From positions 34,796 through 98,795 of the forward strand of contig JAIETG010000010.1 in NCBI GenBank assembly GCA_019745395.1: DNA of 64,000 nucleotides, read 5' to 3'. Positions 1 through 64,000 of this stretch are shown here, in pieces. Each line of letters opens with the position of its first letter. Position 1 is the first letter of the stretch. The DNA is from Rhabdochlamydiaceae bacterium. Its GTDB lineage: Bacteria; Chlamydiota; Chlamydiia; Chlamydiales; Rhabdochlamydiaceae. The position numbers and the translations under genes are program-made. The notes below the pieces were generated by a model that was given only the letters and a program-made list of their open reading frames with translations, did not search any database and had not been told where the DNA came from.

Positions 1-568
1 AGGATCCTTCTCTCAATCGAATCTTCACAACATCATCAGAAATAAGACGGTGCCCTCTTTCGATCATGCCAAGGGCAGCTTCGCTTTTTCCTATAGAAGA
101 GTCGCCTTGGATCAATACTCCTACCCCAAAGGCTTCTACAAGAGTTCCATGACAAGTCATACCAGGAGAAAACTCCTCTTGGAGTGAATAAGTTACGCGT
201 GTTAAACAATCTATAGTCTTCATTTTCGTTCGAAAAAGCGGCAAAGCGTTTTGTTCGCAATAACGAGTAATTTCTCGAGGCGGAGAGTAGCGTCCTGCTA
301 TGATAATCGCAGGCGTTTTAGGAGTTAAAATTCCCTGGATTCTTTCAAGACGAACATTCTCATCCAAATCTCGCAAATAACCAATTTCCAAAGTCCCTAA
401 AATCAGCACTCGTTGATTGACATAATTCTTCAAATACCCAGATAAGCTCAAACCCGGTCTTTGCGCTTCAGGAACCCTGATAGAACGAGAAAATCCTTTT
501 TGTCCTGTAATAATAGAAAGAGAAAGTGTCTCTTTATATTTTTCATAGAACTCTTTCACGCAATACAT
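1..568 (-). CDS. hprK: HPr kinase/phosphorylase, N-terminal ~189 codons (C-terminal part lies outside the window)
   Basis: Hand translation of the minus strand from the ATG at ~568 gives MYCVKEFYEKY...TCHGTLVEAFGVGVLIQGDSSIGKSEAALGMIERGHRLISDDVVKIRL. The P-loop GDSxIGKSE followed by ERGHRLxxDD is the HprK signature. It is absent from the ORF track because no stop falls inside the window. The listed 36..260 ORF is out of frame within it. Confidence 0.8.
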   Translation of the reverse strand, partial: MYCVKEFYEKYKETLSLSIITGQKGFSRSIRVPEAQRPGLSLSGYLKNYVNQRVLILGTLEIGYLRDLDENVRLERIQGILTPKTPAIIIAGRYSPPREITRYCEQNALPLFRTKMKTIDCLTRVTYSLQEEFSPGMTCHGTLVEAFGVGVLIQGDSSIGKSEAALGMIERGHRLISDDVVKIRLREGS

Positions 569-746
569 ATAGAGCCTTGCTTTTTTAGAAAATGTTATGA
601 TAAAAAAGAGCATTTTGCAAAGAAAAAAATAGGGCTTCAAAAATGTGCCCTGTAGAGCACTTTTGGCCGTAGAATGGATATTTTAGCAGCTTATGTAAGC
701 TTCCAAAATAACAGTGTTTTGTAAAGAGAATAGGGAAATTCTTTTA

Positions 747-3287
747 TTAGAACCCCAAATCTAAACCTGAATTTTCAGCAAGCTGCATATCTTGCCTCAG
801 AGTCCTATGAGCCATATAGTTGATATAAGAAAACCAAGAATAAAGTCCCGAATCCTTCAAAACACTGTCGAATATACTAGATAATATTTTCAAGGATTCA
901 CTAGATAACGTTATTAATAATCCTTTAAACAGCTCTTTTGAAACTTTTCTTTGAGGATCGAGAAAATGCAACGCACGAATATACCCTTTTTCAAACGCCT
1001 TTTTCGCAGCAGTTCGTCTAAAGCCCTCAGAAATTACGTAGTTCTCTACAAGAAGCCTTGCAATTGCCAAACGATCCGAAGTAACAGCTTGAATTAGGAA
1101 CTCCCCGAAATCAAAATCACTCTGCTCCAATTTTAAAAGACTCGAAAGGCTCTCTACAACACGAATATTATCTGATTTGATAGCACCTTCTAAAAGATCT
1201 GGCAAACTAGGAAAGTCCTTAGATATTGATAAAATAGACAAACCCCTCTGACGAAGAGCATCGTTTTGATCGGCGAGATTAGGGGGATTCTCCGAAATGG
1301 TTTTTACAATCGCTAAGAGAGCTTCTTTATCTTCTTGAGAAAGATTGGTACAAGACAATAAGAAAGATACCATAAAGGAATCTGGAAACTCAGCTAGCAC
1401 AGATTCTAAAAGAATTTGGTTGAAATACTGATCCCTGATTTTTTTTAAAGGTGATGAATTGTCTAATTCCCATACCAATCGATGCACGATAGAGACACAC
1501 CCGGATTTGACCGCAACACTCAAAAATCCACTTACATCCTCAAAAGAAAACTTCCCTATGACAAGAAGCCTATCAACTAAAAATCTTTGCTTGCAAAGCA
1601 CTGCTAAGCTTAATGCATATTTTAAACTAGATGGAGAAATCTCTTTTAGTTTTTCTTCCAAAAAAAACCTAACCACGGCTACTTGTCCCTTCCTTACTGC
1701 GCTCTCAAAAATCTGCTCAAGATGAACACCTTGCAAATTATAATGTTCAATCACATGTTTTATGATCTCCAAATGGACTTTTTCTGTAGCCAGATTAACA
1801 AAGTCATCGAATATGTTTTTGTTCGCAAGTAAGTTCCAATCTCTTAAAAGCATTTTCGCAAAATCTAAATCACCCTCTTCCACCGCACTTAAAAAAGGAG
1901 AATTCGGATAACCTGGTATAACAGCATTATTAGAGGATTTTTCTTTATTTAACTTTTCCCTGCCAGCCTCAATAAAGGATTCCACTTCGTTAAGTGGACG
2001 AACTGCTAATCTGGGGGTGCTATAAAGGGATGCACATTTTTCGACAGTTTTATTCAATCTATATTTTTTGAAGCCTCGGTACACATTATTCATTTCCTGT
2101 AGTTCTTCATGCAACCAAACTTGAAGAGATTTATACGTACAACTTCCAGTTTTTTGAGGGGTATAGGGCTTCCCCTCTGATAAAATTTTTCTTGCCCCGC
2201 CCTTCCAGCACAATTGAGCATCGAAGATATCATAGATGCTGTCATCATCCGCTAATACGACAGCTCTAGAGGCCATTGCAAGCACTTCTTCCCCAAGAAA
2301 TTTCTCTATAGAATCACGTGAAATGTCCTTATAAACAATCGGATAGACCTTGCCTCCTACTCGTTGATGGATGGGCCCACCATCTGTATTGTACATTTTA
2401 CACTGAAAACTTTCTTTGTCTTTTCTAACTTCTAATAAAATTGCGTGACGACCTACTTGCCCCTCCTTGACATGTATACTATAACTGTGGGGCACAATGA
2501 AACTCTCGCCATCTTGAAGATTTTCCAATCTTGATTCTATAAGCTTTTTGAATTGCTCTTGCAAGTCGCCTATTGGCAAATGATCTGCTAATGAATCCAT
2601 GATTTTTTCGTACGATTGCGTTTCAAGCGAGCATTCAGATGAAGCTAGAAACCCCTCTTCATAGTGGAGTCTGAGCAAAAGAGAGAGATTTTTAGCCGCG
2701 TGTAATTTATCAATAGATTTTTGTATTTTTTCTATTTCATTGGGTTTCAATTTAGATTTGGAAAACTCTAAAAATTCTCTTAATTCTTTCTCTAGATGGA
2801 ATAATTGCAAAAAAATTTGGCTCCCGTCAAATTCAGAAGATTCTTTTGTTTGAGTAGTAAAATAGAGTTGCTGAATGGAAAAAAAATCAGATTCTAGCAT
2901 TTGGGGAATAGATGCTTTTAAAAAACTGACTTGAGACAAATTTGCTATTACTAAATCGTGCTCGTTTGGTTTCGTTTGGGTGCGAATACAATCACTTATT
3001 ACCCGCAGCCGCTCAGATCTATTTCCTTTTGTCAAAATAACATTTAAAGAGCTTTCTCCTCCTTCTATTTTCTCTTGGACGACACGTCTAGGAAGGAAAA
3101 CTTTCCTTTTTCTCAAGCGATTTTCAGGGCACAAAAGAACCGAAATGTAAGGCTTTTCAATATTACTTTTACCTAAATTTCTGATTCTTTGGCACATACC
3201 CTCGCAAGACCATGGATCTATTACCTTATCGAAAGGGATCCAATCCCTATCTGCACGAACGATAATATTCTGATTTTCCACACTCAC
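747..3287 (-). CDS. Large lineage-specific protein (846 aa) with a clan-CE-like His/Asp/Gln/Cys pattern and a C-terminal ankyrin-like helical repeat region; putative host-targeting effector
   Basis: Long uninterrupted ORF. GRHAILLEV...MYNTDGG...TPQKTGSCTYKS at aa ~281-383. Repeated xxAVxxGxxxxVxxLL-type units in aa ~470-800. No housekeeping family recognised. Confidence 0.6.
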   Translation of the reverse strand: MSVENQNIIVRADRDWIPFDKVIDPWSCEGMCQRIRNLGKSNIEKPYISVLLCPENRLRKRKVFLPRRVVQEKIEGGESSLNVILTKGNRSERLRVISDCIRTQTKPNEHDLVIANLSQVSFLKASIPQMLESDFFSIQQLYFTTQTKESSEFDGSQIFLQLFHLEKELREFLEFSKSKLKPNEIEKIQKSIDKLHAAKNLSLLLRLHYEEGFLASSECSLETQSYEKIMDSLADHLPIGDLQEQFKKLIESRLENLQDGESFIVPHSYSIHVKEGQVGRHAILLEVRKDKESFQCKMYNTDGGPIHQRVGGKVYPIVYKDISRDSIEKFLGEEVLAMASRAVVLADDDSIYDIFDAQLCWKGGARKILSEGKPYTPQKTGSCTYKSLQVWLHEELQEMNNVYRGFKKYRLNKTVEKCASLYSTPRLAVRPLNEVESFIEAGREKLNKEKSSNNAVIPGYPNSPFLSAVEEGDLDFAKMLLRDWNLLANKNIFDDFVNLATEKVHLEIIKHVIEHYNLQGVHLEQIFESAVRKGQVAVVRFFLEEKLKEISPSSLKYALSLAVLCKQRFLVDRLLVIGKFSFEDVSGFLSVAVKSGCVSIVHRLVWELDNSSPLKKIRDQYFNQILLESVLAEFPDSFMVSFLLSCTNLSQEDKEALLAIVKTISENPPNLADQNDALRQRGLSILSISKDFPSLPDLLEGAIKSDNIRVVESLSSLLKLEQSDFDFGEFLIQAVTSDRLAIARLLVENYVISEGFRRTAAKKAFEKGYIRALHFLDPQRKVSKELFKGLLITLSSESLKILSSIFDSVLKDSGLYSWFSYINYMAHRTLRQDMQLAENSGLDLGF

Positions 3288-3603
3288 GAAAACACCACAT
3301 TACATTACCATTCAATTATATCAATTTTAAATTTTAATTTAAACCTAAAACCAACCAATATAATAATTAACTGAAAACGCCGCATCAAAAGAAATAAAAC
3401 ACTTACTTCCAACAACTTAAGACGCACAATCAGCAAATGCACCTAACATAAAAACATTGAATTAAAACAAATAATTCAATAAAATTATAAATGACCCTAT
3501 AACGTTTGATAACCGAAGAGAATATCTTGAAAAAAGTTGCGATCCAAGTTCCGAAACTTTTGCAGAGTATCTTCGAAGCAAACTATAAAATAGGGAAACT
3601 GCC

Positions 3604-4791
3604 ATGGACTCTGTAAATAACATCTCCTGCACTGCAGCGCTAGCCTTAGATCCCAGTCGCGCTTTACCAACGCAATTGCATGAGGAAAAAAACTCAGAAA
3701 TACTACAAATTTTCGAAGATAAAGCGTTTGCAAAAGCCCCTTCCGCATCAAGACCTACCTTGAAAGCAGAACCAAAAGTTAAATCTACAAGATTAAACGA
3801 TGTTCTCCCTCGATTAACAGGCCCTCACCCTATTGGACATACCCAATTCATTCTTGAAGGACCTAAACACACATCCCCCTTCGGAGACTACTACATTGGA
3901 GTAGAAATTTACGCTCCTACACAAGATCACACATCGGATAGCAAACTCCGAATCCATTCTGAACAGTATGCAAACGAACGAAACAACATCTATTTAGATA
4001 GAGAACTATCTGCAGAACAAAAAGCAACTCTTCACTCGCATGCTCAAGACACTTTACGTCTTGAAACAAAAATGCCTGTCATAGTCTTTTCTCATAGGCT
4101 TGATGGGAATCCTACTGACTATCGAGCTCTCCTAGAGGAATTGGCAAGTCATGGATATATCGTTGTTAGCCTAAACCATCCTTCGAGCTCTAGCTACGCA
4201 CCTTTTAGTGAAGAAACACTGCAAACAAATGGCCTACCTCCTGGAGGACGACGTAACGAAGAATTCATGGCAGAAGTTGCAAGGTTAGCTGTCCTACAAG
4301 CTGATAACATCGCATTTGTAGTAGAACGTATCCGAGAAGGAGGATTACCAGAATTATCGAATCTAGGTCCTTTAGATCAAATCGTATTAGCAGGTCATTC
4401 AGTAGGTGGAGCAGCATCCATCATCGCAGCTAGAAGAGATCCTCGTATTTCAGGCTGCATTAATTTAGATGGAGGATTGCTAGGAGATGGACATACTCAA
4501 GGAATAATAAGTCCAACTCTCACACTTCTTTCCAAACCTGTAAAAAAATCCGATGCAAATTTTGCCATGCAACAAAAAATCACGGAAGATATAGTGACTT
4601 TTCACCACAACTGCGCACTTTCTCAAAAAGAAAAAATAGATGGCTGTACGCATTACGACTTTGGGTCTACACCTGCAATCCTGTTTCATCTAATAGGAGA
4701 AAAACCTATCGCCGGATCTTTGCACGGAGCTTTACAAACACACAAAATAGCCTCTTTGAAAATCGTACAGTTTTTGAAGTCTCATTTATAA
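3604..4791 (+). CDS. Alpha/beta-hydrolase, PAF-acetylhydrolase/lipase-like
   Basis: VIVFSHRLDGNPTDYRALLEELASHGYIVVSLNHP, then the nucleophile elbow LAGHSVGGAA (GxSxG). Later NLDGG and CTHYDF are candidate Asp and His residues. The first ~80 aa are low-complexity. Confidence 0.7.
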   Translation: MDSVNNISCTAALALDPSRALPTQLHEEKNSEILQIFEDKAFAKAPSASRPTLKAEPKVKSTRLNDVLPRLTGPHPIGHTQFILEGPKHTSPFGDYYIGVEIYAPTQDHTSDSKLRIHSEQYANERNNIYLDRELSAEQKATLHSHAQDTLRLETKMPVIVFSHRLDGNPTDYRALLEELASHGYIVVSLNHPSSSSYAPFSEETLQTNGLPPGGRRNEEFMAEVARLAVLQADNIAFVVERIREGGLPELSNLGPLDQIVLAGHSVGGAASIIAARRDPRISGCINLDGGLLGDGHTQGIISPTLTLLSKPVKKSDANFAMQQKITEDIVTFHHNCALSQKEKIDGCTHYDFGSTPAILFHLIGEKPIAGSLHGALQTHKIASLKIVQFLKSHL

Positions 4792-4891
4792 ACTGCAAAA
4801 ATCGCTCAAAACCCCATGAAATAATATACTGTATTTTGAAATGGCTTTTTAATACTATCACCCCAAGTTGAAAAATTTTGGAAAGGCATAA

Positions 4892-5704
4892 ATGAAAATA
4901 CTCGTAATGGGCGCTGGATATGTTGGGATGGCCCTGCTCACCTTTTTACAAGATCTAGATCATGAAGTTTACCTCACCACAACCGAGGAAAACAGAGTAG
5001 AAGCTCTTAAGCCTTACGGAAAAGGCGTATTAGTACTACGTTCTAATCATGATCAAGAACTCTGGGATTTGATGGATTTATGCGACGCCATGATCGTACT
5101 TATCGCTCCTAAAAATTCACAAAATTACCAAACGACCTATCTAAATACGGCACAAAGAATTTCCTTAGGATTAACAAACAGAAAACGGCCTTTTTCTCTT
5201 TTATATACGAGCAGCACTTCTGTATACGAAGAAGCGTCAAGCGATTTAGTCACTGAAGATACATCTGTAAATCCTCCATCAGAAAATGGGAAAATATTAC
5301 TCGAAACAGAAAGATGTTATTTAAATTCTAAAGCATCGACATGCATTCTCCGGTTAGGAGGCATTTATGGACCTAAAAGAGCATTAGAAGAGCGCGCTAA
5401 ACGTTTTTCTGGCAAAGAAATGACAGGTACAGGAAACGAAGCAACTAACCACATTCATTTAGAGGATATTGTAAGAGGCATACTATTTTGCTTAGAGTAC
5501 TCTCTAACGGGCACTTACAATTTAGTGAATGATGATCACCCAAAACGCAAAAAACTCTACTGTGATCTCTGCCATTTAACGAACCTTCCTCTTCCTATAT
5601 GGAATCCTGATATTTGCATATCAACAAAAGGTGGATATATAGTCTCAAATACAAAAATCAAAGAAGCTGGCTTTGTTTTTCGCCATCCAAGACTATTTGA
5701 CTAA
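4892..5704 (+). CDS. NAD(P)-binding Rossmann-fold protein (extended SDR / epimerase-dehydratase-like)
   Basis: N-terminal MKILVMGAGYVGMAL (GxGxxG). 270 aa. Family-level call only. Confidence 0.65.
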   Translation: MKILVMGAGYVGMALLTFLQDLDHEVYLTTTEENRVEALKPYGKGVLVLRSNHDQELWDLMDLCDAMIVLIAPKNSQNYQTTYLNTAQRISLGLTNRKRPFSLLYTSSTSVYEEASSDLVTEDTSVNPPSENGKILLETERCYLNSKASTCILRLGGIYGPKRALEERAKRFSGKEMTGTGNEATNHIHLEDIVRGILFCLEYSLTGTYNLVNDDHPKRKKLYCDLCHLTNLPLPIWNPDICISTKGGYIVSNTKIKEAGFVFRHPRLFD

Positions 5705-5738
5705 ATAGCTATTGTTCGGTCAAGTATAGAATTTAACG

Positions 5739-6332
5739 TCATAAAACATACGCCATAAATGCTAGATTTGCACCAATCTCAGAAACTTCCATTAGAGTAG
5801 TAAGTGGCATTAAAATTCTCTGATACCATCTTACAACCTCTTCATGGCGATCTCTTCCATATTCGAGTTTTTCTAATGCTGTCTTGTTCTTTTTAAAGGC
5901 TGTTTTGATTTTAGCATCTTCTTTTTTACACATACAGTCTTGATAGGATTGAGACCAGGTTCTGTTTTGCTTATATTTTTTCCATAAGGCATTAACGCTA
6001 GCAAACTTATCACCCAATGCTTTTTTCGTTATTTCAAAGTTTTCCTGATCTGCCTCAGTGCGATTTGTTTTATTCCCTATTGTTCCTTCATGAAGTCCAG
6101 CAAAGTTTGTGTATATCCTATTCATTTTCTTTAATAGGTTTTTCATATCCTGAAAATTGCCAGGTACTTCCGAAGACACAGAATCGATTTCATGATCAAT
6201 TTCCGAATAATCCACAGAACCTAGGGACCCGATTCTAGAATCAGTTTTACGATTAGCCATTTGAACGCCTTCACGACTAAGAAAGTTCGGATTGGCATTT
6301 TCCCTTGAATTACTCATGTAACCAGAAATCAT
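5739..6332 (-). CDS. Hypothetical protein with a C-terminal hydrophobic tail
   Basis: 197-aa ORF preceded by a long AT-rich spacer. The only hydrophobic segment is the extreme C-terminus (LTTLMEVSEIGANLAFMAYVL). Confidence 0.45.
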   Translation of the reverse strand: MISGYMSNSRENANPNFLSREGVQMANRKTDSRIGSLGSVDYSEIDHEIDSVSSEVPGNFQDMKNLLKKMNRIYTNFAGLHEGTIGNKTNRTEADQENFEITKKALGDKFASVNALWKKYKQNRTWSQSYQDCMCKKEDAKIKTAFKKNKTALEKLEYGRDRHEEVVRWYQRILMPLTTLMEVSEIGANLAFMAYVL

Positions 6333-6666
6333 AAAAAAACCAAATTAAATTAAGATAATTAAAATTATACAACATAAAACAATTTAATTCAACAAACTAA
6401 CAGCCAACACATTCAAAACTTAATAACATAAAATTTAAATAATACACAAACCCATCATTAAATATTTTCATCATACTAAGATGAAACCTGGAAAAGTGAA
6501 ACATCGAAAACGACGTGCAACCCACCTAATCAACTTACAATTAAATAAATACGATCAATCTAAGCCTATATCTTGTTATTATTTTCTATCAACTCGATAT
6601 TTTAAGACTAGAAATTGCAATAGGTTATTATTAAAAAAAATCGAATCTTACCCTGCCGGGCGCACA

Positions 6667-6702
6667 ATAAAAAAGGCGCTTTGTGGATCTCACAAAGCGC
6701 CT
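6667..6702 (-). terminator. Rho-independent terminator downstream of ftsH
   Basis: 12-bp stem aggcgctttgtg / cacaaagcgcct with a 5-nt loop, followed on the minus strand by a T6 run. It lies ~25 nt after the ftsH stop. Confidence 0.8.
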
Positions 6703-6726
6703 TCGACGACTTCAAAAACAACCGAA

Positions 6727-9471
6727 CTATCCTTGCTGAGGAAGTGGGTCGTTATAAGATTTAGAAATGTCTTTAGGAGTAGAATCTTTAGAACCAGGAG
6801 CTGGCGGTGGAAGTTTACGATTCAAATTTTCCAGCGCTTTTTCCTTTTCTTTTTTCTTCTCTTCATCCCATTGACCATCCATGATCAACTTAACATCATC
6901 TCTATCCAGAGACTCAAATTGCATAAGCATGTCGGCCATTAGCTGCACTTGCTCTTTATGAGCCAAAATTAGATTTTTTGCTGACTCATGAGCTGCATCT
7001 AAAATCCTTCTCACTTCCTCATCGATACTTTTTGCTGTTTCTTGAGAATACATTTTCTCTTGATAGCTCGGCATGCCCAGATACTGTCCCTGCTCACTTC
7101 TTTCGTCATAAGCAACAGCGCCGAGTTTATCAGTCATACCCCACTCACAAACCATGCATCTTACCAAGCGAGTTGCTTGAGTAATATCCATTTGGGCTCC
7201 ACTAGACATGTCTCCTAAGAATATCTCTTCGGCAACTCTACCTCCCATCAATACAGCCAACTGGTCTAAGATCTCTTTTTTCCAGTAGCTGACTCGATTT
7301 TTTTTCGGCATGAAATGCGTGGCTCCCAAAGAAAGGCCTCGAGGAATAATCGTTACCTTTTCTACAGGGTCAGAATGTTCGACGCAAAGAGCTACAACAG
7401 CATGTCCAGATTCGTGGATAGCTGTAGTTTGCTTCTCTGTTTGATCGAGCTCCAAACTTCTTCTTTCTTTTCCGTAGCGCACTTTATCACAAGCTTCTGC
7501 TACATCTTGCTCTGCTACAGACGTACGATTTTTGCGAGCTGCCAATAGAGCTGATTCATTCAAAATATTCGCAAGATCCGCCCCTGATGCTCCAGGAGTA
7601 TTGCGAGCAATATTCATTAAATCCACCCCAGCATCGAGCTTAATTTTTCTGGCATGTACTTTCAAGATCTCAAAACGTCCCTTAATATCAGGAAGATCGA
7701 TAACAATTCTTCGATCAAAACGACCTGGTCTTAAAAGAGCTTTATCCAAAACATCTGGTCTATTGGTTGCGGCAATTAAAATAACGCCTTCACTTGTGTC
7801 AAAACCATCCATCTCGACTAAGAGCTGATTGAGCGTTTGCTCTCTTTCATCATGCCCACCGCCAATTCCAGCTCCTCTGTGACGCCCTACAGCATCAATC
7901 TCATCCATAAAGATGATACAAGGAGCTTGTTTTTTAGCCTGATCAAAAAGATCTCGGATTCTACTAGCTCCAACCCCTACAAACATCTCTACGAAGTCTG
8001 ATCCAGAAATAGAGAAGAACGGACGATCAGCCTCTCCAGCGACGGCTTTAGCGATCAACGTCTTACCAGTTCCTGGAGCTCCAACACAGAGAACACCCTT
8101 GGGAATTCTTGCTCCAAGAGCAGTAAACCGTGTAGGATCTTTAAGAAATTCCACAATCTCTTGAAGCTCTTCTTTAGCTTCATCACAACCTGCAACGTCC
8201 TTAAACGTTATCTTATTTTTTTCTTTTGTCAAAAGCTTAGCTGGCGCCTTTCCAAAAGTCATTGCACTTGATCCAACACCTTTCATTTGGCGAGAAAAGA
8301 CAAAGTACAACAGTAAAACAACTAAAATAACCGGCATCAGGGTCAAAAGATAGCTTAGATAATTAGGAGATGGCTGCTCACTTTTAAACATCTTATCGAG
8401 CACTACGTTGCGAGGTTGGTCAGGCGCTTTAAATTCAGCTCCTTTATTTCCTGCAAAATGATCCCACTCGAGTTTAGCTTGGGCATACCATTGGGAAAAA
8501 ACTTCCACATCTTGTTTTTCTAAGGCTCTTGTTGAGAGCTCTTTATTATTGAAAAACCAAATGACATTAGAAACAGATTGTCTTGCTTTGTCTAGTTGCG
8601 CTTCATTTTTCTCTAGTTCTTCTGCAAGAGTCGTTGACTGATCTAAAGCAAGTTTATAGCTGCGAACACTGCGCAAAGGTAGTAAACGGATATTTTGTTT
8701 ACTTGTATTGATCTCCGTTACCATAGCCTGCAAAGAAGCTACTGTTTCTTTATATGTAACAAGCTTTTTCTCAGAAGACTCTGTACTTGAAGCCGCTAAC
8801 GATTGCTCTAAGGTTCGCAATTTTTGTTTCATCTCTTCATTGCCAATACCAAGAGCTGGTGAGCGAAATCCTTGAACAAGACTTGTGAGCTCATCTCCAA
8901 AAGAAGAGATTTCTGAGTCTGATGCTGAAGAAAGCGATGGAAGCTTTGCGCTTAAAGCGGCAAGACTCACTACACTGCGACCTGATAATTGATCAATGAC
9001 TATGGCGTTATTTCTAAGAGCTGTATCATATACAGGATCAACAACAGGATATCCTTCCTTGGGAACGGCAAGACCACTAAGCTTTAAAAACCAATCCGCA
9101 GCATCCTGAACATTAGGCTTGAGTGTGTTCATTTCGTTTTCTGCGCTACTAATTTCCGACTTCAGCTCGTGATTAGCATTTAAAAGCTCCAGATAACGAT
9201 CTCGAGCCCGAGCGTCATTAGATAGAGTCTCTTTAAATTTCCCGCTAAAAGTCACTAAGTTGTCATTTAAAGCAAATTTGCGACTTTCTTGAGGCTGGAT
9301 CAAATCCAAATTGACGAGATGCTCTACTTGATGACTAAAGGACACCTTGGCCATAGGCTCATTATTGATGCTCTGAATGGTCAAGATTACTAATAAGGCA
9401 GCTAGTAAAAAAACAAAAAAACCGCCAGGAAAACCTTTTTTTTCAGACTTGGGATTGTTATCAGTACTCAT
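6727..9471 (-). CDS. ftsH: ATP-dependent zinc metalloprotease FtsH, long form with extended periplasmic N-terminal region
   Basis: Walker [10 protein letters not shown], Walker [13 protein letters not shown] region [20 protein letters not shown], zinc site HESGHAV, N-terminal TM segment. Confidence 0.95.
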
Positions 9472-9555
9472 TATAACACAACCATTTGTTTAAATTCGAA
9501 AGAACGCAAATTCCAGAAAAGAAAAAGCTAAGGCTAGAAAAGCCTACACCTTCCC

Positions 9556-10959
9556 TTACTCCCACTCATCCGAAGCATAGCAGAAAGGAAATATATTGTC
9601 TTTTAATTCGCAGCTTTTTTTTAAAATAATGTTTAAAAAAGCCGAAAGCTCATTATATTTCAATTCACAATCAAAACAAAAAGAACAACAAACAAAACCA
9701 CTTTCATTAATTATATAAGGAAACATTCTCTTCAATCGGGAAGGCACTTTATTTTTAGATAAATACTGAGTAACTTTTTCCTGATCTTTTCTAGCTAGAT
9801 TATCATAAGAGGAAAAAGCAAAAGAAGCCCCCCCTTCAAGGCTGTAAGAAACCTTACCAGAGAGAAAAGAACAAAGAATTCCTTGGGAAGGTAATGGTTC
9901 TGCGCTTTTGCGCACCTCCCACTCCCAAGCCCCTTGCTGCATAGATGATTTTCCCTCTAACCAAGAACCCCTCCCCTGAAAAACTGGCATCACTTCTTTC
10001 CACCAAAGCAAGGCCCCTTTCTCTATCCAAAGCTCTCCTTGAGACACATCCACCTTCTTTCCCACAGAAAGATCTTCCAACAGATCTAAAGCTGTTTTAA
10101 GAGAGGTGTAACTAATAGTCGTCCGATGTTTTTTTAAAAACAATCGAACCAGTTCTTGCTTTTCCCAAAGATCCAACTCCGAGAACTTCTGAACAGGAAG
10201 AAAAGCTCCATTCTCACCCTCTATAGATTGGTCGAGATAAGGGATCAACCGCTTTTCTACCGAAGACTTTAACAAAGCAAGCTCTTGACTAACACGGGTC
10301 AGACTGTGACAAATATTTTTCCCAAAATATTGTTGCAACTGAGGAAAAATATCTTGCCGCATCCTAGGTCTTAAAAAGCGAGGATCTTGATTAGTTCTAT
10401 CTTGAAAAGGCACCCAAGAACTTTTGTCGTTCCGTCTACACAGATCTTCTCGAGATACAGAAAGCAAGGGACGCCATATCACCATTCCTTCATAAAACGA
10501 GCAAGATTCCATTCCTCCTAACGACAAAACCCCCGCCCCCTCAAAAATTCTCTTTAACACAGTTTCAGCCTGATCCTCTCTTTGATGAGCTAAGACTAAA
10601 GCTTGCGCTCCCACTTCTTTGTAGATCTTTTGAAAAAATGCAAACCGCTGCTGCCTCGCTATATCTTCTAAATTGGACTGATGTATAGTCTCTATGGAAG
10701 CTCTTTCCACATAAAAAGGCAAAGAGAACTCTTTCACAAACTCTTGAAGAAGAGCTGCCTCTAAAGCGCTCTCCTCTCTCCAGCCATGATCAAAATGCGC
10801 TACGTGTAGATTGAGATCAAAAAAAAAGCGACATTCTAATAGAAGAGAAAATAGAGCAGAGGAATCCACGCCCCCTGATAGACCTATCACAATAGGTCTA
10901 TCACTCTTCCAATGTAGAGTTAAAAAGTCTTTCACAACTTTTACTAAAAGATTTTTCAT
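9556..10959 (-). CDS. tilS: tRNA(Ile)-lysidine synthase
   Basis: PP-loop motif GLSGGVDSSAL near the N-terminus. The tilS-ftsH neighbourhood is widely conserved. Confidence 0.85.
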   Translation of the reverse strand: MKNLLVKVVKDFLTLHWKSDRPIVIGLSGGVDSSALFSLLLECRFFFDLNLHVAHFDHGWREESALEAALLQEFVKEFSLPFYVERASIETIHQSNLEDIARQQRFAFFQKIYKEVGAQALVLAHQREDQAETVLKRIFEGAGVLSLGGMESCSFYEGMVIWRPLLSVSREDLCRRNDKSSWVPFQDRTNQDPRFLRPRMRQDIFPQLQQYFGKNICHSLTRVSQELALLKSSVEKRLIPYLDQSIEGENGAFLPVQKFSELDLWEKQELVRLFLKKHRTTISYTSLKTALDLLEDLSVGKKVDVSQGELWIEKGALLWWKEVMPVFQGRGSWLEGKSSMQQGAWEWEVRKSAEPLPSQGILCSFLSGKVSYSLEGGASFAFSSYDNLARKDQEKVTQYLSKNKVPSRLKRMFPYIINESGFVCCSFCFDCELKYNELSAFLNIILKKSCELKDNIFPFCYASDEWE

Positions 10960-11086
10960 TTGCGAAAATTAAAGATGAAATAAATATGATTCAAGTTTAC
11001 ACGAAATTCTTATTTTAAGAAAAGTTCTGTAAGAAATATCTGATCTTTTATACAATCCCTTCCAATCATTAACAGAGAAATGTCCT

Positions 11087-12178
11087 ATGCCCATTCTTTG
11101 GAAATACCTGCTAAAGGGTTACTTTCAATTATTTATCCTGTGCGTATCAGCCTTTGTCTCTGTTTTACTTGTGGTACGATTTCAAGAAATTGCGCTTTTT
11201 GCCTCCTCAGGTGCAAACCTATATCAGATCGCCCTCTTTTCTCTGTATCAAATCCCCTACATCCTACCCTTAGCTATCCCCATTTCCAGCCTGATTACCT
11301 GCATGATTTTACTACAACGAATGAGCTCTTGCTTAGAGATCACAGCTCTGAGATCCTGTGGCTTTTCCCTTGCCTCTTTATCCTACCCCCTTTTTTTGAC
11401 AGGATGTATCTTAAGCTTAGTGAATTTTACCATTGCATCAGAAATGGCCCCATTAACTCGAACCCTTGCTAAACATCTTTTGCATACAATCACAAGCAAT
11501 AACCCTTTCATAGTCATGCAAAGGGACTCTCCTGTTACACTCAAATCTTTTGATTTTGATCTGAAAAACTTAGAGCCTGGCAAAAAAGCGGAAGAAATCC
11601 TCTGTATTATGCGGCAAGATTCCCAAGAAAGGATTGGGCTTTTTTTCGCAAAAGAGCTTTCCATTGACGCACAATCCATTCACGGGAAGTCACTCTCTCT
11701 TCTTTCTAGCGTCGACCCCCAATTCTCTGGGTATGATCACTTGATTATAGAAAATCAAGAAAGCATGCAAATGAGCAAAAATACGATTACAGCACATCTT
11801 TTCAGCACAGACTGGTTTGCCAAAGACAACCTCCTTCCTTTAAAAGAAGCTTTGCATAAACATCGTACTGAAAAGGGAAACCTTATTTCCAAAACCGGAT
11901 TAGACTTGGTAAGAAGAGTTTTTTTCGGTCTATGCCCCCTCTCTTTTACTTTTATTGGTATTGCTTTTGGACTTCATATAGGTCGCAACAAAAGAAAAGG
12001 AGCAATTTTTACAGCCTTTTTCTTAGCATTCCTAATACTAGGTTCTTTTTTAACCGCTAAGACCCTAGCTAAAACCCCTATCCTTGCTTTAGCTCTATTT
12101 GTTATACCGCAACCCTTAGCGATCTTAATTAGCATGAGATCTCTACTTCGCATTTCTAGGGGGACCTGTTCATGTTAA
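11087..12178 (+). CDS. lptF: LPS export permease, YjgP/YjgQ family (LptF-like)
   Basis: 363-aa polytopic protein with three TM segments, a large loop, then three TM segments. It overlaps a second paralogous permease by 7 nt, the typical lptFG arrangement. Confidence 0.75.
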   Translation: MPILWKYLLKGYFQLFILCVSAFVSVLLVVRFQEIALFASSGANLYQIALFSLYQIPYILPLAIPISSLITCMILLQRMSSCLEITALRSCGFSLASLSYPLFLTGCILSLVNFTIASEMAPLTRTLAKHLLHTITSNNPFIVMQRDSPVTLKSFDFDLKNLEPGKKAEEILCIMRQDSQERIGLFFAKELSIDAQSIHGKSLSLLSSVDPQFSGYDHLIIENQESMQMSKNTITAHLFSTDWFAKDNLLPLKEALHKHRTEKGNLISKTGLDLVRRVFFGLCPLSFTFIGIAFGLHIGRNKRKGAIFTAFFLAFLILGSFLTAKTLAKTPILALALFVIPQPLAILISMRSLLRISRGTCSC

Positions 12179-13251
12179 CAAAGATCTGGGAACGCTACAT
12201 TTTCTTGGACCTTCTCCGATGTTTCTTGTTTTTTCTTTTTTCTTTTTTTCTTTTATATTCTTTAGTTGATTTTTCTGTGAATGCTGCGGACTTCATAAAA
12301 AACAATCACTTGCAGATAGGAAAAGTGCTCACTCACTACATGTATCAGTTTTTCAAAAGACTCCCCATGCTACTGCCCCTTGCCCTCTTAATCTCTACGA
12401 TTAAAGTGCTCTTTTCTTTAAATATACATAGAGAACTTGTCGCCTTACAAGCATCTGGCATATCCATAAAACAAATACTTCGGCCTTTTTGGATTCTCGC
12501 TAGCCTTTGCTGTATAACGGGATATATTACAGAAGAATTCATCGTGCCACAGTCTGCGGCTTATCTAGACGCAGCCAAATTTGACCAATCCAAACTTGCT
12601 AAAAAATCCCAAAAAAAGCCTTTTACAGTCCTCCACTTACAAGATTCTTCTCGTTTGGTTTATCAAAACTTCAACAAAGAAAAACAGGCATTTTTTGACG
12701 TCTACTGGATTCGATCCTTTAACGACATCTGGAGAATAAAGTACTTAAGCGCAGATCCTTTAAGGCCCCTAGGAGAATTTGCAGATCATATTGTACGCAA
12801 TGAAGCAGGATTTTTAGAAAAAAAAGAATCCTATCAACAATGTATGCTCCCTTCTTTAAAGTGGAAAACAACCGATCTATATAAAAAGCAAGCCTCTCCA
12901 AAGCACCAAAAAATCTCTCAACTAGCACACTCCTACATTCGAAATGAAAAAGAGTCATTTCACTCCAAAGGAGAAGTTCCAACCTACCTATTTTACAAAT
13001 TGATCATGCCCTTAATGCCTTTTGTGATTCTGCTGGGAGTTGCCCCCTACTGCGTAAACTATTCAAGAAATCCACCTATTTTTCTCTTATATGGAATCTC
13101 TATTTTTTGCTTTGTAGTATTTTTCACTTTAATGGACTCATTGCTCATCATTGGGAACAATCAAACTCTCCCGCCCTTAGTCGTTATGGGGCTCCCTTTT
13201 TTATTGCTTTTAGGGGGATGTTATAAAAAATTTCGCTCACTTTATTCATGA
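12172..13251 (+). CDS. lptG: LPS export permease, YjgP/YjgQ family (LptG-like)
   Basis: 359-aa paralogue with the same topology, translationally coupled to the upstream gene. Confidence 0.75.
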   Translation: MLTKIWERYIFLDLLRCFLFFLFSFFLLYSLVDFSVNAADFIKNNHLQIGKVLTHYMYQFFKRLPMLLPLALLISTIKVLFSLNIHRELVALQASGISIKQILRPFWILASLCCITGYITEEFIVPQSAAYLDAAKFDQSKLAKKSQKKPFTVLHLQDSSRLVYQNFNKEKQAFFDVYWIRSFNDIWRIKYLSADPLRPLGEFADHIVRNEAGFLEKKESYQQCMLPSLKWKTTDLYKKQASPKHQKISQLAHSYIRNEKESFHSKGEVPTYLFYKLIMPLMPFVILLGVAPYCVNYSRNPPIFLLYGISIFCFVVFFTLMDSLLIIGNNQTLPPLVVMGLPFLLLLGGCYKKFRSLYS

Positions 13252-13264
13252 AAGGTCTTACTCT

Positions 13265-14038
13265 ATGACGCCTTATACGCACTCCACTTGGAGAATAAAA
13301 CCTCTTATCGCAGCTCACTTTCTTGCAGCTTTCTTAGTCTGTAGTGTTTTTTATCCCCCCTTATACAACATTTTATGGAAAACGGCTGATAGTAGCTGTT
13401 TCTACAAGATGACTGGGCTCATTGCCTCCAGCACATTTTGGCAAAATTTTTGGGCCATTGCCAATCACAGAATAGGAGATCTCATAGAAGATGTCTTTTT
13501 TCTGGTATTCTTTCTTTGGCTGATAAAAATCACCCCTCGAGGTCAAAAACTACAAAAAAGCGCAGAATTTCTTTTTCTAGCTTTATTAACAACTGCAGTC
13601 GTACTGTTTGTTAACAATTTTCTGTTTAAGCAAGCCGTCCACATAGTTCGTCACAGTCCCTCTTTAACCCTGCCAGATGCTCCTAAATTGAGCCATTTCA
13701 TTACTTGGATCAAAGTCAAATCGGGATCTAAAGCAAGCTTCCCTTCCGACCATGCGGTAACAGCCGTGATGTTTATCTGTAATTTTCTATACCTATCGCG
13801 TAATACCTTTTTTAGTTTGTGCGTTTGCCTTTATGGGGCTTTTCTTTGCTGTCCCAGGATGATTGCAGGGGCCCACTGGCTTACGGACATTCTCTGCGGA
13901 AGCAGCTCTGTAGTTCTTATCGTTTTTAGCTGGGCTTTTTACACTCCGTTTGCTTCTTTTTGCATGAAAAAGATCCATATGCTATTTATGAAGATTGCTT
14001 CTTTATTTCCCCGACATGCTTATAAGGAAAATATATGA
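13265..14038 (+). CDS. PAP2-family membrane phosphatase
   Basis: Acid-phosphatase motifs SFPSDH (PSGH-like) and AGAHWLTD (SRxxxxxHxxxD-like) in a polytopic membrane protein. Confidence 0.7.
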   Translation: MTPYTHSTWRIKPLIAAHFLAAFLVCSVFYPPLYNILWKTADSSCFYKMTGLIASSTFWQNFWAIANHRIGDLIEDVFFLVFFLWLIKITPRGQKLQKSAEFLFLALLTTAVVLFVNNFLFKQAVHIVRHSPSLTLPDAPKLSHFITWIKVKSGSKASFPSDHAVTAVMFICNFLYLSRNTFFSLCVCLYGAFLCCPRMIAGAHWLTDILCGSSSVVLIVFSWAFYTPFASFCMKKIHMLFMKIASLFPRHAYKENI

Positions 14039-15567
14039 CTTTCATCTCTAAAGATCCCGCATTTGCCAAGCTACAAAAAATCAGCACAGAAAATACAATT
14101 TACCAATCCATTTATCTTGTGCTGGAGTGGGATCAAGAGACTTATATGCCACCCGGAGCCATTGAGGCGCGGGCAAATCAAATTGAACTTTTGTCTGGGT
14201 TTGTTCACAAACAAAAGACCTCCCCATCTTTCAAAAAAACATTAGGCCAGCTTGTAGATCTTACTACCGGAACTCCTCTTTCTAATAAATGGTCTTTGCA
14301 GGAATCTGCTTGCTTACGCCTTTGGCACAAAGACTGGGAAAAGGAATCTAAGCTCCCCTCTTCTTTTGTCAAAGAATGTGCAAAAAATTCCTCTGCCTCT
14401 TTAGCAGCTTGGAGCCAGGCTAAACAACAAGCTGATTTCTCCCTTTTCGCTCCGTATTTAGAAAAAACAGTAGCGCTCGCTCGAAAAAAAGCAAAACTCC
14501 TAGGATATAAAGAGCACCCTTACGATGCATTGTTAGATCTTTATGAACCTGACATGACCGTGGCAAAACTCACACCTCTTTTCCAAGAACTTAAAACAGC
14601 ACTTACAGAAATACTGTCTAAAACCCAAAAAGCAAAATCTCAAAACATTCCCGCGCTGCCGGGTCCTTTTGATCCTAAAATACAGATGCAAATAGGAAAA
14701 GACCTTCTACAGTCTCTTGGTTTTTCAGAGGAAATCAGCAGACTTGACGTTTCTTCTCATCCATTTTGCATAGGAATTCATCCTCAAGACACAAGAATGA
14801 CTACGAGAATTTTCCCTGATCTATTGATCAGTCACATACTCTCCGTACTTCACGAATCCGGACATGGACTATATAACACACAACTTCCTCAAGAGTATTA
14901 TGGGACTCCTATCTGTGAGCCTGTTTCTTATGGCATCGACGAAAGTCAATCGCGTCTTTGGGAAACCCTTATTGGAAGAGGAATTCCTTTTTGGAAGTTT
15001 TTCTATCCAGTTTTGCAAAAGGCTTTTCCTGAAAAATTAGGATCTTTTCCATTTTTAGACTTTTATCGAAACCTCAACACAGTAAAGCCCTCCTGCATTC
15101 GAGTTGAAGCAGATGAAGTAACTTATTGTTTACATATTATCTTGCGCTTTGAAATCGAAAAGGCCCTCATCGAAGGCTCTTTAAAGGTAAAAGATGTTCC
15201 CTCTCTTTGGAATAAAAAAATGCAGGAACTTCTAGGCATTACGCCATCTCATGATGGAGAGGGATGTCTGCAAGATATCCATTGGGCTATGGGAGGTTTT
15301 GGATATTTTCCTACCTACGCATTAGGAAATCTTGTAGCAGCTCAGCTTTTCGATACTTTAAAAAAATTGGACCCTTCTTTAGAAGCAAAGATAGAGCAAG
15401 GAAGTTTTTCCTCTATAAGAAACTGGCTTAAAGATAATATCCATAAGCACGGAAAAATCTATACAGCAGAAGAGCTGATTTTCCAAGCCACTAAAGGGCC
15501 CTTGCAAACCAGCTCTTATATTCAATATTTACAAAAGAAATATCAAGATCTCTACGGGTATTGCTAG
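14035..15567 (+). CDS. Carboxypeptidase Taq-type metallopeptidase (family M32)
   Basis: HESGHGLY (HExxH), IDESQSRLWE, DIHWAMGGFGYFPTYALGN. ~510 aa is typical for M32. Confidence 0.9.
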   Translation: MTFISKDPAFAKLQKISTENTIYQSIYLVLEWDQETYMPPGAIEARANQIELLSGFVHKQKTSPSFKKTLGQLVDLTTGTPLSNKWSLQESACLRLWHKDWEKESKLPSSFVKECAKNSSASLAAWSQAKQQADFSLFAPYLEKTVALARKKAKLLGYKEHPYDALLDLYEPDMTVAKLTPLFQELKTALTEILSKTQKAKSQNIPALPGPFDPKIQMQIGKDLLQSLGFSEEISRLDVSSHPFCIGIHPQDTRMTTRIFPDLLISHILSVLHESGHGLYNTQLPQEYYGTPICEPVSYGIDESQSRLWETLIGRGIPFWKFFYPVLQKAFPEKLGSFPFLDFYRNLNTVKPSCIRVEADEVTYCLHIILRFEIEKALIEGSLKVKDVPSLWNKKMQELLGITPSHDGEGCLQDIHWAMGGFGYFPTYALGNLVAAQLFDTLKKLDPSLEAKIEQGSFSSIRNWLKDNIHKHGKIYTAEELIFQATKGPLQTSSYIQYLQKKYQDLYGYC

Positions 15568-16040
15568 CGACGACCGCCACCACCTCCACCACGGCTTCCA
15601 CCACCGCTACGCCCGCCCCCACGATCATCGTCAAAGCCGCCACCTCTACCACGATCCCCGTTGGCACCCCTATTGGCTTGCCTATCTGCACTACGATCCG
15701 CATTGCGATCGACATTGCGATTTGCATTCCGATCTACGTTGCGGTTATACGTATTGTTGTACTCATCCCCATCACTACCCCATCCTGTTGCAGCTCCATA
15801 GATTAGGAAAGGAGTGTAGGGAAAAAGCCCACCATAAGCAGGCGTCTGTTGAGGTGGTGCAGATTCATAGATATAGGTGTTATTCGTAGAGCCTGCGGTG
15901 CAATTGGGATCCACCCCTGGCGTACAAGTAGTTGTCGTTGTACTTGTCGTTGTCGCTATTATAGAGCTGCTTTCCTCACTAGCAAACAGACCACCTGCAG
16001 AACACATAATTGCTAAAATTGCCTGTATAGACTTTTTCAT
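15564..16040 (-). CDS. Secreted low-complexity protein with an Arg/Gly/Asp-rich (RGG-like) C-terminus
   Basis: Signal-peptide-like N-terminus MKKSIQAILAIMCSAGGLFASEE. C-terminus NVDRNANRNVDRNADRSADRQANRGANGDRGRGGGFDDDRGGGRSGGGSRGGGGGGRR. Its stop overlaps the convergent M32 stop in the tetranucleotide CTAG. Confidence 0.55.
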   Translation of the reverse strand: MKKSIQAILAIMCSAGGLFASEESSSIIATTTSTTTTTCTPGVDPNCTAGSTNNTYIYESAPPQQTPAYGGLFPYTPFLIYGAATGWGSDGDEYNNTYNRNVDRNANRNVDRNADRSADRQANRGANGDRGRGGGFDDDRGGGRSGGGSRGGGGGGRR

Positions 16041-16132
16041 ATAACCACCAGCTCCCCTTTAAAGGACTTTTTTTTATTATATGCTTTAAACAATATAAAT
16101 AAATATATTTTTAAAATAAAACGCAATTAAAA

Positions 16133-16175
16133 CAAAAAAAACCCGAAAGAAAGGATTCACTCCATTCTTTCGGGG
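16133..16175 (-). terminator. Rho-independent terminator after the 16212..16982 gene
   Basis: Stem cccgaaaga / tctttcggg (9 bp), followed on the minus strand by a T8 run. Confidence 0.65.
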
Positions 16176-16211
16176 CAATACTTTTATATATTTATTACTT
16201 ACTATTAAATA

Positions 16212-16982
16212 TTATCCTTTTCTTCCAAAAAGAGATTTCTTTTTCTTAGTAGTATCAGCTGCCTCCATACGCTCTAACTGTCTCTGAAGTTTGGCAGTTT
16301 GAGCTTCTTGAATCAAACGATTAGACGAAGGCTTCTGGATTTCAGAGCTACCAGATAAGCAAAAATAAAGAATAGTACCAATGACGAGCAAATTCAAAGG
16401 AGATATACGTGGGAACACTGAATCCTTCCCACCTAATAAAGTATTATCATGCAACGTGTTGATTGTCCCGACAACTCCACCTATCACAAAGTTTAAGAGT
16501 CGAATCGGACTAGTTACCAGCCACGCAGCTCCGCCTATAACACCCATCTTTCCAGCAGCTCCGGTAGCAGTCTCTAACCCAAAGAAAAATCCACCTGTGG
16601 CAGCATTTAAAGCTCGAAAAGGAAGTAATACCGATCCTTTAACCATTTGATAAGTTCCATAGGTCATTCCAAACGTTCCACTAATTACTTGACCTATAGC
16701 ACTAGCACCGCTAAACCACGTAGACGCTCCGGTACAAATTTCCTGAGATCCACCTTTTGGATTACAAATCCAATTCTGAAAAAAATCATTCACACCTTTT
16801 TCAATATCAGAATAACTCATCGCCGGAGATTGCCCTCCTGTATTAGCATTAATCGGCGGAGCATTCTCAGGGTTCAATATCGGTATTGCTGTTGGGACTG
16901 CCGTCGGCGTAAATGTTGGCGTACTTATTGTTGGTATTGCTGTTGGTAATATTGTAGGGACATTCCCTGCAGAGCTAGTCAT
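16212..16982 (-). CDS. Hypothetical membrane protein with a Pro/Thr-rich N-terminus and Gly-rich hydrophobic segments (Inc-like)
   Basis: PTILPTAIPTISTPTFTPTAVPTAIPIL, then GGFFFGLETATGAAGKMGVIGGAAWLV...FVIGGVVGTI and LLVIGTILYFCL. Own terminator and a long AT-rich upstream spacer. Confidence 0.55.
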   Translation of the reverse strand: MTSSAGNVPTILPTAIPTISTPTFTPTAVPTAIPILNPENAPPINANTGGQSPAMSYSDIEKGVNDFFQNWICNPKGGSQEICTGASTWFSGASAIGQVISGTFGMTYGTYQMVKGSVLLPFRALNAATGGFFFGLETATGAAGKMGVIGGAAWLVTSPIRLLNFVIGGVVGTINTLHDNTLLGGKDSVFPRISPLNLLVIGTILYFCLSGSSEIQKPSSNRLIQEAQTAKLQRQLERMEAADTTKKKKSLFGRKG

Positions 16983-17324
16983 ATTATCCTCTTTTATTAA
17001 AAATGAAATATATTAATATCTATCAAATTAAAGTAACATTATATCACCAATTAATTATAAATTAAATACGACTAAATAATTTAACGAATAAATGCTGGTA
17101 AATTAAATTTCACAACACGGAAATAAAAATATTCATAGAACTAAAAGGGCAAGTGAAAATTTTATCACTGAACAATCTATATCTATATTTTTTCAAGCAG
17201 AAGACAAGCAAATATTTTACTATAGAACAAAGAAAATGAAATTTTTCAAATAAAAGATTAGTTAAACTCAAGAATTAACTTAAGTCGCTGAATTTGAGAG
17301 AATTAAGAATTTAGCGAATTGAAA

Positions 17325-17360
17325 ATAAAAAAACCCTGGAAAGTAGTCCAAGGTTTTTTT
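17325..17360 (-). terminator. Bidirectional-looking intrinsic terminator after rpsI
   Basis: aaaaaaaccctgg-aaagtagt-ccaaggttttttt: a stem with one mismatch, flanked by A7 and T7 runs. Confidence 0.6.
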
Positions 17361-17373
17361 GAATAATGAAAGA

Positions 17374-17769
17374 TTATCGTTTGGAGAATTGGAATCTCTT
17401 ACGAGCTCCAGCTCTTCCGTATTTCTTTCTTTCTCTTTTACGAGAGTCTCTAGTGAGAAATCCCATAGTTTTTAGATCGTGCTTACGGTTGTCATCTTCC
17501 CCTACAAGAGCTCTTGCGATTCCAAGTCTAGTTGCAATCGTTTGCCCTTCTAGTCCGCCACCTTTTACTCGAACTAATACATCATATTTTTCTATTGAGA
17601 GGTTACAGGTCTTTAGAGGAGAAAGAATGGTTGTTCTTTGAAGTTCTAAAGGAAAATACTCTTCTATTTTCTTGTCATTGACGATGAATTTCCCGGTGCC
17701 ACCAGCTCTTAGACGAACCGAAGCGACAGCCGTTTTTCTTCTTCCAATTCCAATTTTTTCTTGTTGCAT
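17374..17769 (-). CDS. rpsI: 30S ribosomal protein S9
   Basis: [12 protein letters not shown]...GGGLEGQ...[25 protein letters not shown] is a canonical S9 sequence. Confidence 0.95.
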
Positions 17770-17788
17770 ATTACATTCCGTTGAAAGG

Positions 17789-18244
17789 TTAAGTTATCAC
17801 TTTAATGGGCTGCTGAGCTGGCATATCGTGCTGATCGTCCCCAAAAATACGCAATTTTTTCAGTTGCGCTTCTGCAAGACGAGTCTTAGGCATCATACCT
17901 TTGACTGCATGTCTAATGATATAATCTGGTTTTCTTGCTTGCATAATGCGATAAGGAACTTCGCGCATTCCACCCATAGATCCTGTGTAATAACGATAGA
18001 TCTTTTGAGCTGCTTTAGCTCCCGTTACTTTAATTTTAGAAGCATTGATAATAACGACCCCTGCTCCCCCATCTACGTGAGAAGTAAAATCTGGTCTATG
18101 CTTACCTCTAAGGATTTTAGCTACTTCAGAAGAAAAACGACCTAGCGTCTTTCCTGTAGCATCGAGCAAGAACCAATCCTTAGCAGTCTGAGCTTCTTCT
18201 TTTGTCAGAAGGATGGTCGAATTTTTCTTTGTTTGTTTCGTCAT
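17789..18244 (-). CDS. rplM: 50S ribosomal protein L13
   Basis: [28 protein letters not shown]...VVIINA...[12 protein letters not shown]. Conserved rplM-rpsI operon order. Confidence 0.95.
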
Positions 18245-18444
18245 GACTTCGCCTTATAAAATTCGTATGTTAAAGTAGCATTTTTCTGTATAAAGGAGCT
18301 AGGATACTTTTTTTTCTCTTTTTTGCCAACTATTTCCCTGACAAAAAAGGCAAAATTTTTTTTCCCTTCTATATAAGTTACTTGCTAAACTCCGAGAAAT
18401 CTTATACAATCTCCCCTAAAATTTTTTCAAAAACAAATAAAGCT

Positions 18445-19812
18445 ATGCGCACTTTAAAGACATTTTTCATCAGAACCTATGGTTGCCAGATGAACGAGCT
18501 CGACACAGAAATCATGGTTGGGCAGCTAGAAAATCGGGGACTTACCCGTATTGACGACGAAAACACAGCGGATCTTTTGATCTTCAACACTTGCTCTATC
18601 CGAGACCTAGCCGAAAGGAAGGTAATGGGCAAATTAGGCCAACTGGGAAGATCCAAGACCAAAAGAGCTATTATTGGGGTAACTGGCTGCATGGCCATGG
18701 CGAAAAAAGAATCTTTATTTCGCAAACTCCCCCATATCGATTTCATTTTAGGTACAAATAACCTGACAGATCTAAATCAAGTTCTTGACGAAGTTTTAGA
18801 CTCTGGCAAACAAACTTTACGTACAGATGACCAATTTGAAGAGAATTTAAACTATCTGGTTGCCAAGCGAGATGATCCTGTAAAGGCGTACGTTTCCATC
18901 ATCCGAGGATGTGACAAGTACTGCACTTACTGCGTAGTGCCTTATACCAGAGGGCAAGAAGTCTCTAGACCCCCAGAAAGTATAGAAGAAGAGTGTCGTA
19001 TTTTAGTCCAAAAAGGATATAAAGAGATCACTCTCTTAGGACAAAACGTCAACAGCTACGGAAAAGACCGCCCTGAATGGAACTGCTTGTTTCACGATCT
19101 ACTCTATCGCTTAGACAAAATTCCCGGGCTCGAAAGAGTGCGTTTCATGACAAGTCATCCTACAGATATCACCTTAGACCTCATGCACGCGATCCGAGAT
19201 CTCCCCTCACTTTGTGAATTCGTCCATTTTCCTATCCAGGCAGGATCTGATCGAATCTTAAAAAAAATGCATAGGATCTACACGAAGGAGCAATATTTAG
19301 AAAAAGTTGCCCTTTTACGAAGTATTGTCCCTGACGTCTGTTTAGGAACTGATATCATTGTGGGATTTCCTACAGAGACAGAAGAGGAGTTTCAAGAAAC
19401 ATACGACATCTTCAAACAGATTCGCTATTCGGTTGCATTTCTCTTTACATACAGCCCTCGCAAAGGGACTCCGGCTTTTCGATGGAAAGACGACATTCCC
19501 CTCGCTGTTAAAGAAGAAAGACTACAACGTCTTTTGAACCTACATCAAGAAATTTGCTCAGAAGAACGGCAGTTAATGCTGGGAAAAGAAATCGAAGTGC
19601 TAGTGGAAAGCCTAAACAAAGAGCAGCAGCTTAAAGCAAGAACTCGCTGCTGGAAAAATGTGATTTTTGAAGGAAAAAAAGAACTCATTGGAACCATACA
19701 AACAGTAAAGCTGCACAGCTACAGTCATCAGACTTTAATTGGAAGCTTGGAGCCAAAAAACACAGTCTTGACTCCCAATCAATCACTTTCTCTTACTGGA
19801 TGCTGTGGTTAA
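18445..19812 (+). CDS. miaB: tRNA-i6A37 methylthiotransferase MiaB (radical SAM)
   Basis: FIRTYGCQMNELD (UPF0004 N-domain), radical-SAM CDKYCTYCVVPYTRG, C-terminal TRAM-like region. The track ORF starts at a TTG at 18382. The ATG at ~18445 (MRTLKTFFIRTYGCQMN) matches usual MiaB N-termini better. Confidence 0.9.
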   Translation: MRTLKTFFIRTYGCQMNELDTEIMVGQLENRGLTRIDDENTADLLIFNTCSIRDLAERKVMGKLGQLGRSKTKRAIIGVTGCMAMAKKESLFRKLPHIDFILGTNNLTDLNQVLDEVLDSGKQTLRTDDQFEENLNYLVAKRDDPVKAYVSIIRGCDKYCTYCVVPYTRGQEVSRPPESIEEECRILVQKGYKEITLLGQNVNSYGKDRPEWNCLFHDLLYRLDKIPGLERVRFMTSHPTDITLDLMHAIRDLPSLCEFVHFPIQAGSDRILKKMHRIYTKEQYLEKVALLRSIVPDVCLGTDIIVGFPTETEEEFQETYDIFKQIRYSVAFLFTYSPRKGTPAFRWKDDIPLAVKEERLQRLLNLHQEICSEERQLMLGKEIEVLVESLNKEQQLKARTRCWKNVIFEGKKELIGTIQTVKLHSYSHQTLIGSLEPKNTVLTPNQSLSLTGCCG

Positions 19813-21029
19813 ACCACAGCATCTTGCAATCGTTTTTTAGACGTTAAAAAATGCAATCCACATAAGGCTCCTAGCGCAACAACGATGACATACAGCGCAG
19901 GGGCCATATTCCATCCTATAACTTTATATAGCCAAAGACAAATCGCAGGTGTCGGCATACCAATAAGCTCAGATCCTAAAGCTGATCCCAGGGGTAGAAT
20001 CCAATAGCGATACGCAGGAGGGGTTCTTTCAAAAGCCCAAGCATAATAAGGCGCTACAATTGCCGTTTCAGAAAATAGCAACAACCATCTGGTCCAAAAT
20101 ACTTCTTGTACATTGCTGAGCAGTAAAATGGAGCTCAGAGCAAAACCCACAACCCCTATAGACATCATAGTTTCTTTTTTTATTTTAGTGGCGATATACC
20201 CAAAAAAAGGCAAACAAAACACACTTGCTAGAAGAAGCATCGTATTCATTTGAGCCATCTTTGCTCGAGAAATACCCGTTAATAAAGGCACATAGCCGTT
20301 CATAAAAGGAAACACAAAAGCGTAGGTCATATGAGCGCATCCAGCGACCAAAATTACTACAAGCAATGGGGTGAAATTATTAGAAAACAACTCTTTAAAA
20401 TGCCGTTTAGGGATCGGCGTTCTTTCTTGTTTTTGCATAGTAAGCCGTAAAACCACTCCTAGAATCGCACTCGTTCCTCCTAACCAGAACAAGATTCTCC
20501 AATGAGTCTCTACATCGCCTAAATAGCCTAAAATCATAACAGCTCCAGAAGCAAGTAAACTTCCTCCGATAGAAGAAACATTATATAGACCACTTACCAA
20601 AGATCGCCTCTCCGGAGAAGTGCGCTCTAAAATAAAAATCGCCCCTCCACTGGTCTCTCCAGCAGCAAAAAAACCTTGCAACATTCTTCCCAAAGCTAAG
20701 CAAATAGGAGCTAAAATCCCTATATCTTTGTAAACAGGAATACATCCCATTCCCATAGTGACAAAGGCCATCCCCCATAAAGAAATACATAGAGCCCGTC
20801 TCACCCCAAATCGCTCTCCCACCCAGCCAAAATAGATAGCTCCTAAAGGCCTCATGAGAAAACCCAAAGGAAGCATCCCATATGTGCATAAAAGAGCAAC
20901 CACTGGATCTGTTTCTTCAAAAAACAAAGGGGCAATAAAAGGAGCAATAAGCCCGAAAAGCAGTTTATCATAATGCTCTAAAAGATTGCCTATTACCGCT
21001 GCGAACCTGTCTCGAAAAGATGCTATCAT
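19809..21029 (-). CDS. MFS transporter (metabolite:H+ symporter-like); substrate unknown
   Basis: 406 aa with about 12 hydrophobic segments. GERFGVRRAL loop motif between TM2 and TM3. Confidence 0.85.
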   Translation of the reverse strand: MIASFRDRFAAVIGNLLEHYDKLLFGLIAPFIAPLFFEETDPVVALLCTYGMLPLGFLMRPLGAIYFGWVGERFGVRRALCISLWGMAFVTMGMGCIPVYKDIGILAPICLALGRMLQGFFAAGETSGGAIFILERTSPERRSLVSGLYNVSSIGGSLLASGAVMILGYLGDVETHWRILFWLGGTSAILGVVLRLTMQKQERTPIPKRHFKELFSNNFTPLLVVILVAGCAHMTYAFVFPFMNGYVPLLTGISRAKMAQMNTMLLLASVFCLPFFGYIATKIKKETMMSIGVVGFALSSILLLSNVQEVFWTRWLLLFSETAIVAPYYAWAFERTPPAYRYWILPLGSALGSELIGMPTPAICLWLYKVIGWNMAPALYVIVVALGALCGLHFLTSKKRLQDAVV

Positions 21030-33499: not shown

Positions 33500-34618
33500 A
33501 TGGGCTCTCCTTCTTGGCCTCATCCTTCCTGGATAGAAATTGATCTTAAACAGCTAAAAAGCAACATTGCGACCATCCAAAGCTACATTGGCAAGTCTCT
33601 TTATTGTTTGCCGGCAAAAGCCAACGCTTATGGTCATGGGCTCAAAAAAATCGGAAAAACAGCAGAAGAGGCAGGCATTGATTATATTGCTGTAGCCCAT
33701 CTGCAAGAAGGGATTGCTTTAAGAGAAGCCAATGTGAGACTACCTATTTTGGTCTTGGGAGCTATCCATGAAGATCAGATCTTAGATCTGATCAATTTCA
33801 ACCTCGAATTCACCATTAGCTCAACGTTTAAAGCAGATTTAGTTGCTGAAAAATGCAAAAAAAAATGGCAAAAATGTGGAGTTCACATAGAAGTCGATAC
33901 GGGCATGCAAAGAACGGGAGTCCGTCCATCCACGGCAACCTCTCTTTTTACGCATCTTCAAAAACTCCCCTGCTTTGAAATTAAAGGGATCTATTCCCAT
34001 TTAGCGACAGCAGATCGTCCGAATGATCCCTTTGCGCTAAAGCAGATAGAAAGCTTTCTCTCTCTGGTACAACAACCTCCTTTTCTAGAATCCCCCATCC
34101 TTCGTCATATCGCAAATTCTGGAGGCACTGCCTTCTTCCCTCATGCTCATCTGGATATGGTTCGACCTACTTTAATGACCTTAGGATACCTTCCCCCTGA
34201 AGTTCCGGAAGCTCTAGCCAATATCAAGCCCTGCTTTTCTTTAAAGACAAAAGTTTCCTATTTCAAAGTGGTAGAGCCCGGAACCGGAGTCAGCTACGGG
34301 CATTCCTATGTTACGCCAGCAAAAACACGTATTGTAACAGTTCCTGTCGGATACGGAGATGGGTATCGTAGATGTCTTTCGAATCAAGGATCTGTTTTAA
34401 TCCGAGGCAAAAAATTTCCTATTGTAGGCACGATTTGCATGGATCAGTTTATGGTCGATGTGGGGCAACATGAAGTGAGGGTCGGAGACGAGGTTGTCTT
34501 AATCGGAAAACAAGGTGAAGAAGAGATTCTTTTAGAAGAGATCGCTAAACTGTGTCAGACAAATTCCTATGAAATTCTCTGTGGGTTTAACGACCGTATG
34601 CCTCGTATCTATCTCTGA
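33500..34618 (+). CDS. alr: Alanine racemase
   Basis: PLP-lysine motif LPAKANAYGHGL, SHLATAD, VGYGDGYRR, GTICMDQFMVDV. Confidence 0.9.
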   Translation: MGSPSWPHPSWIEIDLKQLKSNIATIQSYIGKSLYCLPAKANAYGHGLKKIGKTAEEAGIDYIAVAHLQEGIALREANVRLPILVLGAIHEDQILDLINFNLEFTISSTFKADLVAEKCKKKWQKCGVHIEVDTGMQRTGVRPSTATSLFTHLQKLPCFEIKGIYSHLATADRPNDPFALKQIESFLSLVQQPPFLESPILRHIANSGGTAFFPHAHLDMVRPTLMTLGYLPPEVPEALANIKPCFSLKTKVSYFKVVEPGTGVSYGHSYVTPAKTRIVTVPVGYGDGYRRCLSNQGSVLIRGKKFPIVGTICMDQFMVDVGQHEVRVGDEVVLIGKQGEEEILLEEIAKLCQTNSYEILCGFNDRMPRIYL

Positions 34619-35652
34619 AAAAGATCCAGCCAAATTTCTCCTGCTGGCACAGTAAACACCTCTACAGGAGTCGACAGAACTTTCCCTCGATCTTTGAACG
34701 ATCTTTTCATTCTAAAGGTTTTTATTTCTGTTGGCAGATGCAATCGAAGTTCTTGATCTCGAGGTACAACAATTTTCATCTTCCGCAAGCGATGCTTAGT
34801 CCATTCTAAATCAATAGTACATCCATTTTCCGTCTGAATGTCTGTCATCTTTCCGCAAACAAATTGAGAGGGAAGACAAGGTAAAAAATGCCATCCATCT
34901 TCTTTATCTTGAAAAAACAAGGAGCGAATGCTTTTAGATCCCTGAGGAAGTAGATCCTTTGCAGAGTCGACCAAAGGAGCAATCCCCTGCTTTTCTGCAT
35001 CTTCCTTTCTAGGAAAAAGTCCCGCAGAAAAATGCGCAAGATATGTTAGCAATAATAAATCATAGGCTTTTTGCCTTTCTTTTTTACTAATAGCCTCATC
35101 TAAGGCAGGAAAAAACGTATTTTCTTCTTTTTCTCGGGGAAACGTATTGCCTAAGGCATACCACAAAGGAAGAATCTCTCTCAAATCTTTGCGATCGCGC
35201 ATTCTTTCCCATTCTTTTTGCTTGCCAATGCCTAAAAAAAGTTTTTCTTGAGAGCTGAGTTCATTAAGTTCCATTAAGCACATAGGGAAAGCATCCCCAC
35301 TAAAAAAGCGCTTTACCTCTTCTTGATACGTAATAGAAATTCCATCCGCTGGAGTTTTTTCAAAGCGCAGCATAAGAGAGCCTGTTTTTTCCACTTTTAC
35401 ACTCATCCGGAAATATCCCTTCTGAGACTGCCCATAGATCCGAACAAGCTTAGCATCTAAATCCTGTTCTACAGTAAAAGGATCCATAGGACCTTTAAGA
35501 TCTAGGGTCATAAAGCTGCTTTGCTCCCCTAAAGGACCCCAAGACAGCTCTGTCGGAAAAACCTGGAGAGCAATAAAAGTTCCCGGAACCATCACGTGAT
35601 GCCCTGAGATATGAGAAAAAGATCGAAGCCGATCAGAAATTGCAATCTTCAT
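34609..35652 (-). CDS. Conserved-looking hypothetical protein (347 aa), translationally coupled to mtaB
   Basis: Its start overlaps the mtaB stop (ATGA). No motif recognised. Confidence 0.55.
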   Translation of the reverse strand: MKIAISDRLRSFSHISGHHVMVPGTFIALQVFPTELSWGPLGEQSSFMTLDLKGPMDPFTVEQDLDAKLVRIYGQSQKGYFRMSVKVEKTGSLMLRFEKTPADGISITYQEEVKRFFSGDAFPMCLMELNELSSQEKLFLGIGKQKEWERMRDRKDLREILPLWYALGNTFPREKEENTFFPALDEAISKKERQKAYDLLLLTYLAHFSAGLFPRKEDAEKQGIAPLVDSAKDLLPQGSKSIRSLFFQDKEDGWHFLPCLPSQFVCGKMTDIQTENGCTIDLEWTKHRLRKMKIVVPRDQELRLHLPTEIKTFRMKRSFKDRGKVLSTPVEVFTVPAGEIWLDLFQR

Positions 35653-36926
35653 ATAATCATTCCTCTCAGGCTTTCTTTCCCGTTTTCTATGAGCTTTACA
35701 CGGACAATTTCATTGGAACGCAGAGTCTTACTTCCAGACTCTACCCATACAGAAAGAAAATTTTCCGTATGACCTGAAAACAGCTCAGGGAAATCCTTGA
35801 CAGGAGACTCTAAAAGCACATCCATTTCTCTTCCAACATACGTTTCTCTTAAAGAAAAAGAGGTTTCTTCTGCTAAGTGTAAAACTCTCTTTTTTCGCTC
35901 TTGGATCACATCTTGAGCGATTTGATTGGGGTACAATGCGGCCCGCGTCTTACTTCTAGGGCTATAGGGAAACATATGCACTTTTGCAAATCGCACAGTA
36001 CGCATAACTTCTAAAGTATCTTGAAAATCTGCTTCAGACTCTCCAGGGAAGCCCACAATTACATCGGTTGTAAAAGTGAAATCAGGATGAGCTTTCTTCA
36101 GCTTTTCTACTGTGTCTAAAAAAATCTGCAATGTGTATTTACGATTCATCCGTTTTAAAACGACGTTAGATCCTGACTGCAGCACGATATGAAAAGAAGG
36201 ACAAGTATGTTTTCCATTTAAGACCGCTTGTGTAAGATCCTCATCTACTTCATCAGGATCGATGGAAGAAATTCTAAGCCGCTCCACTCCCTCAACCGCA
36301 TCTACTGCGCGTACAAGATCTGCTAAACGAACGGGGAGCTCTCCTTCTTTAGGAGCTCCATCAAAGTCTCCAATATTAATCCCTGTAAGCACAATTTCTC
36401 GAAAACCGCTAGCTACTAACGATTTTATTTCCTCTAAAATATCGTCTAATCTACGAGATCTAGATCTGCCTCTGACATAAGGAATAATGCAATAAGTGCA
36501 AAAAGAGTTACAGCCATCTTGGACTTTCACAAAGGCTCTAGTGTGTGCTTCAAAATTTTGAATAGCAAATTCAGGCCAATCTTCCTCTGGGAAGACTATA
36601 GGAAGAAGGTTTTCTTTATCTTGATTTCCCACTACATGGGAAACTCCCGCCATCTGCAAAAAAGATTTACCATCTTTTTCTGCAGCGCAGCCAGTAACCA
36701 CAATCTGAGCTCCCGGATTTTGCTTTGCAAGCTGTCTTACAGAATACCTGCTCGAATGGTCGGCAGACTCCGTTACCGTGCAGGTATTGACCAGACAAAG
36801 CTCTGCTGATTCCCCATCTCCTGCTTGCTCATATCCCAAAGCCTTAAGCTGATCGATATACGCTTGCGACTCATATTGATTGGTACGACAGCCGAGAGTT
36901 ACTACTTTAAATTTTTTACTCGTCAT
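35649..36926 (-). CDS. mtaB: tRNA t6A37 methylthiotransferase MtaB (radical SAM)
   Basis: VVTLGCRTNQYESQ N-domain, radical-SAM CNSFCTYCIIPYVRG, ~425 aa. Confidence 0.85.
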   Translation of the reverse strand: MTSKKFKVVTLGCRTNQYESQAYIDQLKALGYEQAGDGESAELCLVNTCTVTESADHSSRYSVRQLAKQNPGAQIVVTGCAAEKDGKSFLQMAGVSHVVGNQDKENLLPIVFPEEDWPEFAIQNFEAHTRAFVKVQDGCNSFCTYCIIPYVRGRSRSRRLDDILEEIKSLVASGFREIVLTGINIGDFDGAPKEGELPVRLADLVRAVDAVEGVERLRISSIDPDEVDEDLTQAVLNGKHTCPSFHIVLQSGSNVVLKRMNRKYTLQIFLDTVEKLKKAHPDFTFTTDVIVGFPGESEADFQDTLEVMRTVRFAKVHMFPYSPRSKTRAALYPNQIAQDVIQERKKRVLHLAEETSFSLRETYVGREMDVLLESPVKDFPELFSGHTENFLSVWVESGSKTLRSNEIVRVKLIENGKESLRGMII

Positions 36927-37048
36927 GAAAAACCTTTATTCTCAAGGCGGGTATTATGCCATGAGACTTTATGCAGATGCAAGATTTCATTGCTTAGACA
37001 TGAAAAAAATGGTACAAATTCCCTGAAAAAAAATTAAGGACGCTCTGC

Positions 37049-37456
37049 ATGAAATTTCCGATGATGTGCCCCTGCAAGAGTAAAAAAAAATATAACGACT
37101 GCTGCAGACCCTACCACGAAAAAACACTTCATCCAACTGATGCAGTAGCTCTCATGAGATCACGTTATAGCGCTTATGCTCTAGGATTAGCGGACTACAT
37201 CATAGAAACTACCCATCCAGACCATCCACATGTATCTGCCAAAGTATGGGAATGGAGAGAGGACATTTTACAATTTACTCGAGAGACCGAATTCCTAGAT
37301 TTAGAAATCTTGTCTTCTGAAGAACGGCAAGAAAAAGCTTACGTTACCTTTACGGCTTCATTGATGCAGCACGGAAAAGATGTCTCATATACAGAAAAAA
37401 GCCTTTTCGAATTAAAAGACGGAATTTGGCTCTACAAAGAAGCGGAGTTCCTCTAA
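37049..37456 (+). CDS. YchJ-family protein with an N-terminal SEC-C zinc motif
   Basis: CPCKSKKKYNDCCRPYH, followed by ALMRSRYSAYA (UPF0225-like). Confidence 0.7.
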   Translation: MKFPMMCPCKSKKKYNDCCRPYHEKTLHPTDAVALMRSRYSAYALGLADYIIETTHPDHPHVSAKVWEWREDILQFTRETEFLDLEILSSEERQEKAYVTFTASLMQHGKDVSYTEKSLFELKDGIWLYKEAEFL

Positions 37457-37457
37457 C

Positions 37458-39200
37458 ATGCTACAAATAGAAAACTTATCTAAAAGCTACGGAGGCGTAC
37501 TTCTTTTTGATGGAGTCTCCTTTTCCCTACAAAAAGGAGAGAAATGCGCTCTCGTGGGAAGAAATGGATCTGGAAAAACCACGCTATTTCGAATCTTGAA
37601 AGGAGAGGAATCTGCCGATAGCGGATCTATCCTCTTACCTAAGGGGTATAAACTAGGATTTTTGGATCAACATTTAGAATTTAAAGCCCCGACCGTCTGG
37701 GAAGAGGCCTTAAGAGATCTTCCACCAGAAAAGCCAGAGTATGAAGTAGAAAGCATCTTATTTGGACTTGGATTTGATAAAGAGCTTCTAGAAAAACCTC
37801 CCGAAGTTTTATCCGGAGGCTACCACTTAAGATTAAAACTTGCCAAAGTTCTCTCTCAACAGCCTGATTGTCTACTCTTAGACGAACCGACCAACTACCT
37901 GGACATTGTCAGCCTTCGCTGGCTAGAGCGCTATCTGAAAAACTGGAGAAAAGAGTGCATTTTCATCTCCCATGATCGAGATTTTCTCAATGGACTGGTT
38001 TCCCACACCATGGGATTTCACCGTAAATGTCTAAAGAAAGTCGCTGGCGGACTCGAAGAGTTTTATCAAAAGATCGTAGAAGAAGAAGAGATCTATGAAA
38101 AAACACGTCAAAGTATCGAGAAGAAAAAAGAGCATCTAGAAGATTATATTCGCAGATTCGGCGCCAAAGCTAGTAAAGCTACGCAAGCACAATCCAAAGC
38201 AAAAGCTCTAGAAAAAATCCCCTCTCTTACAAAACTTGCTGCTTTAGAAAATCTTTCTTTTCATTTTGAATACTCCCCTTTTTCCGGGAAAAAAATGATC
38301 TCTTTAGATCACGCAGATTTCCATTATCAGGAAGATAAACCCCTGATCCAAGGAGTGTCTTGCGATATCGAAAAGGGGCAGAAAATTGCGATCATTGGAA
38401 AAAACGGAATGGGAAAATCGACCCTATTGCAATTAATATCAGGCGACATCTCTCCTACAAAAGGCTCATACTCTTGTAGCTCTTCTTTAAAAAAAGGGAT
38501 ATTTGGACAAACGCACATTTTAAAACTCGACCTTGATCAAACTATTGAAGAAGCCATTTCTTCGGCCAATCGCAATCTTCCTTATGCCAAAGTCCGAGCG
38601 ATCTGCGGTCAAATGCTATTTTCTCAAGATGCTGCCAAAAAAAGAATCTCTCTACTCTCCGGAGGAGAAAGAAGTCGAGTTCTCTTAGGGCAAATCTTAG
38701 CAACTCCTACAAACATCCTTCTATTGGACGAACCAACCCACCATCTCGATCTTGAATCTATCGAAGGTCTAATGGAAGCCTTAGAGTCCTATGAAGGCGC
38801 TATTGTATTAGTGACTCACAGCGAGTGGATGCTTGAAAGAATGAACCCTGATCTTCTCATTGTATTTGATGAAAACAGGCAAAAAGTCTTCTTAGGAAAC
38901 TATCCAGAATTTTTAGAAAAAGAAGGCTGGCAAGAACCCTCCTTAAAAAAAGCAAAACCCAAACAAGCTCCCGTCAAAAACAAAGAGCCTTCGACCTCAT
39001 CTTTAGAAAAAGAGATTGAGCGCATGGAAGCATCGATTGAAACTTTAGAAACAAAAAACAAGCAATTAGAGACAAAACTTGCGCTTGTTTATGAGGAGCC
39101 CACTGCCAAGGAAATTGCAGCTCTTCATCAAGAAATTGAAAAGCTCTATCAAAACCTGGAAAAAAAATATCAAGAGCTCGCTTCCTACAAAAAAAAATAG
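37458..39200 (+). CDS. ABC-F family ATPase (two ABC domains, no TM domain)
   Basis: Walker A GRNGSGKTT and GKNGMGKST; signatures LSGGYHLR and LSGGERSRV; Walker B LLLDEPTN and LLLDEPTH; C-terminal coiled coil. Confidence 0.9.
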   Translation: MLQIENLSKSYGGVLLFDGVSFSLQKGEKCALVGRNGSGKTTLFRILKGEESADSGSILLPKGYKLGFLDQHLEFKAPTVWEEALRDLPPEKPEYEVESILFGLGFDKELLEKPPEVLSGGYHLRLKLAKVLSQQPDCLLLDEPTNYLDIVSLRWLERYLKNWRKECIFISHDRDFLNGLVSHTMGFHRKCLKKVAGGLEEFYQKIVEEEEIYEKTRQSIEKKKEHLEDYIRRFGAKASKATQAQSKAKALEKIPSLTKLAALENLSFHFEYSPFSGKKMISLDHADFHYQEDKPLIQGVSCDIEKGQKIAIIGKNGMGKSTLLQLISGDISPTKGSYSCSSSLKKGIFGQTHILKLDLDQTIEEAISSANRNLPYAKVRAICGQMLFSQDAAKKRISLLSGGERSRVLLGQILATPTNILLLDEPTHHLDLESIEGLMEALESYEGAIVLVTHSEWMLERMNPDLLIVFDENRQKVFLGNYPEFLEKEGWQEPSLKKAKPKQAPVKNKEPSTSSLEKEIERMEASIETLETKNKQLETKLALVYEEPTAKEIAALHQEIEKLYQNLEKKYQELASYKKK

Positions 39201-39202
39201 CC

Positions 39203-41842
39203 TTACGCGGTGCTATTAAGGGCCACCATAACAAGCGTTGTATTGTCGTAGGCTCCGTTTTTATAAAAAGAATACCCCATGGAATCGGCCGTATTCTGTA
39301 AAGAAAGTCCTTTTTCTGAAAAATATGTGTTCTGAATTACTCGAGCTATTTCTCGAGAAGTTGCAACATCGGTTGCTCCATCAGAAACGGCTACTAAAAC
39401 CGCATTAGGGTAATCTGTTAAGTCTGTTTTAGAAAAAGTTACAGTGGGGTTTGTCCCAAGAACACTGTGATCTCCAATCGCACTGCCCATTCCTACATCG
39501 TAACTGATTCTACAAGACGGTTCATTATGTGCTTTCGTCACTGAACCACCCAAGGTTTCAACGATCGTCTTATGAGGCTCTTCATTGGGTTCTGCATCAA
39601 TAGAGAGTTGTTTCCATCTATCTTGAGAAACCAGAACGGTTCTTGAATCTCCCACATTGGCTGTATACAGGAAGTTTCCGACTTTAACAGATACCGTAGC
39701 CGTAGATCCTCCAGCAGATTCTAAATACGCATAATCCAGCTCCACGAGAGCTTGTCTTAAAGCATTGCAAACGATTGCATCTAGGGTAAAGTCTGGGTAA
39801 TTCGTTTTATCGGCAAATATCATCAAATGCTTTTGCAGAGTATCGCTCAAATAGGATTTTAGATGTTCTGCACATTTCTCTCCTGCATGACCATCAAAAA
39901 CTCCCGTAAGGAGTATGGGATTAGCATCTAATAGAGGAATCGAAAATGTGGTCACTATAGATCTATCTTCCATATAAGGATAATCCCCTTGCGTAGAATG
40001 TACCACTGCAGGATATCCTAAGACGCTCAAAGAATCTGTTTTATGATAATAACTTACCAAATCTTTTGCGCCCCTAGCCTTTTGCACTTTCTCATTTTTT
40101 CGATAATGAGAAACCAATTCACACTTATCACCTATATCTACTTCAGAAAAATAAAGGAAATCGCCCAGCCCAAAGATCTGGCGTTGAGATTTCTGAGAAG
40201 AAGGATTCAGTAATATCTGCGAAATCTTTTCCTCTTCTTTCCGCAAAAGACTCTTGACGTCTCTTCGCGCAAGGACTCTCTTATTTCCTTCGAATACTTC
40301 ACCACGTTTACATAGCAACTGATACTTTGATAGTAGATCAGGCATAAACACGATATTTGGCCTGTCTTTTATTCTCTGATACGCTTCTATCTCTTTAGAG
40401 CGTATAAGATTTGCAAAAGTAATAAGACCTATATGTGGAATTCGTTTTGCGTTATAAAGAGAGGAAATCGAAGAAGTTCTTGCCGGAGTGTAAAGTGCTG
40501 AATCTATTCCTTCTAAAGTCAAAGTCCCATAAGAGATCGGCCAAAAAAACACTTCTGTATCTTCTTGTTTTAATTGAATGGGAATCCCTGTTTTTTCCAT
40601 TAAAATTTGCAAAGACTCTGGGGTTATTTCCTCTAAGGAAGAGTCTTCATTAGCCGATTCCCACAGAGATTTAAGATCTTTTGCCAATATTTCAATCGGC
40701 AAAACACTCTTCAGCATTGCCTGAAAGCCTTCCGTAGATTTCACGCTTGCTGCATTTTTCAATATCTCGACACTTCTTAAGCTCAAATCTGGATTCGGAT
40801 TTTGTCTTAATTTTTTTTCAAACGCTTTATTTTGATAACAAATATGAAGCATGGCTGTCGCGTAGCCAGTAAAGAACCTCATGCTTGGATTTTTCGTTTT
40901 CATGCGAATATCCCCATCTTGTAAGCATTCTACTAAGATCGGATACTCCATAGGATAAAAACATTTATCTTTATAGAGAATTTTCCCAATTTCTGGGAAA
41001 GCCCCCTTCAGAGCGCATGGTTTCAGACCAGACGTTGGATCATTCAAAAAAATGGAGACTTTTTTCTGCAACTTGCCCATCAACGCTTCTATAATCGGAA
41101 GAGTTGCAAAAGCATCGCCATATCGAACCATTCGCACCAGATTTTCGAAGGACTCATGACTGAAATCTTCACTTAAATTCAGATCATCCCCTCTTTGAAT
41201 GAATGACTCTCGAACCTTACGATACGTGCTTTCTCGATTCGGAGAATCCTCGAGTGCAGAACCTGCCAAGGTTCTTAAAAGATAGACCCAAGTTTGCATA
41301 TGCTGAGGATTTTGAACATCAAGACCTGTTCTTAACATTTCGAATACTAGCTCTCGATCCGCATCTGAAAACATCGGGGCACTATAAGTAGCATCTATCA
41401 AAAATTGCGCAGACCCACTTTCCAAAATATGATCCCATAGACAAACGGCGTAGCTTAGAAAAAAGCTATCTTCTTTTTCTCCAATTTCTCTATAAAGCAC
41501 TTCCAAACCGCTTGGCAGTGTTACAAGTTTTTGTTCAGAGATCAATGGTTGTTTTTTTCTATCCTTAGATCCCTGTATTAACGCATCTTCTAAAGAGTTT
41601 CTTTTGGGAAGATTTAAACGATGTCGAACAATAGAATCAGCCTTGTTATCAGATCGAGGGCTTTCTTCTATTCGCCCAACAGGTCGTAAATCGGTAGCAT
41701 CCGAATTTACCACAGAAGGTGATTCTACTAGTTGGTACTGAGCTATTCGATCTACTCTAGGAGCTGTTTGAGACACTACATCAGGCGTACCCTGGCAACA
41801 TGATAATATTGAATCCCAACATCCGGAAATAGCACTAATCAT
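39203..41842 (-). CDS. Multidomain protein: ~470-aa lineage-specific domain (paralogous to 43338..45074) fused to a C-terminal PP2C Ser/Thr phosphatase
   Basis: PP2C motifs GVFDGHAGEKCAEHL, ANVGDSRTVL, LVAVSDGATDV, DNTTLVMVAL in the last ~260 aa. The N-terminal domain aligns by eye with the 578-aa neighbour. Confidence 0.8.
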   Translation of the reverse strand: MISAISGCWDSILSCCQGTPDVVSQTAPRVDRIAQYQLVESPSVVNSDATDLRPVGRIEESPRSDNKADSIVRHRLNLPKRNSLEDALIQGSKDRKKQPLISEQKLVTLPSGLEVLYREIGEKEDSFFLSYAVCLWDHILESGSAQFLIDATYSAPMFSDADRELVFEMLRTGLDVQNPQHMQTWVYLLRTLAGSALEDSPNRESTYRKVRESFIQRGDDLNLSEDFSHESFENLVRMVRYGDAFATLPIIEALMGKLQKKVSIFLNDPTSGLKPCALKGAFPEIGKILYKDKCFYPMEYPILVECLQDGDIRMKTKNPSMRFFTGYATAMLHICYQNKAFEKKLRQNPNPDLSLRSVEILKNAASVKSTEGFQAMLKSVLPIEILAKDLKSLWESANEDSSLEEITPESLQILMEKTGIPIQLKQEDTEVFFWPISYGTLTLEGIDSALYTPARTSSISSLYNAKRIPHIGLITFANLIRSKEIEAYQRIKDRPNIVFMPDLLSKYQLLCKRGEVFEGNKRVLARRDVKSLLRKEEEKISQILLNPSSQKSQRQIFGLGDFLYFSEVDIGDKCELVSHYRKNEKVQKARGAKDLVSYYHKTDSLSVLGYPAVVHSTQGDYPYMEDRSIVTTFSIPLLDANPILLTGVFDGHAGEKCAEHLKSYLSDTLQKHLMIFADKTNYPDFTLDAIVCNALRQALVELDYAYLESAGGSTATVSVKVGNFLYTANVGDSRTVLVSQDRWKQLSIDAEPNEEPHKTIVETLGGSVTKAHNEPSCRISYDVGMGSAIGDHSVLGTNPTVTFSKTDLTDYPNAVLVAVSDGATDVATSREIARVIQNTYFSEKGLSLQNTADSMGYSFYKNGAYDNTTLVMVALNSTA

Positions 41843-42150
41843 ATATACCTACGCCAAGTTATGAATTTATACAGAGACAAAAAACAAAGATCCCAAAAAT
41901 CAGATCGCGAAAGACTGTATTCCTAGACAGATTTAAAAAAAAGGCAAAAAAACCTTCCAGATCGGTTTAAGAACAAAAAACACACAATATGTTAATCTTT
42001 TAAAATAAGACACTTAGAACCATTAGAACACACCTCAAAAAACCACTTATTAAATCAAAAAACTAACAAACAACAAAAAAAGAATATAAATTGATTTTTA
42101 AACATAAATTAAAGTAAAATATATAATTAACTTAATTTATAGAGACCATT

Positions 42151-43341
42151 ATGAGTTGGGAAATTTGCATATCTAACGGCTTTAAAGGAACATGCCAAGA
42201 AACGACACACTATTATCCTTTTTCTTGTGAAGCTGCAGAAAACAGCCCTACTGGGTTTGCCTTCCAAGATCAAGATGCCATAGCTCAAGCGATGATCATT
42301 GCCCCAATTGTATTAGGTGCGCTTTGCTGCTTAACCGCAGGAATTCAAACTATTGCAACAGAAGAACTCAGAAAAAAATTGCCACAAGCACTTGTGTCCT
42401 TAGTTCCTAAAACAGATGAAGCCGCCTCTAACTTTTTTCAAAGAATCACACCTCTTGCTACGGCAATACTAGGATCTAGCATTGCCGCTTCCACTGCAAT
42501 AAAACTTTTGCCTTCAAGTATAGCGATAGGTGTAGCTGCTATCGGAGTTGTCGCACCACTTTCTCTTTACATGCGCGGATCTGAATGGATGAGCGAAATT
42601 TTATCCTATAAAAAAGACATCATAGAACTATGTAGAGAATGTTTTTCTCCTAAAGACAATAGCGCCTTAGAAATTGGCAGGGCTATTCGTAACATAGGAC
42701 GTGTATTAGTCGGACTTGCCGTAACGGGTGTCTCCATTTGGTGGATGACAGATCTTCCTAAAATTATAGAAAACTCTTCGACCTATGATATGGCTTTGCC
42801 AGGACAAGTGCCAGGATTTGTCTTTTTAGAATACTTCCTATTTACAGCAGCCCATTTAGATCAGAGTTTTACGTATTTTATGAATAGCTCTAAAGAGGGA
42901 AAATCTCCTCTTTTAAATGGGCACACCTGGTTTCATGCGCTCAGTGCCGGACTTACAGCTGCTCTTCCCTTTCTCTACTTACATGCAGATCTAAGGATTC
43001 ATCACACTTTACTTGCCTCTGCTTTTATGCTTCTTCCATTCCACAGCTTAAAATTTCTAGGTCTTGCGCTTATGGCTGATGGATTGAACTATAGGGCCAA
43101 CAACTCAGGATTCATCACATATAATTGCGATACTCGTGGCAATCATTTCAACGAAGTTTTTAATCCATTTGGAGTAGACAACGTAGCTGTCAATAATTTC
43201 GCTTCTTTATTTTCCTACACTGCCTTCGGTTGCTGTTTAGAGCAAATGGCTATTAACATAGAAAAAGCAATCCGATCTTATAATCCCCGTCCAAATCCTC
43301 TTCATGAACTAGAAGAGCCTTTAGACGTGGATCGCGTTTAA
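42151..43341 (+). CDS. Polytopic membrane protein of unknown function
   Basis: 396 aa with several hydrophobic segments (IIAPIVLGALCCLTAGI, AILGSSIAAS...IAIGVAAIGVVAPL, VLVGLAVTGVSIWW, and others). It sits between the two paralogues on the opposite strand. Confidence 0.55.
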   Translation: MSWEICISNGFKGTCQETTHYYPFSCEAAENSPTGFAFQDQDAIAQAMIIAPIVLGALCCLTAGIQTIATEELRKKLPQALVSLVPKTDEAASNFFQRITPLATAILGSSIAASTAIKLLPSSIAIGVAAIGVVAPLSLYMRGSEWMSEILSYKKDIIELCRECFSPKDNSALEIGRAIRNIGRVLVGLAVTGVSIWWMTDLPKIIENSSTYDMALPGQVPGFVFLEYFLFTAAHLDQSFTYFMNSSKEGKSPLLNGHTWFHALSAGLTAALPFLYLHADLRIHHTLLASAFMLLPFHSLKFLGLALMADGLNYRANNSGFITYNCDTRGNHFNEVFNPFGVDNVAVNNFASLFSYTAFGCCLEQMAINIEKAIRSYNPRPNPLHELEEPLDVDRV

Positions 43342-45074
43342 CTCCAGCTTAAAGGCTGATAAATCGCCTCATTCTCTGGTTGTAATACAAGATTTCCACA
43401 AGCAATAAGAGGATTGGATATCAACTCATCTTGCTGCTTTATCCGAATGTTCATTTTTATCTCATTCATGAATGCCTGCAAAGAAACAGGATCGATACGC
43501 TCTAAACTGCGATCAATAGACACAGATTCCCATAAGGCTTTAAGACCTTTCACTAGAGTTTGAAGCATCAACGGATTTTGTAAAATCTCCTCAAAACTTT
43601 GCTGCTCCCCTAATTCTGCAACAGATTCTAAGACTGTTATACATTCTGAACTTAAATTTGAATGAGTCTTAAGTTGTTCCACACGGTATGCATTTCCCAT
43701 ACAAGCATAGAGTATCGCCGTAGCATAGCCTGCAAAAAATGTCATGTTAGGACGATTTGTTTTGATAGAAAAACTATTGTCTTCCAATTTTGTTACAACA
43801 ACCGAAAAATCTATAGGAATGTAGCACCCTTCATGGTGCAAAAGCTTACTCGCTACAGGCAAATCAGTTGGCCGGCTAAGAGCTCTAAGCCCATATTGAG
43901 GATCATCTTGCAATACAGTCACAGAGTTTCCAAGCGTCATCGTAAGAGCTTGTATAATGGTAGGAGTTCCTGGAATATCTCCATAACGAACCTTTCGCAC
44001 GAGATACTCAAAATCCTCGTCATTAAACTTAGGATGTAGACCTCCACATTCTTCTAGAGAGTGAAGCTCTTTCACAACTCTTTCATAAACTGCTACCCGA
44101 TCTTCACAATCTTCTAAAGCAGTACCTGCCAAATTCCTCAAATACATGACCCAAGTATGCATCATATAATTTGATTGAAAATTGGGGGGATTTTTAATAT
44201 TTCTAGCAAAAATCTTCAAACGTTCGCATTCTGAAGTAGTTCCCAAAAACATCGGATTATTTCTAATAGCATCTAGTAAAAATTCCGAATTTTTACTTTT
44301 TGAAATTTCTTTCCAAAGACACACAGCATAGCTTAAGTAAAAACTATCTTTTTTATTTACGATCTCTCGGCCTCTTACTTCAGCTCCACTTGGCAGTGTT
44401 ATCAGCTTTTCCTCTAAAACCATGGACTTAGATTTTATGGACTTACTTTTCTTAAGTTCCTCCCCATACAAAATAGTTCGCTCTGTCTCATTTAGAGAAA
44501 CACGAGAAGGAAGATCTGCTCGTTTATAAGATACGGGATTTTGATGCAGCGATAAGGAAGATTTGGCAACACCCAAAATTCTTTTTTGGGGTCTAAAATC
44601 ATTTAACAATGAAGATGTGGCCATCTCTTTTGGCTCTGAAGAAAATGGCAAAGCCGTTAGGCTCATGTTCTCATGAGATGTGCGATATCGATTCCATTCT
44701 GTTTCCGCCCCCAACTCTTCAACATCTTCTCCAAGCTGTAGCTCCAAAAAGTTTCGAAATTTAGAGGATAGCAAGCCCTGCTCTTCCTCTTCTTGAGAGG
44801 GTATTTCATTCATTAACTCGCTCAATAAATTTCGTCTTGGAGAAGGTGTCGCAATAGCACTCTTTTCATCTCTTTGTAGAAAAGATTGCTCAGCATTTTT
44901 TTTAACAGAAACTGACGATGTCAGAGTTTTTTGAGCAACATCTGAAATTTTAGGATTAGCTCGTAGTCCTCTTGCATATTTACCACAAGCAACTACGGCA
45001 AGAGCAACTCCAGTCGCCAATACCGCCGAAGCGCCAACTACCCATAAATCTTCTGAGGAAAGCGTATTAATCAT
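43338..45074 (-). CDS. Membrane-anchored paralogue of the N-terminal domain of the PP2C fusion protein
   Basis: N-terminal TM segment LWVVGASAVLATGVALAVVACG. LITLPSGAEVRGREIVNKKDSFYLSYAVCLW, MHTWVMYLRNLAGTALED, VRYGDIPGTPTIIQALT and LKALWESV all have counterparts in 39203..41842. Confidence 0.6.
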   Translation of the reverse strand: MINTLSSEDLWVVGASAVLATGVALAVVACGKYARGLRANPKISDVAQKTLTSSVSVKKNAEQSFLQRDEKSAIATPSPRRNLLSELMNEIPSQEEEEQGLLSSKFRNFLELQLGEDVEELGAETEWNRYRTSHENMSLTALPFSSEPKEMATSSLLNDFRPQKRILGVAKSSLSLHQNPVSYKRADLPSRVSLNETERTILYGEELKKSKSIKSKSMVLEEKLITLPSGAEVRGREIVNKKDSFYLSYAVCLWKEISKSKNSEFLLDAIRNNPMFLGTTSECERLKIFARNIKNPPNFQSNYMMHTWVMYLRNLAGTALEDCEDRVAVYERVVKELHSLEECGGLHPKFNDEDFEYLVRKVRYGDIPGTPTIIQALTMTLGNSVTVLQDDPQYGLRALSRPTDLPVASKLLHHEGCYIPIDFSVVVTKLEDNSFSIKTNRPNMTFFAGYATAILYACMGNAYRVEQLKTHSNLSSECITVLESVAELGEQQSFEEILQNPLMLQTLVKGLKALWESVSIDRSLERIDPVSLQAFMNEIKMNIRIKQQDELISNPLIACGNLVLQPENEAIYQPLSWS

Positions 45075-45202
45075 ATTTTACCATTTCAATTTGCGAGATT
45101 ACGTTGAGATTAAAAAACACTAAAAAAGCACTTACAAAAACTTTGGATTGCGGATCCAACTGAAAATAAGATTTGCAGATCAATTCAACTATTTATTTAG
45201 AA

Positions 45203-46402
45203 CTACAACAAATGACGTATTTCTATTCCCATAACAAACAAACTAAACAGGAAAAGAGCTGACAAAAACAACTTTTTACCCATCTTCATAGGACCTTGTT
45301 GCCCTTTATGGATCAAGAAAAACAGCAAAACGGGATAGATGCCGTTGAGCAAACTTTCCCCTATTCCTCCAGCAACTCCCAGCGCGCGATCAAAAAGATG
45401 AGGATCTAATGCCACACAAACTAGCGGAGGAATTAACGCTAAGAGAATTGCATAGATACGGCGATTGAAATGCTTTCTTTTTCCAAGAGCTTCTTGAATA
45501 AAGTCCACCAAAGAAAACGAGACTCCTAAAAAAGAAGTCGTAAGTGCAAAAAATGCAAAAGTCTGTCCTAAAACAAAAATATGAGGATGACCTCCTTGGG
45601 CTAGAGCATAGGTAACAGGAAGTCCTTGAGATAGCACATCTGTTAATGCTTGCAAAGAAAGCGCTCCTAAAACAAACCACTGCCAAATTACATAAAGAAC
45701 AAAAGCTAAAAAAGTTCCTAAGATGATAGAAATCCGCAACGCTTTTTTATCCGACCCAAGATATTGGGTTAAAGAAGGGATAATATTGTGATATCCAAAT
45801 GCACCAAAAAGAATAGGAATTGCAGCTATAGAAAAAGTCAGGGGTTTTGCCAAAAGCCTATCTACACATACATCCCCTTTCCCTAAGAAGATGATCAAAG
45901 GAAATAGGATAAGCATGCCCAAAGAAAGAACTGCGTTAGTTTTATCTATAAAACGCGCTCCTAAAGCTACAATACCGCCAAAAAAAACAGCAAAAAACGC
46001 AATTTCTTGTCCGGAAGACAGAGAAAGCCCCAGGGAAGAAAGACCCAACCCTAAAAGAGGAGATCCTCCAGAAAAATAGGCCACCATGAGGGCATAATAT
46101 AAAAACAAATAGAGAAAAATGGTGATCCATTTACTTTTCTTCCCTAAAAGCTCGGAGGAAAGGGTGATGAAATTAGAACCTCGAGGCATACGAAGAGCTA
46201 CTTCTAGCAGCAAAAGACCTGTAATTGCCATAAAAACCCATACGAGCAGAGTTGCCAAAAAAGCGGCACCAAATCCCCCTTGCGCGGTCATCAAGGGAAT
46301 ACCTAACATGCCAGCTCCCACCGTCGTTCCAAAAACCATCAAAGAGCCGCTAAATAAACGGGTCCAAGAAAATCGAGAGCCTAAAGAAAAAGTATTTTGC
46401 AT
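45203..46402 (-). CDS. tyrP: Aromatic amino acid (Tyr/Trp) permease, HAAAP family
   Basis: N-terminal GTTVGAGMLGIPLMTAQGGF signature, ~11 TM segments, ~400 aa. Confidence 0.8.
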   Translation of the reverse strand: MQNTFSLGSRFSWTRLFSGSLMVFGTTVGAGMLGIPLMTAQGGFGAAFLATLLVWVFMAITGLLLLEVALRMPRGSNFITLSSELLGKKSKWITIFLYLFLYYALMVAYFSGGSPLLGLGLSSLGLSLSSGQEIAFFAVFFGGIVALGARFIDKTNAVLSLGMLILFPLIIFLGKGDVCVDRLLAKPLTFSIAAIPILFGAFGYHNIIPSLTQYLGSDKKALRISIILGTFLAFVLYVIWQWFVLGALSLQALTDVLSQGLPVTYALAQGGHPHIFVLGQTFAFFALTTSFLGVSFSLVDFIQEALGKRKHFNRRIYAILLALIPPLVCVALDPHLFDRALGVAGGIGESLLNGIYPVLLFFLIHKGQQGPMKMGKKLFLSALFLFSLFVMGIEIRHLL

Positions 46403-46463
46403 TGAGTGTTTTTTTGTATAAAATGAGGTAAGATTTTACTTTTGAATTCCCATTCGTGTCAAT

Positions 46464-46730
46464 ATGGAAAAATGTCGCTTTTTAATAAGAGTATCTCCAA
46501 GAGCTTTCCGTTCCGAATGCTTGGGATGGGAAGAGAATATATTAAAAATAAAACTACGAGCAATTCCTGACAAAGGAAGCGCTAATGAAGAACTCATCGC
46601 CTTTCTTTCCTCACGCCTTCAAGTCTCTAAATCCTGCATTACCCTACAAAAAGGACATACTTCTCGTTTAAAACAAATAGAAGTACTAGGCCTTTCTTTA
46701 GAAAAAGTTCAGGAGCTACTCGGGCAGTAA
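46464..46730 (+). CDS. DUF167/YggU-family protein
   Basis: IRVSPRAFRSE...LKIKLRAIPDKGSANEELIAFLSSRLQVSKSCITLQKGHTSRLKQIEV matches the YggU pattern (V.P.A...........L.v.l.A.P..G.AN..l..fL...l.v....i.i..G..sr.K.i.i). Confidence 0.75.
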   Translation: MEKCRFLIRVSPRAFRSECLGWEENILKIKLRAIPDKGSANEELIAFLSSRLQVSKSCITLQKGHTSRLKQIEVLGLSLEKVQELLGQ

Positions 46731-47009
46731 ATCTTTTTTTTCTTCCAAAAGATTTTGAATTTTGATTTCAATCAAGTGGACCTTATCTATCGATTCCTGC
46801 TCTAGAAAAAACTCTCTCCGGGCTTCTAAATAATTGCCTCGATCAAATTGCAGCCGTCCTCCTTTATCGCGATGGGAAGAGGATTTTCTTTGCAGGTGTT
46901 TTTTTTCTTTTTCTAAGCAAAAAATATCTTGATCGATCTTTGCGATTCTTTGGAGATCCCCGTCTTCTATGGCGGCTATGGAAAGAAAAAAACACATGAC
47001 TCGTATCAA
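46716..47009 (-). CDS. Hypothetical coiled-coil protein (97 aa)
   Basis: ORF only. It overlaps the DUF167 gene end convergently. Confidence 0.3.
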   Translation of the reverse strand: MIRVMCFFLSIAAIEDGDLQRIAKIDQDIFCLEKEKKHLQRKSSSHRDKGGRLQFDRGNYLEARREFFLEQESIDKVHLIEIKIQNLLEEKKDLLPE

Positions 47010-47121
47010 TCTTCTCCCCTTTCGCTAAATCATATAAATATTTTTTTAACCAATAAAAATCAACTCTTCATTAAACAACTAATCGGATATACTGAGGATT
47101 TTAAGGAACACACGTACTAAT

Positions 47122-48138
47122 ATGCGCATTTGGGGATTTTTAATAAGAAGCCTAGCCCTACTGCTTCTTTGTTCTTCTTTTAAAATGGCAGATCGCCTTT
47201 TAGAAGGAAAACCTGGGGATTACATCGTTACCCAGCAAGATCGAAACTATTCCCTTCTTTTTTTAAGAGAACTTCGTAAAGATGCGTTTCTTTTCGAAGA
47301 GATCACAGTTCCTGTACATCTAATCAATAAATCTTCTCCGCCATGGAAAGAATGGCTTTCACAAGGTGCTCCAGGCCACACTTCTTGGGTTCAATACGAG
47401 ATCGATCCTTCAACATTTCAACTTATAGAAGCCTACTCCTTTTCTAAAAATGGTTGGATGTATCTCGATGAAACAGATTACATGCTCTCCAAACTCCTTT
47501 CTCTCCCGTTATCACACATTCCACACGCTGATAGAAAAAAAATAGGACCAGCTCCTCGAGAAGATGAAGCTGATCGAAGAAAGCTCTGGAATCCCCCCTT
47601 TGCATTCGAAGGGAAAAAGACCCCATCTACATCAGAGGCCTGGAAAACTTTTTGGCCACAAGACAGCTCACTACTTTCTTCTTGCCAAATCACTCTGTAT
47701 TTCCCCCCAAAAGAACTATCGACGTTCCCTTCTTGGATTGAAGCAAGTAACGGTCATTTTAGCTATGCAATCAAGCTTATCGATTCAGGAAAAAATATTG
47801 AATCTCCATTAAAACGCACACTACCCCATAGACCGCCTCAAATCTTAAAACCCGTCCTTACGGAAAAAAATCAAATACTCATCTCCATTAAGGCCTCCCA
47901 ATACTATAAATCCTTTTCTCTTTTTGCCTCAGACATTACAAAACCAAGATCTCGTATTGGCCCCATCCCGTTTTCTTTAAAGAACGGAAAAAATCCAGAA
48001 GAACATGTTTTGAGCATTGCGATAGAAGATCTTTCCGCTGTTTTTGAGAAAAACCACCACTATAAATGGCTACTACTTCCGGAGAGTGCGGAAGCCTTTG
48101 TAATTGAATCGGATGACTTTTTCCGCTGGTCTCCATAA
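47122..48138 (+). CDS. Hypothetical exported protein (338 aa)
   Basis: Signal-peptide-like N-terminus MRIWGFLIRSLALLLLCSSF. No motif recognised. Confidence 0.55.
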   Translation: MRIWGFLIRSLALLLLCSSFKMADRLLEGKPGDYIVTQQDRNYSLLFLRELRKDAFLFEEITVPVHLINKSSPPWKEWLSQGAPGHTSWVQYEIDPSTFQLIEAYSFSKNGWMYLDETDYMLSKLLSLPLSHIPHADRKKIGPAPREDEADRRKLWNPPFAFEGKKTPSTSEAWKTFWPQDSSLLSSCQITLYFPPKELSTFPSWIEASNGHFSYAIKLIDSGKNIESPLKRTLPHRPPQILKPVLTEKNQILISIKASQYYKSFSLFASDITKPRSRIGPIPFSLKNGKNPEEHVLSIAIEDLSAVFEKNHHYKWLLLPESAEAFVIESDDFFRWSP

Positions 48139-48536
48139 GTTATGAACAAATTTCGTCAACAAAAAAAATTCCCCGGCCCCACAACTATCTCTCAAGCCAT
48201 TTTCCTGAACGCTACATTTGCAAATCACTTAAAATAAGCAACTTGCAAAACATTAACCTAAACGATCACCAAATAACTCAACACAAAGAAGATAGGAAAT
48301 CTCGAGAGATCTCCCTATAAATCTTCCACTTTATCAACAAGTTTTCCACATAGTTTTCTCTAAATCTATCACTTTGATGTCTTTCCGAAAATCTACCAAC
48401 ACCAAAAAAAATGATGAAAAGAGCAGGAAAATTAGAAAGCTTTTTTGGAGATGAGGTTCATCGATTCTAAGGGACTGCGCGAAAATTTCACTCAAGAACC
48501 TCGCGCAGAATACGAGATAAGACCATCACTCGTAGA

Positions 48537-48872
48537 TTATGTAATTAACCATCTTTCATATGCTTCTAAAAGAGATTCCCCTTCCTCGACTGTAAAAGAT
48601 TCTTCTTCTAAATCTTCACAAAAATCTGCAAAAGATCCTTCATACCAGTTCGGGTCTTCCATAATTGCATTTACCCGTTTCTCTATTTCCTCTCGTAATA
48701 TTTCTTTATTACCTTCTATTTCTTCTGATAATAACTCTAGCCCCCCTACTATTTCTTCTACTGATAATTTTAGAACTTCTACCATTTCATCTTCTAATCC
48801 TTCTTCAGCCGCTTCGATCTCATCTAAAATAGAGTAGAACAATTCCCTGTAAGGTCCACAAACACTTTCCAT
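48537..48872 (-). CDS. Small, highly acidic protein (111 aa)
   Basis: AAGGAGAG lies upstream of the ATG. Glu/Asp-rich helical sequence. The antisense + ORF 48445..48837 is Ser-rich low complexity with no RBS and is judged spurious. Confidence 0.45.
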   Translation of the reverse strand: MESVCGPYRELFYSILDEIEAAEEGLEDEMVEVLKLSVEEIVGGLELLSEEIEGNKEILREEIEKRVNAIMEDPNWYEGSFADFCEDLEEESFTVEEGESLLEAYERWLIT

Positions 48873-49097
48873 AACACTCTCCTTTTTATATTTTTATAGT
48901 TTGTACAGCGCCTATAAGCTCAACAGGCACTACTGTTAGTGTATTTAAAAAAAACAAAACAGTCAATAAATTAATTTAAAAAAACACCGCAAACAAATAA
49001 AAATAAACAACATAAATACACTATTACCAAGCAATAAAGACTTGAAAATTAGGAACTATGTCCATGAAAAGGAACGTTACTCTTTTCCAAAAACAGA

Positions 49098-49799
49098 TTG
49101 CCTATTTTACCCCTCTTTTGCATAAAGAGTCTTATGCAAGAAAAAAACTCTCCTTTTACTTCCACTTTCCCCTTAAAACAGCAAGTTATTGCAGGCGTCA
49201 TCGTTTTTTATGAAGAATCGACAGAAAACCTAGCTCCTCATTTTTCCCCTAAAGAAGCTGCTCAGTTCTCTCTTTTAGTCTGCGAAGCGCAGATCGATCC
49301 CAAAAAAGCCTACAGTCAAGCTCTAGCATGGAAAGAAGAGAGAAAAAACCATCCCGCAATAGACAATTTACTAGCGTTTTTGCATCTACAGAATAAAGAG
49401 TTGAAAAAAGCGGAAGAGCTCATCAAGCAATCTTATGAAAACTACCCCGACTATCTTTTTGCAAAAATCAACTATGCAGATCAATGCCTCAGAAAAAAAC
49501 AAAGGAAAGAAATCCCTCGTATTTTCCCAACCTTTGAACTATCGAAGCTACTTCCTCATAAAGCAGCTTTTCATGTATCCGAGTTTCGAGGCTTTATGAT
49601 CCTGTTGGCTCGATATCACCGTCAAATAGGCAAAAAAAAAGACGCTCAGAAATATTATGAATACGCCTATACGGCAGATCCATCTCATCCAAGTGTGATA
49701 GCTCTAGAAAAAGAGCTCTTTAGAAATTTTAAGCCGTATAAAAGCTTGCTCCAATTTTTAAAATTCTTTAGAGTGGTCGCCAAAAACTCTAGAGGATGA
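49098..49799 (+). CDS. Hypothetical helical-repeat (TPR-like) protein
   Basis: AYSQALAWKEE...AIDNLLAFLHLQNKELKKAEELIKQSYENYPDY...GKKKDAQKYYEYAYTADPSHP. The start is uncertain; an internal ATG lies at ~49134. Confidence 0.5.
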   Translation: MPILPLFCIKSLMQEKNSPFTSTFPLKQQVIAGVIVFYEESTENLAPHFSPKEAAQFSLLVCEAQIDPKKAYSQALAWKEERKNHPAIDNLLAFLHLQNKELKKAEELIKQSYENYPDYLFAKINYADQCLRKKQRKEIPRIFPTFELSKLLPHKAAFHVSEFRGFMILLARYHRQIGKKKDAQKYYEYAYTADPSHPSVIALEKELFRNFKPYKSLLQFLKFFRVVAKNSRG

Positions 49800-49806
49800 T
49801 CCTATC

Positions 49807-51690
49807 ATGAAGCGCTTCTTTTCCTCCCTCCCCTTAAAAAAAGCTACGAAGCTACTAATCAGTGCCTTCCATCTCTTTGAACGAAAAAAATCTAAACTCT
49901 CCGCTGAACAAAAAAAACTTTTCGAAAAAGAACTGACTACCCTTCAAGAAATCATCCTGAACAAGGAAAGTAAAAGCGTAAAAAAACAAAGTAAAGTTGT
50001 GCAAAATCTTGCAGAAAAACTTCTTCCTAAAGCTCCCTGGGAAAAAGCAGGAAGTTTTATATTAGCGTTAGCTGTTGCTCTTTGTCTTGCTTTCGTCATC
50101 CGGCAAACTCTTTTTGAACCGTATGAAATCCCCACAGGATCAATGCGCCCTACTTTTAAAGAACACGATAGGCTTGTAGTCTCTAAGACTTCTTTTGGAA
50201 TTAATTCACCGTTTCGACTCAGACAAATGTACTTTGATCCGCAATTAGTTCAAAGAAGTGGAACTGTTGTCTTTTCTGGAGAAGACATGGATATCCGCGA
50301 TGTAGATACACGTTATTTCTATCTTTTTCCTGGAAAAAAACAATATGTCAAACGGTTGATAGGGAAACCTGGAGATACTCTATATTTTTATGGAGGTCGC
50401 ATCTATGGAATCGATTCAAATGGCCTTGATATTTCTGGACAATTACAACCCTCTTGCTTAGATCGCATTGAGCACATCCCTTTTATTCAATTCGAAGGAA
50501 AAGTTTTAACCCCTCCTCAAGCAGTTCAAGGAGTCTATTCTCCTGCTGTTATTTACCAAATGAACGAACCTGTTGCAAAGCTCTCTTTAAACTCAGCTCA
50601 GCAAGTTTCAGGAGAAATGCTCCCCATACTCGTTGACGCAAACAAAATTTCCCCTCCCCCGGCTACATACGGGGATCTTTGGGGAATCAAAAATTTTGGA
50701 ATGGGCCGTCTCTTGACCAAACAAGAAATTTTGCAATACACAAAAGAAACCTTACAAGGCATTCCTGAAGGGGTACTTTATTTAGAAATCACTCACAATC
50801 CTAATTTACAAAATAGTAAAGTCCGAAGAGATATTCGAGGACGTATGCGACCGACATTAGGACTAAATACTTCGGTAATTCCTTTAAACGCACAACAGAT
50901 TAAAACACTTTTTAACAGTCTCTACACGGCCCGATTTGTGGTGAAAAATGGACTTGCTTATCGCTATGGCATGCCAGAGACTTCCATACAAAGCCCCTAC
51001 CTTCCAAAGCTGTCCAATGTTCCTGATGGGACCTATGAGTTTTACTACGGGAAAGCCTACAAAATCTCTTTCGAAGGACTCTGCTTTGAACTTCCCCCAG
51101 AGCACCCACTCTACGAACTAGACCCTCAAAGAGTACAGCTACTGTATAACTTCGGGATCGAATGGGATACACGAGTAATGCCACCAAACAACTACGGAGT
51201 GATGTTCCCTTCTCGTTATGTATATTTTCGTGACGGCGCTTTGTGCGTTATGGGAGCCCCTTTATTTCTCCCATCTGACACTTCTTTGCAATATTTCCTG
51301 CACGCAGAGCTAATGAAGCAAGACTCCTCTATCGACAAAAGCTATGTCCCTTTTGTTGATCATGGAGCTCCTCTTAACCCTGATGGCAGCTTAAATACTG
51401 CGATGGTAAAACAATTGGGACTTGCAGTCCCAGAAAAGATGTACCTTGTTTTAGGGGACAATCACGCAATGAGCGCAGATAGCCGAGAATTTGGATTTGT
51501 TCCAGAACAAAACCTCAAAGGAGCCCCTGACTGCATTTTCTGGCCTCCAGGACCTCGCTTTGGATCTCCCAATCAACCCGCATATCCTTTTATGAACTTT
51601 CCAAGGGCTATTATGTGGACAGTTGTTGCCGGTGCAATTTTGGCATACACTCTTTATCAAAAAAGAAGAAATAAACTGCCTCTATTATAG
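49807..51690 (+). CDS. lepB: Signal peptidase I, long form
   Basis: Catalytic Ser box IPTGSMRPTF, KRLIGKPGDT, GDNHAMSADSREFGFV. ~627 aa with a large insertion, as in chlamydial LepB. Confidence 0.9.
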   Translation: MKRFFSSLPLKKATKLLISAFHLFERKKSKLSAEQKKLFEKELTTLQEIILNKESKSVKKQSKVVQNLAEKLLPKAPWEKAGSFILALAVALCLAFVIRQTLFEPYEIPTGSMRPTFKEHDRLVVSKTSFGINSPFRLRQMYFDPQLVQRSGTVVFSGEDMDIRDVDTRYFYLFPGKKQYVKRLIGKPGDTLYFYGGRIYGIDSNGLDISGQLQPSCLDRIEHIPFIQFEGKVLTPPQAVQGVYSPAVIYQMNEPVAKLSLNSAQQVSGEMLPILVDANKISPPPATYGDLWGIKNFGMGRLLTKQEILQYTKETLQGIPEGVLYLEITHNPNLQNSKVRRDIRGRMRPTLGLNTSVIPLNAQQIKTLFNSLYTARFVVKNGLAYRYGMPETSIQSPYLPKLSNVPDGTYEFYYGKAYKISFEGLCFELPPEHPLYELDPQRVQLLYNFGIEWDTRVMPPNNYGVMFPSRYVYFRDGALCVMGAPLFLPSDTSLQYFLHAELMKQDSSIDKSYVPFVDHGAPLNPDGSLNTAMVKQLGLAVPEKMYLVLGDNHAMSADSREFGFVPEQNLKGAPDCIFWPPGPRFGSPNQPAYPFMNFPRAIMWTVVAGAILAYTLYQKRRNKLPLL

Positions 51691-51696
51691 ATAGGG

Positions 51697-51825
51697 ATGA
51701 TTCCTATGCGAATGATTGATCTACCTAGTGATACTGTAACAAAACCATCTCCAGCTATGCGCTAGGCAATTTTCCTAGCCGAGCTTGGAGATGACGTAAT
51801 GGGAGAAGATCCTACGGTTATTGAC
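51697..51825 (+). pseudogene. ltaE: 5' fragment of low-specificity threonine aldolase, with an in-frame TAG, truncated after ~40 codons
   Basis: M(IPMR)[35 protein letters not shown] parallels the LtaE N-terminus (MIDLRSDTVT.P...M..A......GDDVYG.DPTV). Homology stops at ~51825, where IS-derived sequence begins. Confidence 0.7.
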
Positions 51826-52130
51826 ATCCTCCCCTCCCTAAAAGAAGGGGATTCCTACGGCGTTCAGCTAAAAGCTAACTGACTCACTTCGGCGGGTTCC
51901 TGCTTCATTGAGAGGCTCTTTGCCGACTCTCCACAGGCTAACAAGCGATATCCTCGCTCTAATACGTTAACTACGCCAACCATATCGGCATGATTACTGT
52001 AATTGCAAATAACACATTCAAATAATGCTTGCGTCTTGCGATTATCAGCCGAAAAATGATGACAATCTGGACAGGTTCGGCTCGTATTAGCTGCAGGCAC
52101 AGTAAGTAACATTCCAGCAGCCCAATGCAA
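51826..52130 (-). mobile_element. tnpB: IS200/IS605-family remnant: C-terminal ~88 codons of TnpB (OrfB) plus an adjacent right-end hairpin
   Basis: TSRTCPDCHHFSADNRKTQALFECVICNYSNHADMVGVVNVLERG is a CxxC...CxxC zinc ribbon plus the last RuvC motif (D..N.A.NI-like). Hairpin cccc-tccctaaaagaa-gggg at ~51831-51850. No upstream tnpB sequence or tnpA is present. Confidence 0.65.
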
Positions 52131-52350
52131 GCGCCTGTTAGTTAAAAAGATAGAACTTTATCATCCATTAGACAGACAACCCACATCTAATCTCAACACA
52201 TCTTCACGAAAAAAATAATAAACGTAAATCGCTCTAAACTTACACACTATAAATTAAACAAAACAAACATATACAAAATTATTGAATTTTTAATCTAATA
52301 ATGAGATAATGTTATTATAAGATTAATATAAATACGGAGATTTATAAAAT

Positions 52351-52935
52351 ATGTTGTGGCTTTCTGAAGAATTAAAAGAATCGCATCCTTTATTCAATAG
52401 CGTTCAGTATGTAACTCAGCAATCTTGTGAAAGACAAGAAACTGAAATGAACTATAAAGACATCAACCGCAAATTCATCTCTTTTGATCTACGAGACAAA
52501 GCAATGATGTTATTGGTCGGTATGACAGTGAAACCTTTTGGGTTCTTCGAAAATATGCACGACTATTTGATCGATTCTAGCATTCGTTTTTTTAGAGTTT
52601 GGGCTGAAAAAGCCATTGCTAAAAGAGGAGAGATCCACTTACGTAAGTTGTACATGAAACACCCTGAAAAATTCTTTAATGTTGAATTCGAAAACAAAAA
52701 AAGTACCAGCACAAAGTTAGCTAAAGGTTGTTATATCATTAACGAAATATGCAACGTAAAACGCGTATCTCTACATGAGAAAGAGCAATTTCCGAGCATG
52801 ATCAATGATTTCCGTAGAACTATGGAAAAAGAAAGCCAACAGGCTCACCAAGACAACCTAATCGGTTCGTCTTATTCCGAAGGTGAAAATGAGGCAAAAC
52901 TAATTCCTATAGCAAACCGCAGCGCGGCACAGTAA
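52351..52935 (+). CDS. Hypothetical protein (194 aa)
   Basis: ORF with GGAG 10 nt upstream of the ATG and a long hairpin downstream. No motif recognised. Confidence 0.5.
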   Translation: MLWLSEELKESHPLFNSVQYVTQQSCERQETEMNYKDINRKFISFDLRDKAMMLLVGMTVKPFGFFENMHDYLIDSSIRFFRVWAEKAIAKRGEIHLRKLYMKHPEKFFNVEFENKKSTSTKLAKGCYIINEICNVKRVSLHEKEQFPSMINDFRRTMEKESQQAHQDNLIGSSYSEGENEAKLIPIANRSAAQ

Positions 52936-52947
52936 TATAATATTTCT

Positions 52948-52984
52948 AACACCACTTGTCGCTATCAGAGCGATGAGTGGTGTT
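52948..52984 (+). terminator. Long stem-loop after the 52351..52935 gene
   Basis: aacaccacttgtcgct-atcag-agcgatgagtggtgtt: a ~16-bp stem including G-U pairs. The downstream T tract is weak. Confidence 0.5.
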
Positions 52985-53351
52985 CTCATTTAACCTTATA
53001 AAAACACTCTCTCATCTAGTCAATTGAACAGTTTTTCTGCACATTGAAAAATCGCAATTTTATTTTAAAAATATGCTGGGTGTATTTTCTACCATTTCTT
53101 ACATCATGTTTGTGTTGTGGCTTTGCCGCTCCTAATAACCTATTCAAATCTGATCATTCGATCTTTTAAATAAACACGTTAACCAAGCAGTGTTGTTAAC
53201 GATTCACCCGTCGAATTTCTTTGAAAAAAATCGGGAAGTTGCCTTCTCATCCAGATCGACAATAACGAGGAACAGGAGAATCCCGAAAATGCGCAGCAAG
53301 CGCGGATTTAAGTTTTTTTAAACCTTCAAGATCAATACAAACACAAAAACA

Positions 53352-53395
53352 CCAAGAAAAAGATCTCTCCTTAGATTTCTCCAAGGAGAGATCTT
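53352..53395 (-). terminator. Intrinsic terminator after ileS
   Basis: 13-bp stem aagatctctcctt / aaggagagatctt, followed on the minus strand by TTTCTT. Confidence 0.7.
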
Positions 53396-53402
53396 AAAGG
53401 AT

Positions 53403-56400
53403 TTAGGAACGAGGGCAAACCCTCAATCCAATAATAGATGGTTCTCCATTGAGATCGACAGCATTACCTTCTAGATCGGATACAAAAGTAAAAGTACGCG
53501 CTAAAATTTCATGACAGATATATTCTTGATAGTGGTGGAAGCACTGCTCTACTTTAGGAGAAGTTTTCATCTCTACAAAAATCCGATCTGTTACTGCAAA
53601 CCCATGCTCTTTTCTCATAAGATTGATCTTATTAACGATTTCTCGAGCCAATCCCTCTTCTTCAAGCTCTGGAGTAAGAGCTGTATCTAAAGCTACAGTA
53701 ATCGCATCTAATGAGTGCGCGACAACTCCTTCCAATACCTTCCTCTCTACACTAATATCCTCTGAAGTCAGAACGATCCTCTCTCCTTCTACCTCTATTT
53801 CTACAGACTGACCTGAGAGGAGTTGTCTTAAATTCTTCTGATCAAAAAGGCGAACCGTTTGATGTACAGCATCCATTTTCTTGCCTACTTTTTTTCCTAA
53901 AAGACGGAAATTCGGCTTTGCTGTAAGGGCGACAAAAGCAGTTTCTTCAGCATGGTAGTGAACTTCTTTTACATTGAGCTCTTCTGCGATCAAATGCTGT
54001 TTTTGGCGTAAAGCAGCTAACGTCTTTGCATCCGATGAAACAACGTGAGCTTTAGAAAGTGGTTGTCTGACTTTGATTTTATGCTCTTTACGAAGAGCAT
54101 GACCACTACTAACCACCGCTTGCACAGCTGCCATCTCCTCTTCTAACGCCACATCTCTCAAGCCAGTATCCTCTTTAGGAAAATCGCAAAGATGAACAGA
54201 AGTAGAATCCTCATTTTTACGAAGCTGCTGATAGATTGCCTCACTTAAAAAAGGAATAAAAGGAGCGGAGATTTTAGCAAGATTGATCAAAACCGTATAC
54301 AAGGTTGCAAAAGCCTCTTCTCGGTCTTGAGACTGCACTTCCGACCAAAAACGACTACGACTTCTGCGAATATACCAATTAGTAAGCTGCTGAATAAATT
54401 CCACAAAAGGGGAAACAGCTTTGCTAAGATCGTAAGCATCCATATGAAATTGCACATCGCAAGTGAGTTTCTGCAATAAAGAAAGGATCCATCGATCAAT
54501 ATCTGCTTCAGGGAGCTTTTGTAAAACAGTCGGCTTCCATTGGTAAATATCGGCATAGGTGGAAAAAAAGATATAACAGTTCCAAAAAGGAATGAGGACT
54601 TGCCTCATAACAAGCTCTACACCTTTTTCTGAAAAACGCAGATCCTCTGCTTGCACAGCCGGGCTGTGCAAAAGATACAGTCTTATCGCATCTGCCCCGT
54701 ACTGGTTAATCACAGCATCAGGCTCTGGATAGTTTTTGAGCCGTTTGGACATTTTAGAGCCATCTTCTGCTAAAAGAATGCCATTGACGATCACGTTCTT
54801 AAAGGCAGGTTTATCAAATAAAGCTGCAGCTAAAACCGTTAATGTATAAAACCATCCCCTGGTTTGATCAAGTCCCTCTGCAATAAAGTCTGCAGGAAAA
54901 GCATCCATCGTCTCAGACTTATTTTCAAAAGGATAATGATTTTGCGCATAGGGCATAGAACCTGATTCAAACCAGCAATCAAATACTTCTGGGACTCTTC
55001 GGAAGATCTCTCCATCTTCTTCAAAAATCAGGTCATCGATAAAATGCCTATGGATATCGGTAATTTTTTGCCCAGTCTTTTTCTCAAGCTCTGCAATAGA
55101 GGAAATAACACGAATATCTCCTTTAACATTTCGCCAAAGTGGGATAGGAGTTCCCCAATATCGATTGCGAGACACAGCCCAGTCTCTAGCGTTTTCAAGC
55201 CACTTTCCAAACCTTCCATGCTGAATATGCTCTGGAACCCAATGAATTTTCTCATTAGCGGCAAGCATTTTATCTTTGATTTTTTCGACAGCGATAAACC
55301 AAGTTCTCACAGCTTTGTAAATCAAAGGAGTGTCTGATCTCCAGCAAAATGGATATCTATGACGAATTTGTCCATGATGAAAGACTTTCCCTTCCCCTTT
55401 GAGCCGCTTGATAATCTCTTTATCCGCATCTTTCACATAAGTTCCCTTTAAATCAGAAACTTCTTCTGTAAAGCGTCCATTAGAATCTACAGGACAAACA
55501 AGCTCAATACCAGCTTTCAAACAAGCATAAAAGTCTGTTTCACCAAAAGCTGGTGCTGCATGTACAAATCCTGTCCCCTCTTCGCTAGAAACATCGTCAT
55601 CTAAAAGGATTTGAAAGGCGCCCTCACTCATTTTGTCTGCAAAATAAGGAAGCAGTGGATGGTAACTTTGCCCCGCAAGCTTTTCGCCTGATATACGCTC
55701 GATCACTTCATACGCATCTTCAGATTTAAAATACCTTGGCAAAGAGCTTTCTGCCAAAAGATAACAAGATCCAGTTTCTTTTACATGGACCTTTGCATAC
55801 AAAATTTCCTTATGAGCTAAGATCGCTAAATTGGAAGGAAGAGTCCACGGGGTTGTCGTCCAAACGAGCAAATGCACTTTTGGATCTTCTTTCAATGCAA
55901 AAAGAACAGTTAAGGATGGATCATCTACGTCTTTGTAATTTAAATTCGCTTCAAAGTTAGAAAGAGGCGTTCCCAATTTCGCCGAAAAAGGCATTACTTT
56001 AAACCCTTCATATACAAGACCTTTTTCATAGAGCTGTCCAAAAACCCACCAAACAGACTCCATAAAAGACATATCCATCGTGTGGTACGTCCCATCAAAA
56101 GAAACCCAGCGTCCCATCCGATCGACGGTGCGCTTCCACTGTTCTGTATATCGTAAGACAATAGATCTACACTCTTCATTGAATTCTGGGATTCCAAAAC
56201 GCTCAATAGCAGAAGCTCCTGATAGTTCATTGGCTTTTTCAATCTCATTTTCGACAGGAAGGCCGTGGCAATCCCATCCAAAGCGTCTTGGGACATAAAA
56301 GCCCTTCATAGCTTTGTAACGAGGCAATACGTCTTTGATGGTTCCAGCCAAAATATGCCCATAGTGTGGAAGGCCTGTGGCAAAAGGAGGTCCGTCATAA

Positions 56401-56546
56401 AAAGAAAATAAAGGAGATCCCTTTCTTTGCTCCAAGGATTTTTCAAAAATTTTCTGAGACTTCCAGAATGCGAGGACTCTTTCTTCTCTATGAGGGAATG
56501 ACTCTTGTTGTTTATGTTCGAACATATTATTGCCGCTTTTTTTCAT
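53403..56546 (-). CDS. ileS: Isoleucine--tRNA ligase, type 2 (eukaryote-like)
   Basis: HIGH box PHYGHILAG, KMSKS box KMSKRLKNYPEP, CP1 editing domain, 1047 aa. Confidence 0.95.
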   Translation of the reverse strand: MKKSGNNMFEHKQQESFPHREERVLAFWKSQKIFEKSLEQRKGSPLFSFYDGPPFATGLPHYGHILAGTIKDVLPRYKAMKGFYVPRRFGWDCHGLPVENEIEKANELSGASAIERFGIPEFNEECRSIVLRYTEQWKRTVDRMGRWVSFDGTYHTMDMSFMESVWWVFGQLYEKGLVYEGFKVMPFSAKLGTPLSNFEANLNYKDVDDPSLTVLFALKEDPKVHLLVWTTTPWTLPSNLAILAHKEILYAKVHVKETGSCYLLAESSLPRYFKSEDAYEVIERISGEKLAGQSYHPLLPYFADKMSEGAFQILLDDDVSSEEGTGFVHAAPAFGETDFYACLKAGIELVCPVDSNGRFTEEVSDLKGTYVKDADKEIIKRLKGEGKVFHHGQIRHRYPFCWRSDTPLIYKAVRTWFIAVEKIKDKMLAANEKIHWVPEHIQHGRFGKWLENARDWAVSRNRYWGTPIPLWRNVKGDIRVISSIAELEKKTGQKITDIHRHFIDDLIFEEDGEIFRRVPEVFDCWFESGSMPYAQNHYPFENKSETMDAFPADFIAEGLDQTRGWFYTLTVLAAALFDKPAFKNVIVNGILLAEDGSKMSKRLKNYPEPDAVINQYGADAIRLYLLHSPAVQAEDLRFSEKGVELVMRQVLIPFWNCYIFFSTYADIYQWKPTVLQKLPEADIDRWILSLLQKLTCDVQFHMDAYDLSKAVSPFVEFIQQLTNWYIRRSRSRFWSEVQSQDREEAFATLYTVLINLAKISAPFIPFLSEAIYQQLRKNEDSTSVHLCDFPKEDTGLRDVALEEEMAAVQAVVSSGHALRKEHKIKVRQPLSKAHVVSSDAKTLAALRQKQHLIAEELNVKEVHYHAEETAFVALTAKPNFRLLGKKVGKKMDAVHQTVRLFDQKNLRQLLSGQSVEIEVEGERIVLTSEDISVERKVLEGVVAHSLDAITVALDTALTPELEEEGLAREIVNKINLMRKEHGFAVTDRIFVEMKTSPKVEQCFHHYQEYICHEILARTFTFVSDLEGNAVDLNGEPSIIGLRVCPRS

Positions 56547-56678
56547 AAGATTTTGTATAGGAATGTTATCTTATAAAACCCTTATCTTTCTAGAGGAATA
56601 AAAATACAGGGCAAAAAAACAGCCATTGACGCAAAAAAGCTTCCCATGGGAAGATAGATTCCCTATAGTAAAGATCTC

Positions 56679-57048
56679 GGGGGTGTACTGGTTTCGACTT
56701 GGAAATGAAGTAACGGTGGCATGCGGAGGTTGTTGGATGGCCTCCTTAAAAATCCAACAAAAACAATAATTGTCGAAACTAATGTTTACGATACGGAGTT
56801 AGCTGCTTAATAGCAGTTAATACCCGATAGCTTAAAACCTGACCAGGAGTTTTAAAACTATCGTCATTGACCCTGGTATGACCCTCAGCGTTTACCCTTT
56901 TTAAGCTGGGAAGTCGAGATCGCTAAGTAAGGGATCTAATCCGTAGAGGGGCGTCTTCCTTCAAGGTTAGTATTATCAGGAGGCGATAAGCATGTAGTCA
57001 TTGTTATAGAGTTTGCTAAGGACGAGAGTTCGATTCTCTCCACCTCCA
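56679..57048 (+). ncRNA. ssrA: tmRNA (SsrA)
   Basis: 5' GGGGGUGUACUGGUUUCGAC. 3' GGACGAGAGUUCGAUUCUCUCCACCUCCA (T-arm plus acceptor). The acceptor helix GGGGGUG/CACCUCC has the G3-U Ala identity pair. The internal tag frame ends ...VYDTELAA, followed by the double stop TAA TAG (~56808-56813). Confidence 0.9.
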
Positions 57049-58506
57049 ATTGCTTGGACACTCTTTGTATCCAATCATGGCATTAAACGGCTCACACACC
57101 TGTGTGAGCATGTTTTTACCATCTAATTTCAAGTTCTGAAACATCAAATTCAAAAGTTGTCGTTTTTCATCCACTTCAGAACTTTCGAATAGCTCCCTTG
57201 CACGAGATGCCAATTTTAGCACCATATTCGCTGTTATATAGAAGTTCTGGTCAGCAGTCTCATGCCTCTTCATTTCCTCTATAAGCTCAACCTGCCGAGC
57301 TTTGTATTCTTTGACCTTTTCGAGGTACATTACCTCATCAATGACTCCATCCAGCTTATCATCATAAATCTGGCTAATGCGTCGTTGTACTCGATCCTGC
57401 TCCTTCCGAAGTGCGGTCATGCTTTCCTTATGAAATCGAGCCTCAGAATGATGAATTTCCCTCAGATACTCAGTAATCGTTACAATCTGTTCTTCATTGA
57501 GGGCAATATGGTCAAAATATTCTAATAAAGGCTTTAACAGCTCTTCCTCTCGAACGTAGACCCTTTTACATCCGCCTTTCCCATTTGTGCAGCTATAGTA
57601 AATGTATTGTTTCTTTTTGATCTCTGGAGTCACCACACACCCGCAATGAGCGCAGGTGATCATTCCTTTTAAAATAAACGGCTTTGCCCTTGTTTTGTGA
57701 GGCTTTGACTGATACCCATCAATGATCTCCTGAACCCTCTTAAAAGTTCCAGGAGTCGTGAGACATTCGTAGTAGTGACTCACTACTCCATATTTGGTTT
57801 CCATGGTTCCGGCATAGAAAGGCTTCTTCAACAGCTTATTGATTTGAGATATTGCTAAAGGCTTTCCGTTCTTTGCACGAACCCCCATAGCAGTCAATTC
57901 TTCCTGCACCTTCCGCAGGGAATAACTTCCAGTCGCATAGAGTTCAAACATTTTAGTAATAAAAGGAGCTAAAGCAGGATCAGGTATGATCGTCTTATTC
58001 CCTTGTTCATCTACAGAATGAATATATCCTGTGGGAGCCAGCCCCATCCAAATACCGTTTCTAGCAGATTGCTCTTTAGCTCTTTTGATATTATCGCTCA
58101 GCTGAAGCACATACGACCTCGCGAACATCACACCCATATCCCAGCGAAGAATATCTGAGCTATTCGATTTCAAGTTGAGAACAAGCCCTTCACGAATGAA
58201 GTGAATCTCCACCTTACCTTCTTTTCGAAGGTCCTCCAATACAACCGACTCCTTAAAACCACGTTGAACTCTATCAACCGTATCAGCTACAAGGGCGATC
58301 GGCTCTTTTGACTTTTGGATTAGCTCCAAGATTTTTTGAAATTCTTTTCGGGTATCTTTAGTCGAAGACTCTGCAATAGCAAAAACCTGATAAACTTGAA
58401 GCCCTTTCCGCATGGCATATTCTTGAAGCCTACGTTCTTGCGCTGGAATACTCATTCCTTCTTGCTGTTCTCTAGAGGACACGCGAGCTAATAAAATTGC
58501 TTTCAT
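57016..58506 (-). CDS. Large serine recombinase (integrase)
   Basis: N-terminal resolvase domain MKAILLARVSSREQ (catalytic Ser), recombinase domain, zinc ribbon CAHCGC...YYSCTNGKGGCKR, coiled-coil region. The last ~11 codons (WRWRESNSRP) are the reverse complement of the tmRNA T-arm and acceptor. Confidence 0.9.
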   Translation of the reverse strand: MKAILLARVSSREQQEGMSIPAQERRLQEYAMRKGLQVYQVFAIAESSTKDTRKEFQKILELIQKSKEPIALVADTVDRVQRGFKESVVLEDLRKEGKVEIHFIREGLVLNLKSNSSDILRWDMGVMFARSYVLQLSDNIKRAKEQSARNGIWMGLAPTGYIHSVDEQGNKTIIPDPALAPFITKMFELYATGSYSLRKVQEELTAMGVRAKNGKPLAISQINKLLKKPFYAGTMETKYGVVSHYYECLTTPGTFKRVQEIIDGYQSKPHKTRAKPFILKGMITCAHCGCVVTPEIKKKQYIYYSCTNGKGGCKRVYVREEELLKPLLEYFDHIALNEEQIVTITEYLREIHHSEARFHKESMTALRKEQDRVQRRISQIYDDKLDGVIDEVMYLEKVKEYKARQVELIEEMKRHETADQNFYITANMVLKLASRARELFESSEVDEKRQLLNLMFQNLKLDGKNMLTQVCEPFNAMIGYKECPSNWRWRESNSRP

Positions 58507-58509
58507 AGC

Positions 58510-58704
58510 CTACCCTTGAGCTGGAGCAGCAATTACATTAAGAAGCTTTTCCAGATCAATTTTCTTATAAAGACGATACTGATTATTAGGATTGCGATGA
58601 GCCTTAAGCTTCCCTAGCTTTTCCCAATTTCTGAGAGTACCCGGAGAAACACCTAAAAGGGCTGCTGCGTCTTTAATTTTGAGATATTCATCTATCTTAT
58701 GCAT
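58510..58704 (-). CDS. MerR/excisionase-type HTH DNA-binding protein (64 aa)
   Basis: LKIKDAAALLGVSPGTLRNWEKLGKLKAHRNPNNQYRLYKKIDLEKLL is a MerR-N/Xis-like HTH. It lies 4 nt upstream of the recombinase gene. Confidence 0.75.
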   Translation of the reverse strand: MHKIDEYLKIKDAAALLGVSPGTLRNWEKLGKLKAHRNPNNQYRLYKKIDLEKLLNVIAAPAQG

Positions 58705-58806
58705 CGTATGTTAGCTCCAATAAAATTAGAAACAATATCAAAGATTATAAAACCCTACAATCAAAGACATCTTTTGAAAGTGTTTTTTTGCGAAACAAAC
58801 CCATTT

Positions 58807-59283
58807 TTAGCTAACTATTGAGAGACTTTCATCCCGTCTTTCCTCCTGAAGAGTTCTCAATTCCTTAAGTGCACGATATAGAAAATTTTCTAAAGACCGT
58901 TCATACCTCGATAAAACAACCATACTCGCAGATGAGCTACCGCTAAATACCTCTCGGTAAGAATAATCGTTAAAATAGTCGCTTTTTTCTTTTTCAAAGA
59001 TGAGGGTTTCAACGTGCACAATCCGTCTTAATCTCCATGCTGTAGAAATTACTCTATCTGCTAGAAAACTCTCCAAATTGCCTCGAGGAAATAAATTCTG
59101 AAGAATACTCTCACGAAAATCTTCATACACTTCCCTTTCTTCCTGGTTAATCAATACCTGAGAAGAGAGAATACCGTGCTTCACTGCATTCTGAGCAACA
59201 ACAGCCCTGCCCTGAATAGAAATAGGACCTGTTGATTTTTTAGCATTATTTCGATTTGCTTCAATTTGTTTGGTTGTAGTCAT
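58807..59283 (-). CDS. Hypothetical protein (island-borne)
   Basis: The track ORF starts at 59319. The ATG at ~59283 (MTTTKQIEANRNNAKKSTGP...) has AAGGAGGG upstream and is preferred. No motif recognised. Confidence 0.5.
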   Translation of the reverse strand: MTTTKQIEANRNNAKKSTGPISIQGRAVVAQNAVKHGILSSQVLINQEEREVYEDFRESILQNLFPRGNLESFLADRVISTAWRLRRIVHVETLIFEKEKSDYFNDYSYREVFSGSSSASMVVLSRYERSLENFLYRALKELRTLQEERRDESLSIVS

Positions 59284-59346
59284 CTTCACCCTCCTTTGTG
59301 GTGTCTGTCTGTCTTGCACCCTTAGGGAAAAGACAGACGGACATAC

Positions 59347-61074
59347 TTATTTCTTCCCTTTAACCTCCGGCAAATCACCTTTTTCCCGAGCCTTTTTAAC
59401 TAGTCCTTCTATTTTTGCCTTTGATACCTCTAGTTCCTTAGCAAGCTCTCTATATGATTTCTTTTTTAGAATGCCCTCAATAACTTCATCATATAGATCA
59501 TCTTGTACTTCTTGTATTTTCCAACAAAGAGCCCCATTCTCATCGCTCGCTAGATTGGCTATGAATGGTTCCGCATCATCGCCAAAAAAGCTTCTCGCTT
59601 TTTCGATATGTACCTCAAAAGAAGCCCCTTCAGAAAAAGCATAGCTGTCACTGTGTTTAAGCTTGATCACAGTATCAAGAGCATCCTCTCTTCGGCTTGT
59701 ACCTCTTGGTCTACCACTACGCCCAGCGTGATGAACAAGCAACACACTCACACCTTTTGTTCTAAGTTTTAAAATCCATGTTTGAATTGGAGCCCAAGCA
59801 TCGGCTTCGTTTTCTTGCATACCAGGCGCTAATGTAGAAAGATTGTCTAATATGACAAGCTTTGCATCCCATATTACGGCTTCTATAAGCTTTTGCCCAT
59901 ATTCCGTAGAAATATCCGGTATCCCATTTTCCTGGCGCTCGGGAGTAATCAGACGGAAATACGAAGGGTCTTTTAAATCGACTCCAAAGCCTGCTATGAG
60001 CTTTGTCATCCGATCCTGCATTAAATTTGCCGGCATTTCTCCATCTACATAGAGAACTTTAACTGATGTCTCGCACTTCCATTTAAGGAAAGAGGTACCG
60101 CTAGCAATGGCATAACCAATAGAAAGAGCTAAAAAGGTTTTTCCCACCCCCCGTTCGCTATATAGAAGTGCTAATCCTTGCGAAGGAATAATCGGTTCCA
60201 AAATCATTTTTCTTTCAGGAAAAGTCGTGGCCAAAAACTCTTGAATATTAAGCGTCACTAATCCCTGAGCAACACTTTCATTTTCGACTTGGAATTCCTC
60301 TGTTTTTTCAACTAATTCAAACAGTTTTTTTATCGTATGCCCATCGCGAAGCCAATCAGAGATATCTTGACCGCTTTTTTCCTGAAATTCTAATCCTGGA
60401 AGCTTTACGACTTTAACCCTCGCAACCTTTCCTTCTAAAAGGGATAACCATTGATCTCGACGCTTATGGCCAGCAGAGTCCTCATCGTAAAGAAGCACTA
60501 TGTCGCTACCTTTCAACTGGTCCACATATTCCCCTCGAAGACTAGAACCGGCTCCTTCAATTGGGGTGGTTGCGATAATCCCATGCAAGCGAAGCCTCTC
60601 AGCATCTTTTTCTCCTTCAACGAGAAATATTGACGTCCCCATTTCCTTTGCTTTGAGCACTTCTGGAAGATGATAAAGAACCCTCTGATCGCATTTTAAC
60701 CCTTTTTTCCATGCTCCAGATGCAGAATAGGTGGAAATATAGAACTTCTTATCTTCAGTCCTGATCTTTTTATAGAGGGGCTTTCCTGCCTCATCCTGAT
60801 AGATATATTCTATCCCGCCATCAGCATATTCCTGAATTTTGTCACGTTCAGGAAACAATGCAGTCATCTCGAGCCCGATAGCATTACAAATCTCCTCTGC
60901 GGCACAACCCGCAAAACACTTCAATAAAATTTTTCCATTAGAAGCTTCAGCTATCGATAAGCTTGGACTGGTATCTCTATGTGCAGGACAAAGTGTGCTA
61001 AACCCATCACCCACTCTTTTTGCTGATGAGCCTACTTTAGACTCTAGACATTGTAAAAAATCACCTATATACAT
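59347..61074 (-). CDS. Primase-helicase: Zn-binding primase motif, Toprim and RecA-like (RepA/AAA_25-type) ATPase
   Basis: CPAHRDTSPSLSI...CFAGC zinc motif. Toprim IFLVEGEKDAERL ... LLYDEDSAGHKR. Walker A SERGVGKTF. Walker B LVILDNLSTL. The track ORF extends to 61146 but would then overlap the upstream gene by 47 nt; the ATG at ~61074 (MYIGDF) avoids this. Confidence 0.85.
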   Translation of the reverse strand: MYIGDFLQCLESKVGSSAKRVGDGFSTLCPAHRDTSPSLSIAEASNGKILLKCFAGCAAEEICNAIGLEMTALFPERDKIQEYADGGIEYIYQDEAGKPLYKKIRTEDKKFYISTYSASGAWKKGLKCDQRVLYHLPEVLKAKEMGTSIFLVEGEKDAERLRLHGIIATTPIEGAGSSLRGEYVDQLKGSDIVLLYDEDSAGHKRRDQWLSLLEGKVARVKVVKLPGLEFQEKSGQDISDWLRDGHTIKKLFELVEKTEEFQVENESVAQGLVTLNIQEFLATTFPERKMILEPIIPSQGLALLYSERGVGKTFLALSIGYAIASGTSFLKWKCETSVKVLYVDGEMPANLMQDRMTKLIAGFGVDLKDPSYFRLITPERQENGIPDISTEYGQKLIEAVIWDAKLVILDNLSTLAPGMQENEADAWAPIQTWILKLRTKGVSVLLVHHAGRSGRPRGTSRREDALDTVIKLKHSDSYAFSEGASFEVHIEKARSFFGDDAEPFIANLASDENGALCWKIQEVQDDLYDEVIEGILKKKSYRELAKELEVSKAKIEGLVKKAREKGDLPEVKGKK

Positions 61075-61099
61075 TTTTAATACATCCTTTTTAAATCCG

Positions 61100-61363
61100 T
61101 TAATAATCAAAGATTTCCTTTGCTTTATTGAAAATACACCTCTCAATTTCTTTGCTTAAATTTGGAGAAATCGGGTGAAACAATGGCTCTTTAAGAGAAC
61201 TTCCTGAGCGTGTTGGATAAGTTAATCGATATCCGCCACCATCCTTGCGCATGTGAATAGCAATCGAATGAAGCACTAGCTGCTCATCTATCTCCACCAC
61301 TGCAAATCCGATGAGACCCTGTTGAGGACGAATGGGAATGATCTCTACTTTTGATATCTTCAT
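61100..61363 (-). CDS. SpoVG-family protein
   Basis: MKISKVEIIPIRPQQGLIGFAVVEIDEQLVLHSIAIHMRKDGGGYRLTYPTR...LFHPIS parallels SpoVG (M.vTdVrl......g.....A.asit.d..fvvhdirvi.g..G.fvamPs.r.......d..HPI). AGAGG RBS. Confidence 0.65.
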   Translation of the reverse strand: MKISKVEIIPIRPQQGLIGFAVVEIDEQLVLHSIAIHMRKDGGGYRLTYPTRSGSSLKEPLFHPISPNLSKEIERCIFNKAKEIFDY

Positions 61364-61675
61364 TGTTACCTCTTTTTTGACGCTCTAACCGAAGATCAAT
61401 ATCCATCAGCAATCCAAAGAATCGATTCAATCTCTCCGATTCTTGGTTCTCGCTAAGCGGATATGAATTTCCAGTTTTGTTTTTAAGCATGCCTTCATCG
61501 TAACACCCCATTTCTCAAAAATAGGCTTTACGTGAACGAACGTGAAAATTCACATTGCTTAGAGGTGTAATCGTGGAATTAAAAATTTAATTAATTAGAC
61601 GTTGAGATAGCTCTACCTACTTCATGGACAACAAGATAGAAATAAGGTATATTGTAACCTTTATTAAGGTTGGAT

Positions 61676-64000: not shown

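Follow-up and report, generated by a model that had tools for sequence, protein, structure and literature searches.

A large serine recombinase gene overlapping ssrA and the probable attL of an integrative element in a Rhabdochlamydiaceae bacterium

Genes and features at the ssrA locus

We analysed a 64,000-nt stretch of DNA from a Rhabdochlamydiaceae bacterium (hereafter the window), in which a large serine recombinase (LSR) gene runs into the 3′ end of the tmRNA gene ssrA (Table 1). The two genes overlap by 33 nt (57016..57048), and the last 11 LSR codons (NWRWRESNSRP) are the antisense of the tmRNA T-arm and acceptor, with the stop codon TAG (57016..57018) in host ssrA. The original prediction, a ~500-aa serine recombinase transcribed toward ssrA with a 33-nt overlap of ~11 antisense codons, was thus confirmed by ARAGORN, Rfam, Pfam and the ORF itself. 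Read from the sequence, the ssrA 3′ terminus is GAGAG TTCGATT CTCTC CACCTCC A, followed by att; since the terminal A directly precedes att, CCA is not encoded. The acceptor 3′ strand pairs with GGGGGTG at 56679..56685, including a G3:U wobble. An E. coli-like tmRNA 3′-end consensus gave no match, and the window's own ssrA sequence was used as the query instead. Neither a tRNA gene other than the tmRNA gene nor a second serine recombinase was found in the 64-kb window.

Table 1. Coordinates of the ssrA junction, the recombinase and the island genes in the window
Feature	Position	Strand	Basis and remarks
Promoter-like site for ssrA	56641..56669	+	TTCCCA, 17 nt, TATAGT; ends 10 nt 5′ of the tmRNA; consensus scan, weak evidence
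tmRNA gene ssrA	56679..57048	+	ARAGORN, tag VETNVYDTELAA; Rfam RF00023 full-length match, 156 bits; CCA not encoded
B arm of attL	57010..57034	+	Host ssrA up to the T-loop; T-stem 5′ strand 57024..57028, T-loop 57029..57035
LSR, 496 aa	57016..58506	-	Residues 1-490 element-encoded; 491-496 (ESNSRP) and stop are host ssrA antisense
Identity block (core) T CTCTCCACCTCCA A	57035..57049	+	Last T-loop base, T-stem 3′ strand, acceptor 3′ strand, discriminator and one extra base
P′ arm of attL	57050..57075	+	Element DNA inside the LSR coding sequence; conserved in 23 attL and 3 attP-like sites
Terminator-like hairpin GCTCACACACCTGTGTGAGC + ATGTTTTTAC	57090..57119	+	42 nt past ssrA, antisense within the LSR ORF; terminator scan
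MerR/HTH_17 excisionase-type DNA-binding protein, 64 aa	58510..58704	-	3 nt upstream of the LSR start; Pfam; PHROGs excisionase and MerR-like families
170-aa protein, function unassigned	58807..59319	-	Conserved in the element family
Primase-helicase (CHC2 zinc finger, Toprim, AAA_25)	59347..61146	-	Element replication module
SpoVG-like protein, 87 aa	61100..61363	-	Pfam PF04026, barely over cut-off; conserved in the element family
433-aa island protein without assigned function	61670..62971	+	Homologues at the same position in relatives
Cargo gene, 5′ part, continues past the window	62968..64000	+	Five 72-aa DUF4379 treble-clef zinc-finger repeats

The LSR, which starts with MKAILLARVSSREQ, carries a resolvase domain (PF00239, residues 3-152, E 3e-13) with the motif ARVSSREQ, in which S10 is nearly invariant among 91 homologues, followed by the Recombinase domain PF07508 (179-263) and the zinc ribbon PF13408 (Zn_ribbon_recom, 278-329), whose C285, C288, C290 and C306 are invariant in the homologue alignment. 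A phmmer search of the PDB with the single LSR sequence gave no match, whereas the family profile matched the A118 serine integrase structures 4KIS and 6DNW (E 3e-12). Identity to A118 Int is ~23% over residues 1-464, where the alignment stops. In the AlphaFold model, two long antiparallel helices (338-385 and 391-414) lie between the zinc ribbon and the C-terminal strands (456-470), and these helices are predicted to be the coiled coil expected of large serine recombinases.

The genes on the far side of the LSR were then compared with those of the 84 related loci that served for the attachment-site comparison below. Homologues of the HTH_17, 170-aa and SpoVG-like proteins were detected by tblastn in 20, 21 and 29 of these loci, respectively, two of them in each case being copies of the same element. 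The HTH_17 protein may be a directionality factor or a regulator; in several relatives its gene lies ~2 kb from the LSR gene and is not adjacent to it. No Pfam or PHROG match was obtained for the 170-aa protein. The cargo gene at 62968 matched DUF4379 in five stretches (E 5e-86), and relatives carry proteins with DUF4379 and a ResIII helicase domain at this position. The reading of a 216-nt tandem array as non-coding was rejected, as it encodes the DUF4379 zinc-finger repeats. In the seven island ORFs of the window, six complete and one partial, no Phage_integrase domain was found. The window copy of the island spans at least 7 kb, and its cargo genes continue to position 64000.

Attachment sites and complete islands in related loci

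Comparison with related ssrA loci, which the original prediction had proposed as a way of defining the attachment sites, yielded 23 attL, 9 attR, 3 attP-like and 1 attB-like sites. We found that the same 13-15 nt of the core are present at all four kinds of site. Read in the ssrA sense, the 23 attL sites consist of GGACGAGAGTTCGATT, CTCTCCACCTCCA and ATTGGTTGGA, and their B arm is common to all of them and to the unoccupied ssrA of L044, while it diverges from the P arm at the attR sites. The 9 attR sites read TCCAATCAAAAGTTCTGAATGCGT and then CTCTCCACCTCCA, and in 7 of the 9 an intrinsic-terminator-like hairpin follows. The three attP-like junctions all lie within tandem arrays. The single attB-like site is that of L044, where the terminator stands directly 3′ of ssrA; alignment of the occupied L004 with L044 (89% identity) begins exactly at the ssrA 3′ end.

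At the far end of the relatives' islands, the terminal 13-15 nt of ssrA recur between a conserved element arm and the native ssrA terminator, which places attP inside the 3′ end of the LSR gene. This comparison identifies the window segment as the attL of an integrative element, as had been expected from where the recombinase gene ends; the element supplies the final ~14 nt of the tmRNA. It had been proposed that the functional ssrA 3′ end is either preserved by a crossover just downstream or supplied by the element: the second option stands, with 13-14 nt supplied, and the crossover does not lie downstream of the gene.

On the aligned att sequences, the crossover must fall within 57035..57049. 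The sites are short, with imperfect inverted-repeat arms, and the P′-arm motif TTGCTTGGA (57050..57058) was found by inverted-repeat analysis to mirror TCCAAyCAA in the P arm. With a weak signal (0.382 vs 0.374 for the runner-up centre), attP is most symmetrical about the T immediately 5′ of CTCTC, and the crossover is tentatively predicted at TC 57035..57036, the T-loop/T-stem junction. An AGTTC motif is apparently shifted by 5 bp between the left arms of attP and attB, which recalls the zinc-ribbon-domain offset in the A118 model; as the right arms show nothing comparable, this shift was set aside.

Islands with both junctions were recovered in several relatives; they span 4.6 to 13.6 kb, vary in cargo and include stacked copies. 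Synteny with the window is seen in L083, which has the isoleucyl-tRNA synthetase (IleRS) gene, ssrA, an LSR 83% identical and the same gene order, and whose junctions are 13.6 kb apart. Other complete islands are 6.6 kb (L005), 6.8 kb (L030) and 5.3 kb (L032) long, and further ones lie at tRNA-Tyr (L033, 10.6 kb) and tRNA-Gln (L062, 5.9 kb; L076, 4.6 kb). Within the complete islands of L005 and L076 no tyrosine integrase was found, and the LSR is the sole site-specific recombinase. A circular contig of 9125 bp (L085, 30-nt terminal overlap) carries an LSR 78% identical to that of the window in the attP form, a 912-aa ORF that closes over the junction, and no tRNA or tmRNA gene; it could instead be an assembly of a tandem array. 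Circularity was negative in all 21 whole-contig loci checked, and L085 alone was circular. The claim of an island made at ssrA by the LSR is thus upheld by relatives with both junctions, variable cargo and stacked copies, by the empty site, by the circular contig and by the lack of a tyrosine integrase in the 4.6- and 6.6-kb islands.

Taken together, it is highly probable that the junction in the window is the attL of an integrated LSR element whose right end lies beyond the window. In the mechanism that we propose from LSR biochemistry, the 496-aa LSR would recombine two sites: attP, within the last ~15 codons of the LSR gene, and attB, which would comprise the ssrA T-arm and acceptor end and the terminator of ssrA. 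The 2-bp crossover would be made inside the 14-15-nt block common to attP and attB (T CTCTCCACCTCCA A). Because the element carries this core block, integration would rebuild an intact tmRNA gene, and the host's original last 13 nt of ssrA would be displaced with the native terminator to attR at the far end. LSR codons 491-496 and the stop would be host-derived in the integrated form and P-arm-derived in the excised or circular form, whose attP junction would read ..TGTCCAAGCAATTGGAGGTGGAGAGACGCnTTCAGAAC... By analogy, catalysis is attributed to the window's own LSR. The HTH_17 protein may act as the directionality factor, and the presence of a primase-helicase implies that replication could follow excision.

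The hairpin at 57090..57119 folds at -25.6 kcal/mol (z -4.0). It is kept in 10 of 20 aligned relatives (11 of 21 sequences with the window); pairing holds in 100% of cells, and 2 of the 8 pairs are compensatory. The hairpin with its T-run is present in only about half of the relatives, and the remainder have a palindrome without a T-run. This hairpin is most likely the replacement for the ssrA terminator. The end of the recombinase ORF with its putative attP would then share 100 nt, on the two strands, with the terminus of an essential RNA gene and with this terminator.

Fate of the window copy and of the recombinase tail

We considered whether the element integrated as described but the window copy is a stranded remnant, with its attR deleted or degraded and excision lost. 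The attR of this copy was not seen, so the far end could have been lost: no attR, core repeat or P arm occurs within 7 kb downstream, and neither a second copy of the ssrA 3′ end nor the element P arm was found anywhere in the 64 kb. Decayed copies do exist among relatives, with in-frame stops in the LSR tail region of L022 and L030 and truncated genes in L044 and L078. However, the six island ORFs in the window are all intact, the cargo gene at 62968 stays in frame up to the window end, relatives with DUF4379-helicase cargo have several kb more before their P arm, and the identical element is present in independent assemblies (L001 in 3 samples, plus L002), with SRR15085128 and SRR22372527 among the samples that carry it. 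A remnant is therefore unlikely. These observations agree with the original prediction that the other island end lies outside the window, as neither core nor P arm recurs and the cargo gene is open at 64000. The absence of a direct repeat had been judged consistent with a serine-recombinase mechanism; it is no signature of one, for the relatives do carry a 13-15-nt repeat, and it is absent from the window because the island extends past 64000.

Exact-protein look-up and a metagenome scan recovered no public contig past 64000. The 433-aa ORF, which has a TTG start, had no exact-protein record. The window's recombinase was found on Logan contigs of 4-10 kb only, which end at the repeat-rich cargo gene, and the metagenome scan returned only relatives at 60-64% identity. 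No sequence past 64000 came from the 98%-identical P0001 contig either. The integrated element of the window is probably still mobile.

The original prediction also held that the C-terminus of the enzyme may change on integration and act as a switch, and asked whether the stop codon changes in the excised form. The tails were computed for the integrated and excised forms of four complete islands, and the two forms indeed have different stop codons and C-terminal residues. The integrated tail reads ..NWRWR followed by ESNSRP and the stop; the excised tail reads ..NWRWR followed by DAFRTFDW and about 10 to more than 30 variable residues, the excised-form ORF (..NWRWRDAFRTFDW..) gaining 18-31 codons over the integrated form. 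The compared sequences thus point to two ORF tails, one for each form, and this part of the prediction stands.

A regulatory role for the swap, for example a long excised form proficient in integration and a short integrated form prone to excision or inactive, has so far found no support, and we regard it as improbable. The tails truly differ, the first eight excised-tail residues (DAFRTFDW) are conserved in distant members, and McMurdie et al. made the same proposal for the Dehalococcoides recombinase DsiB (PMC3146451). Tails of the form xFRTxxW also occur in the database proteins P0015, P0023, P0071 and P0103. The conserved part of the excised tail, however, coincides exactly with P-arm DNA, so that a constraint at the DNA level accounts for its conservation; xFRTxxW was accordingly rejected as a conserved protein motif, its conservation ending where the arm ends. 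Past the P arm the excised tails are unrelated (about 10 to more than 30 residues), and the integrated tails have 0 to more than 70 extra residues, set by the target gene. Residues 483-496 are of low confidence in the AlphaFold model, in which the swapped tail is predicted to be disordered, and the alignment with the A118 integrase ends before them, at residue 464. That the swapped tail is variable and predicted disordered counts against a functional switch.

Could another enzyme have made the insertion, such as a tyrosine integrase past 64000, with the LSR as a passenger resolvase or invertase? The right part of the window's island is unseen, and tyrosine-integrase islands use the same ssrA locus in relatives, where they have a 21-nt repeat (GTTCGATTCTCTCCACCTCCA), an adjoining YhcG nuclease gene and a Phage_integrase gene nearby. 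The junction in the window, however, is of the 13-15-nt type with its P′ arm inside the LSR gene, not of the 21-nt type, and the complete 4.6- and 6.6-kb islands have the LSR as their sole site-specific recombinase. Moreover, the overlap between gene and att site is in frame throughout the LSR clade despite differing targets, and the tmRNA and tRNA-Tyr types retain the P arm although their cores are swapped. This makes insertion by another enzyme very unlikely. Weaker still, to the point of being hardly credible, is a fixed, domesticated LSR gene that converges on ssrA by chance with no mobile element: an LSR next to ssrA in 17 relatives at 68-86% identity (16 GTDB loci and L083) could resemble conserved synteny, but the direct repeat and P arm of the relatives lie at a variable 5-14 kb with different cargo, ssrA of L044 directly precedes its terminator, a circular attP form (L085) was found, the OY969795.1 chromosome has three LSR copies, one beside ssrA and two elsewhere with tRNA-derived fragments, and close homologues are located at genes for tRNA-Tyr, Leu, Gln, Asn and further tRNAs.

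Related recombinases and comparison with known systems

The preference for tRNA and tmRNA genes extends beyond the ssrA loci. An intact gene for a tRNA or tmRNA abuts the recombinase 3′ end in 47 of 80 related genome loci; in 16 it is a convergent tmRNA gene and in 31 a convergent tRNA gene, abutting or overlapping that end in the same frame. A further 15 of the 80 have a T-loop-containing fragment there. This association is more than expected by chance. The P arm ACGCnTTnAGAACTTTTGATTGG is identical in tmRNA-specific and tRNA-Tyr-specific chlamydial members, whose cores differ. On balance we lean towards the view that the window's enzyme belongs to a large LSR clade that specialises in tRNA and tmRNA genes, at their T-arm/acceptor end, with attP in its own last codons and retargeted by a swap of the ~14-nt core with the arms kept. 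The clade as we find it spreads over Chlamydiota, Verrucomicrobiota-labelled MAGs, Saccharibacteria, Kazan, Parcubacteria, Peribacteria and others. Our literature search found no description of an LSR clade that targets tRNA/tmRNA ends, and for serine recombinases at such genes in Chlamydiae or CPR it returned only the Dehalococcoides paper.

If true, the clade would overturn the textbook statement that tRNA genes are targets of tyrosine integrases only, and it would offer naturally retargetable serine integrases against highly conserved sequences. The ssrA locus and its ~80 relatives indicate that what Dehalococcoides does as an exception is common among little-studied phyla and covers at least 9 tRNA species. 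Serine integrases are preferred tools for the insertion of large DNA, and enzymes for tRNA/tmRNA ends whose specificity seemingly shifts with the core would be attractive starting points, possibly with a special use where genetic tools are absent, as in Chlamydiae and CPR bacteria. In Chlamydiota, ssrA is a hot spot at which serine-type and tyrosine-type islands stack, with restriction-modification and helicase cargo.

The closest known system is that of the ssrA islands of Dehalococcoides, whose serine recombinase is DsiB (McMurdie et al. 2011, BMC Genomics 12:287, PMC3146451), in view of which the idea that only tyrosine integrases act at tmRNA 3′ ends is outdated. Those islands had already shown the overlap of gene and att site, the repeat and the tandem islands, and their authors raised the speculation that a complete enzyme is encoded by the circular form alone (PMC3146451); the kind of element described here, including the C-terminus idea, is therefore already known. 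In both systems the LSR gene adjoins attL and points toward ssrA; the 3′ end of the gene overlaps attL or ssrA with the stop codon outside the island (always so for DsiB), the insertion is in the T-loop region, and islands stack in tandem downstream of ssrA. This likeness is drawn from the published description, and the host here is of the Chlamydiota/PVC, not the Chloroflexota. Differences also lie in the repeat (13-15 nt in the relatives vs 20 bp) and in the crossover zone, predicted at the T-loop/T-stem junction here vs mid-loop. The integration module here consists of the LSR, HTH_17, the 170-aa protein, the primase-helicase and the SpoVG-like protein; the six-gene DsiB module of DsiB, the small serine recombinase DsiA, RecF-like, ParB and Mom proteins and an embedded tRNA-Gly-like gene is not matched. 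Unlike the DsiB islands, relatives of the window's enzyme target ordinary tRNA genes too.

The window's LSR shares with the phage LSRs (A118/LI, TP901-1, Bxb1, phiC31) the order of a resolvase domain with the Ser nucleophile, a recombinase domain, a zinc ribbon and a coiled coil. To our knowledge, the characterised phage-type LSRs use protein-coding or intergenic targets, and their attP and attB share only a few bases. Here, in contrast, an RNA gene is targeted and is rebuilt by the 14-15-nt copy of its end that attP carries, and the coding sequence of the integrase itself contains attP. In the largest LSR survey, a preprint, targets are classed by protein families only and tRNA is never mentioned, and the Islander paper (2014) states that serine-family integrases were not known to target tRNA genes.

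Like the tRNA/tmRNA islands of tyrosine integrases, the element targets the 3′ part of the gene, which is restored by an element-borne fragment, the displaced fragment marks the far end, and islands stack at one gene. The enzyme family and its chemistry differ, as does the repeat at ssrA (13-15 nt for the serine type vs 21 nt for the tyrosine type). An attachment site inside an element coding sequence is known from the SSV1-type archaeal integrases and from mycobacteriophage integration-dependent immunity, where the protein encoded by the integrated form consequently differs from that of the free form. The enzymes of those systems are tyrosine recombinases, and the change matters there, as a gene is split or a degradation tag is removed. 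In the LSR element described here, only the last few residues of the recombinase would change, and these are apparently unstructured in the predicted model.

The recombinase gene ending inside ssrA

A single tmRNA gene (ssrA) was found by ARAGORN, and Rfam RF00023 covered its full length (156 bits). Its 3′ terminus reads GAGAG-TTCGATT-CTCTC-CACCTCC-A, followed by att, and CCA is not encoded; GGGGGTG at the 5′ end pairs with the acceptor 3′ strand, a G3:U pair included. The ORF on the opposite strand carries the Resolvase, Recombinase and Zn_ribbon_recom domains in Pfam, which are the three domains of a large serine recombinase (LSR). A family profile of 91 homologues matched the structures of the phage serine integrase A118, and the AlphaFold model (mean pLDDT 81) predicts two long helices, as expected of the coiled coil. 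The ssrA T-arm and acceptor, read in antisense, form the last 11 LSR codons (NWRWRESNSRP), and the overlap described in the original prediction was thus borne out in full by ARAGORN, Rfam, the ORF, its Pfam domains and the shared segment.

Features of the ssrA island and its surroundings, in window coordinates
Feature	Position	Strand	Remark
TPP riboswitch	21661..21769	-	Rfam RF00059, 73 bits; unrelated to the ssrA island
IleRS (isoleucyl-tRNA synthetase) gene	53403..56546	-	upstream of ssrA
tmRNA gene (ssrA)	56679..57048	+	tag VETNVYDTELAA
Pairing partner of acceptor 3′ strand	56679..56685		GGGGGTG
LSR ORF	58506 to 57016	-	ATG start, 496 aa
Segment common to LSR ORF and ssrA	57016..57048
ssrA T-arm	57024..57040	+
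Block common to all att site types	57035..57049		T-CTCTCCACCTCCA-(A)
ssrA acceptor 3′ strand	57041..57047	+
ssrA discriminator	57048	+
9-mer AGTTCTGAA	57133..57141		inside LSR ORF
MerR/HTH_17 excisionase-type protein	3 nt from LSR start	-	64 aa
Protein with no assigned function	right of LSR	-	170 aa
Primase-helicase	right of LSR	-	CHC2 zinc finger, Toprim, AAA_25
SpoVG-like protein	right of LSR	-
Protein with no assigned function	right of the minus-strand genes	+	433 aa
Cargo gene running off the window	from 62968	+	DUF4379 repeats at N-terminus

A 216-nt "tandem repeat" (63099..64000) was rejected as non-coding DNA, as it encodes five 72-aa DUF4379 repeats, each a treble-clef zinc finger with the pattern WWKCxxGxDHEWEAxVxxRTSxGxGCPYCxG. 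At the position of this gene, relatives encode proteins that combine DUF4379 with a ResIII helicase, one of them also containing a methyltransferase domain, and the cargo protein is possibly a defence or modification enzyme.

Attachment sites and complete islands

Each related locus was searched with the last 13 nt of ssrA, and the sites were read in ssrA-sense orientation. We identified 23 attL sites (..GGACGAGAGTTCGATT / CTCTCCACCTCCA / ATTGGTTGGAyny.., then the LSR gene), nine attR sites (..TCCAATCAAAAGTTCTGAATGCGT / CTCTCCACCTCCA / downstream flank), three attP-like sites within tandem arrays (P arm, that is, the element flank before the core, then the core and another LSR 3′ end) and one attB-like site, at locus L044, with a terminator directly after ssrA. 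Comparison of L044 with the occupied locus L004 gave 89% identity, beginning precisely at the ssrA 3′ end, and the downstream flank of seven of the nine attR sites carries a hairpin and T-run, the native ssrA terminator. Since one block is common to all four site types, the crossover must fall within it, and it is the element that provides the final 13-14 nt of mature tmRNA, comprising the T-stem 3′ strand, acceptor 3′ strand and discriminator. Between the two options that had been left for the ssrA 3′ end, preserved or element-supplied, the catalogue therefore selects the latter. A mismatch-tolerant search found no second copy of this end in the 64-kb window, as had already been noted. Altogether, the comparison of sites supports reading the locus as the attL formed where an integrative element with a serine recombinase entered ssrA; Dehalococcoides provided the first examples of this kind of element.

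The reconstructed attP carries outer inverted repeats, TCCAAyCAA and TTGGTTGGA, symmetric about the T immediately 5′ of CTCTC, and this symmetry is a weak hint that the crossover takes place where T-loop and T-stem meet. The 9-mer AGTTCTGAA, which makes up the conserved middle of the P arm (AAAAGTTCTGAATGCGT), is found again some 85-95 nt beyond ssrA in every relative, where it encodes a conserved FQNL motif of the LSR; coding constraint could have produced this recurrence by coincidence, or the 9-mer could serve as a secondary site for binding.

The closest complete relative, locus L083, shares the synteny of the window (IleRS, ssrA and an 83% identical LSR in unchanged gene order) and has 13.6 kb between its two junctions. 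Its cargo (11268..18318) comprises type I restriction-modification genes (HsdM, HsdS, HsdR), an RNase H-like protein and an HNH nuclease, and an HTH_3/ImmA-like gene lies immediately outside attR; islands of this family appear to carry defence genes. Further complete islands span 4.6 to 10.6 kb, and no tyrosine integrase was found in the two complete islands examined. In Saccharibacteria, tRNA-Gln islands share the architecture of the tmRNA type, with an 18-nt repeat beginning two bases inside the T-loop. In a chlamydial tRNA-Tyr island, the P arm that follows the repeat is essentially that of the tmRNA type. Between these two types, an exchange of the core with retention of the arms appears to have taken place.

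The Logan contig L085, whose LSR is 78% identical to that of the window, has a 30-nt terminal overlap (k-1 for its assembler) and gives a 9125-bp circle once the overlap is removed. A 912-aa ORF closes across the contig junction, the LSR ORF reads through an attP, and no tRNA or tmRNA gene was found on the circle. It is either the element in its excised, replicating state or a tandem array that collapsed in assembly, and the attP is displayed in both cases. AttP-like junctions were also seen within chromosomes (L003 ~1195, L037 ~388, L039 ~529), indicating that elements of the family sit in tandem. For classical serine integrases, attL would not be an expected target. At L044 (12473..18349), which looks unoccupied, a P-arm/core junction and a second copy of the terminator lie 5.8 kb downstream of ssrA, with a truncated LSR beyond; this is possibly a decayed or rearranged island.

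Recombinase tails and a candidate replacement terminator

The integrated and excised LSR tails were obtained by joining the attL and attR sequences in each of four complete islands. The integrated tail is ..NWRWR-ESNSRP*, at times a few residues longer, and the excised tail, ..NWRWR-DAFRTFDW, goes on for another 10-30 residues that are unrelated. Element DNA encodes residues 1-490 of the window LSR, and host DNA supplies residues 491-496 and the stop. The proposed difference in C-terminus between the two forms thus holds at the sequence level, and we see no sign in these sequences that it is functionally important. The conserved portion of the excised tail coincides exactly with the P arm, a DNA constraint, and the integrated tails have 0 to >70 extra residues, varying with the target. 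The A118 integrase alignment stops at residue 464, and residues 483-496 have low confidence in the AlphaFold model.

Upon integration, the terminator native to ssrA ends up at attR. On the ssrA strand, 42 nt past the gene and within the LSR ORF, the window has a hairpin, GCTCACACACCTGTGTGAGC followed by ATGTTTTTAC. It is kept in 10 of 20 aligned relatives (11 of 21 sequences with the window), with all cells paired in those that keep it and compensatory changes, made through coordinated codon changes, in two of eight pairs. The remaining relatives have a different conserved palindrome lacking a T-run; in L005 there is a long-range stem with T7. We infer that the hairpin may terminate or stabilise tmRNA precursors and limit antisense transcription into the LSR gene.

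Breadth of the family and comparison with known systems

The LSR has more than 1000 homologues, and we compared 80 loci from GTDB species genomes, two from metagenomes and four Logan contigs. Among the 80 genome loci, the LSR 3′ end meets a convergent tmRNA gene in 16, a convergent tRNA gene (Tyr, Asn, Gln, Ser, Leu, Trp, Glu, Met, His) in 31, only a T-loop-containing fragment in 15 and nothing tRNA- or tmRNA-like in 11; it is missing in seven (six truncated genes, one contig end). The LSR frame relative to the abutting RNA gene is constant throughout, so the C-terminal peptides are recognisable as antisense translations (..WRWRESNSRP for the tmRNA type, ..WGRLDSNQRRP.. for the tRNA type). Host labels include Chlamydiota, Verrucomicrobia, Saccharibacteria, Kazan, Parcubacteria and Peribacteria, among others. 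A 62% identical homologue lies on the 231-kb Neochlamydia sp. S13 plasmid NZ_AP017978.1 (135070..136422), and homologues at 32-35% identity lie on small unannotated "Bacteriophage sp." contigs of 6.4 and 9.3 kb from human faeces.

At L012, L084, L030 and the locus of the database homologue P0001 (98% identical), all that the LSR faces is a 21-nt piece of ssrA, GTTCGATTCTCTCCACCTCCA, with ..CCGT before it. A second island type occupies ssrA there (L012 11459..15627; L084 4066..5387; L030 ~1400; the P0001 contig). In L012 and L084, the 21-nt junction adjoins a YhcG/DUF1016 nuclease gene; L012 and the P0001 contig have a tyrosine integrase a few kb on. Serine- and tyrosine-type islands therefore stack at ssrA, and each type leaves its own repeat length.

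Literature searches found no published account of a chlamydial or CPR LSR family. The Islander paper holds that serine integrases are not known to target tRNA genes, and the preprint of the largest LSR survey never mentions tRNA. The ssrA islands that McMurdie et al. 2011 (PMC3146451) described in Dehalococcoides have a 20-bp repeat, are inserted in the T-loop and occur in tandem. Their 540-aa serine recombinase DsiB has a 3′ end that "is always found overlapping attL", and the authors suggested that only the circle may encode the complete enzyme. Islands of this kind are therefore already known, as is the most interesting idea of the original prediction. The integration module of the window element is unlike that of the DsiB islands. 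Any novelty may lie in the breadth of the family, a clade using both tRNA and tmRNA genes, which carries attP inside its own recombinase gene and seems to be retargeted by core exchange.
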